The position numbers and the translations under genes are program-made. From positions 69,330-133,329 of the forward strand of contig JBDTZG010000009.1 in NCBI GenBank assembly GCA_040005235.1: a stretch of 64,000 bases of DNA, in the 5' to 3' direction. How positions within the stretch are numbered: the first letter of the stretch is position 1; each line of letters begins with the position of its first letter. The notes below the pieces were generated by a model that was not told the DNA's origin, ran no database searches, and worked only from the letters and a program-made list of their open reading frames with translations. This DNA is from Acidobacteriota bacterium. GTDB lineage: Bacteria > Acidobacteriota > Thermoanaerobaculia > Multivoradales > UBA5704. Shown one piece after another: positions 1-64,000 of the stretch.

Positions 1-2
1 AC

Positions 3-1478
3 GACGGCGTTCGGTTCAGCTTGAAGAACCGGTTGGCGGATGCCACGCTCACCAAGTTGCGCCAGATCAAGATCGATGGCAAGGCGGTGCCGATCGAGGG
101 GTTGACGCTTCATCTCGCCGACGGCACGGTCGCCGGGAGCGCGATCAGCCCGGACAAGCCGCTGCCCTTCCCGCTCGCCCGGATCGTCCATATCGAGGCG
201 AAGGTCGATGCGTTGCCCAAGGGCCAGCATGAGATCGAGATCGAGTTTGACGCCACGCCGTTCGGCAACCTGGCGTTCAAAGTGAAGGACGCGATCGCCG
301 ACGAGAAGCCGAAACGCGCCACGGTGCCCCTCGATAAGGAGAACAACTTCAGTCCGGAGATTGTCAAGGCGCGCCAGAAGTTCGTCGAGGACTACGCCGG
401 GATCAAGCTCCAGCACATCGACAAGTATTCGTTCGATCCGGGGGTGACCAAGGGCAATATCGAGAACTTCACGGGCGTCGCCCAGGTGCCGATCGGCTTC
501 GCCGGCCCGCTTCGGGTGAACGGCGAGCATGCGATCGGCGAGTTCATCATCCCGCTCGCGACGGCGGAGGGTACCCTCGTCGCTTCCTACAACCGGGGCA
601 TCAAGGTGCTCAACCTCTCCGGCGGCGTGATGGCGACGGTGGTCGGCGACTGCATGCAGCGCGCGCCGGTGTTCGTATTCGACTCGGCGCGCGGGGCGCG
701 CGACTTCGTGGCGTGGGTGGAAGAAAACCTGGCCACCATCCGCGAGCACGCGGAGGCGACCTCGTCGGTGGCCAAACTCCTTTACATCGACCCTTATCTA
801 GCCAACAAAATGGCGTTCCTCCGTTTCAACTATTCGACCGGCGACGCTGCGGGTCAGAACATGGTCGGCCGTGCGACATTTGCCGCCTGCTCCTGGGTGC
901 TAGAAAACGCCGCGGGCATCCGCCATTTCTATCTCGAATCGAACTTCGCGACCGACAAGAAAGCCTCGCAGATCAACATCATGCGCACGCGCGGCAAGCG
1001 CGTCACGGCCGAGTGCACCATCCCGCGCGACGTGCTGATCCAACACATGCGGGTGGAGCCCGAAACGCTCCACTACCACGCGGGCATCGCGAACGTCGGC
1101 GCGTTCCTCTCGGGCGCCAACAACAACGGCTGCCACAGTCCGAACGGCATCACCGCCATGTTCATCGCGACTGGCCAAGACGTGGCGAACGTCTCCGAGT
1201 CGTCGGCCGGCGTGGTCTATACCGAGGTGACCCAAGAGGGCGACCTCTACATCTCGATCACCATCCCGTCGCTGATCGTCGCCACCCACGGCGGCGGCAC
1301 CGCGCTCCCGACCCAGAAGGAATGCCTGCAGATCCTCGGCTGCTCGGGCAAGGGCAAGGTCCAGAAGCTCGCCGAGATCATCGCGGGTGTGGTCCTCGCT
1401 GGCGAGATCTCGCTCGCCTCGGCGATCTCCTCGCTCGATTGGGTGTCGTCGCACGAGCAGTACGGACGGAATCGCTAG
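3..1478 (+). CDS. Class I-type HMG-CoA reductase with an extra N-terminal domain (5' end outside the window)
   Basis: Motifs ENFTG, PLATAEGTLVAS, GDAAGQNM and ATHGGGT; the frame is open upstream of the TTG at 21 (DGVRFSLKNRL...). Confidence 0.9.
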   Translation, partial: DGVRFSLKNRLADATLTKLRQIKIDGKAVPIEGLTLHLADGTVAGSAISPDKPLPFPLARIVHIEAKVDALPKGQHEIEIEFDATPFGNLAFKVKDAIADEKPKRATVPLDKENNFSPEIVKARQKFVEDYAGIKLQHIDKYSFDPGVTKGNIENFTGVAQVPIGFAGPLRVNGEHAIGEFIIPLATAEGTLVASYNRGIKVLNLSGGVMATVVGDCMQRAPVFVFDSARGARDFVAWVEENLATIREHAEATSSVAKLLYIDPYLANKMAFLRFNYSTGDAAGQNMVGRATFAACSWVLENAAGIRHFYLESNFATDKKASQINIMRTRGKRVTAECTIPRDVLIQHMRVEPETLHYHAGIANVGAFLSGANNNGCHSPNGITAMFIATGQDVANVSESSAGVVYTEVTQEGDLYISITIPSLIVATHGGGTALPTQKECLQILGCSGKGKVQKLAEIIAGVVLAGEISLASAISSLDWVSSHEQYGRNR

Positions 1479-1710
1479 CGACGGCATCAAATCGGGAGGC
1501 GGCGGTCTCGTCGTCTCCCGGTCTGCTTCGTGCGGTTCGATCGCTTGATCTTTCGGCACAGACCCCCACGCTTTACCCAAACTCTCCAACCTGTTTCTTC
1601 GTAGTTCTGCTGGTCGCGTGCCTCGCAGCTCGCGATTTGCGGTCACTGCGAGGTACATCTCTAGGAAACAAGCTTTCAACCGCCTCTCCGGCGGAAAGTG
1701 AAGGAGCGTC

Positions 1711-2943
1711 ATGCGAACCCCTCTCGGTCCATTGCTCTCAGCGATCGTATTGCTCCTGCCCTCCTCGGCCGTCGCCGCACGATTTCCCATCCGCGAGCCG
1801 GCGGGTCTCATCTTCGCGGTCGATGGCACCCACGACGCCAATCTTCAGCCCAGCACGGCGTTCGATGGCGCGGGCAACTCGGTCGCCGTCTGGACGCGTG
1901 GGACCGACTTGGCCAACCGATCGGAAGTGGTCGCCCAACGATTCGGGCCGACGGGTGCCCTCCGAGGCGGGCGCTTTCGGGTGAACACCTACCTTCCGGA
2001 CTTTCAGGCGTACCCCGCGGTCACGATGAACGAGAACGGCCGGTTCGTCGTCACCTGGGCGAGCTTCGGGCAAGAGGGTCAGTTGAGCGGGATCTACGCG
2101 CGAGTCTTCGGCGCGAACGGCGCGCCGGTTTCGTCCGAGTTGCGGGTCAGCACGAGCCTCGGCGGACAGAGCCTTCCGACGGTCGGCATCGATCGCACCG
2201 GCGGCTTCGTCATCGCCTGGTACAGCGAGAAGGGAAACTACCTGCGCCGGTTCGATCGCGCGGGCGGCAGCCTGGGACCGGAATCCCGGGTTTCGTCGGG
2301 ATCGAACCCGAAACTCGCGATGGCTCCCGACGGCAGCTTCATCCTGGTCTGGCGTGAATTCGATCCCGCCGCGGGCGGCGCGATCATCCACGGTCGCCGG
2401 TTCGGACGATCCGGAGCCGCGGCGAGCGCGGTGCTGACGATCAACAGCCGCCCGATCCCCAACAACGGCACTCCCGCCGTAGCGCTGACGCCGGACGGCG
2501 GTTTCCTCATCGCCTGGGACCGTTGCAACTTCTCGGATTTCGCCGAAGGCTGCGAAGTGCGTCTCAGGCGCTACGACGAGCGGGCAAGGCCGCTGTCGGA
2601 CGACCTCACCGTGAGCCCAAAAGACCATCGCGCCCACGAGTTTCCGGCGGTCGCCGCCGAACCGGGAGGCTTTTCAGCCGTCACCTGGCAGGATTGCAGC
2701 CTGGACGGCGGCGGCCAGCCGTACGACTGCAAGATCGACACCCTCTTTTTCGACCCCTCCGGCAAAGCATCTCCCGCGCTCAGCCGCATCACCGAAGACG
2801 GCGATCTCCTGGAACCCATGGTGACCGCGGGCGGTGGGTTCTTCGTAGTTTCCTATGACTCGACCAACTGCGACGCCGCCCGGTGCGATTACACCTTTCC
2901 GACTGGAGCGTACGCCTTGCGCTACCGCATCCGGCGACCATAG
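1711..2943 (+). CDS. Secreted repeat protein (probable beta-propeller-like)
   Basis: Signal peptide; repeated 'VN/VS...Q..P.VA...G.FVV.W' units; AAGGAG RBS upstream. Confidence 0.75.
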   Translation: MRTPLGPLLSAIVLLLPSSAVAARFPIREPAGLIFAVDGTHDANLQPSTAFDGAGNSVAVWTRGTDLANRSEVVAQRFGPTGALRGGRFRVNTYLPDFQAYPAVTMNENGRFVVTWASFGQEGQLSGIYARVFGANGAPVSSELRVSTSLGGQSLPTVGIDRTGGFVIAWYSEKGNYLRRFDRAGGSLGPESRVSSGSNPKLAMAPDGSFILVWREFDPAAGGAIIHGRRFGRSGAAASAVLTINSRPIPNNGTPAVALTPDGGFLIAWDRCNFSDFAEGCEVRLRRYDERARPLSDDLTVSPKDHRAHEFPAVAAEPGGFSAVTWQDCSLDGGGQPYDCKIDTLFFDPSGKASPALSRITEDGDLLEPMVTAGGGFFVVSYDSTNCDAARCDYTFPTGAYALRYRIRRP

Positions 2944-2960
2944 CTTTCAGATCAAGCACT

Positions 2961-3542
2961 TCACCCGATCCCGAACCAGCCTTTCCGGTGCTCTTCTTCG
3001 AGGCGGGTTTCGAGATACTCCCAAAGCGCGGGGCAGCCGGCCCGGATCGGCGGCCCGACGCGCTGGACGACCGTTTCGTAGGCGATGCCGTTTTCCCGCC
3101 AGCTCTGCCCGTTGTTTGCCAGGTTGAGCAGGACCGGCATCGCCCGGTCGACGGCATGGGCAAATCGGGATTCGGGTGTCGAGTCGACTTCGAACTCCCG
3201 CCAGAGCGCCAAGAACTCTTCCCCGCCTCCGTCCGGCAACATCCCGAAAATCCGAATCACCGTCGCCAGCTCGCCCGCCTTTCGCTCCGCGAGCCCTTCC
3301 TGGACGAAGAACATCGTTTCTCCGGTGCCGATCTCGCCGATGTCGTGCACCAGCAGCATGCGGATCACCCGATCGATCTCGACCGGTGACTCGGCATGGT
3401 GCGCAAGCGACGCCGCAAGCAGCGCGAGCTGCCAGCTATGCTCGGCCGAGTTCTCATAGCGATCGAGGCCGAGCGGACGAACCTTTCGCGTCACGGCTTT
3501 GAGTTTGTCGAGCTCCAGGATGAAATCGACGATCTGCTGCAT
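2961..3542 (-). CDS. HD-domain phosphohydrolase (HD_3 / YfbR-like)
   Basis: ENSAEHSW, LLVHDIGE and DR motifs; start re-set to MQQIVDF with AGGAGG RBS. Confidence 0.85.
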   Translation of the reverse strand: MQQIVDFILELDKLKAVTRKVRPLGLDRYENSAEHSWQLALLAASLAHHAESPVEIDRVIRMLLVHDIGEIGTGETMFFVQEGLAERKAGELATVIRIFGMLPDGGGEEFLALWREFEVDSTPESRFAHAVDRAMPVLLNLANNGQSWRENGIAYETVVQRVGPPIRAGCPALWEYLETRLEEEHRKGWFGIG

Positions 3543-3639
3543 GATGGATGGCCTCCTAGGAGACCATCTTCTCAGGAGCGCCGTCTGCGAGTCATTCTTG
3601 GTTGTTGCGGCGTCCCACAAGACCGCGTTTTGCCGCCTC

Positions 3640-4695
3640 TCAGCAAATCCGCGGCAGCTGCTCGCCGAGTTGCATTGGAATGACCCGGGTGCCGCCGATG
3701 CCGGTTTTCGCGACCAGCATGCCGGGGTGGCGATCGGTGACGCGGCCGATGATCGCCGCTTGCCTTCCGAGCGGATGGGCGCGGAGGGCGGCAAGCGCGG
3801 CTTCGGCGTCTCGGGGATCGACGATCGCCAGGAGCTTGCCTTCGTTGGCGACGTAGATCGGGTCCATTCCCAGCAGCTCGCAGGCGGATTGGACGTCGGT
3901 GCGGACGGGGATCGCGCTTTCTTCAAGGTTGATGCCGACTTTCGAGCGGCCGGCGATTTCGTTGAGCGAAGAAGCTACGCCCCCGCGGGTCGGATCGCGC
4001 AGCGCATGCACGCCGGGCGCGGCGCCTAAGAGGACCGCGACCAGACCGGCGAGCGGCGCCGTGTCGCTCTCGATCGCGGTTTCGAATTGCAGCCCTTCGC
4101 GGACGCTCATCACCGCCATGCCGTGGTCGCCGATCGTGCCGGAGACGATCACCACGTCGCCCGGCCGGGCGCGATCGGGGCCGATCTGGAGGCCGTCGGG
4201 GACGACTCCCACCCCCGCGGTCGTGATGTAGCAGCCGTGGCCGTGCCCGCGCTCCACCACCTTGGTGTCTCCCGTCGCGATGCGCACTCCGGCGTCGCGC
4301 GCCGCCTCGGCCATGCGCTCGACGATCCGGCCGAGCACCGCCATTTCGAGCCCTTCTTCCAGGATGAACGCGGCTGAAAGATAGAGCGGTCGGGCGCCGC
4401 TCATCGCGAGGTCGTTCACCGTGCCATGGACCGCCAGATCGCCGATCGAGCCGCCGGGAAAGAACAGCGGATGAACGACGAACGAGTCGGTCGAAAACGC
4501 CAAGCGGCCGGTCTGCGCGGGCAAGAGCGCTGCGTCGCCCAGAACCTCCAGCTCTTCGTTGCGAAAGGCCGGCACGAACAGGTGCTCGACCAGCTCGGCC
4601 GAGAGATGGCCGCCGCCGCCATGACCGATCACGATCGTCGGCGAGTCGCGGAGGGGAAGCGGACAGCTCCAGCTGGAGAAATCGACGCCGCTCAA
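3640..4695 (-). CDS. hypE: Hydrogenase maturation carbamoyl dehydratase HypE
   Basis: GHGGGG, STDSFVV.PLFFPGG, NDLAM, RDPTRGG and C-terminal PRIC; TTG start overlaps the hypD stop. Confidence 0.97.
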
Positions 4696-5816
4696 GGCGT
4701 CGCCTCGACCGCTGCCATCCCATCGATCGAGGTGAACCGGCCGTAGTGGTAGTAGGCCGCGCAGGCCCCTTCGGAAGAGACCATGGTGGCGCCGAGGGGA
4801 GTCCGCGGCGTGCATTGCTTGCCGAACGCCGGGCACTGGCTCGGCTTGAGCGTCCCCTGGAGCACTTCGCCCGCGTGGCAGAGTGTCGACTCCACGGTGC
4901 GGATGCCGGAGACGTCAAAGCGGATTTCGGCATCGAAATCCCGGTAGGCGTCGGACAGGCGCCAACCGGAGCGAGGAATGTTGCCGATGCCGCGCCAGGC
5001 TCGGTCGGTGACCGTAAGGACTTGGGCGAGCAGATCCTGCGCGGCCTTGTTGCCCTCCTTCGTCACCACGCGGGCGTAGGCGTTTTCGACCCGGGCCTCC
5101 CCCGCTTCGAGCTGGGCGACCGCGCTTCGAATGCCGAGCAGCAGATCGAGCGGCTCGAAACCGGTGATCACGATCGGCACGTGGCATTTGGCTGCGAGCG
5201 GCGGATACTGCCAGGTGCCCATCACGCTGCACACGTGGCCGGCGGCGAGAAACGCCTGCACCCGGTTGCCCGGCGAGGTCATGATCGCCTCGATCGCCGG
5301 GGGCACCAGGACGTGCGAGACCAACATCGAGAAGTTGGCGATCCCCTGCTGTTTGGCGAGGTGCACCGCCATGGCGTTGGCCGGGGCGGTGGTCTCGAAG
5401 CCGATACCGAAGAAAACGACCTCGCGTTCGGGCAGGTCGCGCGCCAACTGGAGCGCATCGAGCGGCGAGTAGACGAGCCGCACGTCGCCCCCTTCGCTCT
5501 TGATCCGGAACAGGTCCTTCTCGCTCCCCGGTACGCGCAGCATGTCGCCGAAGCTGCAGAAGGTGACGCCCGGCCGCGCGGCGATCGCGAGCGCGCGGTC
5601 GATCATTTCGAGCGGCGTCACGCAAACCGGGCAGCCCGGACCGTGAATCAGCTCGACCTCGGCCGGCAGCAGCTGGTCGATGCCGTTTCTAAGGATCGAA
5701 TGGGTCTGGCCGCCGCAAACTTCCATGATCGCCCACGGTCGTGTCACTTTTCCCCGGATCTCGTCGGCCAGGCGCCTCGCGGCATCTCCGTCACGAAACT
5801 CTGTCAGGTACTTCAT
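4692..5816 (-). CDS. hypD: Hydrogenase formation protein HypD
   Basis: [31 protein letters not shown]; start MKYLTEFRD overlaps the hypC stop. Confidence 0.97.
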
Positions 5817-6067
5817 GACGGGACCTCGCCCAGCTCTTCTTCGAGCAGGCCCAGGTCGCGGAAATGGCGCAGCGTCTCTTGGGCCGACGCCTCGTCGATG
5901 CGGCTGATTGCAAAACCGACGTGGACGATCGCATAATCGCCGATCACCGCATCCGGCAGGTAGGCCAGGCAGACCTCTTTGGTGATTCCTCCGAAGTCGA
6001 GCCGCGCCATGCGCGTCCCTCGGGCTTCGTAGATCTCGGCGATACGGCCGGGGACCGCAAGACACAT
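5813..6067 (-). CDS. hypC: HypC/HupF chaperone
   Basis: MCLAVPG N-terminus and VHVGFA. Confidence 0.97.
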
Positions 6068-6071
6068 GGCG

Positions 6072-7220
6072 CTAATCCTCCGCGGGCAGCTCCCAGATCA
6101 TGACCCGGTTGTTGCCCGAGTCGGCGATCGCGAGACGGCCGCCGGACAGGGAGATCCCGTACGGCCAGCAGAGAGTATCCTGGCGCACCGCCTGCCAGCG
6201 ATTTTCACCGTTACCCGAGAAATTGGCCTGGCCGATCGCCCGGTCGGCCGGCGCGCCGCTCGACGTCGGCGCCCGATCCCAGAGAAGAACCCGGTTGTTC
6301 GCCGTGTCCGCGACCGCGAGCCCGAAGCCGTCGGTGGCAAGAGCATAGGGAAAACGGAGCGTCGAAGCGTTCTGCGGCGCGTACGGCAGCTCGTTCGCGC
6401 TCACCAGGTCGGCCTGGCCGAGGGCGAGGTCGGCGTCGCGATCTCCGCTCCCGTCCCACGGCTCGCCCTGCCAGCCGAGCACTCTGTGGTCGCCCGCGTC
6501 GGCCACGTAGAGATAGCCGCCGACGCCCACCACCGCGTGCGGCCAGCGAAACGAGCGCGCCGAGGGCGGACCGCCGCGATTCTCGTCGGAGGAGGCGAAA
6601 TCGGGCTGGCCGAGCACCGCGTCGGCCGGCCGGTTCCTCTCCGGCAGGCCGCGCCAGGCGAGCACTCGGCGATTGCCGGTGTCGGTGACGTAGAACCAGC
6701 CGTCGACCCAACCGAGACCGTACGGCCAATAGAGGGTGGCGGCCGAGACCGCGCCGCCGCGGTTCGGCTCGATCGAGGAAAGGTCGCTCTGCCCGAGCGC
6801 CCAATCCGGCGGCGCATCCGAACGGTCGGGCACCCGATCCCAGACCAGGATCCGATGGTGCCAGGCGTCGGCGACGAACAGCCGGCCGTCGAGCACCGCG
6901 AGGCCGGTCGGCAGGTGGAGGCCGTTCTCCGGTCCCCGCCCTCCGGCGTGAGCCCCTTCGCTTTCGGCCGTGGGCTGGCCGAGGACCGCGTCGGCCGGCG
7001 CGCCGTCCTCGGTCGGCAGGCCGTGCCAGAGGAGGATGCGGTGGTTGCCTGAATCGGCGACCGCGAGGACCTTTTCGTCCAGGAAGACGCCACGCGGCGC
7101 GTAGAGCTGACTTGCGGTCGGCGTCCCGCTCGGCAGCGCAAGGCCGCCCGGAGCCGGCGCGCCGAGCCGGACTTGCCCCCCCGTCGCCGGCGAGGTCGCC
7201 GCGGCGGTCCGGGAGGTCAT
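6072..7220 (-). CDS. NHL-repeat protein (hydrogenase-cluster accessory)
   Basis: Six repeats of L..P.G.....L.VAD.GNHRVL.W with ADxVLGQ linkers. Confidence 0.9.
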   Translation of the reverse strand: MTSRTAAATSPATGGQVRLGAPAPGGLALPSGTPTASQLYAPRGVFLDEKVLAVADSGNHRILLWHGLPTEDGAPADAVLGQPTAESEGAHAGGRGPENGLHLPTGLAVLDGRLFVADAWHHRILVWDRVPDRSDAPPDWALGQSDLSSIEPNRGGAVSAATLYWPYGLGWVDGWFYVTDTGNRRVLAWRGLPERNRPADAVLGQPDFASSDENRGGPPSARSFRWPHAVVGVGGYLYVADAGDHRVLGWQGEPWDGSGDRDADLALGQADLVSANELPYAPQNASTLRFPYALATDGFGLAVADTANNRVLLWDRAPTSSGAPADRAIGQANFSGNGENRWQAVRQDTLCWPYGISLSGGRLAIADSGNNRVMIWELPAED

Positions 7221-8113
7221 TGCGGTCTCACGTAGATCGTGCCTTTTTCGATCCGCAGCGGGTAAGGCTCAAGCTGAGCCTGCGGAGCGGTCAGGCACTC
7301 GCCGCTCCGGCCGTCGTAACGGAAACCGTGCCACGGGCACGAGAGAGTCCCAGACTCGATGTCCACCAGGCCGCCGTCGAGCGGCAGGCCCTGGTGCGCG
7401 CAGGCGTTTCTGAACGCGTAGAGCGCGTCGCCGAAGCGCAGGATCAGCACACTCCCCTCCTCGGTCTCCATTCGGCAGGGGCGCCCCTCTTCGACCGCCT
7501 CTGCGGCAGGCCCTTCGACCCAGCCCTTCAGATCGCCGCGGTGGCGCAACGAGTCGAGCGGCACGAACCCGGCCGTCGGCTCGCCGCTGATCGGGATCAC
7601 CTTCTCGATCTCGGGCACGTGAGCCCGCAGTGCCTCCTCGACCCCCTGGCGCAGGGTGGTCGCCGACATCGAGCAGCCGTGGCAGGCGCCGGTGAGACGC
7701 ACCGTCACCGTGCTCCCTTCCAGGGCGACCAGCTCGACGTCGCCGCCATGCGATTCGAGATACGGCCGCACCATCTCGAGCACCGAAAGCACGCGCTTCC
7801 TCAGATCGGCGCGGACCAGCCCGTGCATGGCGAACAGGGCGTAGACGGCCGGATCGTCGACCAGCTCGAACAGGATGTCGGAGCCGCGCGGATCTTGCCG
7901 CAACGCCCGCACGATCCGCTTCAACCCCGCCTTATGGAAAGCCTCGATCGCATGGCGCACCTCGCGCGCTTTCTCGCGCGCAGCGGGCTCTAAAGCCTCC
8001 GCCTCGGCGAGCGCGCGATCGACCCGCGCGGCGAGTTGCTCCAGGTCCGGTTCGGCGTCGGGTTCGAGCGGCAACGGAACGGGCCGAGACTCCGGCGGCG
8101 GTTCGGAAATCAT
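7217..8113 (-). CDS. NifU-domain plus Rieske [2Fe-2S] protein (HucE-like)
   Basis: RPYLESHGGDVEL...GACHGC (NifU CxxC); CAH...CPWHG (Rieske). Confidence 0.9.
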   Translation of the reverse strand: MISEPPPESRPVPLPLEPDAEPDLEQLAARVDRALAEAEALEPAAREKAREVRHAIEAFHKAGLKRIVRALRQDPRGSDILFELVDDPAVYALFAMHGLVRADLRKRVLSVLEMVRPYLESHGGDVELVALEGSTVTVRLTGACHGCSMSATTLRQGVEEALRAHVPEIEKVIPISGEPTAGFVPLDSLRHRGDLKGWVEGPAAEAVEEGRPCRMETEEGSVLILRFGDALYAFRNACAHQGLPLDGGLVDIESGTLSCPWHGFRYDGRSGECLTAPQAQLEPYPLRIEKGTIYVRPQ

Positions 8114-8529
8114 CGGCCGGCCCCCTGCATCTCGGCACCCTGCAATTCAATCTCCGGCGGAGCGCCGGCAAACGCCGCGTGTTGTTCGAGCGCCTCCTCG
8201 GTCTTCGCGCGCAGCAGGTCGGCAAACGCGGCACGGGCGAGCGCGGCGAGCGCCGAGCTGACGGTTCCCCCCAGCTCCAGGTTTGCAGGCAGCGGGCGCC
8301 GTTCGAGCGCCTGGAGCACGAACGCCGCGCCCGCCGGATCGCCGAGGAGAAATTCCTCGAACAGCGCTTCGGCGAACTCCCCGAGCCAGATGCCCGGCCC
8401 TTCCGGATCGCGGCGCAGAAGTTCGAGCGCCTGGACCGGCCCCTCGTTCCTCTGCTCAAGACGTTCGGTGTAGCGCTCGACCGCGGTCGCGAGCAGAAAG
8501 TCGAACTGTTGACGCTGGTAAAGATCCAT
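8110..8529 (-). CDS. Hypothetical protein of the group 2a hydrogenase cluster
   Basis: Start MDLYQRQQFD overlaps the upstream stop; coupled to the downstream gene by ATGA overlap. Confidence 0.75.
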   Translation of the reverse strand: MDLYQRQQFDFLLATAVERYTERLEQRNEGPVQALELLRRDPEGPGIWLGEFAEALFEEFLLGDPAGAAFVLQALERRPLPANLELGGTVSSALAALARAAFADLLRAKTEEALEQHAAFAGAPPEIELQGAEMQGAGR

Positions 8530-9839
8530 TACCCCCCCTCCACCCCGACGGTCACGCCCGCCGCTGCCATAAAAACCGCCGGCGAGGCCAGGCGTTCGTT
8601 GATCCGCTCCACCTGTTCGAGCGTGCTCGCCGCGAGATCCGGCTCGCCATGCCAACGAAATAATTTGTGCGCCTCTTCCAGCTTGGTGAGCGCGGGGCCG
8701 AAGATGCCGAGATGGGCGAGCGCGTTCGCCTGGTTGGCGAGTAGACGAGCGTAGCCGAGCGGATCGAAGGCGCGATTGCGATGTGCGAGCAGCTGCTCGT
8801 AGATCTCGACCGCCTGGACAAGGTTTTCTTGCGGATGAGACGAAGGCAGGTACTGAAGGGCGTTCGCCAGATTCAGCTGGGCGCTCGACCAGGCTTCCGG
8901 GAAGAGCTCCGGGGTCCAGACCTTGAGCGCCTCGCGGAACGATTGCACGGCGATCCCCAAGCGCAGCTGGGAGCCCCCGCCGCTCATCGGCAACGACAGA
9001 TAGGCGAGACCGAGATTGTTCTGGGCGAGGGCGTAGCTCTCCGCGCCCTGTTCGAGCGACAGACCGGAGTGGATCGCCGCCTGGTATGCCGAGACCGCTT
9101 CGAGCAGGCCGGAGCGATCCCCCGCCGCAGTATCTTGAAGCAGCTGGCCGAGCGCCAGGTAGAGAGCGGACCGGACCGGCGACCGGCCCCCCCCCGGCGC
9201 GGCGGGCACCAGCGCGATGCCTAAACGCAGCGCCGCAAGCGCCGCCTGGCGATCGGGGTCGGCGCCGTCGGCGAGCAGCGCCGCCTTCTGCGCCAGAAGC
9301 TGCGCGGCGAAGGTCGGCGAGGCGGCACTCACCGCCGCGATCCCCCGGTCGAGCGAGGCGAGGGCCTGGTCGGAGCGTCCGGCTTCCATTTCGGCGGCAG
9401 CCCGGACCATCCAGGCGACGGCGGCGACGGTCGGCATCTCGGCCGCCTCGGCGTCCGGCAGGCAGTCGCTCTCCCCCGCGGCGAAGGCCGCGCAGGCGAT
9501 CAGCCGACCGAGGTCGCCCGAGAAGAGCGACGGCAGCCGCGCGAACGCGGCGAGATCCCCGGACAGGACGAACCGGTCATAGGCGGCGACCGGATGATTC
9601 GGCAGCTCCAACACCGCGAGCGCCGCCGCAAGGTCGCCGCTTGCCGCCTGCCGGTAGAACTCCCACTCCACCGGCAGCGGGCCGGAAAGATCACCCGAAA
9701 GCAACCGCGCCAGGGCCGAGGCGGCCAGCGGCGAAGCACTTTCGGGCAGGAGCAGAAACCCCGCGGGAGGCGGCAGAATGCCGAGCGGTTGCGGGCCGAC
9801 GGAAAGGGCGAGCGACGGAGCGGTCGAGGGTTGCGTCAT
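8529..9839 (-). CDS. TPR-like repeat protein (hydrogenase-cluster accessory)
   Basis: YALAQNNLGLAY, AWSSAQLNLANAL and YARLLANQANAL repeats; ATGA-coupled start MTQPS. Confidence 0.85.
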   Translation of the reverse strand: MTQPSTAPSLALSVGPQPLGILPPPAGFLLLPESASPLAASALARLLSGDLSGPLPVEWEFYRQAASGDLAAALAVLELPNHPVAAYDRFVLSGDLAAFARLPSLFSGDLGRLIACAAFAAGESDCLPDAEAAEMPTVAAVAWMVRAAAEMEAGRSDQALASLDRGIAAVSAASPTFAAQLLAQKAALLADGADPDRQAALAALRLGIALVPAAPGGGRSPVRSALYLALGQLLQDTAAGDRSGLLEAVSAYQAAIHSGLSLEQGAESYALAQNNLGLAYLSLPMSGGGSQLRLGIAVQSFREALKVWTPELFPEAWSSAQLNLANALQYLPSSHPQENLVQAVEIYEQLLAHRNRAFDPLGYARLLANQANALAHLGIFGPALTKLEEAHKLFRWHGEPDLAASTLEQVERINERLASPAVFMAAAGVTVGVEGG

Positions 9840-10189
9840 CCCAGGGCCCCGATCGAACGGCGACCCTGCGGATCGCGGAAAGCGAGGGAATCTTTCGACC
9901 GACCGAGCGCAATGCGCAGCGTGCCGCGCGGCTCGTCCCAAAACGCGGGCAGGTCGCCGCACACGACGTCGGCGGGCAGGACCTCCCAGATCACCACCGC
10001 GCGATCTCCCGCGCGGTTGCGCCGCTTGAGCAGCAGCCCGCCGCCGCCGTCGCCGCGCACCGGCACGAGCCACAGCTCGCGCTCGACTACCCGGGCGACC
10101 ATCGCGTCGGTGGGAAAGTACGCTTCGGCGACCGCGGCCGGCAGTCGGAGCGAACCCTCCGCCGTGAGCTCGACCGCGAGCGGCGCCAT
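9836..10189 (-). CDS. Small conserved-looking hypothetical protein downstream of the hydrogenase protease
   Basis: ATG 1 nt after the protease stop; GGLLLKRRNRAGDR motif; coupled to the next gene. Confidence 0.7.
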   Translation of the reverse strand: MAPLAVELTAEGSLRLPAAVAEAYFPTDAMVARVVERELWLVPVRGDGGGGLLLKRRNRAGDRAVVIWEVLPADVVCGDLPAFWDEPRGTLRIALGRSKDSLAFRDPQGRRSIGALG

Positions 10190-10190
10190 C

Positions 10191-10709
10191 TCAGTGTCCG
10201 CCCGCCAGCTCCGCGAGGAGGAGCGGAGCGAGCCTGCGCATCGCGGCATCGACCGGCGGCGAAAGGGGGGCGCCGAGCTCCAGCGACTCGGCTTCGATCA
10301 GGTAGGCGGTGATCTTTTGGGGGTACTCGTCCTTGAGCAGCCAGCGGGCGAAGGCGAGCGCATGATCCCAGCGGAAGGAATGGAGGTTCAGGCCTTCGAG
10401 CGGCGGGAGGCTCTCGACCTCTTCGCCCGGCAGCCGGAAGATCGCACCCGGCTCGCTGCCGCTGGAGCAGGCATCGACCAGGATCACGTGCGGCACGCCG
10501 CGCATTTGAAACGCCACGTCCATGCCCCCCGTGCCGCCGTCCGCGCAGCGGATGCCGAGCGGCAGCCCCAGCTCCCACAGGTGGCGGATGAAGATCGGCC
10601 CCACCGCGTCGTCGCCGCGCAGCAGGTTGCCGCAGCCGACGATCAAGGCCCGAACCTGCTCGGCCGAAGGCGGAGCGGTCCCCGTGGCTTCCGCGATGCG
10701 TTCGATCAC
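10191..10709 (-). CDS. Hydrogenase maturation endopeptidase (HupW/HybD family)
   Basis: GCGNLLRGDDAVG, DGGTGG, LVDA and H motifs; probable GTG start. Confidence 0.93.
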   Translation of the reverse strand: MIERIAEATGTAPPSAEQVRALIVGCGNLLRGDDAVGPIFIRHLWELGLPLGIRCADGGTGGMDVAFQMRGVPHVILVDACSSGSEPGAIFRLPGEEVESLPPLEGLNLHSFRWDHALAFARWLLKDEYPQKITAYLIEAESLELGAPLSPPVDAAMRRLAPLLLAELAGGH

Positions 10710-10729
10710 TTTTGGACCTTCATCTGCAG

Positions 10730-12376
10730 CTAGCCTAACTCTCCGACGCGGAAATTCGACAATTCGCGGCCGGACTTGGCGTCGTAGACGTGGACGGTGC
10801 AGACCAGGCACGAGTCGAACGAGCGCGCCACGTGCCCCATCTCGACCGGATCGGTCGGATCGGCGATCCGCGAGCCGAGAAACGCCTGTTCCATCGGCCC
10901 CAGGGTGCCGACCCGATCGCGCGGGCCGATGTTCCAGGCGGTCGGCGTGACCACCTGATAGTTTTCGATCCGGCCGTTGCTGATCACGATCCAATCCGAC
11001 AGCGAACCGCGCGCCGCCTCGGTCGAGCCGAATCCGCGCCCCTCCGCCAGCTCTTCGGGCTTGTTGTAGAAGCGTCCGTGCAGGTCGAGCTCGTCGAGCC
11101 ACTTGCGGGAGAGCTGAACATATTTCGCCGCCTCGTGCATGCGCGCCATCACGCGCACCAGCACGCTCGGCCCCACCGTGCCTACGGCGTCCAGGAACAA
11201 CGGATCGAAATCCTGATGCGCCGCGGCGTTCGGCCTGCCCGCGACCACCTGACGCGCGAGCGGCCCGGCTTCGAGCGGCATCGCCCCCTTACCCGGCACC
11301 TCGTAGCGAGGCGACTTCGCCCAGCTGTATTTGCCCTGCTTGTGGCCATCGAGCGGATCGATCGGATCGGTCTCGCCCTGCCAGGGATGCAGGAACCGGT
11401 CGCCCTTGTAGAACGAATGCGACGTGTCCTCGCGCACGTTCAGGTGGTCGAAGTCGTGGAAGCCCGCGCCGTCGTAGATTCCCGAGCGGTTGATCAGCGC
11501 GTCGTTCCTCCCCTCGATCGTCGGGTGCTCGTACAGCTCGGGCCGGAAATAGGTCCCGGTCGCAAGGTACGCGCCGCAGCCGGCGCCGAATTTGTCGAGC
11601 CCGGCGCGCAGGCCGAAGCGCAGGAACAACCCGCAGTCCGAGTTGCGCTGGCTGTCGTTTTCATCCGCCCAGGCGAGGACGTCCGCCCAGGTCTTGTTTT
11701 CCAGCCAGCGCTCGACCGAACAGCCGAGCCAGACCTTCTCCAGCCAGTCGCGTTTCCAGTTGTCGAGGATCGCGATCGCCCGCGTCACGTCCGAGAGGGT
11801 GGGCGCGCACATCACGCCGCCCGGAATCATGAAGCTCGAATGCGGCCATTGGCCACCGAACAGGGCGTAGACCTCGACCGGCTTGCCCGACATGGTGACG
11901 CCGCGCTCGTAGCTGGTGCCGACGAACGGCGCGAAGCGCCGCACCACCTCGTCGTACTCCGGCAGATGGGCGTAGTTCTTGTTCGTCAGATCGATCGCGA
12001 ACAGGGCATAGAACCAGCGCGGAATCGATTGCAGGGTTTCGCACGCCTGGGCGATGTTCCGCACCAGCGTTGCGTTTCTCGGGACGTGGGTTTTCCATGC
12101 GGTGTCGAGCGCATAGACCGCCTTGTAGAGATGGCTGCCGCCGCAGATGCCGCAGATCCGCGGGGTGACGATCAAGCCGGCCTGAGGATCCTTGCCGCGC
12201 AGGATGATCTCGAAACCGCGGAACATGCTGCATTCGGTCCACGCGTCGGTGACCACCCCATCCTTGACCTTGACCCGCAGGTCGAGGTCCCCCTCGACGC
12301 GGCCCAGGGGACTGATCCGAAGGTCGATGGGCAGCGGCAAGAGGCCGGGCGGATCGGTTGCGACCGCGGTCGTCAT
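10730..12376 (-). CDS. hucL: [NiFe]-hydrogenase large subunit, group 2a (Huc-type)
   Basis: GRVEGDLD, L1 motif PRICGICGGSH, GGQWPHSSF, L2 motif SFDSCLVCTVH, followed by a cleavable C-terminal tail. Confidence 0.95.
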   Translation of the reverse strand: MTTAVATDPPGLLPLPIDLRISPLGRVEGDLDLRVKVKDGVVTDAWTECSMFRGFEIILRGKDPQAGLIVTPRICGICGGSHLYKAVYALDTAWKTHVPRNATLVRNIAQACETLQSIPRWFYALFAIDLTNKNYAHLPEYDEVVRRFAPFVGTSYERGVTMSGKPVEVYALFGGQWPHSSFMIPGGVMCAPTLSDVTRAIAILDNWKRDWLEKVWLGCSVERWLENKTWADVLAWADENDSQRNSDCGLFLRFGLRAGLDKFGAGCGAYLATGTYFRPELYEHPTIEGRNDALINRSGIYDGAGFHDFDHLNVREDTSHSFYKGDRFLHPWQGETDPIDPLDGHKQGKYSWAKSPRYEVPGKGAMPLEAGPLARQVVAGRPNAAAHQDFDPLFLDAVGTVGPSVLVRVMARMHEAAKYVQLSRKWLDELDLHGRFYNKPEELAEGRGFGSTEAARGSLSDWIVISNGRIENYQVVTPTAWNIGPRDRVGTLGPMEQAFLGSRIADPTDPVEMGHVARSFDSCLVCTVHVYDAKSGRELSNFRVGELG

Positions 12377-12407
12377 GTCATTCTCCGTAAGCGTTCGAAC
12401 CGCGGGC

Positions 12408-13379
12408 CTAGACGACGAACATGTCTTCCTTCGACCATTTCGGAGCCGCGATGCGGGCGGCGGCGGCGTGCGCCATGTAGGACACGTGATCGGTGCCTAC
12501 GGGCACTTCCTTGGGAATCGTGCCGCTGATCTTCTGGGTCTTGAACACGGTGCCGGGCCTCAAGTCGTGGAACGGAAACTCCGGCTCGGTGCAGCCGGTG
12601 CACGGCATGCCGGCGCGCGTCTTGCTCGACTGGCGGTTCCACAGGATGCGGTTGCACGGCGAATGGGTGAGCGGGCCGCGGCAACCGAACTCATAGAACA
12701 GACAGCCGGTGCGGGTGCCCTGGCCGAATTCCATCGTCGCCTGCTTGTACTCGAAGAATTGGACGCGGGTGCAGCCGGTCTGGGTGAAGCTCTTGAAGAA
12801 GGTGATCGGGCGCTGGAGGTCGTCGAGCGCGATGTCGGCCGCTCGGCCGGAGGCGATCGCCACCAAAATCTGGGTGATCCAGTCGGGATGGGAAGGGCAG
12901 CCGGGAATGTTGATCACCGGCAGGCCCCACTTGGAACGGAAGCCGGCGCCCAGGAATCCGCCATGGTTGCGCTTCAGGTATTGGAGGCCGATGTTGTCCA
13001 CCGGATTCGGTTCGGTCGCCGGAATGCCGCCCCAGCAGGCGCAATCGCCGATCGCAACGACCGCGTTGGCCTGCGGCGCCAGATCCCGCACCCAGTCCTT
13101 CATCGGCCGATCGGCGAACATGTTGTAGCGGCCGGTGCCGTTGGGCCCTTGGATCACCGTCCCCTCGAACACGAAGATGTCGAGCGGCCGGGCGCCGGAG
13201 GCGCAATCGTTGAAGATCTTCTTGGCGTTGTCGCCCATCTCCACCCCGAGCGACGGGTGCCATAGGATGTCGATTCCGAAATCGGTCACCAAATCGCAGG
13301 CGCTCGGCTCGTCCGCGTTCAAAAAGGACATGGTGTTGCCGCTACACGCACCACCTTGAAGCCAGAGCACGGTCGCCAT
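12408..13379 (-). CDS. hucS: [NiFe]-hydrogenase small subunit, group 2a
   Basis: WLQGGACSGNT (Asn at the proximal-cluster position), GDCACWGG, PGCP, TQTGCTR and GMPCTGC; no Tat signal; AAGGAG RBS. Confidence 0.95.
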   Translation of the reverse strand: MATVLWLQGGACSGNTMSFLNADEPSACDLVTDFGIDILWHPSLGVEMGDNAKKIFNDCASGARPLDIFVFEGTVIQGPNGTGRYNMFADRPMKDWVRDLAPQANAVVAIGDCACWGGIPATEPNPVDNIGLQYLKRNHGGFLGAGFRSKWGLPVINIPGCPSHPDWITQILVAIASGRAADIALDDLQRPITFFKSFTQTGCTRVQFFEYKQATMEFGQGTRTGCLFYEFGCRGPLTHSPCNRILWNRQSSKTRAGMPCTGCTEPEFPFHDLRPGTVFKTQKISGTIPKEVPVGTDHVSYMAHAAAARIAAPKWSKEDMFVV

Positions 13380-13408
13380 CGTTTCTCGTCTCCTTCTCGC
13401 TCGATTCT

Positions 13409-13471
13409 TAGGGACCGAGGAATCTTGTCCGCTGCACCTTGACAGAGCAATAGCAAGAACTAGGTAGGGAC
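13409..13471 (-). promoter_or_regulatory. Putative hucS promoter with two TAGGGAC motifs
   Basis: Minus strand TTGCTC-17-CAAGAT; TAGGGAC on the + strand at 13409 and 13465. Confidence 0.35.
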
Positions 13472-13505
13472 ACATCCGGCAACCCGGCCCGGCTGTGAAA
13501 ACGCC

Positions 13506-14144
13506 CTACCCCCCCGCACCCCGAGGTATCAGGATCAAACCTCGCGCGACCGCCGCGCGTACCAGCTCCACCTGATTGTGGGCGTCGAGCTTCTGCATCA
13601 GGTTCGCCCGGTGGCGGGTCGCCGTGTGAGGGGAGACGCCGAGGATCTCGGCCACGTGCTGGGTGGTGTGACCGTCGGCGATCAATTGAAGGACATCGCG
13701 CTCGCGGGCGGTGAGGCCGGAGCGGGCGGTTTCGAGCGCCTTGACGTGGGCGAAATCGATGCTGCGGCTGACGTAACGTTCGCCGGCGAGCACGGCGTCG
13801 AGCGCCAGGAACAACTCGTCGTCCATCGCGTGCTTCAGGAGGTAGCCGTCGGCCCCGTCGGCGAGCGCCTGGGCGATGAATTGCGCGTCGTCGTACATCG
13901 AGAGCACCAGGACCCGCGTGCGCGCTCCACCCGCGCGCAGCCGACGCAGCGCCTCCAGGCCGTCGAGGCGCGGCATCGAAAGGTCGAGCAGCAGTGCGTC
14001 GGGGTCCGTGTCGCGCACGGCGATCAGCGCGTCCTCGCCGTTGCCGGCTTCGGCCACCACGGTGAAACGGCCGTCGGTCGCGAGCAGGGCGGCGAGCCCC
14101 CGGCGCACCAGGGCATGATCGTCCGCGAGCACGATGCTAAACAC
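13506..14144 (-). CDS. NarL/LuxR-family response regulator
   Basis: LADDH, LLDLSMP and GYLLK receiver motifs; C-terminal LTARE...HRANLMQKL helix-turn-helix. Confidence 0.95.
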   Translation of the reverse strand: MFSIVLADDHALVRRGLAALLATDGRFTVVAEAGNGEDALIAVRDTDPDALLLDLSMPRLDGLEALRRLRAGGARTRVLVLSMYDDAQFIAQALADGADGYLLKHAMDDELFLALDAVLAGERYVSRSIDFAHVKALETARSGLTARERDVLQLIADGHTTQHVAEILGVSPHTATRHRANLMQKLDAHNQVELVRAAVARGLILIPRGAGG

Positions 14145-15927
14145 TGTCGCCTCCTCCCCACGGGACCGAGACCTCGACCGACGTTCCCTCGCCCGGCAGG
14201 GTCACGATCGACAGGGTGCCGCCGAACATTCCGACCCGCTCGCGCATGCCGAGCAGGCCCAAGCCGTGACGGACCGTGCCGGGATCGAAACCGCTGCCGT
14301 CGTCGGCGACCGTCAGGCGGAGCCGTCCGCCTTCGGCGACCAACGACAAGCGGACCCGCAACGCGTCCGCGTGGGCCGCCACGTTGGTGAGCGCCTCCTG
14401 CGCGATGCGATAGATCGCGATCTCCGCCGCCGACGCGAGAGAGGCGGGGATCGGCGGTAGGTCGAGATCGACCTCGAAGCCGGCGCGTACGCTGTATTCG
14501 ATCGCCAGCTGGCGCAGAGCGACCTCCAGCCCGAGCTGGTCGAGAGTCGGCGGACGCAGGCGGCGCGCCAGGTCTTTGATCCGCGTCGTCGCCGCGTTGA
14601 CCTGCTCGCGCAGGTGATCGAGCTGCTCGCGCAAAGCCGACTGCTCGACCGGCACCAGGCGGGCCATCACCTGCAGGCCGAGCTTCACCCCCACCAGCGC
14701 CTGGCCCGCCTCGTCGTGCAGCTCGCGCGCGATGTGCTGGCGCTCGTCCTCCAAGATCGTCACGTTGTGCGCCGAGAGCGCCCGGATCTCCTGGCTCTTG
14801 CCTTCGAGGTCGGAGAGCAGGCGGGTGTTTTCGATCGCCACCGCGGTCGTGTTCGCGAGCGATTCGAGAAACATTGCGTCCTGCCAGGAAAACGGCGGCT
14901 GGTCGACCCCCCGATGCAGCTCGAAGAAGCCGAGCACCCGGCCGTCGCTCGACTTGATCGGAATGCAGACGGCGCGCCCGACCGCGAAGCGCCGGGCGAG
15001 ATCGAGATCGGCGAGCGGATCGTGCGGGTAGTCGTTGGCGAGATAGGGAAACTCGATCTCCAGCAAGTAGCCGGCCAGGCCCTCGCCGCGCCGGAACCGC
15101 CGCGGCCCCTCGCTCCAACCAGCGCGATGCCAATAACCCGTGGATACCATTTCGAGCTCGCCCGAAGGCGACAGCTCGGCGAGCCCCGCCAGCCCTCCGA
15201 CACCTTTCAAAAAGCGCGCGGCGTGCTCCACCAGATGACGGACCAGCTCGGAGGAATCGAGGTGGGCGTTCACCGCCGCGCCGAACGCGAGCAGCGCTTC
15301 GAGTCCGGTCGACCAATCCCCCAGCCGTTCGATTAGAAGCGCGCGCTCGAAGCCGACCGCCGCCTGGAGCGCGATCGTCTCGGCCAAACGATATTCGAGC
15401 GCGCCGAACGGCGCCGGCCCCCGGCGGTTGACCGCGAGCAGCACCGCGACCGTGCGCCCCTGGTTGTCGAGCGCCGGTACCGCCAGCGCGTTGCGCCAGC
15501 CGAGGTCGCCGAGCTGCAGGCGGTAGGCAACCTCGTCGCGCGGCGCGCAGGCGAGCACGCCGCGCCGTTGGCGTGCTACCTGGAGCAGTAGAGCGAGCGT
15601 CGGCTCGTCGGGCGGCGGCGCCGGAACGCTCTGGCCGACGACGTAGACGCCGATCGCCCCCAGAGCCTGGTCGTCGGTGACCGCGACCACCGCCCGGCTG
15701 GCGTTCAAAGCGATCGCGAACGCGCGCGCGAGCGACGTGGCGAGATCGGGGCTCGACAGCTCGTTGACCACGGCCCGCGCGGTGCCGTGAACCCGTTCGA
15801 TCGCCGCCAGAATCCGCCCGCTCTCGGCCCGCGCCGCGGCCGGGTTCCAAACCTCGGTATCGGGCCGCTCTTGAAGCGTGCCCAAGGAGGGCATCGGCGG
15901 GGCGAGAATGAACGGGTCGTAAGGCAT
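14137..15927 (-). CDS. Cytoplasmic GAF-GAF sensor histidine kinase (HisKA_3)
   Basis: Two GAF-like segments; ERQHIARELHDEAGQ, QEALTNV, DDGSGF and GLGLLGMRER; no clear transmembrane helix. Confidence 0.92.
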   Translation of the reverse strand: MPYDPFILAPPMPSLGTLQERPDTEVWNPAAARAESGRILAAIERVHGTARAVVNELSSPDLATSLARAFAIALNASRAVVAVTDDQALGAIGVYVVGQSVPAPPPDEPTLALLLQVARQRRGVLACAPRDEVAYRLQLGDLGWRNALAVPALDNQGRTVAVLLAVNRRGPAPFGALEYRLAETIALQAAVGFERALLIERLGDWSTGLEALLAFGAAVNAHLDSSELVRHLVEHAARFLKGVGGLAGLAELSPSGELEMVSTGYWHRAGWSEGPRRFRRGEGLAGYLLEIEFPYLANDYPHDPLADLDLARRFAVGRAVCIPIKSSDGRVLGFFELHRGVDQPPFSWQDAMFLESLANTTAVAIENTRLLSDLEGKSQEIRALSAHNVTILEDERQHIARELHDEAGQALVGVKLGLQVMARLVPVEQSALREQLDHLREQVNAATTRIKDLARRLRPPTLDQLGLEVALRQLAIEYSVRAGFEVDLDLPPIPASLASAAEIAIYRIAQEALTNVAAHADALRVRLSLVAEGGRLRLTVADDGSGFDPGTVRHGLGLLGMRERVGMFGGTLSIVTLPGEGTSVEVSVPWGGGDSV

Positions 15928-15931
15928 CGAA

Positions 15932-16648
15932 TCACATTGCCGCGGCCGCGATTTCGGGTGGGCGCGCGGCAGCCGAGGTGAAATCCGGTCCGAGGCGGCG
16001 GCGCTCTTCGAGGAACGCCAGCCACTCCTCCATCCCGAAGCCGGTCTTGGCGGAGGTGACGATCACCGGCAGGCCCGGGCGCACCGCTTCGATGTTCGCG
16101 CGCGCCGCCGCCTCGTCGAATTCGCACGGCAAGGCGAGATCCCACTTGGTGATCAAGGCGAGGTCCGCTGAATTGAAGATCCCGGGGTATTTGAGCGGTT
16201 TGTCCTCGCCTTCGGTCACCGACAGGAGGACCACGCGCACCGCCTCGCCCAGGTCGTAGCTCGAAGGGCAGACGAGGTTGCCGACGTTTTCGACGAACAG
16301 GTAGGCGAGGCCCGCGAGCGGCCAGCCTTCGAGGTGCGATTCGACCCACTCGGCTTCGAGATGACAGCGCCCGTGGGTGTTGATCTGGCGCACCGGCGCG
16401 CCGCTCGCCGCCAGGCGGCGCGCGTCGTTGTCGGTTTCCAAGTCGCCGACCAGAGCCGCCACCGGCACGCTGCGCTTCACCAGCTCGGAGAGCGTCCGTT
16501 CGAGAAACGCGGTCTTGCCGGTGCCCGGGCTCGACACCAGGTTGAGGGTCAAGACGTCGGCGGCGCGGAACCGCGCGCGCAGGGCGCGGGCGGTCTCGTC
16601 GTTCTTGTTCAGGATGTCCCGCCGAAGCTCAAGGATGCGAGTGGTCAT
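15932..16648 (-). CDS. hypB: Nickel-insertion GTPase HypB
   Basis: SSPGTGKT, CHL, ENVGNLVCP, EGEDKPLKYP and TKWD. Confidence 0.96.
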   Translation of the reverse strand: MTTRILELRRDILNKNDETARALRARFRAADVLTLNLVSSPGTGKTAFLERTLSELVKRSVPVAALVGDLETDNDARRLAASGAPVRQINTHGRCHLEAEWVESHLEGWPLAGLAYLFVENVGNLVCPSSYDLGEAVRVVLLSVTEGEDKPLKYPGIFNSADLALITKWDLALPCEFDEAAARANIEAVRPGLPVIVTSAKTGFGMEEWLAFLEERRRLGPDFTSAAARPPEIAAAAM

Positions 16649-17055
16649 AAAGCCGTTTCCCCGCTTGCCAAGCTGTCCGCGCGCCCGTCGGTGGCCGTCT
16701 CGTCTTCGAGGGAATCGACCTCGATCGCCTCGATGTGCAGCTCGCGCCCCTTGCGGATGTCGCCGCTCGGAGTACCGCAGACCGTGCAGCGAAACTGCGT
16801 CGGTCCCGGCAACTCCACGTCCCGCGCACAGGTGGCGCAGTGGACGATCAAGGGTACCTCGCGCACGACCAGCCGGGAGCCTTCGAGCAGTGTATCCCGG
16901 ACCGCGATGTCGTAGCAAAATAGAAGCGAATCCACCGAAACGCCCCCGAGCACGCCTACCGCGATGCGCACTTCGCGCACCCTTGGCGACCCGGCCCGCT
17001 CCACCACCGGAAGCGCCAGCTCGACCAGCGAATGGGCGATCGACAGCTCGTGCAT
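16645..17055 (-). CDS. hypA: Nickel metallochaperone HypA
   Basis: MHE N-terminus and two CxxC motifs. Confidence 0.96.
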   Translation of the reverse strand: MHELSIAHSLVELALPVVERAGSPRVREVRIAVGVLGGVSVDSLLFCYDIAVRDTLLEGSRLVVREVPLIVHCATCARDVELPGPTQFRCTVCGTPSGDIRKGRELHIEAIEVDSLEDETATDGRADSLASGETAL

Positions 17056-17066
17056 GTTGCGGCGGA

Positions 17067-17855
17067 TCAGCCGCCGAGCCCCCGGCCGTAGCTCTTCGCC
17101 ACGTAGAGCACGAGGCGAACCGTAGCCTGGATCTCGGGGTCCTTGAGCGAGCGGTACAGCTCGAACAGGCCGACCGGCTTGGCCGGATGGGCGAGAAAGT
17201 CCTGGTAGCTCGCCGCCACTGTGCGCCCGATCCGGACGAGCACCTCGACGGTCTGGCGATCGAACATTCCCGCCTCGGCGAGCACCTCGCCGGCTTCGAC
17301 CAGGCCGGGCAGCTCCGAGATGATGCGGCGGACCCGCTCGGGGTCCAGGTCGGGAATCGCGGTCTTTAGATCGGACATGCCCTCGGCCACCGATTCGATC
17401 ACGGCATCGCTCCGGCGCAAGAAGCCGTCGAGCGAATCGAGCAGAAAGGCGATCACCTCGACGTTGCCGAGCAGCGAGGAGAGCGCCTGGATCGTCTTGG
17501 GATCGCCGAGCTTTTCGAGCAGGCCGGAGTCGAGCAGCCGGGAAACCTCGGGCCGGGCCGCCAGGTCCGCCATGCGCCCTCCCGTCCGCAACAACTGGGG
17601 CACCTTGGCCATCAGCTCGCCGCTTCCCTCCTCCCCCACCATGTGGCGCAGCTCGCCCATCCCTTGGGCGACGGAGTCGGCGACCACCTCGGCGCGACGG
17701 AGAAACCCTTCGAACGCCTCGACGGAGAAGACGATGACGTCCAGCCGATCGAGCAGGCGGTTCAGCGAGTCGACCGTCGCCGGCTCGCCAAGCCTCTCCA
17801 GCAGGCGCTCCTGGGGGGTGAGCACCCCGGCGCTGCCGTCACCGCCTGTCGCCAT
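17067..17855 (-). CDS. HucM-like helical scaffold (DUF1641-type C-terminus) with an internal tandem duplication
   Basis: All-helical; LDGFLRR motif; C-terminal GLFELYRSLKDPEIQ; first gene of the huc/hyp unit; GGGAGG RBS. Confidence 0.78.
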   Translation of the reverse strand: MATGGDGSAGVLTPQERLLERLGEPATVDSLNRLLDRLDVIVFSVEAFEGFLRRAEVVADSVAQGMGELRHMVGEEGSGELMAKVPQLLRTGGRMADLAARPEVSRLLDSGLLEKLGDPKTIQALSSLLGNVEVIAFLLDSLDGFLRRSDAVIESVAEGMSDLKTAIPDLDPERVRRIISELPGLVEAGEVLAEAGMFDRQTVEVLVRIGRTVAASYQDFLAHPAKPVGLFELYRSLKDPEIQATVRLVLYVAKSYGRGLGG

Positions 17856-17923
17856 GCGTGATCCTCCCTGCGACGCGAGGTTCCCAAGATCCCGACTGTA
17901 TACCCCCACGCGCCCGCGCAACC

Positions 17924-17941
17924 ATGGCATAAGTTTGCCAT
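17924..17941. promoter_or_regulatory. Inverted repeat ATGGCA-N6-TGCCAT in the divergent hucM-like/hypF promoter region
   Basis: Perfect 6-bp arms seen directly. Confidence 0.5.
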
Positions 17942-18016
17942 CTAAACATCCCGACAAATTTACCGCCCGGATTCCGAAAGAGAGCCCAAAGAACCCCTGC
18001 TGCTAGAGTCGCTCCA

Positions 18017-20314
18017 ATGCCTTCCGACCCGCCGATCCGCCACCGCCTGAGTGTCGGCGGAATCGTCCAGGGGGTCGGGTTTCGCCCTTTCGTTTACTCC
18101 CTCGCGACCCGCTACGGCCTGGGAGGCTCGGTGAGGAATGTGGCCGGGGGCGTGGCGATCGAAATCGAAGGGCCGGCGGAGAACGTCGCCGCGTTCGAGC
18201 GCAATCTCTCCGCCGAGGCGCCCCCGCTCGCGGCGATCGACGAGATCCGCATCGAAGAGAGGACGCCGGGCGGAGAGCGCGGGTTCAAGATCGAAACCAG
18301 CGGCGCCGCAGAGGCCGTGCCGACTCCCGTCTCTCCCGATGTCGCCGTCTGCGACGCCTGTCTCTCGGAGCTGTTCGACCCGGCGGACCGCCGCTATCGC
18401 TACCCGTTCATCAACTGCACCGACTGCGGCCCGCGCTTCACGATCATCGCGTCGCTCCCCTACGACCGGCCGAGGACGACGATGCGCGCGTTCGCGATGT
18501 GCTCTCGCTGCCAGGCAGAATACGACGATCCGAAGAGCCGGCGCTTCCACGCCCAGCCGAACGCCTGCCCGGAATGCGGGCCTTCGCTCACCTTTCGAGT
18601 CGCCGGACGCGGCTCCGCCCCTCAGCCGGAGGCGCTTCTTGCCGCCGGCCGCGCGCTCGATGCAGGGGAGGTCGTCGCGATCAAAGGGATCGGCGGCTTC
18701 CACCTTGCCTGCGATGCCACCTCCGATCGCGCGGTCGCCGAGCTGCGTCGCCGGAAAGGACGCGGCGACAAACCGTTCGCCGTGATGGTGCCGGACCTCG
18801 ACGTCGCGCGCCGGTTGGCGATCCTCTCCGCTGATGAGGAACGCCTTCTCGCCGGCCGCGAACGGCCGATCGTGCTAGTCGAAAAGCGCCAGGGCCTTCC
18901 TCTCTCGGAACTCGTGGCGCCCGGCCAGGCCCGGCTCGGCCTGCTGCTCCCCTACTCGCCGCTCCACCATCTGCTGCTCGCCGGCCGAGTCCTGGTCATG
19001 ACTTCCGGCAACCGGAGCGAAGAGCCGATCTGTCGAGAGAACGACGAGGCGCTGGAACGGCTTGGCGATCTTGCCGACGCGTTTCTGCTCCACGACCGGG
19101 AGATCCATGCGGTCTGCGACGACTCGGTGATCCGAGTTTTCGAAGAGCGCGAGCTGCCCCTGCGCCGCTCGCGCGGCTACGCGCCCTATCCGTTGCGGCT
19201 TCCTTTTCCTTCTCCCCCGCTGCTGGCAGTCGGCGCGGAGCTGAAAGCGACGTTCTGCCTGGCGCAGGACCGCAGGGCGTTTCTGTCCCAGCACATCGGC
19301 GACCTGGGCAATCTCGAAACGCTCACCGCGTTCGAGCGCGCGGTCGAGCACCTTTCCGATCTCTTCCGCATCGAGCCCGAGCGAATCGCCTGCGATCTCC
19401 ATCCCGACTACCTGGGGACCCGCTGGGCCGAGCGGCAAGCCGCCGGGCGCGGCCTGCCGCTCGTCCGCGTGCAGCACCACCACGCGCACATCGCCGCCTT
19501 GATGGCCGAGCACGGCCTGCCCGGCGACCGGCCGGTGCTCGGCGCAAGCTTCGACGGCACCGGCTACGGGCACGACGGCGCGATCTGGGGGGGAGAGATC
19601 CTGCTCGCCTACTACGCCCGCGCCGAACGGATCGCCCACCTGCGCTACGCCCCGCTGCCGGGAGGGGATGCCGCCATCCGCCACCCCCGGCGGATGGCAC
19701 TCGCCCACCTGGCCGCCGCGGGGATCGAATGGCATCCCGAGCTTCCCCCCGTCGCGGCGACGCCGGAAGGCGAACGGCGGATCCTGGCGCGGCAGCTGGC
19801 GACCGGATTCGGCACCGTGCCCACGAGCAGCATGGGCCGTCTGTTCGATGCCGTCTCCGCCCTCGCCGACCTCGCCCAGGAATCGCGATTCGAAGGCCAA
19901 GCGGCGATGGCGCTCGAAGCCGCGGCGGAGGGCTCGACGGGCGGCGAAACGGGCGGCGGGACCTATCGTTTCGCGCTGCGCGACGAGGACATCCTGCGCC
20001 TCGATCCGACCCCGCTGCTCGCGGCCGTGGTGCGCGACCGGCTGCGTGGCGAGGATCCCGGAAAGATCGCCGCCCGCTTTCACACCGCGGTCGCCGACGC
20101 CCTGGTCGCCGCCTGCCTCCACGGCAGGAAGAAGACCGGTGTTTCGACCGTCGCCCTCTCGGGCGGGGTGTTCCAAAACGTCCGGCTGCTGCGCCTCGCG
20201 AAAGACGGTCTCACCCGCGCGGGCTTCGCGGTGCTCACCCATCACAAGGTGCCGCCCAACGACGGCGGCTTGGCGCTCGGCCAGGCGGTGATCGCCGGGG
20301 TCCATCCGGCGTAG
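18017..20314 (+). CDS. hypF: Carbamoyltransferase HypF
   Basis: GIVQGVGFRPF, two zinc fingers, KGIGGFH, QHHHAH, DGTGYG and NDGGLALGQ. Confidence 0.97.
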   Translation: MPSDPPIRHRLSVGGIVQGVGFRPFVYSLATRYGLGGSVRNVAGGVAIEIEGPAENVAAFERNLSAEAPPLAAIDEIRIEERTPGGERGFKIETSGAAEAVPTPVSPDVAVCDACLSELFDPADRRYRYPFINCTDCGPRFTIIASLPYDRPRTTMRAFAMCSRCQAEYDDPKSRRFHAQPNACPECGPSLTFRVAGRGSAPQPEALLAAGRALDAGEVVAIKGIGGFHLACDATSDRAVAELRRRKGRGDKPFAVMVPDLDVARRLAILSADEERLLAGRERPIVLVEKRQGLPLSELVAPGQARLGLLLPYSPLHHLLLAGRVLVMTSGNRSEEPICRENDEALERLGDLADAFLLHDREIHAVCDDSVIRVFEERELPLRRSRGYAPYPLRLPFPSPPLLAVGAELKATFCLAQDRRAFLSQHIGDLGNLETLTAFERAVEHLSDLFRIEPERIACDLHPDYLGTRWAERQAAGRGLPLVRVQHHHAHIAALMAEHGLPGDRPVLGASFDGTGYGHDGAIWGGEILLAYYARAERIAHLRYAPLPGGDAAIRHPRRMALAHLAAAGIEWHPELPPVAATPEGERRILARQLATGFGTVPTSSMGRLFDAVSALADLAQESRFEGQAAMALEAAAEGSTGGETGGGTYRFALRDEDILRLDPTPLLAAVVRDRLRGEDPGKIAARFHTAVADALVAACLHGRKKTGVSTVALSGGVFQNVRLLRLAKDGLTRAGFAVLTHHKVPPNDGGLALGQAVIAGVHPA

Positions 20315-20642
20315 AGCGACAGGAGCGTTCCATGCATCGACCCTTGACCTACCTTTCTCTGCTGGCGCTCGCCCCACTTTCGCTTCCTGCGCAGGCTCCC
20401 ACCGATCGAAAGGCCGAGAAACTGGACCGGCCGCCGCGCGTTGCGGCGAGACGGCACGCTGTTGAACGGCGTGGGATTTCGCCGACGGTCCGCGTGGAGC
20501 GAACACTGGCGGTGTGGCCGTCTCGGCGCCCGCGCAGGCGAGACGCCGACGGTCCCAGGAACAGCACACCCTTCAATCAAGATTTCGATAGCCGCACTCC
20601 GGCGTTTCGTTTAGGCTGGCCGAAACTCCGGAGAGTACCCTT

Positions 20643-23600
20643 ATGCGCCTTTTAGCCCGTCTCGCCCTCCTCGCTCTCTTTGCTTCAACATTCTCGCTTC
20701 CCCTGGCCGGGCAGGTGCCGGTCCAGGTCGCGGATTTGAATACGACGCGGTACGACAACGGCGACTCGTATTTTTTCCGCAGCGAATTCGTCGAATTCGG
20801 CGGCCTCGTATATTTCACCGCGTCCGATGTTCTGCATGGGCTGGAGCTGTGGAAGACCGACGGCACGGAGGCGGGCACGGTGCGCCTTACCGACCTCTGC
20901 CCCGGTTCGTGCGATTCGTTTCCGCGCAATCTGACCGTCGTCGGGGGTTCGATCTACTTTTCGGCGGACGACGGCGCGCACGGGTTCGAGCCGTGGATTA
21001 CGGACGGCACGACCGCCGGGACGCGGATGATCCGCGACACCGTGCCCGGGCTGGGTGGCAGCTTTCCGAATCTGTTGCGGGTGCTGGGTGGGCGGGTCTT
21101 CTATTCGGCGAGCGACCCTGATGCCGGTTCGGAGCTTTGGGTGACCGACGGCACGGCCGGCGGCACGGGGCGATTGGTCGACATCCAACCCGGACCGAAC
21201 AGTTCGCAGGCGATCCCTTGGCAGGTCGTCGGTACCAATCTCTTTTTCTCCGCGGACGACGGCGTCCACGGTGTGGAGCTTTGGGCCACCGATGGCACCG
21301 CGGCGGGAACGCGGATGGTGCTCGACATTTTTCCGGGCGCCACGGCGTCCCTCTTGGGATTCATTCCGCTACCCGGGCTCAACCGATTCGCCGCGCTCGG
21401 ATCGCGCATTTTCTTTGCCGCCGCCGACGCGACGAACGACTACGAGCTTTGGGCAAGCGATGGCACCGCGGCGGGAACCACGCGGGTCGCCGACATCCAT
21501 CCCGGCCCGGACGCCTCCGTGCCAACCTACTTCGAGGTTCTAGGATCGATCCTCCTCTTCAAGGCCGGTGATGGCACGACCGGCACGGAGCTCTGGCGCA
21601 CCGACGGCACGGAGGCCGGCACGGTGGCGGTCAAGGATATTTACCCCGGCACCACCGGATCCGACCCCTACGAGCTGACCCGTTTCGGCAGTGCGCTTTA
21701 TTTTCATGCCAACGACGACGTGCATGGGCGCGAGCTGTGGAAGTCCGACGGTACCGAAGCCGGAACCGCCCTGGTCGCGGATATCCGGCCGGGCGTCGAT
21801 TCCGGGCTCCAGCTCTTTTACAGCCCGCACAGTTTGACGCCCGTCGGCTCGCGGCTGCTCTTCTTTGCCGACGACGGAGTCTCCGGCAACGAGGTGTGGG
21901 CGACCGACGGCACCCTGGCAGGCACGGCGCAGGTCGCCGATCTCAATCCGGGTTCCGCTCACGCGGACGGCGGCAGCTTCGTCGGCGGCTTCGAGCTCCG
22001 GTCGTTTCCGGGGGCCGCTGGTACTTCACCGTCTACGACGGTCCCTACCTCGAAGGACATCATCTCTTTGCCTCCGATGGCACCGCGGCGGGGACGGTTC
22101 GAGTCAAGCGGCTGGGCGACGAGCGCTCCGGCGTCACGCTGCCCCTTTTCGGCCGCGCGCTCGATTCGCGCGCCACGACGGCCTTGGCGAATCGCCTGAT
22201 CTTTTCGGGCGACGACGGCATCCAAGGAGGCGAACCGGCGGCGAGCGACGGCACGCCGACGGGGACCGCGCCCCTGCTGGACGTGAACCCGGGGTTCGAC
22301 ACCTCGACTCCAGGCGAAATGATCACGCTCGGTTCGCGGGCGCTTTTCAGCGCATGGCAGGGCACGGGGGATCGCACCCTCTACGCCACCGACGGCACTT
22401 CGATCGGCACCGTCCCCCTTTCGCCGCTCTCGCAGCCGAGCTACCTCACTGCCCTTTCAGGGACGGCGTATTTTTCCGCCTCCGATACCGCCCACGGCAC
22501 CGAGGTCTGGAAAAGCGACGGCACCCCCGGCGGGACCGGTCTCGCGTTCGATCTCGTACCGGGCACCCCAAGCTCGTTTCCGGCATCCTTCACGCCGCTC
22601 GGCGGCAAGCTGTTCTTCACCGCGTCGGATCCGACCGCGGGCTACGAGCTGTGGGCAACCGACGGCGCGACCGCCAACCGCGTGGCCGACATCGCGCCGG
22701 GGACCGCGAGCGGATTCCCCACCCAGCTCGCCCCGTCACCCGACGACCCTTCCGGCCCCACGATCTTCTTTGCCGCCGACGACGGAACGAACGGCCGCGA
22801 GCTGTGGATCTCCGACGGCACCGCCGCCGGCACCTACCTCGTCCGGGATCTGGCCGTCGGGCCGGCGTCTTCGATCGAAGCCTCACCGATCGACTCGTTC
22901 GCCTCGGAAAGCGGCGCCACGATGGCCACCTTTCCGAGCGGTCTCGCCGTCTTCGCCGCGTCCGACGTACCCGGCGACGAAGAGATCTGGACGAGCGGCG
23001 GGTGGCCGGTCCCGAGCAACACCTTCCGCCTCGCCGACGTCAACGTCGGACCGTCCGGCTCCCAGCCGCGCCAGCTCACGCGGGTCGCTCAGCGAATCGT
23101 CTTCGTCGCCGACGACGGCGTCCACGGCCGCGAGCTGTGGATGGCGACGCAGGACAACCTGACCGCCATGCTGCTCGCCGACGTCTTGCCCGGCCCCGCC
23201 TCCTCGGTGCCGCAGCACCTCACCGGCTTCGGCGGGCTCGTCCTGTTTTCTGCCGACGACGGAACGCACGGCCGTGAGCCTTGGGTGACCGACGGAACGC
23301 CCGAGGGGACTCGACGAATGGCGGACATTGCCCCCGGGCCGCTTCCCTCGAGCCCGTACAACTTCACCGCGGTCGGCGGCGACCTCTATTTCGCGGCCAC
23401 CGACGCGGTCTCGGGCTTCGAGCTCTGGCGCGTGCCGCGTTCGAGCCTGGGCGCGCACCTCACCGCCACCAAGCAGGTGAGCGGTCAGTTCGTGGCTGGC
23501 GGTCTGGTGACCTACACGATCGTCCTCACCAACACCGGGTTGGGCGCCCAGCTCGGCAATTCCGGCGTCCAACTCGAAGATCCGATCTCGCCCAGCCTGG

Positions 23601-24226
23601 CGCTCCAGAGCGTTACGGCTTCCTCCGGAACCATCACCCACGCCGTTCCCGGTCCTCAGATCAACTGGTCCGGCGAGATCCCGGCGGGTGGTCAGGTGAC
23701 GATCACGATGATCTTTCGAGTCCAGCCGGGCACGCCGCCCGAAACGGTGATCACGAACCAGGCGACGGTCCATTTCGATTCCGACGGCGACCTGGTCGAC
23801 GACACGAACATCTCGACCGACGACCCCGGCCAGCCGGGCGGGCAGGACGGCACCACGTTCCGCGTCGGCCTCGGGCTCTACACCGTTCCGCCCTGCCGGG
23901 CGTTCGACAGCCGGCCCGGCTCGCCGCTTTTGAACGGCTTTACGCAGACGGTCACGATCGCCGCGGTCTGCGGCATTCCGGCGACCGCCAAGGCGTTGTC
24001 GTTCAACCTGACCGCGATCGGACCGAACACCCTCGGGTTCCTCCGAGTCTATCCTTCCGGCTCCCCTGCGGGCATCGTCTCTCAGATCAACTTCGGTCCC
24101 GGGCAGACCCGGTCGAACAACGGCATCATCGAAATCGGCACCGACGGAAAAGTGGTGGTCGCCGCGGCGCTCACCTTCGGCGGCGCGGTCGATTTCGTGC
24201 TCGACGTCGTGGGGTATTTCGAGTAG
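20643..24226 (+). pseudogene. Secreted ELWxxDGT-repeat protein with DUF11-like and C-terminal PCR.FDSR domains, split by a 1-nt frameshift near 21990
   Basis: Repeats run in ORF 20643..22199 up to GGF and continue in ORF 21737..24226 from APVVSGGRWYF; may be a sequencing error. Confidence 0.8.
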
Positions 24227-24249
24227 ACCCCAGGGACGACCTGCACCCC

Positions 24250-24270
24250 GGCGGGGGTGAAGCCCCCCGC
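24250..24270 (+). terminator. GC-rich hairpin between the two ELWxxDGT genes
   Basis: GCGGGGG-TGAAGC-CCCCCGC stem; no U-tract. Confidence 0.3.
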
Positions 24271-24303
24271 GGACCGGGCCGCGTCTCCGATAAACTGCAC
24301 CCC

Positions 24304-27051
24304 ATGCGCCGACACGCCCTTCTCGCCTGCCTCGCTTTCGGGCTCGCTCCCCACCTCGGCGCCCAAGTTCTGGCGCCGTATCTCGTCGCCGACATCAACA
24401 CGCAGACCGATGCGATGGGTTCCGATCCGATGCCGATCGGCAGCATCGGCGGCCGGGCGCTTCTGTTGGTCGGGCAGAGGCGAGAGCTTTGGTCGAGCGA
24501 CGGCAGCGAGGCGGGGACCACGCCGCTCGTCCAGACCGCGGGTTTCCTTGCGTTCGCGGCCACCCCGGGCGGGCGCTTCGCCTTTCTCCGCGAGCCGGTT
24601 GGCGAGGGGTACCGCCCGTGGGTTTCGGACGGCACTCCGGCAGGGACCTACCCGCTCTCGGTGGCGCCGTTTGCAGGTTCATTCATGCAGTTTCAGCGGC
24701 GGTGGCTCCACCTGCCGGGCACCGACCGGATCTATTTCGGCGGCGACCGGGATGGCTTGGGTTACGAGCTTTGGACCACCGACGGCACCGCGGGGGGGAC
24801 CCGGCTCGTCGCCGATCTCGCGGCGGGGCCGGACGGGTCAGAGCCGCACGAGCTGACGCTCTTCCGCGGCCGGGTCTATTTCGCCGCCGACGACGGGCGC
24901 GGCGATTCGCTCTGGACCACCAACGGCACGACCAACGGTACCCGGTTGATCTCCGACCCCGACCCGCAAAGCCGGCAGAGCAACGGCCCGCGCTTCTTGA
25001 AGGTGGTCGGACAGACCCTGTTTTACTTTCTCGAACGGCCGGACGGCTGGTCGCTGTGGAAGAGCGACGGCACGAAGCCGGGCACGCGCCAGATCGCCCG
25101 CCTCCCGGTTCGCCCCTCGTCGCAATTCGACCTGCCGCAGGGGGTCTCCCACCTCGGCAAACTGTTCTTCATCGCCGAGCCGGTGACCGGGGGCGGGGGC
25201 GCGCAGCTCTGGGCCTCGGACGGCACGGCGGCCGGCACGCGCGCGGTTGCCTCGTTTCCAACCGGAGACCCTCTCGCGTTCCGGCTCTCCGCGATCCAGC
25301 CGGCGGGGCAGCTGCTGTTCGCCGCGGACGAGCCGGTCCGCGGCCGCGAGTTGTGGACCACCAACGGACTCCCCGGCGGCGCCCGGCTGCTCAAGGACAT
25401 CTGCCCCGGCCCCTGCGACGGCCTGGATTTCGAGCCGTTTCTTGAGTTCGGCGGCCGGCTCTGGCTGCGGGGCTCAACCCCGGCGCAAGGCATCGAGCTC
25501 TGGACCACCGACGGCACGACGGCCGGCACGCGCCTATTCAAAGATCTCTGCCCGGGCAGCTGTTCGGCCCGGCCCCGGCAGCTCGGCCTCATCGGAGCAA
25601 CGCTCTACCTCTCGGCCTCGGACGGCCAGGCCGAGCAGCTCTGGCGCACCACCGGCACGCCCGCCGGCACCGTTCGCCTGACTCAGGCACCCAATGCGCT
25701 CGGCGGAATCCTGCCGATGGGGGCCGTCGCCGGTGCCGCGTTTCTCTTCAGCGGCACCGACCCCGTGCACGGCCGAGAGCTCTGGAAGACGACCGGGACC
25801 GTCGCCTCGACCGGGCTGCTGGCCGACCTCGCCGACGACCCGTCGGCCAGCTCGAACCCCCACGATTTGGTACGGGCGGGAACACGGGCGATCTTTCTCG
25901 CCGACGATGGCGTCCATACGGGGCGCATCTGGTCGAGCGACGGCACGACGGCCGGCACCCGGCGGCTGCCCTTCGAGACCGGAGAGTTCGCCGAAGAGCT
26001 CGGGTTCGCGCATGCGGTCGCCGCCGAGCATTTCGCCTACCTGTACCGGGGGGCCATCCGGGAACGGGCGCTCTGGCGTTCGGATGGCACGACGGCAGGG
26101 ACGTTTCCGGTCACCCCCCCGGGGCTCCGCGAGTCACCCGATGGGGTTGCCCCGTTGGGGCTCGGCGACCGGGCGTATTTCGTCGGCACCGACACCGCGC
26201 ACGGCGAGGAGCTCTGGGCCACCGACGGAACCGCCGCCAGCACCCACCTGGTGGCCGAAAGCCGGCCCGGCCCGCAAGGCTCCCGCCCGGATCACCTGGA
26301 GCCGTTCTTGGGCGGGCAGCTGCTGTTCGAAGCGAGCGACGAGCTGATCAACACCCGGCCCTATGTGACAAACGGTACCGCCGCCAGCACCCGCCTGCTG
26401 GAAGAGGCCTATCCGTTTCTCGGCGAGGTGGGCGAGCACACCCTCGCGGGAAACAAGTTCTTCTTCCTCCGCCCCGACGCCACGCTCTGGGTGAGCGACG
26501 GCACGGCCGCCGGAACCCTGCTCGTTTCGCCGGAAGGCGTGCAGTCCCTCGCGCTCTTTGCCGCGGGCGGCAAGGTTTTATTCTCCGCTAGCTCCGGCGG
26601 CGAGACCTACCTGGGCGTCTACGTGAGCGACGGGACCGCCGCGGGAACTAAGCTCGTCGGCAGCGACTTCGCGTTGGTCCAGAACCTCGCCTACCTCCCC
26701 CCGGTCGGGGTCGGAAGCCGCGTCCTGTTCACCGCCTATCGCCTCGGCGACTTCACCCACCCGGCCCTCTGGGTCACCGGCGGCACCCCGGGCACGACCT
26801 TCCCGCTGATCGAGCCCGACGACTCCGCGAGCCTCCCCACCAACGCCACCCCCTTCGCCGGCCGCCTCCTGCTCCGCAGCAATTCTACCGTCTGGCTCAC
26901 CGACGGCACCCCGGCCGGAACCACCGTCGAGCTGCCCCCCGACCCGGGGAGCGGCCCAGCCCCCATCCTCACCGTCGCCGGAGAGCGGGCGTTTTTCGCC
27001 AGGTTCAGCCCGGAGGCGGGGGTGGAGCTGTGGGCTCTGCGGGTGCCGTGA
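24304..27051 (+). CDS. Secreted ELWxxDGT-repeat beta-propeller protein
   Basis: Signal peptide MRRHALLACL; many ELWxxDGT.AGT repeats. Confidence 0.9.
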   Translation: MRRHALLACLAFGLAPHLGAQVLAPYLVADINTQTDAMGSDPMPIGSIGGRALLLVGQRRELWSSDGSEAGTTPLVQTAGFLAFAATPGGRFAFLREPVGEGYRPWVSDGTPAGTYPLSVAPFAGSFMQFQRRWLHLPGTDRIYFGGDRDGLGYELWTTDGTAGGTRLVADLAAGPDGSEPHELTLFRGRVYFAADDGRGDSLWTTNGTTNGTRLISDPDPQSRQSNGPRFLKVVGQTLFYFLERPDGWSLWKSDGTKPGTRQIARLPVRPSSQFDLPQGVSHLGKLFFIAEPVTGGGGAQLWASDGTAAGTRAVASFPTGDPLAFRLSAIQPAGQLLFAADEPVRGRELWTTNGLPGGARLLKDICPGPCDGLDFEPFLEFGGRLWLRGSTPAQGIELWTTDGTTAGTRLFKDLCPGSCSARPRQLGLIGATLYLSASDGQAEQLWRTTGTPAGTVRLTQAPNALGGILPMGAVAGAAFLFSGTDPVHGRELWKTTGTVASTGLLADLADDPSASSNPHDLVRAGTRAIFLADDGVHTGRIWSSDGTTAGTRRLPFETGEFAEELGFAHAVAAEHFAYLYRGAIRERALWRSDGTTAGTFPVTPPGLRESPDGVAPLGLGDRAYFVGTDTAHGEELWATDGTAASTHLVAESRPGPQGSRPDHLEPFLGGQLLFEASDELINTRPYVTNGTAASTRLLEEAYPFLGEVGEHTLAGNKFFFLRPDATLWVSDGTAAGTLLVSPEGVQSLALFAAGGKVLFSASSGGETYLGVYVSDGTAAGTKLVGSDFALVQNLAYLPPVGVGSRVLFTAYRLGDFTHPALWVTGGTPGTTFPLIEPDDSASLPTNATPFAGRLLLRSNSTVWLTDGTPAGTTVELPPDPGSGPAPILTVAGERAFFARFSPEAGVELWALRVP

Positions 27052-27214
27052 GCGAGAAGGTTCGGTTCGGCACAAGGTTGGCCGCAGGCTTTGCAAGAGG
27101 TGAGGTCCCTGTATCCTTCGGCGCCGACTCACCAGTCCGTCGGCGCCGAAGGGGGGCGGGAAGCGTTTCGAACCGCCAGTTGCGCGGGTCTCCAGCAAGT
27201 TACTCGCGACTGGT

Positions 27215-27320
27215 GGGCGACGCGGCGACGCGCAGTAAAATCGAGAGGATCTGTCGTTCCGCAGGCTTCGAACCGCCCATCATTTGTACGCCGGTTGAGT
27301 TGGTAGAGGAGGCACTATGA
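27215..27320 (+). pseudogene. C-terminal remnant of a PIN-domain toxin
   Basis: RSKIERICRSAGFEPPIICTPVEL resembles the end of PIN-family toxins; ATGA overlap with the next gene; N-terminal part missing. Confidence 0.6.
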
Positions 27321-27520
27321 AATTCTCAGACCCCATCGTGGACGAAGCTCGCGCGGCTCGCCAAGCCATCGTCGAAGAGTGCGACTACGACCTCGACAAG
27401 TTGGCCCTTGTGCTCAGGGAGCACGAAACGCAGTCCGTCCGAAGGTTGGTTCACCTGCAGCCGAAAACGCCTATTCCAATTCCCCTTTGCGGAAAGCGTC
27501 CTGAGTTCACGAGAAGCTAG
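27317..27520 (+). CDS. Small putative antitoxin partner of the PIN toxin
   Basis: DPIVDEARAAR...YDLD motif; GGAGG RBS. Confidence 0.65.
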   Translation: MKFSDPIVDEARAARQAIVEECDYDLDKLALVLREHETQSVRRLVHLQPKTPIPIPLCGKRPEFTRS

Positions 27521-27564
27521 AGACCAAGGCAAAGCACCGGAAGGGAGTCGGTTCCGGGTGCCGC

Positions 27565-30435
27565 TCACACGAGCTGGAGCAGGATCGCCTCCTGAAGACT
27601 ACCGATACTCGCTACGCTGGTGACGCCATTCCGGACGATCGCCGCTCTCCATTCCGCGACAACCTCTGGCCGAACTTCCCCGTGGGGCTCCGCAATCCAC
27701 TCTCCAGCCGCAGCCGCGACTGAGACATCAACTGAGGGATGCGTAAGAAGGAGCCGCAGGGTCGAGGGGAAGATCTCTCGACGGCCGGTCAAGTAGATTT
27801 CCTCAGGGTGCTCCGCCGCGAGTGCCAAGGTTTTCGCGAGGAGATCGGCCGAAAGATCAGGTGATCTCAGGGCTACGCCGAGCGCGCCGCTTGCCAATCC
27901 CGGCGTGCCGAGGCATTTATTGAGCGCATTCTCCCAACCCGCCTCGAGGTGCTCGACGGCAAACTGTAAGAAAGGTTGAACGAAGCCTCCTTCAAATCCT
28001 TGTGCGAGGAAAGCGTCCAACCAAGGAATGCGAGACTGAGCAGCGCAAGCGAGTTCCCGGCAGACCTGCCCGAGTTTGCCGGTGCTCACCATACCGATAC
28101 GATTCTTTTCGCCCAGGTAGAAAGAAAAACGCTGCGAGGCCCCTGTCGGCCCAAATCCGCTCCACATTTCCGCCCACTCACGCACCCGCTGCGCTTCGAT
28201 CTCTCGACAGGCCACAGGCTCAGTCGGGTCGGTCCAGCCTGGAAAGAGAAACTCAAACCTCGGATCCCGCTCGATCGGCAGCTTGATGTTCAGCCGGATC
28301 GCGAGCTCGGAGAAACCCTTGGAGAGCCCTGGACTCGATCGAGCCAGGGGAGCGAGATCTCGAATAACTCGCTCACCTAGACCATGGATAGCCCGCCTCA
28401 AGGGCTCATCAACTCTCTCCATCATGGCGGACTCCGGATCAGCCCAATCCCACGTGGCCGATACCAGGTGTTGCCAGGCTGTGTCGTCGATTTCACGAAC
28501 GGCGCAACGAGTCTCGTCCCAAAGAGTACTTAGTTGTTGAATCTGACCAAGAGAGAGAAGACCAAATCGGTCAGAGAGAGTCTGGCCGGCACCGGGGTCT
28601 CGCGACTGGTATCTAAGCTTCACAGAGAGCGCATGAAGAACAGCGCGCAAACCAACCCCCGGCGATCCCCCTTCCGTCAGAAAGTCTCTGGCGACACTCG
28701 CGAGCACTCTTCGCCGCACGACGAGCTGGTTGGGTTCGTACAGCGCAACCTCAAGATCTTCGATCCAGTTGGCCAACGGACCGAAGGCTTCATTTCGATC
28801 CCTCTCGCCGCCTTTTATCCGAGAATCCAGCGTATAAAGGATCTTGCGGATCGCAAGGTCCGGCGCCTTCGGCAGGGCACCGGCAGCCACTTCGCGCACA
28901 TCGCCGGGGTAATTTTCAAGCGCCCACTCCGCATGCCCCCCGTCGAGAGCCGCGAGCAGATTCCAGGCGTGAATAGAACCTGCGCGCCTTACCAGCTCTC
29001 GAACCTCGTCGCAGTCGATCTCTCCGCCGCTCGTGATCGCCGAAAGGATTGCCTCGACCGCTTTCGGTAAGCTCGGCGCCTTGTGGATAAGCTTCCGAAA
29101 ATCCATTGCAAAGGCGTTTCCCGAGAAGAAGACTGTCCGTAAAAGCGCGCTGCGAAACACCCGTGGCCAGACGCTTAGGACACCGCCGCCCAATTCGCGC
29201 AGGACACCTCCCGATGCCAGGCCTGACGCGATCCGGCGGGACTCACCCGGCCTGAGTTCCAGAAAGGTACTGACATCCTCGAGACTCATGCCGCGGTCGC
29301 CGCCGAGGCTCAGGCAAGCGAGAACGTCCTTCGCTTCACTTCCAACGAACCGGTCGAAGAACGTGGAAAGTTGGCCTGCGACCGCCGACCCGTCGCTGAG
29401 TTCCTGCCAGGCCCCTTCGCGCGCGAGAGTCGCGATCGTCACCGCGAGACCGGGCTGGTTCGCCGCCTGGTCGACCAAGATGCGCATCGTCCGTTCATCG
29501 ACCTTCAGGCCCACCTGATGCATCACCTCAACGATTTGATCGCGGGTCAGAGGTTCGAGCGTCCGAACCTGCGGCGTCGGCAAGCTTCCCATCTCATACA
29601 GAACAGCTTCCCTTCCTCCCTCCCAGGTCGACGCAACAATCTGTACCGACGAATCGATCTCCCGGAAAAGCCGCAAAAGGGCCGGGATGCGATCGGGTTC
29701 CACATGAGCATCGTCGATCACGACGATCTTCGGTCGAAAATCGCGCAGCGCGTTGGCGATTTCAGCGTCGCTCGCATCCGGTCGAGCGAGGAACAGCGCA
29801 TCCCAGTCGCGGTGGAGCATCAGGTGGCGGAGAAGGAAGGTCTTTCCCGAACCCCGCCCGCCCACCAGCAACCGAGGGCCGTCGGTTTGAAGCAGCCAGT
29901 CGATGTCCGACTCTCGGCCGACCGGCTCCAAATCGAGGAGGGGCCGTCGAGTTTGAGGAATCGTCGACAACGCCGAAGGCTGGCCATCGAGGCCTAGCAA
30001 CTCCTTACACCATTCGCTTCGGTGGTACAACAGGAGCACGAAATCTTCTGCCCCGTGGATTAGATGGAGGTGGAAGCCGAGATCGGCAGCCGCTTTCTCA
30101 AGTGCAGTTCGCAGCCGTCCATCGATTGCCTTGGTGGTTGCGAACACAGCGGTGTCGGCGTAAGCATCTCGCGCGCGAACGGTTTTCAGATTTTCTCGAA
30201 GATTCCCCGTCAGATCGTCTCCGGTGGTACAGACCAGCGGCCACCAGCGCCCGTTGACCGGGATGGCCCCGTCGAACCCTCCATCCGATCCTCCGGGAAC
30301 CAGAGCGATCCCTGGGAAATCCGCACGGAGCAGATCGACGGCGCAGCGCTCGAAGGCATCCGGAGAGATCGGTCCCTCCTCAAGAGCGTCCAGGATCTTC
30401 CGATAGTAGGGATCGCGGATCACCGGGCGGCTCAT
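27565..30435 (-). CDS. Restriction-endonuclease-like domain plus STAND-type P-loop NTPase plus helical region (putative defence protein)
   Basis: FE..AVDLL...GGSDGGFDG N-terminus; VGRE, Walker A GGRGSGKT, Walker B IVVIDDAH; visibly lower GC. Confidence 0.7.
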   Translation of the reverse strand: MSRPVIRDPYYRKILDALEEGPISPDAFERCAVDLLRADFPGIALVPGGSDGGFDGAIPVNGRWWPLVCTTGDDLTGNLRENLKTVRARDAYADTAVFATTKAIDGRLRTALEKAAADLGFHLHLIHGAEDFVLLLYHRSEWCKELLGLDGQPSALSTIPQTRRPLLDLEPVGRESDIDWLLQTDGPRLLVGGRGSGKTFLLRHLMLHRDWDALFLARPDASDAEIANALRDFRPKIVVIDDAHVEPDRIPALLRLFREIDSSVQIVASTWEGGREAVLYEMGSLPTPQVRTLEPLTRDQIVEVMHQVGLKVDERTMRILVDQAANQPGLAVTIATLAREGAWQELSDGSAVAGQLSTFFDRFVGSEAKDVLACLSLGGDRGMSLEDVSTFLELRPGESRRIASGLASGGVLRELGGGVLSVWPRVFRSALLRTVFFSGNAFAMDFRKLIHKAPSLPKAVEAILSAITSGGEIDCDEVRELVRRAGSIHAWNLLAALDGGHAEWALENYPGDVREVAAGALPKAPDLAIRKILYTLDSRIKGGERDRNEAFGPLANWIEDLEVALYEPNQLVVRRRVLASVARDFLTEGGSPGVGLRAVLHALSVKLRYQSRDPGAGQTLSDRFGLLSLGQIQQLSTLWDETRCAVREIDDTAWQHLVSATWDWADPESAMMERVDEPLRRAIHGLGERVIRDLAPLARSSPGLSKGFSELAIRLNIKLPIERDPRFEFLFPGWTDPTEPVACREIEAQRVREWAEMWSGFGPTGASQRFSFYLGEKNRIGMVSTGKLGQVCRELACAAQSRIPWLDAFLAQGFEGGFVQPFLQFAVEHLEAGWENALNKCLGTPGLASGALGVALRSPDLSADLLAKTLALAAEHPEEIYLTGRREIFPSTLRLLLTHPSVDVSVAAAAGEWIAEPHGEVRPEVVAEWRAAIVRNGVTSVASIGSLQEAILLQLV

Positions 30436-31019
30436 CGCAATTCCGCCAAGAGCAGGCCCAGGTCGCGCATCAGATCCTTTCCGCGACCGTAGCCTCGGGC
30501 CTGAATCGATTCCAGGGCTTCTCGCGCCACGTTCAGCTCGGCGACTTCGATTTCCTCCAGCAGCTTGAGTACGTCCACACGGTCCTGCAGGCGACCGGCG
30601 AGCACTTTCAAAGCGACGAGGTGTCCAGGGCGGGCGACCGCAGCAACCACTCCGGGGAAAAGGCGCATTTGCTGAGCGGAAGCCACTACTTGGTGCTCGA
30701 TTCCCGAAGAGGCGAAGAGCAGATCCACCGGGAACAATCTATCGACGGGCGAGATCAGGCGTGCCGTGGCGAGCCGACCCACGTCGGTCTGTTCGAGAAG
30801 CGCACCTTGTGGGTTATCGGAGTACCCTCGATTCCTCAACGAACGAATCAGGCTTTCCGCCACCGAATCGCCCTGGACGGCAATCACCAAGTCGAGATCG
30901 TGGGTCGTTCTGGGCTCAACGTAGACGTTGATTGCAACTCCACCGACCAAAGCCCAACGAACGCCGAGCGCCTTCAAGTCGGCATCAAGGCGGATCAGCG
31001 CCCGATCCAGGACTGCCAT
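30432..31019 (-). CDS. Nucleotidyltransferase-fold protein (AbiEii/DUF6036-like toxin)
   Basis: ALVGGVA, PRTTHDLD, VDLL and LVALKVLAGRLQDRVD. Confidence 0.8.
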   Translation of the reverse strand: MAVLDRALIRLDADLKALGVRWALVGGVAINVYVEPRTTHDLDLVIAVQGDSVAESLIRSLRNRGYSDNPQGALLEQTDVGRLATARLISPVDRLFPVDLLFASSGIEHQVVASAQQMRLFPGVVAAVARPGHLVALKVLAGRLQDRVDVLKLLEEIEVAELNVAREALESIQARGYGRGKDLMRDLGLLLAELR

Positions 31020-31021
31020 GC

Positions 31022-31225
31022 TTAGGTTCGAGCAGTGGCCGGAGGAACCGGCCCGGCCCAGGGCCCCTTTTGGCGCCAGGCGATGAAACGAAGATGCCGT
31101 TGTTCGTCCGTCTCGGTCGGAAACCGCCGAAGCAAATTCTCGCGCATCATCATCTCGGCGAGCTCGAACAACTCAAGCGTCGTCCGCATCCGGGCTTCGA
31201 TTCGAGGATCGATGATCGGTTCCAT
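31022..31225 (-). CDS. Small putative antitoxin
   Basis: 67 aa; MMRENLLRRFP...W; stops 2 nt before the nucleotidyltransferase start. Confidence 0.65.
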   Translation of the reverse strand: MEPIIDPRIEARMRTTLELFELAEMMMRENLLRRFPTETDEQRHLRFIAWRQKGPWAGPVPPATART

Positions 31226-31296
31226 AGAGCCCTATTCTACGCTTCCACGTTCTCTGGGCGTGGCGCGAGCCCTCGGTCCCGTCTCAGACGAGTAGA

Positions 31297-33096
31297 ATGC
31301 CCGCCGTGACTCCCCCGAACGTGTCCACGGCGCTCGATCCGGATCTGCCGACGGTGGTCGAAACGGTCCGGGTCGAAGAGATCCCGCCGCCGGCCTGGCC
31401 GCCGGTTCCTCCTTACGATTCGACGCTGCCGCGGATCGCTCCCGACGGGTGGGAGCTGATGCCGGACGAGCCGCCGCAGGGGGTTCTTCGCCGGCTGCTC
31501 ACCACGCACAAACATTTCCTGGGGCTGTTGAACGGCGGGCTGGTGGCCCATGCCCAGTACGGCGAGCAGTTCGGGCGGGGCCAGGGATTCGCTCTCTTGT
31601 TCCGCCTGGAAAAGCTGCTCGCCTGGATCGTCCGGCCGTTCCTCTCCCGGCAGCTGCGCGACCTGCCGTTTCCGGTGCAGCTGCGGCGACGGCTGGAGAT
31701 CCTCGGTCCCACCTACATCAAGCTCGGCCAGGTGCTCGCGCTGCGCCAGGACATCCTCCCCGCGTCAATCACGGAGGAGCTCAAGAACCTGCTCGACCGT
31801 CTGCCGGTGGTGACGTTCGACCGTTATTGCGCGCTGATCCAGGCCGATCTCGGCCGGCCGATCGGCGAGCTGTTCAGTTGGATCGACCCCAAGCCGCTCG
31901 GCTCGGCCTCGATCGCCCAGACCCACCGGGCGACCACGCGCGACGGAGACTCGGTGATCTTGAAGGTGGTCAAGCCCGGCATCCGCGGCACGCTCACGCG
32001 CGATGCCTGGCTGCTCAAAGGGCTCGGTGCGATCCTTCAGAAGATCCTTCCCCGCTACCAGCCGAAGCGGGTGATCGCGGAGTTCGTCGAATACACCCGG
32101 CGCGAGGTGGATCTCCGCCGCGAGGCGGACAACGCCGAGACGTTCGCCGCCAACTTCGTCGATTTGCCCGGCGTGGCGTTCCCCAAGATCTACCGCGAGC
32201 ACAGCGGCTCGCGAGTCTTGTGCATGGAGTTCTTCTCCGGCTTCAAGCCGAGCGATCCCGAGGCGCTAGAGCTGTCCGAGGGGGACCGCGACCGGCTGAT
32301 CGACTACGGGGCCGAATCGATCATCCGGATGATCTACAAGGACGGCTTCTTCCACGCCGACTTGCATCCGGGCAATCTTCTGGTCCTGCCCGGCCCCGAC
32401 GGTCCACGGCTCGGCTTCATCGATCTCGGCATGGTCGGCCGGTTCGATTCGGATCTGCGGAAGACCCTGCTCAACTATTTCTACTCGCTGGTGATGGGCG
32501 ACGCCGAAGGGGCCGCGCGCTATCTGGTGCAAGCGGCGCAAGAGGGTCCCGGCGCCGATCCGGCAGGATTCCGCCGCGAGCTGACCGAGATTCTCGCGCG
32601 CTGGGGCCGGAGCAAAAACTTCAAGGACTTCTCGCTCGCTCAGCTGATCCTGCGCTCGGTCAACATGGGCGCCCAGCACGGGCTGTTCTTCCCCGTCGAG
32701 ATGGTGCTGATGGTCAAGGCGCTGGTGACCTTCGAAGGGGTGGGGCAGATCTTAAAACCGGGGCTCGACGTCGCCGCGGTCTCTCAGAGCCACGCGAACA
32801 AGATCTTCCTCGATCAGTTCAGCCCGATGGCCCTCGGCCGCCAGTTCCTGCGCGGCGTGCCCGACCTGCTCGAAGCGCTGGGCCGCGCCCCCGGGCTGGT
32901 GATGGAAGGGGCGAAGATGATCGAGCAGATGGCCCGCCGGGCGCCGGAAAATCCGTTCGCCGGCCTGCGCGGCACGATCTTCGGCGGGTTCTGCATGGTC
33001 GCCGGAGCGGTGCTCGCCAGCTCCGGCGCCGTCTGGTACGCCTGGACCACCCTGTTCGTCGTCGGCCTGATCGCCGGGCTGTCGCGCAAGCGGTAG
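31297..33096 (+). CDS. ABC1/UbiB/AarF-family atypical kinase
   Basis: LGPTYIKLGQ, SASIAQ, FFHADLHPGN, IDLGM and C-terminal transmembrane helices. Confidence 0.93.
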   Translation: MPAVTPPNVSTALDPDLPTVVETVRVEEIPPPAWPPVPPYDSTLPRIAPDGWELMPDEPPQGVLRRLLTTHKHFLGLLNGGLVAHAQYGEQFGRGQGFALLFRLEKLLAWIVRPFLSRQLRDLPFPVQLRRRLEILGPTYIKLGQVLALRQDILPASITEELKNLLDRLPVVTFDRYCALIQADLGRPIGELFSWIDPKPLGSASIAQTHRATTRDGDSVILKVVKPGIRGTLTRDAWLLKGLGAILQKILPRYQPKRVIAEFVEYTRREVDLRREADNAETFAANFVDLPGVAFPKIYREHSGSRVLCMEFFSGFKPSDPEALELSEGDRDRLIDYGAESIIRMIYKDGFFHADLHPGNLLVLPGPDGPRLGFIDLGMVGRFDSDLRKTLLNYFYSLVMGDAEGAARYLVQAAQEGPGADPAGFRRELTEILARWGRSKNFKDFSLAQLILRSVNMGAQHGLFFPVEMVLMVKALVTFEGVGQILKPGLDVAAVSQSHANKIFLDQFSPMALGRQFLRGVPDLLEALGRAPGLVMEGAKMIEQMARRAPENPFAGLRGTIFGGFCMVAGAVLASSGAVWYAWTTLFVVGLIAGLSRKR

Positions 33097-33122
33097 GCCG
33101 GCCGCCAACACAGACCGGCGCG

Positions 33123-33401
33123 CTACTGCCTTGGAGTGCCGTCGGGATCGATCGTGATCCCCGCATTGCTGGTCGGCGGCACGGGCGCCGGAGGAGGCTC
33201 GGTGCCATCGGCCGCAAACAAGGACGCAACCGGCTCCTCCACCGCCCGCCAAAGGTGCGCGAGCCACGATCCGAATTCGAACCGGACCTCGGTGGATGTG
33301 TCGAGCCCCGGCAGCGCGACGGCGGGAAGCGCACCGGTCGTGAGGCAGACGGCGCAGCAGGCGAAGGCGACGAGTAGACGAGGCGGACTCTGTCGGAGCA
33401 T
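33123..33401 (-). CDS. Small secreted protein ending in a G.xIDPDG motif
   Basis: GAGGAG RBS; signal peptide; Pro-rich linker; NAGITIDPDG. Confidence 0.65.
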   Translation of the reverse strand: MLRQSPPRLLVAFACCAVCLTTGALPAVALPGLDTSTEVRFEFGSWLAHLWRAVEEPVASLFAADGTEPPPAPVPPTSNAGITIDPDGTPRQ

Positions 33402-33560
33402 CAAGGATCTCCTCAACAACGGGTCGGAATCTGGGAGCGGCGCCGATTGGCGTCGTCGTTTAGTGCGACGAAGGCCTCCAATCGGGACACCTGATCCAAC
33501 GCCTCCGGTCCAAAATCCAGGGCGGCCCCGAGGGGCCGCCCCCTACGGATTCCGGAAGCC

Positions 33561-34850
<1,290 letters not shown>

Positions 34851-34857
34851 CTAGGGT

Positions 34858-34874
34858 GCGCCCTTTAAGGGCGC
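34858..34874. other. Hairpin in the metK-ahcY spacer
   Basis: GCGCCCT-TTA-AGGGCGC. Confidence 0.4.
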
Positions 34875-34917
34875 TCCCGGTGGCTTTCGTTGAATGGTCG
34901 CTTCCGGCTTGCTGGAA

Positions 34918-36114
34918 TCAGTTTGTGGCGGCAACGGCCGCGGTGGCTTCTTCTTCCTGCGCTTCCCCAAGGCCGGCCGAGGCGCGCAATTCCGCGGCCC
35001 GGTCGATGTTTTCCCAGGAGAACTCGGGCCGGCCGAAGTGGCCGTAGGCGGCGGTCGGCCGATAGATCGGGCGGCGCAGGTCGAGATTTTCGATCAACGC
35101 CTTCGGGGTGAGCGGGAATGCGGCACGGACCAGGCGCTCCATCTCCGTGTCGTCAATGCCGACGGCCGTGCCAAACGAGTCGACCCGCACCGACACCGGG
35201 TCGGCGACGCCGATCGCATAGGCGAGCTGCACCTCAACCCTCTCCGCGAGCCCCGCCGCCACCAGGTTCTTCGCGATGTGGCGCGCCATGTAGCAGGCCG
35301 AGCGATCGACTTTGGTGGGATCTTTCCCCGAGAACGCGCCGCCGCCGTGACGGCCGTAGCCGCCGTAGGTGTCGACGATGATCTTGCGGCCGGTCAAGCC
35401 GCAATCGCCGTGCGGTCCGCCGATCTCGAAGCGGCCGGTCGGGTTGACGTAAAAGAGCGTGTTGGCATCCAGCAGCGCCGCCGGCAGGACGGGGCGAATC
35501 ACCCGGTCGATCACGGTCGCGCGAATCTCTTCCTGCGAGACCTCGGGCGTATGCTGGGTCGAGATGACCACGGTGTGCACGCGCACCGGCCGCTTGCCGT
35601 CGTATTCGACCGTCACCTGGCTCTTGCCGTCCGGACGCAGCCAGGCGATCTCGCCCTGGTGGCGGGCCGCGGCGAGGCGGCGGGTCAAATCGTGGGCGAG
35701 GGTGATCGGCAGCGGCATCAGCTCCGGGGTCTCGCGACAGGCGAAGCCGAACATCAGCCCCTGGTCGCCCGCACCGCCGGTGTCTACGCCCATCGCGATG
35801 TCGGGCGACTGCGAATGAATCCGGTTGACCACCTCGCAGCTGTCGGCGTCGAAGCCGATGTCGGACCGGGTGTAGCCGATCTCGCGCACCGCCTGCCGCG
35901 CCACCGCCTCGAAGTCGATCTTGTCGGAGCAGGTGATCTCCCCCGCCAGCACGATCAGATCGGTGGTCACCAACGTCTCGGCCGCGACGCGGCCGGTCGG
36001 ATCGTGACGCAGAACCTCATCCAAAATACCGTCGGAGATCTGGTCGGCGACCTTGTCGGGATGACCCTCGGTCACCGACTCCGAAGTGAACAAATGTACG
36101 TCGCGTTGCGCCAT
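34918..36114 (-). CDS. metK: S-adenosylmethionine synthetase
   Basis: [19 protein letters not shown] and GGGAFSGKD. Confidence 0.98.
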
Positions 36115-36214
36115 CGGACACCTTCTCGCGAGGGGTGAGTTGACACCCTCGGGCGTATTGAAACGAAGGAAGATCTCCCGGCGAACGCCGACGAGACCGA
36201 GAACGGACCGGGAG

Positions 36215-36244
36215 ATGGTACCAAATCGAGCGGAGGGGTTGTAA
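36215..36244 (-). promoter_or_regulatory. Putative sigma70 promoter of metK
   Basis: TTACAA-18-TACCAT with an extended -10 TG. Confidence 0.45.
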
Positions 36245-36439
36245 GGGGCGACCCTTCCTGGGCCAAGGCCTCGTCAAAGTCCGCGCTTGCTCAGCCCCCT
36301 CGGTCCCTCTCTCCCATCCGCACTCTCGCCCTGGGTGCGCGCCGGCATCGATCGCGAGGAGGCTGCACCGGCAATCCAAAAGTCCGGCCCAACGAGCCTG
36401 CTCCGGCGTCGAGATTACCCTTCTTGTTGAAGCGAATTC

Positions 36440-36468
36440 TTGACTCCGAGCGTAAGTAAGGGTACTCT
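36440..36468 (+). promoter_or_regulatory. Putative sigma70 promoter of the ice-binding protein gene
   Basis: TTGACT-17-TACTCT, followed by AAGGAGG RBS. Confidence 0.55.
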
Positions 36469-36494
36469 CGGGCCGAGGCGAAGGAGGCGACGAA

Positions 36495-37334
36495 ATGAAT
36501 TTATTTCAGCTCACTCTACGGTTTTGGCGCAGACCGGTGGGATTTGCCGCGCTGCTCCTCGGTTCATTCCCGGCAGTTGCCCAGACTGCACCCCCTTTGG
36601 GCGTGAACCAGCAGTTTTCGGTCTTGGGCAACTCAGCGGTGACCGGCTCGACCGGGGTTGGCACCCTGGTCAGCGGTGACGTCGGATCCTCGCCAACGGC
36701 CTCGGTTACGAATTTTCCGCCTTCGGCCGTAAGTCCGCCGTTTACCCTACACCTCACGAACGATTTGACAGTGCAGCAGGCTCATTCCGATGCCGTCGCC
36801 GCCTACAACTTCCTCGCCGCGGAGGGCCCCGGGACAGTGCTCGCGGCGCAATTGGACGGCGCAGTGCTCACCTCGGGCATCTTTTCATTTGCCGGAGGGG
36901 CGGCCGATCTGGCGGCAGGCGGAACCCTGACTCTCAATGGGCCGGGAATCTTCGTTTTTCAGGTGGACAGCGCACTTACCGCGAACGTGTTCTCAAATGT
37001 CGTGGGCACAGCGGACCCTTGCAGCATTTTCTGGCGAGTCGGTACCTCTGCAATCCTCAACGGCATCAGCTTTCGCGGCAATGTTTTAGCCGATGCAAGC
37101 ATTACTATCGGCTCCGGCTCCAACGTGACCGGCAGGGCACTGGCAGGTACCGGTCCGACCGGCGCGGTGACGATGGCGGGTTCCGGCGGCAACACGATCG
37201 GTGGCTGCGCTACGATCACCGGCCCTCCCCCGCCCCCGATCGCCATTCCGGTACTCGACCCCCTAGGCTTAGCGATTCTTTTCGCCCTGCTCGCCGGAGG
37301 CGGTCTGTGGGTGGTGAAAAGACGCTCAGCGTAG
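36495..37334 (+). CDS. Ice-binding-like protein (DUF3494) with IPTL-CTERM sorting signal
   Basis: FSVLG...GDVGSSP, DA.AAY, FVFQV, IFWRVGTSA, F.GNVLA and GRALA; C-terminal IPVL, transmembrane helix, KRR. Confidence 0.88.
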   Translation: MNLFQLTLRFWRRPVGFAALLLGSFPAVAQTAPPLGVNQQFSVLGNSAVTGSTGVGTLVSGDVGSSPTASVTNFPPSAVSPPFTLHLTNDLTVQQAHSDAVAAYNFLAAEGPGTVLAAQLDGAVLTSGIFSFAGGAADLAAGGTLTLNGPGIFVFQVDSALTANVFSNVVGTADPCSIFWRVGTSAILNGISFRGNVLADASITIGSGSNVTGRALAGTGPTGAVTMAGSGGNTIGGCATITGPPPPPIAIPVLDPLGLAILFALLAGGGLWVVKRRSA

Positions 37335-37389
37335 TGCGTCAGACAGCGCGCGCTCAGGCGCCGACCGGTGACGTGGCGCGGCGAAGTCT

Positions 37390-38001
37390 TTACCCGCGCG
37401 GATGCCCCTCGATCACGCCGTAGAACAACGTCGACAGGGCGTGGAAGGTCGAGAGCCCGATCGTCTGGCGGCGGGTTTCGAAGCCGCCGGTGAGCGACGC
37501 GATCAGGCCGCCGGCTTTGCGGGTGCCGGGGACCGAGAAGCGGATCTGGTCGCTGTCGAGCCCGGCGACGATGCGATCGGGCAGTTGGACCGAGCCGGAT
37601 GCCCCCCAGGCCTGGCCGAGGCGGCTGCGGATCGAGGTCCAGTTGTGGACGAACAGCCTCGACTCCCCATCGATCGTGAGCGAGTGCAGGCCCCCTTCGG
37701 TCGCGGCGTAGAAGTGGTACTGGTCGCCCAGTCGCTTCTGGAGCTGAGCCGTGCGCTCCCCGAGCCGTTCCAGCACCTCGTCGTCCGAGGTGGCGAGGCC
37801 GCTCGGCACTTCCTCAACCTCCTGCGGCACCACCACCACGGTGAGATGGCGGTCGTACCCCTCGCGGAGATAGCGGTAGAAACCATCGCGCACGCCGAGC
37901 AGGCGGTCGGAGCGGTCGGACCTGTCCATGGAAGGGTTGGCGACGGCCACTTCGACACCGGATTGGAGTCGCTGCCAGAAATCCTTAAGATCGTGGGCCA
38001 T
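37390..38001 (-). CDS. YjjX/DUF84-like (inosine/xanthosine triphosphatase fold) protein, degenerate
   Basis: ATEGGL, G.SGSVQLP and GGLIASLTGG..TR motifs; the N-terminal NPxK motif is altered. Confidence 0.75.
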   Translation of the reverse strand: MAHDLKDFWQRLQSGVEVAVANPSMDRSDRSDRLLGVRDGFYRYLREGYDRHLTVVVVPQEVEEVPSGLATSDDEVLERLGERTAQLQKRLGDQYHFYAATEGGLHSLTIDGESRLFVHNWTSIRSRLGQAWGASGSVQLPDRIVAGLDSDQIRFSVPGTRKAGGLIASLTGGFETRRQTIGLSTFHALSTLFYGVIEGHPRG

Positions 38002-38839
38002 GATTGAGAGTCGGCAGAACCGTGCGGCGAAGGATATTCGGCGGCTTCGGCGAAGTAAAGGCGACCACGCCGTGCTCGAAGGCCCCCACCTGGTGGGCGA
38101 GGCGCTCCAGGCCGGGCTATCGCTCGATCCCGTGCTCGCGACGCCGGAGTTTCTGGCGGGAGCGGAAGGGCGTGAGATCGCCCGGCTGCTTTCGCTGGGT
38201 TCCTGCGAGCCGACGCTGGCATCGGCCGACGTGCTCGATTCGCTCGCCGACGCCGATTCGCCGAAAGGGCTGCTGGCGATCGCCCACCTGCCGCGCGGCG
38301 GGGTCACTTCGCTGCCGCTCCGCCCGGGAGGCCTCTACCTCTATCTCGACCGACTGCAAGATCCCGGCAACCTGGGTGCCATCGCGCGGGTGGCCGAAGC
38401 GACCGGCGCCGCGGGCTTGGCGCTCTCCCCCGGCAGCGTCCATCCGAACCACCCCCGCGCGCTACGCGCTTCGGCCGGCAGCCTGCTGCGCCTGCCCGTG
38501 GCGATCGGTGCTTCTGCGGAGGCGCTCTTCGCGCACCTCGCGCCGCTCTCCCCCACCTGGGCGGCGCTCGCCGCCGCGGGCGGGCAAGACCTCTACTCCG
38601 CCGAGTTTCCTCCTGGAGCCGGCGGGGCGGCCGGGCCGGGCGCGCTCATCCTCGCGCTCGGCGCCGAAGGCCCCGGCCTGTCGCGCGAGGTCGAGCGGCT
38701 GGTCGCACGCGAGGGGTTACTTCTCACCATTCCCCTTGAGCCCCCGGTCGAATCGCTGAACGTGGCGGTCGCCGCCGCGGTCGCCCTGTTCGAAATCCGG
38801 CGGCAGCGATCCGGGGCATTCCGGACCATCCCGGAATAA
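38000..38839 (+). CDS. TrmH/SpoU-family RNA methyltransferase
   Basis: IESRQN N-terminus, LQDPGNLGAI.R, LGAEG.GL and ESLNVA. Confidence 0.93.
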   Translation: MIESRQNRAAKDIRRLRRSKGDHAVLEGPHLVGEALQAGLSLDPVLATPEFLAGAEGREIARLLSLGSCEPTLASADVLDSLADADSPKGLLAIAHLPRGGVTSLPLRPGGLYLYLDRLQDPGNLGAIARVAEATGAAGLALSPGSVHPNHPRALRASAGSLLRLPVAIGASAEALFAHLAPLSPTWAALAAAGGQDLYSAEFPPGAGGAAGPGALILALGAEGPGLSREVERLVAREGLLLTIPLEPPVESLNVAVAAAVALFEIRRQRSGAFRTIPE

Positions 38840-38910
38840 CACCTTTTCACCCCCAAGGCGTCCTCCGAGTGCAGCCGTGCCGGGATAGCATGGCGCTTTC
38901 GGAGATCTTC

Positions 38911-41900
38911 ATGCGCAGCCCTGCTCTCGTTCGTTCCGTTTGGCTGGCGATGTCGGCCGCGGTCTTCTCGATCGCCCTCCCCGCTTTCGCCGCCGCGGCT
39001 CCGCCGGCCTCTACGGCCCCTTCAAAGATACCCGTCGCCTTGCCCTGGTCGGGCGCGGCTTTTTCCACTTCGCCCGCCGCCCTGCTCGCTGCGGCCAAAG
39101 CGCTGCCTGCGGCGACCGGTCAGCCGGTCGATTTTCTCCTCTTCGAATCGCGGCTGACGCTCGAAGCGAACGGCTTGTGGAGCGAACGGCAGCACCAGAT
39201 CTATCGCGTGCTCGACGCCTCGGCGATCGACGATTGGGCTTATGTGGAACAGGGCTGGTCGCCCTGGCATCAGCTGCGGCCGGAGCTTTCCGCCCGGGTG
39301 ATCGGCGTCGACGGCACCGAGCGCCGGCTCGATCCGAAGACGATCTCGGAAAGCTCCGCTGGCGAAGACTCGGCGATCCTGTTCGACGACGCCAAGGTCC
39401 TGCGCGCGCCGCTGCCCGCGGTCGAGGCCGGCGCGATCGTCGAGATCGAGACCTACGTGCGCGACCAGCGGCCGTTGTTTTCCGCCGGCAGCGTCCGCCG
39501 CTTGACGTTTCCGAGCGACCACCTGCGTCTGGCGCGGGTGGACGTCGATGCCGATGCCGCGGCACCCCTCCACTGGGTGCGCCGCCTGCTGCCGGAGACC
39601 GGGCCGGTCGAGCGCACCGAGGGCGGGCGGCGGCGGCTCCATTTCGAATGGCGGGACCTCGCGTGGAAGAGCCCGGTCGATATCGGCCTGCCCTCCGACC
39701 AGCCCTGGTTCCCCTACCTCGCCTTCAGCTCGGGCGCCACCTGGCAAAGCGTCGCTGCCACTTACTCCGAATTGGTGGACCGCGCGCTCGCCGGGGCCGA
39801 CGTGCGCGATGCGGTCGAGAAGGCAAGCGTCGGCGCGACCGACCAGGCGCAGGTGATCGACCGGCTGCTCGCCTATCTCCAGGCCCGTGTGCGGTATACC
39901 GGGGTCGAGTTCGACGATGCCGCGATCGTGCCGCGCTCGCCCGCCGAAACGCTCGCCCGCCGCTTCGGCGACTGCAAGGACAAGTCGGCGCTGCTCGTGG
40001 CCCTCCTGCGCGCCGCCGACATTCCGGCCTATCTGGCGCTCCTTTCCGGCGGCTGGGAACCCGACATCGATCCGGAGCTGCCCGGCCTGGGCAATTTCAA
40101 TCATGCGATCGTCTACGTGCCGGCCTCGCCCCCGATCTGGATCGACGCCACCGAAGATCTGGCCCGGGCCGGCGAGCTGCCCTCCTCCGATCGCGACCGC
40201 TGGGTGCTGGTGGCGGCGCCGGGGACGAAGGCTCTCCAAAAGACCCCGCAGCCGGTCGCCGGAGAGAACCTGCTCTCCCGCACCCGCACGATCACTCTTT
40301 CGGAGCTGGGCAAGGCAAAGATCGTCGAGGAAAACGTGTTCCACGGCGACGTCGAGATCTGGGCGCGCCGCAATCTCGGGATGGCCGACGAGAAGACGCG
40401 CAAAGAGTGGGTGACGAATTATTCCAAGTCGAGTTACCTCACCGACCAGATCGGCCCCTTCCAGATCGATGGCGCCAACGATCTCGGCAAACCGTTCCAC
40501 ACCCGCTGGGAGATTCCGGCCTCGCCGCGCGGCTCGACCGATCTGAACGAAGCCGCCGTCGGCATCCGCCTGGAAAGCCTGATCGAACGGCTGCCCTACC
40601 CATTTCTGCACCCGGACTCCAAGGGCTCGGAGGATGCCGACGAAGAAGACTCCACCGACCCGGCCGACGACGAATCGACCGCCGCGACGGCCACGGCGCC
40701 GAACGACGACCCGGACGGCACGGCCCCGTCCGCGGAGACCACCGAGACGGTAGGGACCACCGAGAGCCCGAAAGGCGCCAAGACGCCCAAGCGCACGCAG
40801 CCTTTCGTCTTCGACAATCCGTTCGTCACCGAATGGCGCTATGAGATCCATCCGCCCCCGGGTTTCGTCGTGCGCGAGATCCCCGAATCGAAGGTCGAGG
40901 CGTTCGGCCCGGCCTCGTCGCTCGAACGGCGCTACCGGAGCTTGCCCGGCGGCGTGCTCGAAGCCTATTACCGCTTCGACAGCGGCAAGGTCCGCCTGTC
41001 GCCCGGCGAGTTCGAGGCGATGCGCGGAAAGACCCTGGCGCTCTCGGAAGGCGAGCCGATCCTGCTCTATTTCGACCAGGTGGGCGCCGCGGCGCTCAAT
41101 CAGGGCAAGGTATCCGAAGCGCTCGCCGAGTTCCGCCGGCTGGCGGCCGAGGCTCCCGATCGCGCCCTCTATCCTCTGCAGGTCTCGCGCGCGCTGCTCG
41201 CTGGCGGTTTGCAGGAGGCGGCCCAGGCGGAGGCCGAGCGGGCGGTCGCGATGAGCCCCAAGCTCGCCGCGGCGCAACAGAACCTCGGCTGGGTGCTGCA
41301 ACATGACCGGCTCGGCCGCCTGCGCGGCAAGGGCGGGTTCGACCTCGCCGGCGCGGTGGCGGCCTATAAGAAGGCGGTGGCGCTCGATCCCGAAAACGCC
41401 GTCGCCAAGGCCGACCTCGCGATCCTGCTGGAGTTCGACGCCAAGGGCGGGCAGTATGGAAAAGGCGCCGACCTCGCGACGGCCGGCACCCTCTACCGCG
41501 AGCTGCACGACAAGGGGACCACCGGCCTCGACGTCAATCTGATGAACAACCTGTTGCAGCGCGGCAAGCTCGACGAGCTGAAGAAGTTCACCGCCAAGGC
41601 CGGTGCCTCCGCGGCGCAACAGCAGTACCTGGCGGCCGCCCTGGCGCTGCTCGACGGCCCCGACGCGGCATCCCGCCTGGCCCGCGGCGTGGCGGACAAC
41701 GACCAGCGCGTCGCCATGCTTTCGCTCGCCGGGCAGCAGCTGCTGCGGAGCCGTCGCTACACCGAGGCCGGCAAGCTGTTCCAGATTCTCGCCTCGGTCT
41801 CTAAAAACGGCGCCGCGGCGCTCGGCATGATGCAGAAGATCTCCTCGGTCCGCCGCTGGGAAGAGGTCGAGCTGCCGGCGCGCGAACCCGGCACCCTGAT

Positions 41901-43281
41901 GGCCCGCATGCTCATGCTCGCGCTGCAGAAAAAGCTTCCGACCGAGGAGATGAAGGGGTACCTGTCGCGCCGGCTGCTGGCCGCCGAAGTCGATGCGGAG
42001 GTCAAGGAATTCGAATCGGCGGACTTCCTCGGCGCCTTTGCCAAAGGGGCCGGAGCCGAGGCGGAAGGCGACCCGGTGGCGCTCCAACTCGGCCTCGACA
42101 TGGCGGTCAACCTGCTGCATTCCGACGTGACCGGCGACGACGAGCAGGGCTACCGGGTCCGCTCCCACTTCGAAGGCTTTCCCAACTCCCCGACGTTCAC
42201 CCTCTTCATCCTGCGCGAGGACGGCCAGTACCGCCTGTTCTCGGACAACGAGGATTGGCAGCCGGTCGCCCGGCTGATCCTGGAGCTGGCCGACGCCGGC
42301 AAGCTCGACGCCGCCCGCCACTGGCTGGATTGGGCGCGCGACGAGATCGAGGACGACGAGGCCTCGGACCCCTACGCCCGGCCGCCGATCGTCCGCCTGT
42401 GGACGGCGGGCCAGACGGGGGATCTCGCGGCCATCCGCACCGCGGCAACCGTCCTGCTGGTGGAAAGCAACGACAAAGAGGTCGGCCCGGCCTTACGCGC
42501 CGCGATCGATCAGTGCCTTTTAGGGATCGCCGCGCTCCGTCCCACGGCGACCGGCGACACCGCCGTGGCGCTCGACCTCGCGACCTGGAAAGGTCTCGCC
42601 AAGCTCCAACGCTGGAGCGATCTAATCCCGCTGCTCGATCGGCTGTCCAACGACCAACCCCGCTCGGAGCGCGCGCTCCGCGGCCTGCTCATCGCCGATC
42701 ACGAAACCGGTCGCTTCGAAGACATCACCTCGCGGCTCGAAGCGCGGCTGGCCAAGTCGCCGAACGACCCGTTCGCCACCCGCATGCTCGCGGATCTGGC
42801 CGACGACCAAGGGGACGTAGCGCACTCCCTCAAGCTCACCCGCGCACTGGTGGAAAGGGGCAAGGCCGAAGCGCTCGACTGGAATCGCCTGGCCTGGAAC
42901 CAGCTATTCGAGCCGGCGCCGGTCGCTGAAAAGATCCTCGCGGACGCCTCGCGCGCCTCCGAAATGACCGACCACTCCGACCGCGCGATCCTGCACACCC
43001 TGGCCTCCGTCTACGCCGAGCTCGAACGACCGACCGAGGCCTACCGCGTCCTCCTGCAATCGATCGATGCGGGAGATCACAAACCGTCCACTTCCGACTG
43101 GTACGTCCTCGGCCGGATGGCCGAAAGCTACGGCCTCCCCGACCAGGCGCGCACCTACTACACCCGGGTCGAGAAGCCCAAGCGATTCGTCCAGGTGAGC
43201 GCGTTTACGCTTGCGCAGCGAAGGTTGGCGACGTTGGGACCGGCGAAGGACAAAAAGGAGGGGAAGAAGGCCAAGGCGTAG
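38911..43281 (+). CDS. Secreted DUF3857 plus transglutaminase-like plus TPR protein
   Basis: Signal peptide; GDCKD / FNHAI / WID triad; TPR repeats; GGAG RBS before 38911. Confidence 0.88.
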   Translation: MRSPALVRSVWLAMSAAVFSIALPAFAAAAPPASTAPSKIPVALPWSGAAFSTSPAALLAAAKALPAATGQPVDFLLFESRLTLEANGLWSERQHQIYRVLDASAIDDWAYVEQGWSPWHQLRPELSARVIGVDGTERRLDPKTISESSAGEDSAILFDDAKVLRAPLPAVEAGAIVEIETYVRDQRPLFSAGSVRRLTFPSDHLRLARVDVDADAAAPLHWVRRLLPETGPVERTEGGRRRLHFEWRDLAWKSPVDIGLPSDQPWFPYLAFSSGATWQSVAATYSELVDRALAGADVRDAVEKASVGATDQAQVIDRLLAYLQARVRYTGVEFDDAAIVPRSPAETLARRFGDCKDKSALLVALLRAADIPAYLALLSGGWEPDIDPELPGLGNFNHAIVYVPASPPIWIDATEDLARAGELPSSDRDRWVLVAAPGTKALQKTPQPVAGENLLSRTRTITLSELGKAKIVEENVFHGDVEIWARRNLGMADEKTRKEWVTNYSKSSYLTDQIGPFQIDGANDLGKPFHTRWEIPASPRGSTDLNEAAVGIRLESLIERLPYPFLHPDSKGSEDADEEDSTDPADDESTAATATAPNDDPDGTAPSAETTETVGTTESPKGAKTPKRTQPFVFDNPFVTEWRYEIHPPPGFVVREIPESKVEAFGPASSLERRYRSLPGGVLEAYYRFDSGKVRLSPGEFEAMRGKTLALSEGEPILLYFDQVGAAALNQGKVSEALAEFRRLAAEAPDRALYPLQVSRALLAGGLQEAAQAEAERAVAMSPKLAAAQQNLGWVLQHDRLGRLRGKGGFDLAGAVAAYKKAVALDPENAVAKADLAILLEFDAKGGQYGKGADLATAGTLYRELHDKGTTGLDVNLMNNLLQRGKLDELKKFTAKAGASAAQQQYLAAALALLDGPDAASRLARGVADNDQRVAMLSLAGQQLLRSRRYTEAGKLFQILASVSKNGAAALGMMQKISSVRRWEEVELPAREPGTLMARMLMLALQKKLPTEEMKGYLSRRLLAAEVDAEVKEFESADFLGAFAKGAGAEAEGDPVALQLGLDMAVNLLHSDVTGDDEQGYRVRSHFEGFPNSPTFTLFILREDGQYRLFSDNEDWQPVARLILELADAGKLDAARHWLDWARDEIEDDEASDPYARPPIVRLWTAGQTGDLAAIRTAATVLLVESNDKEVGPALRAAIDQCLLGIAALRPTATGDTAVALDLATWKGLAKLQRWSDLIPLLDRLSNDQPRSERALRGLLIADHETGRFEDITSRLEARLAKSPNDPFATRMLADLADDQGDVAHSLKLTRALVERGKAEALDWNRLAWNQLFEPAPVAEKILADASRASEMTDHSDRAILHTLASVYAELERPTEAYRVLLQSIDAGDHKPSTSDWYVLGRMAESYGLPDQARTYYTRVEKPKRFVQVSAFTLAQRRLATLGPAKDKKEGKKAKA

Positions 43282-43429
43282 GCCGACCCGGCGGGTTCCC
43301 CGGCTTCTCCGGAGGGGAGGAGCTTGGGACTTTCTCGGACGCAGGTTCTATCCCTTCACTTCGTCCCCTTGCCGGCAACCCCGGCCCGGCATAGTCTTGC
43401 CCGTCTTTTTCCCCTCAGGAGGGCATGCC

Positions 43430-45331
43430 GTGGATCAGGTCACCTGGCGCGACCGTTGGCGCTACCGTTTCGACAACTTCATGGCCCGCGGCACGGGGGC
43501 GTTGCTGCTTGCTCTCGCCGTCGCCTCGGCCGTCATGGTTCTTTCGATCGCCGGCATCGTCGCCCTGGCGCACGTTGCCCCCGCGGGCGACGACGGCAAG
43601 CAAATCGGCTTCTTGGGACTCGCCTGGATGGGGCTTTTGCGCACGCTCGACACCGGCACCATGGGGGGAGACACCGGCAGTGTCTGGTTCCTCTCCGCGA
43701 TGCTCGCGGTAACGCTCGGCGGCGTGTTCACGGTTTCGACCCTGATCGGCGTGCTCAATAACGGCCTCGAAGGCAAGCTCTCCGACCTGCGCAAGGGGCG
43801 GTCGCGGATCATCGAGTCGGAGCACACGATCATCCTCGGCTGGTCGCAGCAGATTTTCCCGATCCTCTCCGAGCTATTGCTTGCAAACGAAAGCCGCAAA
43901 GACGCCTGCGTCGTGGTGATGGGTGAGCACGACAAGGCCGAGATGGAAGACGAGATCGCCGAACGGATCGGACCGACCGGGAAAACCCGGATCGTCTGCC
44001 GCTCGGGCAGCCCGATCGACCTCGCGGATTTGAAGATCGTGAGCCTCCAGACCTCGCGCTCGATCGTCGTCCTGTCGCCCGAAGGGGACGACCCCGACGC
44101 AAGCGTGATCAAGACCCTGCTTGCGATCACCAACGGCCCCGACCGCCGGCCGGAGCCGTACCACGTGGTGGCCGAGATCCGCAATCCGAAAAACGTCGAG
44201 GTCGCGCGCATGGTCGGCCGCGACGAGGTGGAGCTGCTGCTGGTGGGCGACCTGATCTCGCGCATCATCGCCCAGACCTGCCGCCAGTCGGGCCTGTCGA
44301 TCATCTACACCGAGCTGTTCGATTTCGGCGGCGACGAGATCTATTTCCGCGAAGAGCCCTCGCTGGTGGGCAAGACCTACGCCGAAGCGCTGGCCGCCTT
44401 CGACGATTCGGCGGTCATGGGCATCGCGCCGGTGACCGGCAAGCCGCGCTTGAACCCGGCGATGGACATGCGAATCGCCGCGGGCGAACGGCTGATCCTG
44501 GTCGCCCAGGACGACGATTCGATCCGCCTTTCCGGCAGGACCTTCCCGGTGAAGGAAGAGGCGATCCAGAACGGCGTGGAAGTTGCCCTGGTGCCGGAAC
44601 GGACGCTGATCCTGGGCTGGAACTGGCGGGCGACGAAGATCCTCTCCGAGCTATCGCAGTACGTGGCCCCCGGTTCGCACGCGACCGTGGTCTCGGAAGT
44701 CGCCGAAACGGCCGATCTGGTCGCATCGCTCGGCGATCCCCCGAACATGAAGATCGAGCTGATCGAAGGCGACACCTCGGATCGCCGCCTGCTCGACGGC
44801 CTGGGTCTCGAAACTTTCGACCACATCATCGTCCTCTCCTACGCCGACGACATGGAAGAGCAGCGGGCGGACGCCAAAACCCTCGTCACCCTCCTCCACC
44901 TGCGCGAGATCAGCGAGATCAAGAAGCGGGCATTCTCGATCGTCAGCGAAATGCTCGACGTCCGAAACCGCGCGCTCGCCGAAGTTACGAAGGCGGACGA
45001 CTTCATCGTCAGCGACCGCCTGATCAGCTTGATGCTCGCCCAGATCTCGGAAAACAAGCAGCTCGCCGCGGTATTCGACGACCTGCTCGATCCGGAAGGA
45101 AGCGAGATCTACCTCAAACCCGCCGCGGCCTACGTCCGCCCCGGCACCCCGGTCGACTTCTACACCGTCGTCGAAGCCGCCCGCCGTCGCGGAGAATCGG
45201 CGATCGGCTACCGCATCGCGGCCGACTTGAAGAACGCCGAAGCCGCCTACGGCATCAAGCTGAACCCGAAAAAGTCCGAGACGCTCTCGTTCACCGCCGA
45301 GGATCGGATCGTGGTGCTGGCGGAAGACTAG
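43430..45331 (+). CDS. CASTOR/POLLUX (DMI1)-related putative cation channel
   Basis: RYRFDNFM, LDTGTMGGD filter, HTIILGW RCK domains and EGSEIYLKP; GTG start after AGGAGG. Confidence 0.9.
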   Translation: MDQVTWRDRWRYRFDNFMARGTGALLLALAVASAVMVLSIAGIVALAHVAPAGDDGKQIGFLGLAWMGLLRTLDTGTMGGDTGSVWFLSAMLAVTLGGVFTVSTLIGVLNNGLEGKLSDLRKGRSRIIESEHTIILGWSQQIFPILSELLLANESRKDACVVVMGEHDKAEMEDEIAERIGPTGKTRIVCRSGSPIDLADLKIVSLQTSRSIVVLSPEGDDPDASVIKTLLAITNGPDRRPEPYHVVAEIRNPKNVEVARMVGRDEVELLLVGDLISRIIAQTCRQSGLSIIYTELFDFGGDEIYFREEPSLVGKTYAEALAAFDDSAVMGIAPVTGKPRLNPAMDMRIAAGERLILVAQDDDSIRLSGRTFPVKEEAIQNGVEVALVPERTLILGWNWRATKILSELSQYVAPGSHATVVSEVAETADLVASLGDPPNMKIELIEGDTSDRRLLDGLGLETFDHIIVLSYADDMEEQRADAKTLVTLLHLREISEIKKRAFSIVSEMLDVRNRALAEVTKADDFIVSDRLISLMLAQISENKQLAAVFDDLLDPEGSEIYLKPAAAYVRPGTPVDFYTVVEAARRRGESAIGYRIAADLKNAEAAYGIKLNPKKSETLSFTAEDRIVVLAED

Positions 45332-45359
45332 ACGCCGCACAGCGCCAAATGCGCTCCCG

Positions 45360-45683
45360 TAGAGCGGCTATCCACGGGGGATAGCCGCTATCGCCCATCC
45401 GCGAAGCGATCAGCTCTATCTGCGCTGGATTGGGGGCTATCCAAGCCAGATAGCCGCCATCCATGCCCGATAGCGGCTATCCGGACCGGAAAATTCTCTA
45501 TCGGCGCTGGAAAGCCGCTGTCCCCGAGCGATAGCCGCTATCTACGGCGTAAAACGCACTCGGAAGCCCGATAGCGGCGGTCGGCGAGCTGCTGCGAACC
45601 GCACCACGCGATAGCGGGAATCGGCGTTCGGAGGCGGCAATTCGACGGCGAGCTCGGCTATCGCTCTCCGATGATCACCGTAC
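45360..45683. repeat. Degenerate tandem array of 13-bp palindromes GATAGC[C/G]GCTATC with about 20-bp period
   Basis: Exact copies at 45380, 45469 and 45530; variants at 45360, 45408, 45428, 45449, 45489, 45510, 45570, 45610 and 45650. Confidence 0.85.
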
Positions 45684-45714
45684 AACCGGCCATGCCGCAC
45701 CGGCAACGAGGATC

Positions 45715-45744
45715 TGGAGTGCGGCGACATGTCGCCGCACTCCA
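45715..45744. repeat. Perfect 30-bp palindrome (REP-like or terminator)
   Basis: TGGAGTGCGGCGACA|TGTCGCCGCACTCCA, 3 nt past the cupin stop. Confidence 0.85.
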
Positions 45745-45747
45745 AAT

Positions 45748-46268
45748 TTAGGCGGTCAGCCGCTCGAGGAGATCGCGGTGGTCCGGATACGCCGCAAGCA
45801 GCGCCGGCCGCTCCCCCAGCTCGAAATCGGCGTAGTCGAAGCCTGGCGAAACGGTGCAACTGACCAGCGCGTAGGAATCAGGCGCGAGCACTTCCGCTCC
45901 GAACCAGCAGCCTGCAGGGACGACGGCCTGAAAGGTCTCCCCTGCCGAAATCTGGGCGCCGAGGCGGATCGTTCGGTATCCGCCCTCGGGTTCGAGGACG
46001 TGGATCGTGATTGGGCTTCCCTCGTGAAAGTGCCAGAGCTCGTCGGCGTGGAGGCGGTGGAGGTGGGAGGGGTGGCCGCTTTTCAACAGGAAGTAGATGG
46101 CGGTTGAAATGAGGCGGTCGCCGCCGAAGCAGGCGGGCAGGTGGTCGGCCCGTACGCTTAGGGCGGCGCGATAGGTTTCGGCGAAGAAGCCCCCTTCCGG
46201 ATGGGGAACGAGGCCGAGCGCGGCGACCAGCTCGGCCACGCGCTCGGCGGTTTTTCCGGAAGGGTCCG

Positions 46269-46272
<4 letters not shown>
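45748..46272 (-). CDS. Cupin, DUF985/Cupin_5 family
   Basis: PHPEGGFF.ETY, STAIYFLL, ELWHFHEG and CTVSPGFDYADFE. Confidence 0.93.
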
Positions 46273-47341
<1,069 letters not shown>

Positions 47342-47342
<1 letters not shown>

Positions 47343-48136
47343 CAGATCACCCTCGCTTCCTGGCGCAGTTTGTTCACCAGCGCCTGCGCCGCGGTCGCGG
47401 CGTCGCCCGAAAGAATCTGCGCTCCGGTGCCGCTTTCGGGGAAGGCCACCGAAACGATCTCCAGCCGCGAGCCTGCAAGGCCTACCGTGTCGGCTGCGAG
47501 CCCGAGGGCCGCCGCATCCACCTCTTCGATCGGCTTCTTGTTCGCGCCCATGATGCCCTTGAGCGAGGCATAGCGCGGGTGGTTGATTCCCGCCTGGATC
47601 TCGATCACGGCGGGGAGGTTCAGGCGGAAGATTTCGTTCATGCCGCTTTCCATCTCGCGCTTGACTTGGGCGGTCTTGCCGCCTTCTTCGATCTCCAGGC
47701 CGATCACCAGCCAGGCGTGCGGCCAGCCGAGTTGGCCGGCGAGGAGGGAACCGGTGCTGCCGTAGCCGACGTCGTCGGATTGGCTGCCGGTGAGCACGAG
47801 ATCGAAATTCTCGCGCCGGATCGCGGCGGCGAGAGCGCGGGCGGTGGCGATCGCGTCGCCTCCCGCAAACGCCGGGTCTTTCAAGAACACCGCGCGGGCG
47901 GCGCCGACCGCGAGCGCCTTCTTCAAGGCGTCCTTCACGCGATCCGGGCCGAGCGAGACGACCACCACCTCGCCGCCCGTCGCCTCGGCGATCTTCAATC
48001 CTTCTTCGAGCGCGTAGCGGTCGCTTTCGTTGGTGACGAACGACAGGTCTTCCTCGTCGATCCAGCGCCCGTCCTTGGCCACCCGAAGGCGGGCCTCGAC
48101 GTTGGGCACCTGTTTGATACACACGGCGACTTTCAT
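47342..48136 (-). CDS. etfB: Electron transfer flavoprotein beta subunit
   Basis: VCIKQVP, G.QSDD and PRYASLKGIM. Confidence 0.96.
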
Positions 48137-48152
48137 CGCGGATTAGTCTCCT

Positions 48153-48659
48153 CTAGAGGGCCGAACCGGCGCCTTCGAGCAGCCGCCGCAATTGCGGTGG
48201 CGGCGGATTGAACGCCCAGATTCGGCCGTCGAATGCCAATGTTGGGATCACGCGCCGGCCGCCGCTTCTGGCGATCACGGTCGCGGCGGCCGAAGCGTCT
48301 TGGTCGATGTCGATCTCGTCGTACTTGGTGCCGGCCTCCGCGAGGACGCGTTTGGCGGTCCGGCAGTCAGGGCACCAGGAAGCGCCGTAGACGATGAGCG
48401 CGGAGGTCGGAACCCCGCGGCCGTCGGCGAGTGCGGTGATCTCTTCGGACGTGAGCCGGGCGCCGAGGACGCGCAATTTGCCCATCGCATCGGAGACCAG
48501 TAGAACCGGCAGGTCGGCGCGAACCAGGCCGAGCCGCGCGAGCAGCGCGGCGCCTGCGGGATCGGTCGCCACGTCCATCGGATCGACCTGCGCCGCTGAC
48601 GGAGCGGCGGTGGAGGTTTCGGTCGAATCCCAGAGCAACTTCGGTCGGAGGCCCGTCAC
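48153..48659 (-). CDS. Glutaredoxin/mycoredoxin-like protein with an N-terminal extension
   Basis: YGASWCPDC and RVIPT; GTG start overlaps the SDR stop. Confidence 0.82.
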   Translation of the reverse strand: MTGLRPKLLWDSTETSTAAPSAAQVDPMDVATDPAGAALLARLGLVRADLPVLLVSDAMGKLRVLGARLTSEEITALADGRGVPTSALIVYGASWCPDCRTAKRVLAEAGTKYDEIDIDQDASAAATVIARSGGRRVIPTLAFDGRIWAFNPPPPQLRRLLEGAGSAL

Positions 48660-49354
48660 GGCAGGGTCGGCCCAGGCACCCGTACCGCCGCGCCGTTGAT
48701 CGCGCGCGCTTCCGGGGTGGTGAGAAACCAGATCGCCTCGGCCACGTCTTCCGTGCGCGCCCAAGCCCCGGGATCGGCGTCGGGCATGCTCGCCCGGTTG
48801 CCGGGGGTGTCCATGGTGCCGGGCAGAACGGCGTTGGCCCGGCCGCCGGAGGGCGCCAGCTCGCGGGCGAGCGATTCGATCATGCGGAGCATCGCGGCTT
48901 TGCAGCCGGCGTAGGCGCCCACGCCCGCCGCCCCTTCGTAGGCGGCGGGGGCGGAGACCGCCACCAGCGAGCCCGCCTTCGCGCGTTCGAACCGGCGCGC
49001 GGCCTCGCGGAAAACGCGGAACGTGGTCTCCAGGTTGAGCGTGATCAGGTAGCTCCAGTCGCGGTCGGAGAGATCGGCGAAACGCGCGTAGCGGAAGCCG
49101 CCGACCAAATGGACGATCGCGCTCGGGATGCCGGAGACCCCCTCTACCTCGTCGAACAGTTTCGTGACCGCCTCGGAATTCGCCAGATCGATCCGCCGGA
49201 CGGCGAGCGTCTCGCTCGGCGCGAGCTGCGCCAGCTCGGCCAGGCCGCCCTCGTTGGCGTCGACCGCCAGGATGCGCGCGCCGCCGGCCAGGAACCGGGC
49301 GACCACGCTTTTCCCCAGAGCGCCCGCGGCACCCGTGATCACGACTCTCGACAT
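48656..49354 (-). CDS. Short-chain dehydrogenase/reductase
   Basis: TGAAGALG, YAGCK and NAVLPG; GGAGG RBS. Confidence 0.92.
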   Translation of the reverse strand: MSRVVITGAAGALGKSVVARFLAGGARILAVDANEGGLAELAQLAPSETLAVRRIDLANSEAVTKLFDEVEGVSGIPSAIVHLVGGFRYARFADLSDRDWSYLITLNLETTFRVFREAARRFERAKAGSLVAVSAPAAYEGAAGVGAYAGCKAAMLRMIESLARELAPSGGRANAVLPGTMDTPGNRASMPDADPGAWARTEDVAEAIWFLTTPEARAINGAAVRVPGPTLP

Positions 49355-49579
49355 GTGGGAGATCCTCCTCGTGCGGTTCCGATCCGAAATCTGTTGACAG
49401 ATTCGACCGAAGGCCTGACGGAACCGGCGCGAAAGAGTACCACGGGGGCAGGGGCTTCGGCTCCCGGCGCGCCCTTTGCTTGCGCGCCGTGGACAGGCCA
49501 ATCAGGCACGTGTTACGTTGCCGCGACTCGACTTGCTCGAACTGAACCCAAAACCCTAGAGAAACCAGCCCTCTTGCCG

Positions 49580-50308
49580 ATGATTCTCGCCTTCCTCCAA
49601 ATGTCTCCGACAACCGCCTCGGCCAGTCCGGGGTTGTTCGATTTCTTCACCGAATCGGGGCCGGTCGCGAAGTTGGTCCTGTTCATCCTGCTCACCTTCT
49701 CGCTCATCTCCTGGTCGGTTCTGATCGGCAAGCTCCGGCAGCTCAACCGAGCGGAGCGGCACAGCCGCGAGTTTCTCGCCCTGTTCCACCAGAGCCAGAA
49801 GTTCAGCGAGGTAAACGCAGCCGCGAGCCGGCTCCAGGCGTCGCCGCTAGTCGGTTTGTTTCAAGCCGGCTACGCCGAGATCGACAGCCAGATCAAGGCC
49901 GCGAACCCGGAAGGGCCGACGGGCGATCGGCGGGGTTTGAAGATCACTTCGCTCCCCTCGCTCGAACGGAGCTTGAAGCGCGCCGCCGGTGTGGAAACCC
50001 AGGCCTTGGCGCGCTGGACGCCGTTTCTCGCCACCACCGCGGGCGCGACACCGTTTATCGGCCTGTTCGGTACAGTCTGGGGAATCATGGTCGCGTTCTC
50101 GCAGATCGGCGCGACCGGTTCGACCTCGATCGTCACCGTGGCCCCGGGCATCGCGGAAGCGTTGATCAACACCGCCGCGGGCCTCGGCGCCGCGATTCCG
50201 GCGTTGATCAGCTACAACTACCTCGCCGGCCGGGTGCGCTCCCTGAAGGGGCGGATGGAAGATTTCGCCCTCGAGCTGTTGAACCTCGCGGAACGAAATT
50301 TCACCTAG
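49580..50308 (+). CDS. tolQ: TolQ/ExbB proton channel
   Basis: PFIGLFGTVWGIM and PGIAEAL..TA.GL; tol-pal gene order. Confidence 0.9.
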   Translation: MILAFLQMSPTTASASPGLFDFFTESGPVAKLVLFILLTFSLISWSVLIGKLRQLNRAERHSREFLALFHQSQKFSEVNAAASRLQASPLVGLFQAGYAEIDSQIKAANPEGPTGDRRGLKITSLPSLERSLKRAAGVETQALARWTPFLATTAGATPFIGLFGTVWGIMVAFSQIGATGSTSIVTVAPGIAEALINTAAGLGAAIPALISYNYLAGRVRSLKGRMEDFALELLNLAERNFT

Positions 50309-50342
50309 GCGCTTCTAAGGCTCCCGAGAGAAACCGACCGCG

Positions 50343-50807
50343 ATGGCATTCCAACTCGGCGAACCGGAAGAGGACGGCCTGCTGGCCGACATCAACGTCA
50401 CCCCCCTGGTCGACGTGATGCTCGTGCTGCTGATCATCTTCATGGTCGCGGCCCCGATGCTCCACCAGGGGATCGAAGTGAAACTTCCTCAGGCAAGCGC
50501 GCAGAATTTGCCGCTCCGGGTGGAAGATCCGCTCGTCCTGTCGATCCGCCGCGACGGCCTGCTCTACCTGCGCGAGACGCCGGTGGCGAAAGACGCGGTG
50601 GTGGGGGCGGTCCAGTCCGAGATCGCCGCCAAGGGGGATGCCTCGGTGTTCCTCAAAGGGGACCGCGACGTCCCGTACGGCCAGGTGATCGAGGTGCTCG
50701 ACCTGCTGTACCGCGGCGGCATTCAGAACGTCGGCCTGGTGACCGAACCGAGCGGGCGCACTCCGCGCGAAGCCCGCGACCCGAAGGCCCGCGGCGGCGC
50801 GGGCTGA
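50343..50807 (+). CDS. tolR: TolR/ExbD
   Basis: INVTPLVDVMLVLLIIFMV. Confidence 0.9.
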   Translation: MAFQLGEPEEDGLLADINVTPLVDVMLVLLIIFMVAAPMLHQGIEVKLPQASAQNLPLRVEDPLVLSIRRDGLLYLRETPVAKDAVVGAVQSEIAAKGDASVFLKGDRDVPYGQVIEVLDLLYRGGIQNVGLVTEPSGRTPREARDPKARGGAG

Positions 50808-50820
50808 GGAGGACGAGAGC

Positions 50821-51729
50821 GTGGCCAAGGACGCCGTCGACCGAGTGCTCGCCGAGCGCGGCCAAGCCGCCGAGCGGTCGCGTCGCGCCGAGATCGCCGC
50901 TCTCTCCGTCGCCGCACTCCTTCACCTCGGGGTGGTCGCGGTGGCCTTTGGCCTCGCCCACTTGAAGCCGCATCAGGAACCGATCGAGTTCATCGCCGCC
51001 CAGATCGTCCCCGCCCAAGCCCTCGGCGTCGAAAAGCCGCGGAAACGGGCCGAGGCGCCGAAACCCGCACCACCTGCTCCGGTCACCGAACCTGCGGCGG
51101 AGCCCGAACCCGAGCCGCCGGCCCCCGAGCCCGAGCCGGTGCAGCAACCGGTGCCGCCGCCGGTTCCGACCGGGCCGCTCCCCCGTCCGAAAGGCTGGAA
51201 CGATCCGCCGCCCGCGGCGGCCCCGGCAAAGCCCACGGCGACTCCCGCGCCGACGAAACCCGCCGCCCCGACGACGCCGCCGGCCAAGCCACCCGCGCCC
51301 GTCAAGCCGCCCACACCCGCCAAACCGGGCACTGGCACCGGCGCGCCGGGGCCGGGCGCCGACGTGGCCAAGGGCACCGAGGCCGGACCCCGCGGGTCCT
51401 CGGCCGGTACCGCGGCCGGAACTTCGCCTTTCGGAGATCGGATCGCCTCGATCGATCCGGATTTCACCTACGGCTACTACATCGAGCAGCTGCTGCGGCA
51501 GATCGACGCCATGTGGACGCGGCCGCAGGCGGGGACCAATATCCGGACCATCGTCCGCTTTCGCATTCTGCGCCGAGGCGACATCGACCAGCTCGCCATC
51601 GCCGAGTCGTCCGGCATCAACGCGTTCGATCTGGCCGCCTTGCGCGCGGTCCAGAACGCGTCGCCGTTTCCGCCGCTGCCCGCGAGCTACCGCAATCCAA
51701 CGCTCAACGTGACTCTGATCGTCCGCTGA
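50821..51729 (+). CDS. TolA/TonB-family energy transducer
   Basis: N-terminal transmembrane helix with His, Pro-rich linker and C-terminal SSG..FD.AA.RAV domain. Confidence 0.88.
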   Translation: MAKDAVDRVLAERGQAAERSRRAEIAALSVAALLHLGVVAVAFGLAHLKPHQEPIEFIAAQIVPAQALGVEKPRKRAEAPKPAPPAPVTEPAAEPEPEPPAPEPEPVQQPVPPPVPTGPLPRPKGWNDPPPAAAPAKPTATPAPTKPAAPTTPPAKPPAPVKPPTPAKPGTGTGAPGPGADVAKGTEAGPRGSSAGTAAGTSPFGDRIASIDPDFTYGYYIEQLLRQIDAMWTRPQAGTNIRTIVRFRILRRGDIDQLAIAESSGINAFDLAALRAVQNASPFPPLPASYRNPTLNVTLIVR

Positions 51730-51740
51730 TTCGAGGTGCC

Positions 51741-53120
51741 ATGACCACCCGCCGATTCGTCGCGCTCTCCCTGCCGTTGCTGGCTCTTCTTGGCACGGCA
51801 CTGATTCGCGCCCAAAGCCCGACTCCTCCATCTCCGTCGCCCGCCCCGCCGACAGGCGTTGCACCCACGCCGCCGAGCCAGCCGAACGAAGTGACGCTGG
51901 AGCTTTCCCGCAACCAGAGGGCGAAGATCCGCTTGGCGATCCCGAAATACGCCGCCACCGGATTCGCCGCTGCGGCCGGCTCCGCAGCCGGCAACGAGCT
52001 CGAAACCACCGTGCGCCGCGATCTCGATTTCTCCGGCTATTTCGACATCCAAGGCCCCGAGCAGCTCGCCGGGCTCACCCTCACCGGCGACCTGCTGCGC
52101 GATCGCGATGTCTACCGCTCGGCCGGCAGCGAGGTGCTGCTCGCCGGGGATCTCCGCGAAGAGCAGGGCAAGGTGGTGTTCGAAGGTCGTCTGTTCGATC
52201 TCAAAAGCGGCCAGTCGATCCTAGCCAAGCGCTACCGCGGCAGCTTCGCCACCGCCCGGCGGATCGGCCACACGTTCGCCGACGAGGTGATCCGCTATTT
52301 GACCGGCGGCGCGGGCTTCGCGCTCTCCGAGATCACCTACGTCTCCGAACGCGGCAAGATCAAAGAGATCTGGCTGATGGATTACGACGGCGGCAACCCC
52401 CGGCCGCTCACCGGCCACCGCTCGACCTCGATGTCTCCGGCCTGGAACCACGCGGGCGACGGCATCGCCTACACCTCGTTCGTCAATGGCCCGCCGGGGG
52501 TCTACTTCGCCGAGGTCGCCTCGGGCAAGAAACGGCCGCTGGTCACTTCGGGCTCGCTCAACATCTCCCCGTCGTTTGCGCCGGACGGCGCGCGGCTGGC
52601 GATCTCCCGCTCGGTGGGCGGCAACATCGAGATCTTCTCGTCCGATACGTCCGGCGGCAATTTGCGGCGGCTGACCCAGTCGGCCGCGATCGACACCAGC
52701 CCCGCCTGGAGCCCGAAAGGGGGCACGATCGCCTTCACCTCCAGCCGGGCCGGCAATCCGCAGATCTACCTGATGGACGAGGAAGGGGCGAGTCAGCGCC
52801 GCCTGACGTTCGAGGGGAGCTACAACGACGGCGCCGCCTGGAGCCCGGACGGTTCGGAGGTCACCTACGCCACCCGGCGCGACGGACGGTTCCAGATCGC
52901 GGTGACCAACATCGTGAGTCAGGAGACCCGCGTGATCACTTCCGGGCCAGGCGAAAACGAGTCCCCGACCTTCTCGCCCGACGGCCGGAAGATCGCGTTC
53001 ACCTCGCGGCGCTCTGGCACCAAGCAGATCTACGTGATAGACGCCGTGGACGGTGCGAACGTGCGCCAAGTGACCACCGAAGGAAGCAACGACATGGCCG
53101 ACTGGTCGCGGCCGAAGTAA
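51741..53120 (+). CDS. tolB: TolB
   Basis: TolB N-terminal domain and PD40 (PAWSP.G) repeats. Confidence 0.92.
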   Translation: MTTRRFVALSLPLLALLGTALIRAQSPTPPSPSPAPPTGVAPTPPSQPNEVTLELSRNQRAKIRLAIPKYAATGFAAAAGSAAGNELETTVRRDLDFSGYFDIQGPEQLAGLTLTGDLLRDRDVYRSAGSEVLLAGDLREEQGKVVFEGRLFDLKSGQSILAKRYRGSFATARRIGHTFADEVIRYLTGGAGFALSEITYVSERGKIKEIWLMDYDGGNPRPLTGHRSTSMSPAWNHAGDGIAYTSFVNGPPGVYFAEVASGKKRPLVTSGSLNISPSFAPDGARLAISRSVGGNIEIFSSDTSGGNLRRLTQSAAIDTSPAWSPKGGTIAFTSSRAGNPQIYLMDEEGASQRRLTFEGSYNDGAAWSPDGSEVTYATRRDGRFQIAVTNIVSQETRVITSGPGENESPTFSPDGRKIAFTSRRSGTKQIYVIDAVDGANVRQVTTEGSNDMADWSRPK

Positions 53121-53194
53121 GCGGCCTGGGCTCGAAGCGGTATACTCGGGAAATTCATGATTTGCCACTGCCAGCCCCTCAAGGAGAAATTCAT

Positions 53195-53788
53195 ATGAAC
53201 CGCAAAGCCCTCACCTGCCTGATCCTGGCCGCAGCGATGTTGCCAATGTTCGGCTGCCCGAAAAAGAAGCCCGTCACCCCCGCGCAGGACCTGAACGTCG
53301 ACACCACGACCGTCCAGCCGATGGCGCCCGGCGCACCGGCCACCGACGTGCCGGAGCCGATGGCGCCGAAGGTCGATGACCAGATCGAGGACCGCCTGCT
53401 CTCCGCGGACCTCCAGGTCGTCAACGACGAGCTTCGCCGCCGCGGTTTCGCCGCCGACGCTTACTTCCAATACGACGAGGCTTCGCTTTCCGACGAAACG
53501 CGCGACCGTCTGTCGAAGAACGCCGACCTCTTGAAGAGCGCGCCGCAGCTCGTGCTGATCATTGAGGGCCATGCCGACGAGCGAGGCACCAACGAGTACA
53601 ACCTGGCCCTGGGCGAGCGTCGCGCCAACGCGGCAAAGGACTACCTCACCTCGCTCGGCGTGGCCGACGGGCGCCTGCGCACCCTCTCCTACGGCGAGGA
53701 GCGGCCGGCCTGCACCGAGAGCGAAGAGAGCTGCTGGGCGCAGAACCGCCGCGCCCACATGGTCGTCACCGGTCGTTCGAATGGCTGA
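53195..53788 (+). CDS. pal: Peptidoglycan-associated lipoprotein
   Basis: Lipobox FGC; EGHADERGT.EYN.ALGERRA. Confidence 0.95.
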   Translation: MNRKALTCLILAAAMLPMFGCPKKKPVTPAQDLNVDTTTVQPMAPGAPATDVPEPMAPKVDDQIEDRLLSADLQVVNDELRRRGFAADAYFQYDEASLSDETRDRLSKNADLLKSAPQLVLIIEGHADERGTNEYNLALGERRANAAKDYLTSLGVADGRLRTLSYGEERPACTESEESCWAQNRRAHMVVTGRSNG

Positions 53789-53795
53789 GGCGCCG

Positions 53796-54620
53796 ATGAG
53801 AGCGGCGCGCGGCCTTCTCTCCTCTATCCTGCTGGCGGCTTTGGCCGCCAGCGGGTGCGTCTCGACCGAGGACATCCAGGGGATTCAGACCCAGATCTCC
53901 GACGTCCAGCGCCAGCTGCAGCAGATGCAGCAACTGGCGCCGAGCAAGACCGACGTCGGCAATCTCGAAGTCTCGATGGGCAAGCAGATGGATTCGCTGC
54001 TCAAGACCGAAGCCGACATGCAGGTGAAGCTCCAGGATCTGACCGGCCAGATCGAGGTGCTTCAGGCAAAGCTTGAGGACACCACCTATCGCCTGTCCCA
54101 GCTGTCGCAGCAGATCGCCTCGACGAACCAGGAGCTGAAGACCTTCCGCCCCGCCCCGGCGCCGGCGCCCAATCCGGGCGTTTCGGCGGATCCCAACTTC
54201 GGAGTCCCCCCGCCGGTCTCGGCGCCCCCCGCGGGCGCTGGAGCCGATCCGAAGGCGCTGTACGACGGGGCGTACAACGATTACCTCAAAGGTAGCTACG
54301 ACCTGTCGATCCGGGAGTTCCAGGAGTACCTGCAGAACTTCCCCGACACCGACCTCGCCGACAACGCGACCTATTGGATCGGCGAATGCTGGTATCGACA
54401 GAAGAAATACCGCCAGGCGGTCGAGCAGTACGACCAGATGCTCTCCCGCTACCCCAAGAGCGACAAAGCCGCGAGCGCCACGCTCAAGAAGGGTTACAGC
54501 TACATCGAGCTGGGCGAAAAGACCAAGGGCCTCCTCCAGCTCCAGCGCGTGGTGCGTGATTTCCCGGCGAGCGACGAGGCGAACCTGGCCCGCCAGCGCC
54601 TGCGCGAGCTGGGCGGTTGA
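53796..54620 (+). CDS. cpoB: Tol-Pal protein CpoB/YbgF
   Basis: Coiled coil followed by TPR (NA.YWIGE); alternative start at 53781. Confidence 0.9.
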   Translation: MRAARGLLSSILLAALAASGCVSTEDIQGIQTQISDVQRQLQQMQQLAPSKTDVGNLEVSMGKQMDSLLKTEADMQVKLQDLTGQIEVLQAKLEDTTYRLSQLSQQIASTNQELKTFRPAPAPAPNPGVSADPNFGVPPPVSAPPAGAGADPKALYDGAYNDYLKGSYDLSIREFQEYLQNFPDTDLADNATYWIGECWYRQKKYRQAVEQYDQMLSRYPKSDKAASATLKKGYSYIELGEKTKGLLQLQRVVRDFPASDEANLARQRLRELGG

Positions 54621-54767
54621 CCCTGAGGTTTGACCTCAGATGGGCCTTTGTGCTAAAAACTCCTCAAGTCGCACTGCGGTGCGACTTTCTTTTTGACCCG
54701 ACGTTTTTCGACTCCAAGCTAACAGCGACCGGCCTCTGCGGTCTAACGAACGGATGCGACGAAGGAT

Positions 54768-55034
54768 ATGGCGAATACCAAGTCGGCGGAAAAGCGGAAT
54801 CGGCAGAACGTAGCGAACCGTGAGCGCAATCGTGGTCATCGCTCGAAGATGCGCACGGCGATCAAGAAGCTGCGCACCGCGGTCGAAGGCGGCGACGCCA
54901 AGACGGCCCAGCAGCTCCTCACCGCAACGCTCGGCCTGATCGACGTGACGGCGAAGAAGAAGGTGATCCACACCAACACCGCTTCCCGCTACAAGTCCCG
55001 CCTCACCCGCGCCGTCTCCGGCCTCCAGGCGTAA
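54768..55034 (+). CDS. rpsT: 30S ribosomal protein S20
   Basis: [10 protein letters not shown]...IH.N.ASR.KSRL. Confidence 0.98.
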
Positions 55035-55069
55035 CGCCTTCCCCGTCGGGTCCTTCCGACGAGGTCATG

Positions 55070-55095
55070 AAGCCCTTCGATCTCGGAGGGCTTTT
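55070..55095 (+). terminator. Intrinsic terminator after rpsT
   Basis: AAGCCCTTCG-ATCT-CGGAGGGCTT stem followed by T residues. Confidence 0.7.
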
Positions 55096-55148
55096 GGCGT
55101 TTCTGGGGCTGCGAAATTCCCCCGCCCCCGTGGCGGTTAGCCTTCCCG

Positions 55149-55904
55149 ATGTCCTCCCCCGCCAGTCCTCCGTCCCCTCCCCCCGTTCCGGTCCTGGAGC
55201 TGCGCGACGTCACGCGCACGTTCGAGGAGGGGGGCCGCTCGCGCTCGGTGTTGCGGGGAGCGAACGCCATCGTCCAGCGCGGGGAGATCGCGGTTGTTAC
55301 CGGGCGGAGCGGTTCGGGAAAATCGACGCTGCTCCACCTGATCGCGGGAATCGACCGGCCGACGGCGGGGGACGTGCTGCTGGAAGGGGTCTCGGTGCCG
55401 AAGCTTTCGGAGCACGAGCGGACGCTTCTCCGGCGGCGGCGGATCGGGTTCGTGTTCCAGTTCTTCAATCTGATTCCGACGTTGACGGTCGAGGAGAACC
55501 TGCGGCTGCCGCTGGAGCTGGCGGGTCAGACGTCTCCCGCCGATTTTGAGCGGGCACGGGCGCTGCTCGCGGAAGTCGGCCTCGGCGATCGGGGCGGGTC
55601 TTTCCCCGACCGTCTGTCGGGGGGCGAGCAGCAGCGGGTCGCGGTGGCGCGCGCTTTGGTGCACGACCCGGCGGTCGTGCTTGCCGATGAGCCGACCGGC
55701 AATTTGGATTTGGAAACGGGACTCCAGGTTTTGGAGCTTCTGGATCGCCTGACCCGCCGCGCGGGGAAGACTCTGATCATGGTGACCCACAGCCGCGAGG
55801 TGATCGGCCTCGCCGATCGACTGTTCCAGCTGGACGAGGGGCGCCTGCTGGAGAACACCGAAAGCGGCGGGCGCGGCCCGGCCGAGGACACCGGGGCCTC
55901 TTGA
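55149..55904 (+). CDS. ABC transporter ATPase (LolD/MacB-like)
   Basis: [16 protein letters not shown] and ADEPTGNLD. Confidence 0.95.
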
Positions 55905-58510
55905 GCCGATCCGCCTCCGCCGCTCCACCGCGCGCACCGCTGCTTGCGCGGGCGAGCCGGCGCCACCTGGCTCGCCACCCCTGGCAGCTCGCGCTGGCGG
56001 TACTCGGCGTGGCGCTCGGGGTAGCGGTGTTCGTTTCGATCGATCTGGCGAACCAGAGTGCCAAGAAAGCGCTCTCGCTGTCGCTCGGCGCGCTTCAAGG
56101 CAAAGCAACCCACGAGATCGTCGCGAGCGCGCCGGAGGGCATTCCCGAGGAGCTGTTCGTCCGGCTGGTCCAGTCGGGGGTGCGGCCCGCCGCGCCGGTG
56201 ATCGAGGCGACGGCGATCGTGGCTCCTAAGGGTCCGAAAGCCCGCGGTGCCAAGCCCGAGGCGCTGCCGCTGCTCGGCATCGATCCGTTTTCCGAGGCGC
56301 CGTTCCGGCCAGTGGTCGGTCGGATCGCCGGAGGCGGGCTCGACCTTAAATCTTTTCTCACCGTTCCCGGCTCCTGCCTGATCGCCCGGCGGACCGCCGA
56401 GCGATTGGGCCTTTCGGCCGGCGAGCGTTTCGCCGCCCGCTTCGGCGCGTTCGAACGCCGGCTGCTGCTCTCCGGCGTGCTCGAACCGGCACCGGGAGAA
56501 GATCCCTCCTCCCTCGCCGACCTGTTGATCTGCGACCTCGCGACGGCCCAGGAGGCAACCGGCCGGCTCGGGCGCCTCACCCGGATCGATCTCGCTCTGC
56601 CGGAAGGCGCCGAAGGAGCCCGCGAGCTGGCTCGCGTGCGCGCTCTCCTGCCCCCTGGAATCCAAATCCAGGAGGCCGCGGGCCGGTTGCGCGAGGGGGA
56701 CGAGATGACTCGCGCGTTCCGGATGAACCTGCGGGCGTTGTCGCTGCTCGCACTGGTTTGCGGCACGTTCCTGATTTACAACACGATGACGTTTCTGGTC
56801 GTCGAGCGGCGGCGGCTGATCGGCCTGCTGCGCGCGCTCGGAGCGACGCGGCGCGAGATCTTCCGCGGCGTGCTCGGGGAAGCGGCGGTGATCGGCGCGG
56901 TCGGCACAACTTTAGGTCTCGGTGTCGGCGTGATCCTCGGCCGTGGCCTGGTGCGGCTGGTCGCAGGAACGATCAACGATCTTTATTTCGCCTTGAGCGT
57001 GAGAGATCTAGCGCTGCCGCCGCTGACGTTCGCGACCGGGATCGCCGTAGGCCTGGGGGTCACCCTGCTCGCCGCCCTCCCCCCCGCGCTCGAAGCGACC
57101 GGCACGCCGCCGCAGGGGGCGATGACCCGCTCGCTGCTCGAAGCGAAGAGCGGCCGCGCTCTCCTTCGCGCGAGCGGAGCCGGCGTGCTCTGCCTGGCGC
57201 TCGGAGCGCTCGCGCTGCCGTTCCCCGGCTGGGTTTCCTCGTTCCTCGTGATGTTCGGCGCAATCATCGGTTTCGCTCTGCTCGCTCCCGGCGCCGCGGT
57301 GCTGCTCGGCCGGGCGCTCCGCGCCGCCCTGGGCCGAAGCACCGGCCGGTTCGGATGGATCGGCCGGATGGCCGCCACGGGGCTCGAACGGAACCTCTCT
57401 CGCACGGGGGTGGCGGTCGCGGCGCTGGTGGTCGCGGTTTCGGTCACCGTCGGAGTGGGCGCGATGATCGCGAGCTTTCGCGGCAGCGTCGAGCGCTGGC
57501 TGGACCGGTCGCTCACTGCGGACCTTTACGTCGGCCCCGCCGAGCGCGAGGCGGGATTCGTCGGCTCGTCGCGCCCGGGGGATTGGATCGCCCGGCTCGG
57601 CGCGATTCCGGGCGTGGTACGGGTTCACCCGCTGCGCCGGGCGGAGGCGGCTTCGCCCAAAAAAGGCGCCGGAACGGTCCGCCTGATCGCCGTCGAAGGG
57701 GACCCGGCGGCGACGGTGATTCGCCAGGGAGACCCCAAAAGCGCCTGGGCGGGCTTTGCGCGCGGCGAGATTCTCGCCTCCGAGCCGCTCGCCTCCCGGC
57801 TGGGCTTGCAGGTCGGCTCGACGCTGCCGCTCGCGACGGCCGAAGGGGTCAAATCCTTTCGCGTCGCGGGGATCTACCTCGACTACGCCAGCGATCGCGG
57901 CATCGCGATGATCGATCGCGAACACTACCGGAGGCTCTGGCACGACGACCGGGTCTCCGGATTCGGGCTCGATCTGCCTCCCGGGGCATCCGACGCCGAG
58001 CTGGATCGGGTGGCCCTGGCCGTCCGCACGCTCGACAGGCAAGCGCCGCTCGGCGTGCGCAGCAACAAGGAGCTGCGCCGCCGCTCGCTCGTGGTGTTCG
58101 ATCGGACGTTCAAGATCACCGGCGTGCTCCGCTTTCTCGCCGGGTTGGTAGCATTCCTGGGGGTGCTCTCGGCGCTTCTCGCGCTCCAGCTCGAGCGAAC
58201 CCGAGAGATCGGCGTACTGCGCGCCCTCGGGCTGACCACCCGCGAGGTGGGCGCGCTGGTCGCCGCGGAAACCGGCCTGCTCGGGCTCTCGGCCGGGCTG
58301 CTTTCGATTCCGGTCGGCTTCGTGCTCGCCCTGATCCTGATCGAGGTGATCAACCGCCGCTCGTTCGGCTGGAGCATGGATCTGGTGCTGGACGCCGGCG
58401 TCTTCGCGGGCGCCGTGGCGCTTTCCTTAACCGCCGCGCTGCTCGCCGGGGTGGTGCCGGCGATCAAGATGGCGCGCACCTCGCCGGCCGAGGCGTTGCG
58501 CGAGGAATGA
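55901..58510 (+). CDS. FtsX/MacB-like ABC permease (AttF/G-like)
   Basis: Two FtsX units (IG.LRALG) and INRRSFGW; TTG start overlaps the ATPase stop. Confidence 0.92.
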   Translation: MSRSASAAPPRAPLLARASRRHLARHPWQLALAVLGVALGVAVFVSIDLANQSAKKALSLSLGALQGKATHEIVASAPEGIPEELFVRLVQSGVRPAAPVIEATAIVAPKGPKARGAKPEALPLLGIDPFSEAPFRPVVGRIAGGGLDLKSFLTVPGSCLIARRTAERLGLSAGERFAARFGAFERRLLLSGVLEPAPGEDPSSLADLLICDLATAQEATGRLGRLTRIDLALPEGAEGARELARVRALLPPGIQIQEAAGRLREGDEMTRAFRMNLRALSLLALVCGTFLIYNTMTFLVVERRRLIGLLRALGATRREIFRGVLGEAAVIGAVGTTLGLGVGVILGRGLVRLVAGTINDLYFALSVRDLALPPLTFATGIAVGLGVTLLAALPPALEATGTPPQGAMTRSLLEAKSGRALLRASGAGVLCLALGALALPFPGWVSSFLVMFGAIIGFALLAPGAAVLLGRALRAALGRSTGRFGWIGRMAATGLERNLSRTGVAVAALVVAVSVTVGVGAMIASFRGSVERWLDRSLTADLYVGPAEREAGFVGSSRPGDWIARLGAIPGVVRVHPLRRAEAASPKKGAGTVRLIAVEGDPAATVIRQGDPKSAWAGFARGEILASEPLASRLGLQVGSTLPLATAEGVKSFRVAGIYLDYASDRGIAMIDREHYRRLWHDDRVSGFGLDLPPGASDAELDRVALAVRTLDRQAPLGVRSNKELRRRSLVVFDRTFKITGVLRFLAGLVAFLGVLSALLALQLERTREIGVLRALGLTTREVGALVAAETGLLGLSAGLLSIPVGFVLALILIEVINRRSFGWSMDLVLDAGVFAGAVALSLTAALLAGVVPAIKMARTSPAEALREE

Positions 58511-59709
58511 GATCGATGAAGCGCCTCGTTCTTCTCGTGCTCGCCCTCCTGTTCGCTCTTCAACTGGCCGCCTGCGGGGATCGTTCACCCGAGCCTCCGC
58601 GCCCCGAAGGACGAGGGGTGGCTTCCGCTCTCTCTGCCGGATCTACGGCGAGCGACGGAGGATTCGCCCGGGCGCTCGCGCCGCGAACATTTTCCTTTCC
58701 GGCCGACCATGGGCCGCATCCCGAGTTTCGCACCGAGTGGTGGTACGTGACCGGCAATCTCGCGACACCCGGGGGGCGTCCGTTCGGATTCCAGTGGACG
58801 ATCTTCCGCCAGGCGCTCTCTCCCTATCCCGCGGCGCGCGTTTCGAAATGGGCCACCCGCGACGTCTATCTCGGCCACTTCGCGGTGTCGGATCTCTCCG
58901 GCGGCCCTTCCGGATTCCGTTCGTTCGAACGGTTCCGGCGCGGTGCCCTGGGGTTGGCAGAAGCCCACGCCGCGCCGTTCCGAGTGGCACTCGACGATTG
59001 GACGTTCGAAAGCCTTTCCCCCGGCGCCGGAACCTGGCCGGCGCGCCTGCGGGCGGCCGCCGGAATTGGAGAGGAGGCTCGGGCGATCGACCTCACGCTC
59101 GATGCCGCAGGGCCGCCGGTGTTGGAAGGCGACCGCGGGCTGTCGAAGAAAGGCCCTGCGCCGCGCAACGCGAGCTACTACTACTCGCTCCCCCGCATGC
59201 CGGCGCGGGGCGAGATCCGCATCGGCGGTCAAAGCTTCAAGGTCTCGGGCCTCGCTTGGCTCGACCGCGAATGGAGCACCGGCGGCCTGGCACCCGGCTT
59301 GGTCGGCTGGGACTGGTTCGCGCTCCAGCTCTCAGACGGCCACGAGATGATGCTCTACCGGCTGCGCAAGCGGGACGGAACGGCGTCCCCGGAGAGCCGC
59401 GGCACTCTGATTCTCCCTGATGGCACGACCCGGCCAATCGAATGGCGGGATCTGTCCCTCGACGAGAACGCTACTTGGACCAGCCCGAAGACGGGGGGCC
59501 GCTATCCCGCGGCCTGGCGGATTCGCATTCCAGGGGAGCGGCTCGATCTCACCATCCGGACACGACTTGCCGATCAGGAGCTCCTCGGGTCGTTCCGCTA
59601 CTGGGAGGGCGCGGTCGCAGTCGCCGGTACCCGGGCGGGCCGCCCCATCTCCGGCAACGGGTACGTCGAGCTGACCGGCTATGCGGATGCCGCGGCGCCG
59701 CCGCGCTGA
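58507..59709 (+). CDS. AttH / CrtC-like lipocalin-fold lipoprotein
   Basis: LAAC lipobox; FPADHGPHPEFRTEWWY, WLDREWS, YWEG and GYVELTGY. Confidence 0.9.
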   Translation: MRSMKRLVLLVLALLFALQLAACGDRSPEPPRPEGRGVASALSAGSTASDGGFARALAPRTFSFPADHGPHPEFRTEWWYVTGNLATPGGRPFGFQWTIFRQALSPYPAARVSKWATRDVYLGHFAVSDLSGGPSGFRSFERFRRGALGLAEAHAAPFRVALDDWTFESLSPGAGTWPARLRAAAGIGEEARAIDLTLDAAGPPVLEGDRGLSKKGPAPRNASYYYSLPRMPARGEIRIGGQSFKVSGLAWLDREWSTGGLAPGLVGWDWFALQLSDGHEMMLYRLRKRDGTASPESRGTLILPDGTTRPIEWRDLSLDENATWTSPKTGGRYPAAWRIRIPGERLDLTIRTRLADQELLGSFRYWEGAVAVAGTRAGRPISGNGYVELTGYADAAAPPR

Positions 59710-59794
59710 TCTCCCTCCCCGAACGCAGCACCCGCCTGGTAGAGTTCAGCCACGTACTGCGGGCTTTGGCCCGACTCTTCCGAGGAGCCCGATC

Positions 59795-61774
59795 ATGCCC
59801 GAGACGACCTTCCGCTTCCGCCCCGGCTTCGTACTCGTCCTGCTCGCCCTCGCTTGCGGTTGCGGCACGTCGAGCCATTCCGCTCCCGCCGTGCGCAGGG
59901 CGGCGACCGCTCCCCCGCCGGCCGCCGTGGCCGTGGCGCCGGCTCCGGCTACTTCCGCCGCTCCGGCCTACACGATCGAGCAGTTCCTCGGCACGACGAC
60001 CTACTTCGGCAGCTCGTTTTCGCCCGATGGCTCGAAAATCCTGGTGAGCAGCGACCAGAGCGGCGTCCTCAACGCCTTCGCCGTCCCGGTCGGCGGCGGC
60101 GAGGCCGTCCAGCTCACCCGCTCGCAGGACACCGTGCGCATCGCAAGCTATTTTCCCCACGACGAGCGCTTTTTGTTCCAGGCCGACCAGGGGGGCAACG
60201 AACAGACCCACGTCTACGTCCGCGAGCTCGACGGCTCGATCCGCGATTTGACCCCGGGCGAGAAGGTCAAGGCCGAATTCGGCACCTGGGCCCCAGACGA
60301 CCGTTCGTTTTTCGTCATCACCAACGAGCGCGACCCGAAATTTTTCGACCTCTATGAGATCGCGACCGATGGATATCAGCGCAAGTTGGTCTTCCAAAAC
60401 GAGGGGGGATACGACATCGCGGCGATTTCCCCCGACCGGCACTGGCTCGCTCTGGCCAAGCCGAACACCACCGTGGACAGCGACCTCTACCTCTACGACC
60501 TAACGCGAAAAGAGACGAAACACCTGACGCCGCACGAAGGCGAGGCCTCGCACGATCCGGGTCCGTTCAGCCCGGACGGCGCTTGGTACTACTATCGGAT
60601 GAACGAGGGAAGCGAGTTTCAAAAGCTGATGCGCTACGAGGTCGCGACCGGCCGGAGCGAGAGCGTGCTGGCGGTTGATTGGGACGTGATGGGCGCGACG
60701 TTTTCCAAGGACGGGCACTACCTGGCCGCGTGGATCAACAGCGACGCGCGGACCGAGATCCGCCTGTTCGAGATGCCGGGCATGAAGCCGGTGCAACTGC
60801 CGGAGCTTCCCGACGCCGAGATCGCGACCGTCACGTTCTCCCCCGACTCGAAAAAGCTCGCGTTCTACGCCGATTCCTCGCGCTCCCCCGGGAACCTCTA
60901 CGTCTACGACCTCGCCTCCCGCGAGCTACGGCCGCTCACCCGGGCGCTCAATCCCGCGATCGACCCGACGCACCTGGTCGGCGCCCAAGTGGTGCGCTTC
61001 CGCGCCCGCGACGGCGTGATCATCCCCGGCCTGCTCTACCAGCCGACCGGCGCCTCGCCCAAGCACCCGGCGCCCGCGGTGATCTGGGTCCATGGCGGTC
61101 CCGGCGACCAGTCGCGAGTTGGCTACCGGGCGTTGATCCAATACCTGGTGAACCATGGCTACGCGGTCTATGCGATCAACAACCGCGGCAGCTCGGGCTA
61201 CGGCAAGACCTTCTTCGGATTGGACGACCGCAAGCACGGCGACGCCGACCTCGACGACTGCGTCGACGCGAAAAAGATGCTGGAGGCGACCGGCTGGGTC
61301 GATCCGGCGCGGATCGGCATTCTCGGCGGCAGCTACGGAGGCTACATGGTGCTCGCGGCGCTCGCGTTCCGGCCGCAGGAGTTCGCCGTCGGTGTCGACG
61401 TGTACGGCGTCTCGAACTGGGTGCGCACGCTCGAAAGCATCCCCGCCTGGTGGGAATCGAGTCGCAAGGCGATCTTCAAGGAGATGGGCGATCCGGCCGC
61501 CGATCATGACTATCTGGTGAAGATCTCGCCACTGTTCCACGCCGATCGGATCGAGAAGCCGCTGATCGTGCTGCAAGGCGCCAACGACCCGCGCGTGTTG
61601 AAGGTCGAATCGGACGAGATCGTCGCCGCGGTCAAGAAGAAAGGCGTGCCGGTCGAGTACGTCGTCATTCCCGACGAGGGGCACGGCTTCGCCAAGAAAG
61701 AAAACCAGGCGAAGAGTTATGAAGCGATCCTGCGCTTTCTCGATCTTCACTTGAAAGGCGGCCAGGGCGGCTAG
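59795..61774 (+). CDS. S9 (prolyl oligopeptidase/acylaminoacyl) peptidase, lipoprotein
   Basis: Propeller repeats; HGGP, GGSYGG, NDPRV and EGHGF. Confidence 0.93.
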   Translation: MPETTFRFRPGFVLVLLALACGCGTSSHSAPAVRRAATAPPPAAVAVAPAPATSAAPAYTIEQFLGTTTYFGSSFSPDGSKILVSSDQSGVLNAFAVPVGGGEAVQLTRSQDTVRIASYFPHDERFLFQADQGGNEQTHVYVRELDGSIRDLTPGEKVKAEFGTWAPDDRSFFVITNERDPKFFDLYEIATDGYQRKLVFQNEGGYDIAAISPDRHWLALAKPNTTVDSDLYLYDLTRKETKHLTPHEGEASHDPGPFSPDGAWYYYRMNEGSEFQKLMRYEVATGRSESVLAVDWDVMGATFSKDGHYLAAWINSDARTEIRLFEMPGMKPVQLPELPDAEIATVTFSPDSKKLAFYADSSRSPGNLYVYDLASRELRPLTRALNPAIDPTHLVGAQVVRFRARDGVIIPGLLYQPTGASPKHPAPAVIWVHGGPGDQSRVGYRALIQYLVNHGYAVYAINNRGSSGYGKTFFGLDDRKHGDADLDDCVDAKKMLEATGWVDPARIGILGGSYGGYMVLAALAFRPQEFAVGVDVYGVSNWVRTLESIPAWWESSRKAIFKEMGDPAADHDYLVKISPLFHADRIEKPLIVLQGANDPRVLKVESDEIVAAVKKKGVPVEYVVIPDEGHGFAKKENQAKSYEAILRFLDLHLKGGQGG

Positions 61775-61822
61775 CCGCACCGGAGACGGATGCCGGCCCC
61801 GCCGCCTTTCGCTTCGTCGAAC

Positions 61823-63148
61823 CTAGCCGAAATTGCGCACGCCGATCGCCCCGCGGCTTGGATCGGACGAGGCGCGGAGCGCCAGCTCGAGGAACGGGTG
61901 GGTCGCGAGCGGGTCCATCTGGGCCAGGCGGTGGTGCAGGCGAACCCCCGCCTCGAACTGGGCCCGCAGCAGGTTGCAGCGCGGCTCCTTCGGCTCGGAC
62001 GCCGCGGAGAACGTGGGCAGCAGCCGGCTCTCCGGGCAGAGGTAGCGCGCCCAGCACCCCTCGCACGGCATCGCCGCGCCCGGCTCCCCCCCCAACTCGC
62101 CGAATTCGTCGACGCTCGCCCAGAGCTTGGCGACGGCGGGCGGCTTCATGTCGCGCAAACCGAAGCTCGAATCGACGTCGCCGATCCACTGCGGCCGGCG
62201 GGACGGCTCGCGCTCGAAATCGAACATCGGCTCGCGCTGGAGCAGGCGCCCGACCAGCCGGGTGAGCGGCTGGAAGTCGATCGGCGCCTGGTGCGCCTGG
62301 AGCGAAGCGCAGATGTCGTCGGCGATGTGCTGGAGGTCGGACTCCAGATCGCGCAGCTCGCCGCCGATCCGCGGCTCGGTGCCGGGCGCCCAGGCGACGT
62401 CCAGATGGCAAATGCCTGACGACTCGGCGAGGCGCCAGACCTCTCGCAGCCGGGCGCCGCGGGCCAGGTCGACCCCCAAGGTCAGCCGGTCGCCGAACCG
62501 GGCGGCGAGCGCCGCCAGATCCGGCACCTCAGGAACCTCCATCGGCGCGCGATCGGCGGCCGACAGGAGCGAGCCGGCGAGAACGCGCACCGGGAACGAC
62601 TCGCCGGCCAGATAGCGGGCCGTCGCCTCGTCGAGCTCCGGCAAAGCGAGCGTGATCTCGAACGCGATCGCCCGGCGACTCTCCGCCGCTAGCCTTCGGG
62701 CCTCGATGACGATCCGCTTCAGCGCTTCGACGCCCGGGAAGCCCAGCGACCAATGGCAGCGGATCCGTACCGGCAGGCGCTCGGCGCCGGGACGGAAGAT
62801 CCCCTCCAGAAGGTCGATGGCCTCGATCTCCGTCGGACGGTCGAGTACCCATTCGCGATCCGGCAGGCTGCCGGTCCAGCTGCCCGACAGGCCAAAGGCC
62901 TCGTCAGCCCCTTCGGAGAAGCGTTCCGAGGTCAGCAGATCCTCGCGCACCAGCCAGCTGAGCATCTCGTCGGTCGGTTCGGTCCGGTCGAGGGCGAGCG
63001 CCACATAGGCCTGCAGATCGACCGGCACCTCGATCACCATGCCCCGCTCCAGGTCGTAGATCAGATCGCTAGAGCCGTCGTCGGCATCCAACGCGTGGAT
63101 GTTGCGAAGCCGCAAGGCCCCCGGCATCGGAATCTGGGCAGTATTCAT
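61823..63148 (-). CDS. Degenerate radical SAM/SPASM homolog lacking CxxxCxxC
   Basis: C-terminal CEGCWARYLC...C; barrel segments align by eye with peptide-modifying radical SAM enzymes; GAGGGAGG RBS. Confidence 0.65.
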   Translation of the reverse strand: MNTAQIPMPGALRLRNIHALDADDGSSDLIYDLERGMVIEVPVDLQAYVALALDRTEPTDEMLSWLVREDLLTSERFSEGADEAFGLSGSWTGSLPDREWVLDRPTEIEAIDLLEGIFRPGAERLPVRIRCHWSLGFPGVEALKRIVIEARRLAAESRRAIAFEITLALPELDEATARYLAGESFPVRVLAGSLLSAADRAPMEVPEVPDLAALAARFGDRLTLGVDLARGARLREVWRLAESSGICHLDVAWAPGTEPRIGGELRDLESDLQHIADDICASLQAHQAPIDFQPLTRLVGRLLQREPMFDFEREPSRRPQWIGDVDSSFGLRDMKPPAVAKLWASVDEFGELGGEPGAAMPCEGCWARYLCPESRLLPTFSAASEPKEPRCNLLRAQFEAGVRLHHRLAQMDPLATHPFLELALRASSDPSRGAIGVRNFG

Positions 63149-63324
63149 GGCGCCTCCCTCAAGTAGATTTCGCAGATCCTTCTCGAAGCTATCTCTCTCA
63201 ATCTACGACGAAAAGTAGACTCTACAAGGGATGTTGCCGCACCCCCTCCTCCAATGGACAACTTTCCTCGAAGAAGGTGGTATTGAGGCGGCGCCAGGGC
63301 AAAACGGGGGGAGGAAGCGGACCG

Positions 63325-63357
63325 GACGGGCGGACGCCTCCAAGGCGCCCGCCCGTT
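63325..63357 (-). terminator. Hairpin downstream of the second S9 peptidase
   Basis: ACGGGCGGACGCCT-CCA-AGGCGCCCGCCCGT on the + strand. Confidence 0.5.
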
Positions 63358-63377
63358 CTGGGGGGAGCAATCGAAGT

Positions 63378-64000
63378 TCAGTTCGCCTTCAACCAGCGAT
63401 CGAGCCAGCCGAGAACGGTCTCGTGCCACAGCAGGCTGTTGGCGGTATGAAGTACCCAATGGCTCTCGTCCGGCAGGTAAAGGAAGCGGCTGGGAATACC
63501 CCGTCGCTGCAGCGCCGTGAAGGTCGCGATCCCCTGCCCATCTGGTACGCGAAAATCGAGGCCGCCATGGGCCACCAACATTGGAGTCTTCCAATTTGCG
63601 ACATAGTTGACCGGGTTCCACTTCTCGTGCGCTTCCGGATGCTCGTAGTACGGCCCCCCCTGCTCCCACTCGGGAAACCAGAGCTCTTCGGTCGTGTAGT
63701 ACATCGACCGCTGATCGAACAACCCGTCGTGGTTGACCAGGCACTTGAACCCGTCGGGCCAACGGCCGGCGATCCAGTTGATCATGTAACCGCCGTACGA
63801 GGCGCCGAGCGCGCAGGCCCGTTCGCCGTCGAGCCAGGGGTATTTCTGGAGCGCCGCGGCCAGCCCCTTCTGGAGGTCTTCGAGCGGTCCGCCCCCCCAG
63901 TCCTTCGAGATCGCGTCGGTGAACGCCTGGCCGTAGCCGGTCGAGCCGTGGAAGTCGATCATCACGGTCGCGTAGCCCGCCCCGGCGTAGACCTGGGGGT
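63378..64000 (-). CDS. S9C peptidase, C-terminal part (5' end outside the window)
   Basis: GSTGYGQ, GASYGG, DFRV and DESHW; frame open to the window edge. Confidence 0.93.
   Translation of the reverse strand, partial: PQVYAGAGYATVMIDFHGSTGYGQAFTDAISKDWGGGPLEDLQKGLAAALQKYPWLDGERACALGASYGGYMINWIAGRWPDGFKCLVNHDGLFDQRSMYYTTEELWFPEWEQGGPYYEHPEAHEKWNPVNYVANWKTPMLVAHGGLDFRVPDGQGIATFTALQRRGIPSRFLYLPDESHWVLHTANSLLWHETVLGWLDRWLKAN

Follow-up and report, generated by a model that had tools for sequence, protein, structure and literature searches.

Gene organization of the huc locus

The DNA under analysis, called the window below, is a stretch of 64,000 nucleotides from an Acidobacteriota bacterium, and all coordinates refer to it. 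The genes of the hydrogenase cluster are located as follows.

18017-20314, plus strand: hypF, divergent from hucM (similarity across loci; placement kept in related loci)
17067-17855, minus strand: hucM homologue of 262 aa; two cage units, a single stalk and a single DUF1641 domain (homology, ORF, profile)
15932-16918, minus strand: hypB (ORF as listed; true start probably internal)
14137-15927, minus strand: histidine kinase (GAF, HisKA_3, HATPase), within the cluster
13506-14144, minus strand: response regulator with LuxR/GerE DNA-binding domain
12408-13379, minus strand: hucS, 323 aa from MATVLW (ungapped to M. smegmatis HucS)
10730-12376, minus strand: hucL, group 2a [NiFe]-hydrogenase large subunit (7uus_A, family scan)
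10191-10733, minus strand: hydrogenase maturation protease, HycI/HupD type (family scan)
7217-8113, minus strand: NifU-Rieske protein, HucE-like (family scan; hucE is named in the available text of PMC7784904)
6072-7220, minus strand: NHL-repeat protein
4692-6065, minus strand: hypD
3640-4836, minus strand: hypE-like AIRS protein

From the divergent hypF, the cluster runs through hucM, hypB, the kinase, the regulator, hucS, hucL and the protease, and continues with a TPR protein, an unknown 181-aa ORF, the NifU-Rieske protein, the NHL-repeat protein, hypD and hypE. The same accessory genes are listed for group 2a clusters in the available text of Islam 2020 (PMC7784904), which also describes the group 2a hydrogenase of Gemmatimonas aurantiaca as active. 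The genes hucS and hucL lie 3.6-7 kb from hucM on the same strand. HucL matched 7uus_A (E 1.1e-268) and HucS matched 7uur_D (E 1.7e-185, all 322 positions ungapped), so that the Huc gene context, which had been recognized without database searches, is borne out by the solved M. smegmatis enzyme. Residues K212, Y229 and Y301 were invariant in 18 HucS sequences of this clade; counted from MATVLW, the numbering is the same as that of the residues described as holding the menaquinone head group (Grinter 2023, PMC10017518). Both hucS and hucL are single genes, which gives no hint on stoichiometry. The genome contains one DUF1641 gene, which is within the huc cluster. In M. smegmatis, MSMEG_2261 is described as lying directly upstream of hucS, whereas hypB and the two-component system are found between hucM and hucS in the window.

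The hucM gene starts with ATG at 17855 on the minus strand and stops at 17067, with GGGAGGA 6 nt upstream of the start. A longer frame from TTG at 17957 was considered and dropped, since M1 is nearly invariant in the alignment of 79 homologues and the ribosome-binding site also favours ATG 17855. The start and the residue numbering given in the first-pass annotation were therefore right.

Identification of HucM and its internal repeat

The gene had been taken for a hucM homologue from a motif and its gene context, and the assignment was upheld by a phmmer search against the PDB. The best match was chain Q of 7uus (188 aa, E 4.8e-10, query 102-258 on chain 16-186), the title of which is '[NiFe]-Hydrogenase Huc Membrane Associated Subunit'. 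The protein is homologous to HucM of M. smegmatis (MSMEG_2261; 7uus, 7utd chain Q) over cage, stalk and DUF1641. It is encoded together with HucS and HucL, both very close to the solved subunits, and the menaquinone ligands of HucS are kept. An end-to-end alignment was obtained between residues 102-262 and 32 one-repeat homologues of 161-188 aa. By these alignments, the second unit and the C-terminus are collinear with the entire M. smegmatis HucM. The C-terminus, described at first as DUF1641-like, was identified as PF07849, spanning residues 223-258 (E 6.4e-11; its 42.4 bits exceed the cut-off of 21). No family was matched in an NCBIfam scan of the protein.

As a member of the DUF1641 or 'helical membrane plugin' superfamily, the window protein was compared with solved relatives outside Huc. 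ForE/YjgD of the ForCE formate dehydrogenase (8rqz) shares the DUF1641 C-terminus (E 0.0093, query 194-258); it is without similarity to the cage repeats and serves another partner enzyme. Ncp/YjlC gave only marginal similarity, limited to the DUF1641 region (9snk_B, E 0.18; 9pxk_E, E 0.38), and its partner enzyme also differs. Membership in the Ncp/YjlC or ForE branch was ruled out, as the matches (E 0.0093-0.38) fall within residues 194-258 only and the neighbours are hydrogenase genes.

The internal repeat was found as first reported: residues 18-70 and 112-164 are identical at 25 of 53 positions, with a period of 94 aa. At the DNA level the copies share 95 of 159 bases (60%), and the duplication is therefore old and not recent. 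Comparison of the N-terminal 100 residues with the remainder of the protein gave a Smith-Waterman score of 152, while 1000 shuffles gave a mean of 29.6 (SD 5.3) and a maximum of 55. An independent test was made with a profile built from the 32 one-repeat homologues only, from which the window protein was excluded. This profile had two matches to the window protein. The first placed model positions 12-113 on residues 12-114 (90.7 bits, E 5e-30); in the second, positions 17-174 of the 176-position model fell on residues 111-260 (148.6 bits, E 9e-48).

Architecture of the HucM chain

Huc of M. smegmatis is a HucL8 HucS8 HucM4 complex with four-fold symmetry (Grinter 2023, PMC10017518). In the available text of that paper, HucM is required for the Huc oligomer, and a tube and chamber carry menaquinone ∼94 Å from the membrane to HucS. 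Only HucM 20-79 was modelled in density, as four intertwined segments forming a cage that holds four HucS2L2 lobes; residues 80-189 are described as a tetrameric amphipathic tube to the membrane (PMC10017518). The account of M. smegmatis Huc in the first-pass annotation agrees with this description. The helix of HucM 63-78 is placed at the menaquinone site together with HucS 298-311 (PMC13433803), and DUF1641 is reported as the membrane-facing tube end in solved relatives (PMC13524794). The segments of the window protein are listed below in N-to-C order, all on the minus strand.

17646-17816: cage module R1, residues 14-70 (ungapped match to the resolved 60-residue HucM cage fragment 7utd_Q)
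17535-17645: inter-cage segment, residues 71-107, a loop and amphipathic helices 82-99 and 102-110 (profile, model, hydrophobic moment)
17364-17534: cage module R2, residues 108-164 (collinear with the single M. smegmatis HucM cage segment)
17190-17363: stalk or tube region, residues 165-222 (homology, model, profile)
17082-17189: DUF1641 domain, residues 223-258 (Pfam)

The order is cage, short stalk piece, cage, full stalk and DUF1641. R1 (residues 14-70) aligned without gaps to 7utd_Q 2-58 (E 1.3e-7, 35.3 bits), and residues 111-164 of R2 aligned, also ungapped, to 7utd_Q 5-58 (E 2.3e-7, 34.0 bits). Both repeats contain the equivalent of helix HucM 63-78. M. smegmatis HucM is 188 aa long and has one cage segment, 20-79, whereas the 262-aa window protein has two cage units, each with a first stalk segment.

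Judged from the alignments, the duplication takes in the cage together with the first stalk segment, corresponding to HucM positions ∼12-113. The duplication claimed earlier is thus real, and its unit is not the 53 residues that were noticed first but ∼95-100 aa including a copy of the first stalk segment. In one-repeat HucM, the homologous counterpart of the inter-cage segment is the first stalk segment (model positions ∼70-113). The units meet at SGLLE (residues 110-114), which can be read as closing unit 1 and also as opening unit 2. A weak similarity within the chain (81-97 and 178-194) and an LPxL..AG motif conserved behind each cage, with P86 present in 95% of rows, are consistent with the first stalk segment having been copied along with the cage. 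Such a unit, as read from the sequence, fits both the 'longer stalk' and the 'two stacked tiers' that had been proposed as consequences of the duplication.

The AlphaFold2 model of the monomer is all-helical and elongated (mean pLDDT 81, pTM 0.37) and is uninformative on oligomers. It places helices 82-99 and 102-110 between the cages. Their hydrophobic moments, 0.51 and 0.63, were reached by 1.9% and 2.3% of shuffles, respectively. Over all helices of the protein the moments were 0.34-0.68, and 7 of 12 exceeded 95% of their own shuffles, values that are compatible with a lumen and say nothing further. A Foldseek search of the PDB with this elongated model of pTM 0.37 gave 0 matches at E ≤ 0.001, the best E being 1.9, a result without weight given the nature of the model. 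Prediction of a complex of HucS with HucM residues 5-104, run without controls, gave an ipSAE of 0.00 in both runs and weighs neither way.

Number of units among homologues

A word-indexed protein search with the two-unit query returned 55 proteins, in which the repeat profile found two units in 52, three in 2 (P0008 and P0023; 365-367 aa) and one in 1. An exhaustive search of 1.84 billion representatives returned 317 proteins at E ≤ 0.001, and the best 150 of the 317 were examined. When the two sets were pooled (195 proteins), the raw counts were two units in 109, one in 73, three in 8, four in 1 and none in 4. Proteins were then kept as complete if all repeats were full-length, the first repeat began ≤40 residues from the N-terminus and ≥85 residues followed the last repeat; this filter removed 51 proteins and kept 144. 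Two units were present in 85 of the complete homologues, one in 53, three in 5 and four in 1, proportions that favour two-unit forms and are not frequencies, because both searches were ranked with a two-unit query. The survey of repeat number that the first-pass annotation had suggested thus gave a range of one to four units with a steady period. Of the longer forms, the four-unit protein (515-517 aa) carries an Acidobacteriota label, and one three-unit protein of 384 aa an Anaerolineales label.

Related loci were searched with a 12-row two-repeat alignment, which biases the 25 loci to two-repeat forms; at least 599 stretches matched. Among the matches listed, 20 of the 25 named loci encode two units. 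They come from Thermoanaerobaculia (74% identical), other Acidobacteriota, Gemmatimonadaceae, Gemmatimonas, Bryobacterales, Acidobacteriaceae, Pirellulales and Pirellula, the phyla named being Acidobacteriota, Gemmatimonadota and Planctomycetota. Three units are encoded by 3 of the 25 listed loci (two of Bryobacter type, and one from Anaerolineales with irregular spacing) and one unit by 2 of 25 (Kineosporiaceae, and a weak partial locus from Planctomycetaceae).

The two-unit HucM is a conserved, selected, cross-phylum variant and not an oddity of one genome. The duplication had been put forward as a possible variant of the Huc architecture; it is the common form of a large cross-phylum subfamily, so that the objection foreseen in the first-pass annotation holds by half, and it does differ from the only characterized HucM. 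Sequence homology, DUF1641 and linkage to hucSL are those of a HucM, while the chain has two cage segments in place of one. Since copy number varies from one to four in the homologous family, two cages were treated as a variant architecture and not as exclusion from HucM. The gene product is almost certainly a functional two-unit HucM of a Huc-type (group 2a) [NiFe]-hydrogenase.

The unit counts also bear on the earlier suggestion that a dimer mimics the tetramer, in which four chains of one cage module would be replaced by two chains of two. Two such chains would indeed supply as many cage modules as the solved complex has, namely four. Against this, each chain has one stalk and one DUF1641, while the tube is tetrameric in Huc and in Ncp/YjlC; the duplicated stalk piece lies between the cages and not beside them; and three-unit forms, which exist together with four-unit forms, cannot yield four modules. 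We consider such a pseudo-tetramer very improbable.

History and conservation of the repeat units

A tree of 242 cage units was calculated from 58 columns with FastTree and midpoint rooted; the support values are modest (0.72-0.92). The subfamily of the window protein comprises 136 units (support 0.92) and splits into an R1 clade and an R2 clade. In the R1 clade (support 0.72), two-unit proteins contribute 57 first units, three-unit proteins 3 first units and one-unit proteins 4 units, and the clade also has 2 second units. The R2 clade (support 0.90) is made up of 60 second units, 4 units from one-unit proteins and, from three-unit proteins, 3 units in second and 3 in third position. The separation of R1 and R2 indicates that the duplication predates the spread of the subfamily, and that R2 was copied later to give the third unit. 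In P0063 and P0057, R2 and R3 are 70% and 67% identical, respectively. In P0097, P0104, P0108 and P0110 the two units of the same protein are nearest to each other, with 55-68% identity. To judge from such sequences, the expansions outside the subfamily of the window protein are independent and younger.

Seven positions are conserved in both repeats of 79 two-repeat proteins: L18/L112, L22/L116, P25/P119, T27/T121, G50/G144, F51/F145 and R54/R148. The shared pattern can be written L-x3-L-x2-P-x-T ... F ... GFL-x-R. R1 is if anything better conserved than R2, with R54 invariant and L35 and D36 present in 97% of the 79 rows. As both copies retain the same conserved positions, the extra copy is under selection. 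The cross-phylum conservation of R1, which is no lower than that of R2, and the age of the duplication, seen from the 60% DNA identity of the copies, make it scarcely credible that the extra copy is a tolerated remnant without function.

Conserved neighbourhood and patchy distribution

HucS and HucL were found within the fetched flanks of 19 of the 25 listed loci. The gene order of the window, with hypF divergent and then hucM-hypB-kinase-regulator-hucS-hucL, is kept in 17 of those 19, in one of which (L012) the kinase was undetected. In two Pirellula-type loci the hucSL arm is inverted. Of the remaining six listed loci, three are at a contig edge with hypF only, one has hypB only and two are without query genes. 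Across these phyla, identity is 84-94% for HucS and 25-78% for HucM. A constant non-Huc partner beside hucM was not found among the 25 listed loci.

This neighbourhood has to be weighed against the idea that R1 docks another partner, such as the NifU-Rieske protein HucE, another quinone reductase or a maturation factor. DUF1641 scaffolds are described as serving Huc, ForCE, Ndh and, by gene linkage, SQR (PMC13524794, PMC13433803), and the placement of R1 and R2 in separate old clades would permit specialization. Yet only Huc genes are constant beside hucM, the single DUF1641 gene of the genome sits in the huc cluster, and R1 and R2 match the M. smegmatis cage fragment equally well (35.3 and 34.0 bits). 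A different partner for R1 is therefore an improbable explanation.

A HucM profile matched 4 of 301 genomes sampled from the same phylum, and none of the 24 listed genomes of the same order and class. It also matched 5 of 61 genomes of the Gemmatimonadaceae-type family, 4 of the 5 being full-length two-unit forms. The sparse occurrence of the huc cluster suggests lateral spread or frequent loss.

A proposed model with two cages on one quinone tube

We propose that four HucM chains form two cages in series on one quinone tube, giving a double-tier Huc, an arrangement to which we give slightly less than an even chance. The chains would be tetrameric like all solved DUF1641 scaffolds, and each segment would fold as its counterpart in HucM. 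If so, two cages in series would result, each able to take four lobes. Outward from the membrane the order would be the membrane end, the stalk, cage R2, a short tube and cage R1, the N-terminal extra unit emerging at the apex of the canonical cage. A short four-chain tube would join the two cages, with four HucS2L2 lobes on each, and menaquinone would reach both tiers through a single continuous hydrophobic lumen. By arithmetic, such a HucM4:HucS16:HucL16 complex would be of ∼1.6-1.7 MDa, compared with 833 kDa for the solved enzyme.

Several observations are consistent with a double tier. Both repeats keep the equivalent of the helix at the menaquinone site, and the piece between the cages is stalk-like, predicted to be helical, and amphipathic. 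HucS aligns without gaps to M. smegmatis HucS, so no new docking surface is evident and the same HucM-binding surfaces are expected. With four modules, these surfaces should already be taken up on eight HucS; for eight modules, 16 HucS would be required. The range of one to four units with a steady period, and the recurrent independent expansions, are what stackable modules would show. We also count as a precedent the stacking of Ndh-Ncp/YjlC. In Bacillus subtilis, Ncp/YjlC is described as a DUF1641 tetrameric tube scaffolding a quinone reductase, and Ndh-Ncp/YjlC tetramers as stacking into filaments with one continuous quinone lumen (PMC13524794, PMC13433803). That stacking is non-covalent, head to tail, between separate tetramers, whereas in the window protein the units are in one chain. 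Against a double tier stands the length of the inter-cage segment, only ∼37 residues for spacing two rings of ∼200-kDa lobes, and the conservation of R1 indicates constraint and says nothing on what R1 binds.

The short linker of ∼37 aa would suit instead an octamer of the known size with a remodelled cage, in which R1 caps the top of the chamber or doubles the wall so that each of the eight HucS gets its own module. The extra unit is N-terminal and hence at the apex, far from the membrane, where lipid density closes the chamber in M. smegmatis as described by Grinter 2023 (PMC10017518). With four HucM for eight quinone sites in the solved enzyme, a 1:1 arrangement is also conceivable. However, R1 keeps the conserved positions of R2, including the quinone-site helix, which would be needless in a cap, and the unit brings its own stalk segment. 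Three- and four-unit forms are hard to see as caps, and HucS is without an indel or new surface relative to M. smegmatis. A remodelled cage in an unchanged octamer is accordingly a serious alternative that we hold to be rather unlikely.

Extending the double-tier reading to the family, and with a little more reserve than for the two-unit protein itself, we tentatively suggest that HucM is a modular, stackable scaffold, in which each unit would add a ring of four HucS2L2 lobes on one membrane-plugged tube.

Relation to described scaffolds

The two-unit HucM appears to be undescribed in the literature searched. Neither a tandem cage repeat nor a variable unit number of HucM is mentioned in the available portions of PMC10017518, PMC13524794, PMC13433803, PMC10792529, PMC11018855, PMC13098282, PMC12318194, PMC12976888 and PMC7784904. 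Longer HucM proteins may figure in supplementary material (PMC13433803, Table S2 and Fig. S2; PMC13524794, Supplementary Data 4; PMC7784904, Fig. S4). HysM, which belongs to the group 2e hydrogenase in Acidianus brierleyi, was modelled by its authors as a HucM-like tube scaffold; it is likened to HucM here by description only, and the available text of PMC11018855 gives 18% identity to HucM and mentions no repeat. In the available text of PMC13433803, hydrogenase-linked plugin genes form a group 'containing Firmicutes and Actinobacteria', which leaves the phyla seen here outside that discussion.

Implications

Enzymes of the Huc class (group 2a [NiFe]-hydrogenase) oxidize H2 even at the trace levels of the atmosphere. 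Huc serves as the model for how energy is drawn from air, but the only structure solved so far is actinobacterial and has a HucM with one cage. Should two or more cages be encoded by most Huc clusters of the abundant soil phyla, the enzyme behind much of the atmospheric-H2 uptake of soil may differ from the 833-kDa octamer. A covalently stacked scaffold, if true, would be a second route to long quinone-filled tubes, the first being the non-covalent NADH dehydrogenase filaments of Bacillus. The stacking hypothesis would also offer a design rule for hydrogenase assemblies of higher valence. If HucM is a modular scaffold, Huc would exist with 8, 16, 24 or 32 catalytic dimers, set by a hucM unit number of one to four, and the two-tier form would be usual in Acidobacteriota, Gemmatimonadota and Planctomycetota. 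The number of units in hucM would then be a genetically encoded multiplication of atmospheric-H2-oxidizing capacity per membrane area.

Cage-unit number among HucM homologues

HucM homologues with three or four cage units were found besides the two-unit forms. The four-unit form (P0080/P0197, 515-517 aa) is labelled as Acidobacteriota, and a three-unit form of 384 aa (P0063/P0200) as Anaerolineales. Bryobacter-type hucM genes at two of the related loci (L020 and L022) also encode three cage units, and the huc gene order around them is unchanged.

In the cage-unit tree, the 171-aa protein P0077 and seven more one-unit proteins fall in the main repeat clade, which holds the units of the two-unit subfamily to which the window's HucM belongs. 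The single cage of these proteins is of either the R1 or the R2 type of that subfamily. These proteins may have secondarily lost one unit by deletion, or their gene calls may be truncated. P0077 is present in A1, the alignment of one-repeat HucM homologues.

Gene content of the huc cluster and its flanks

The features of the cluster discussed here are as follows.

8110-9800, minus strand, TPR-like protein and 181-aa ORF
12408-13379, minus strand, hucS
13506-15927, minus strand, histidine kinase (domains GAF, HisKA_3 and HATPase) and LuxR-type response regulator

The kinase and response regulator genes are placed between hypB and hucS. Among the matches listed, 25 related loci drawn from several phyla, 19 have the response regulator at this position, and the kinase was detected in 18 of those 19 (exception, L012). 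In M. smegmatis, by contrast, hucM itself lies immediately upstream of hucS (PMC10017518). The pair is likely a dedicated regulator of this Huc clade.

The TPR-like protein and the 181-aa ORF separate the maturation protease gene from the HucE-like one. The TPR-like protein had a weak Pfam match (E 0.002) and was seen again in Pirellula-type loci and in L011 among the matches listed. No family was matched by the 181-aa ORF.

In the leftmost part of the window, the hyp genes are flanked by the following genes.

21-1478, plus strand, HMG-CoA reductase
2961-3926, minus strand, HD-domain protein

Three large ORFs follow one another at 20643-27051 on the plus strand, with listed lengths of 518, 829 and up to 1256 aa. 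'ELW.TDGT..GT' repeats are abundant in all three translations, the first of which begins with a signal-like sequence. Beyond these repeat-protein genes is an ORF of 956 aa (27565-30435, minus strand).

Distribution of the huc cluster

Among the matches listed (loci L001-L022), HucS identity was 84-94% across Acidobacteriota, Gemmatimonadota and Planctomycetota. By matches to the HucM profile A3, the huc cluster was present in just 4 of the 301 genomes sampled from the window's own phylum, and in 5 of 61 genomes of a Gemmatimonadaceae-type family. This scattered occurrence suggests lateral transfer or repeated loss of the cluster.
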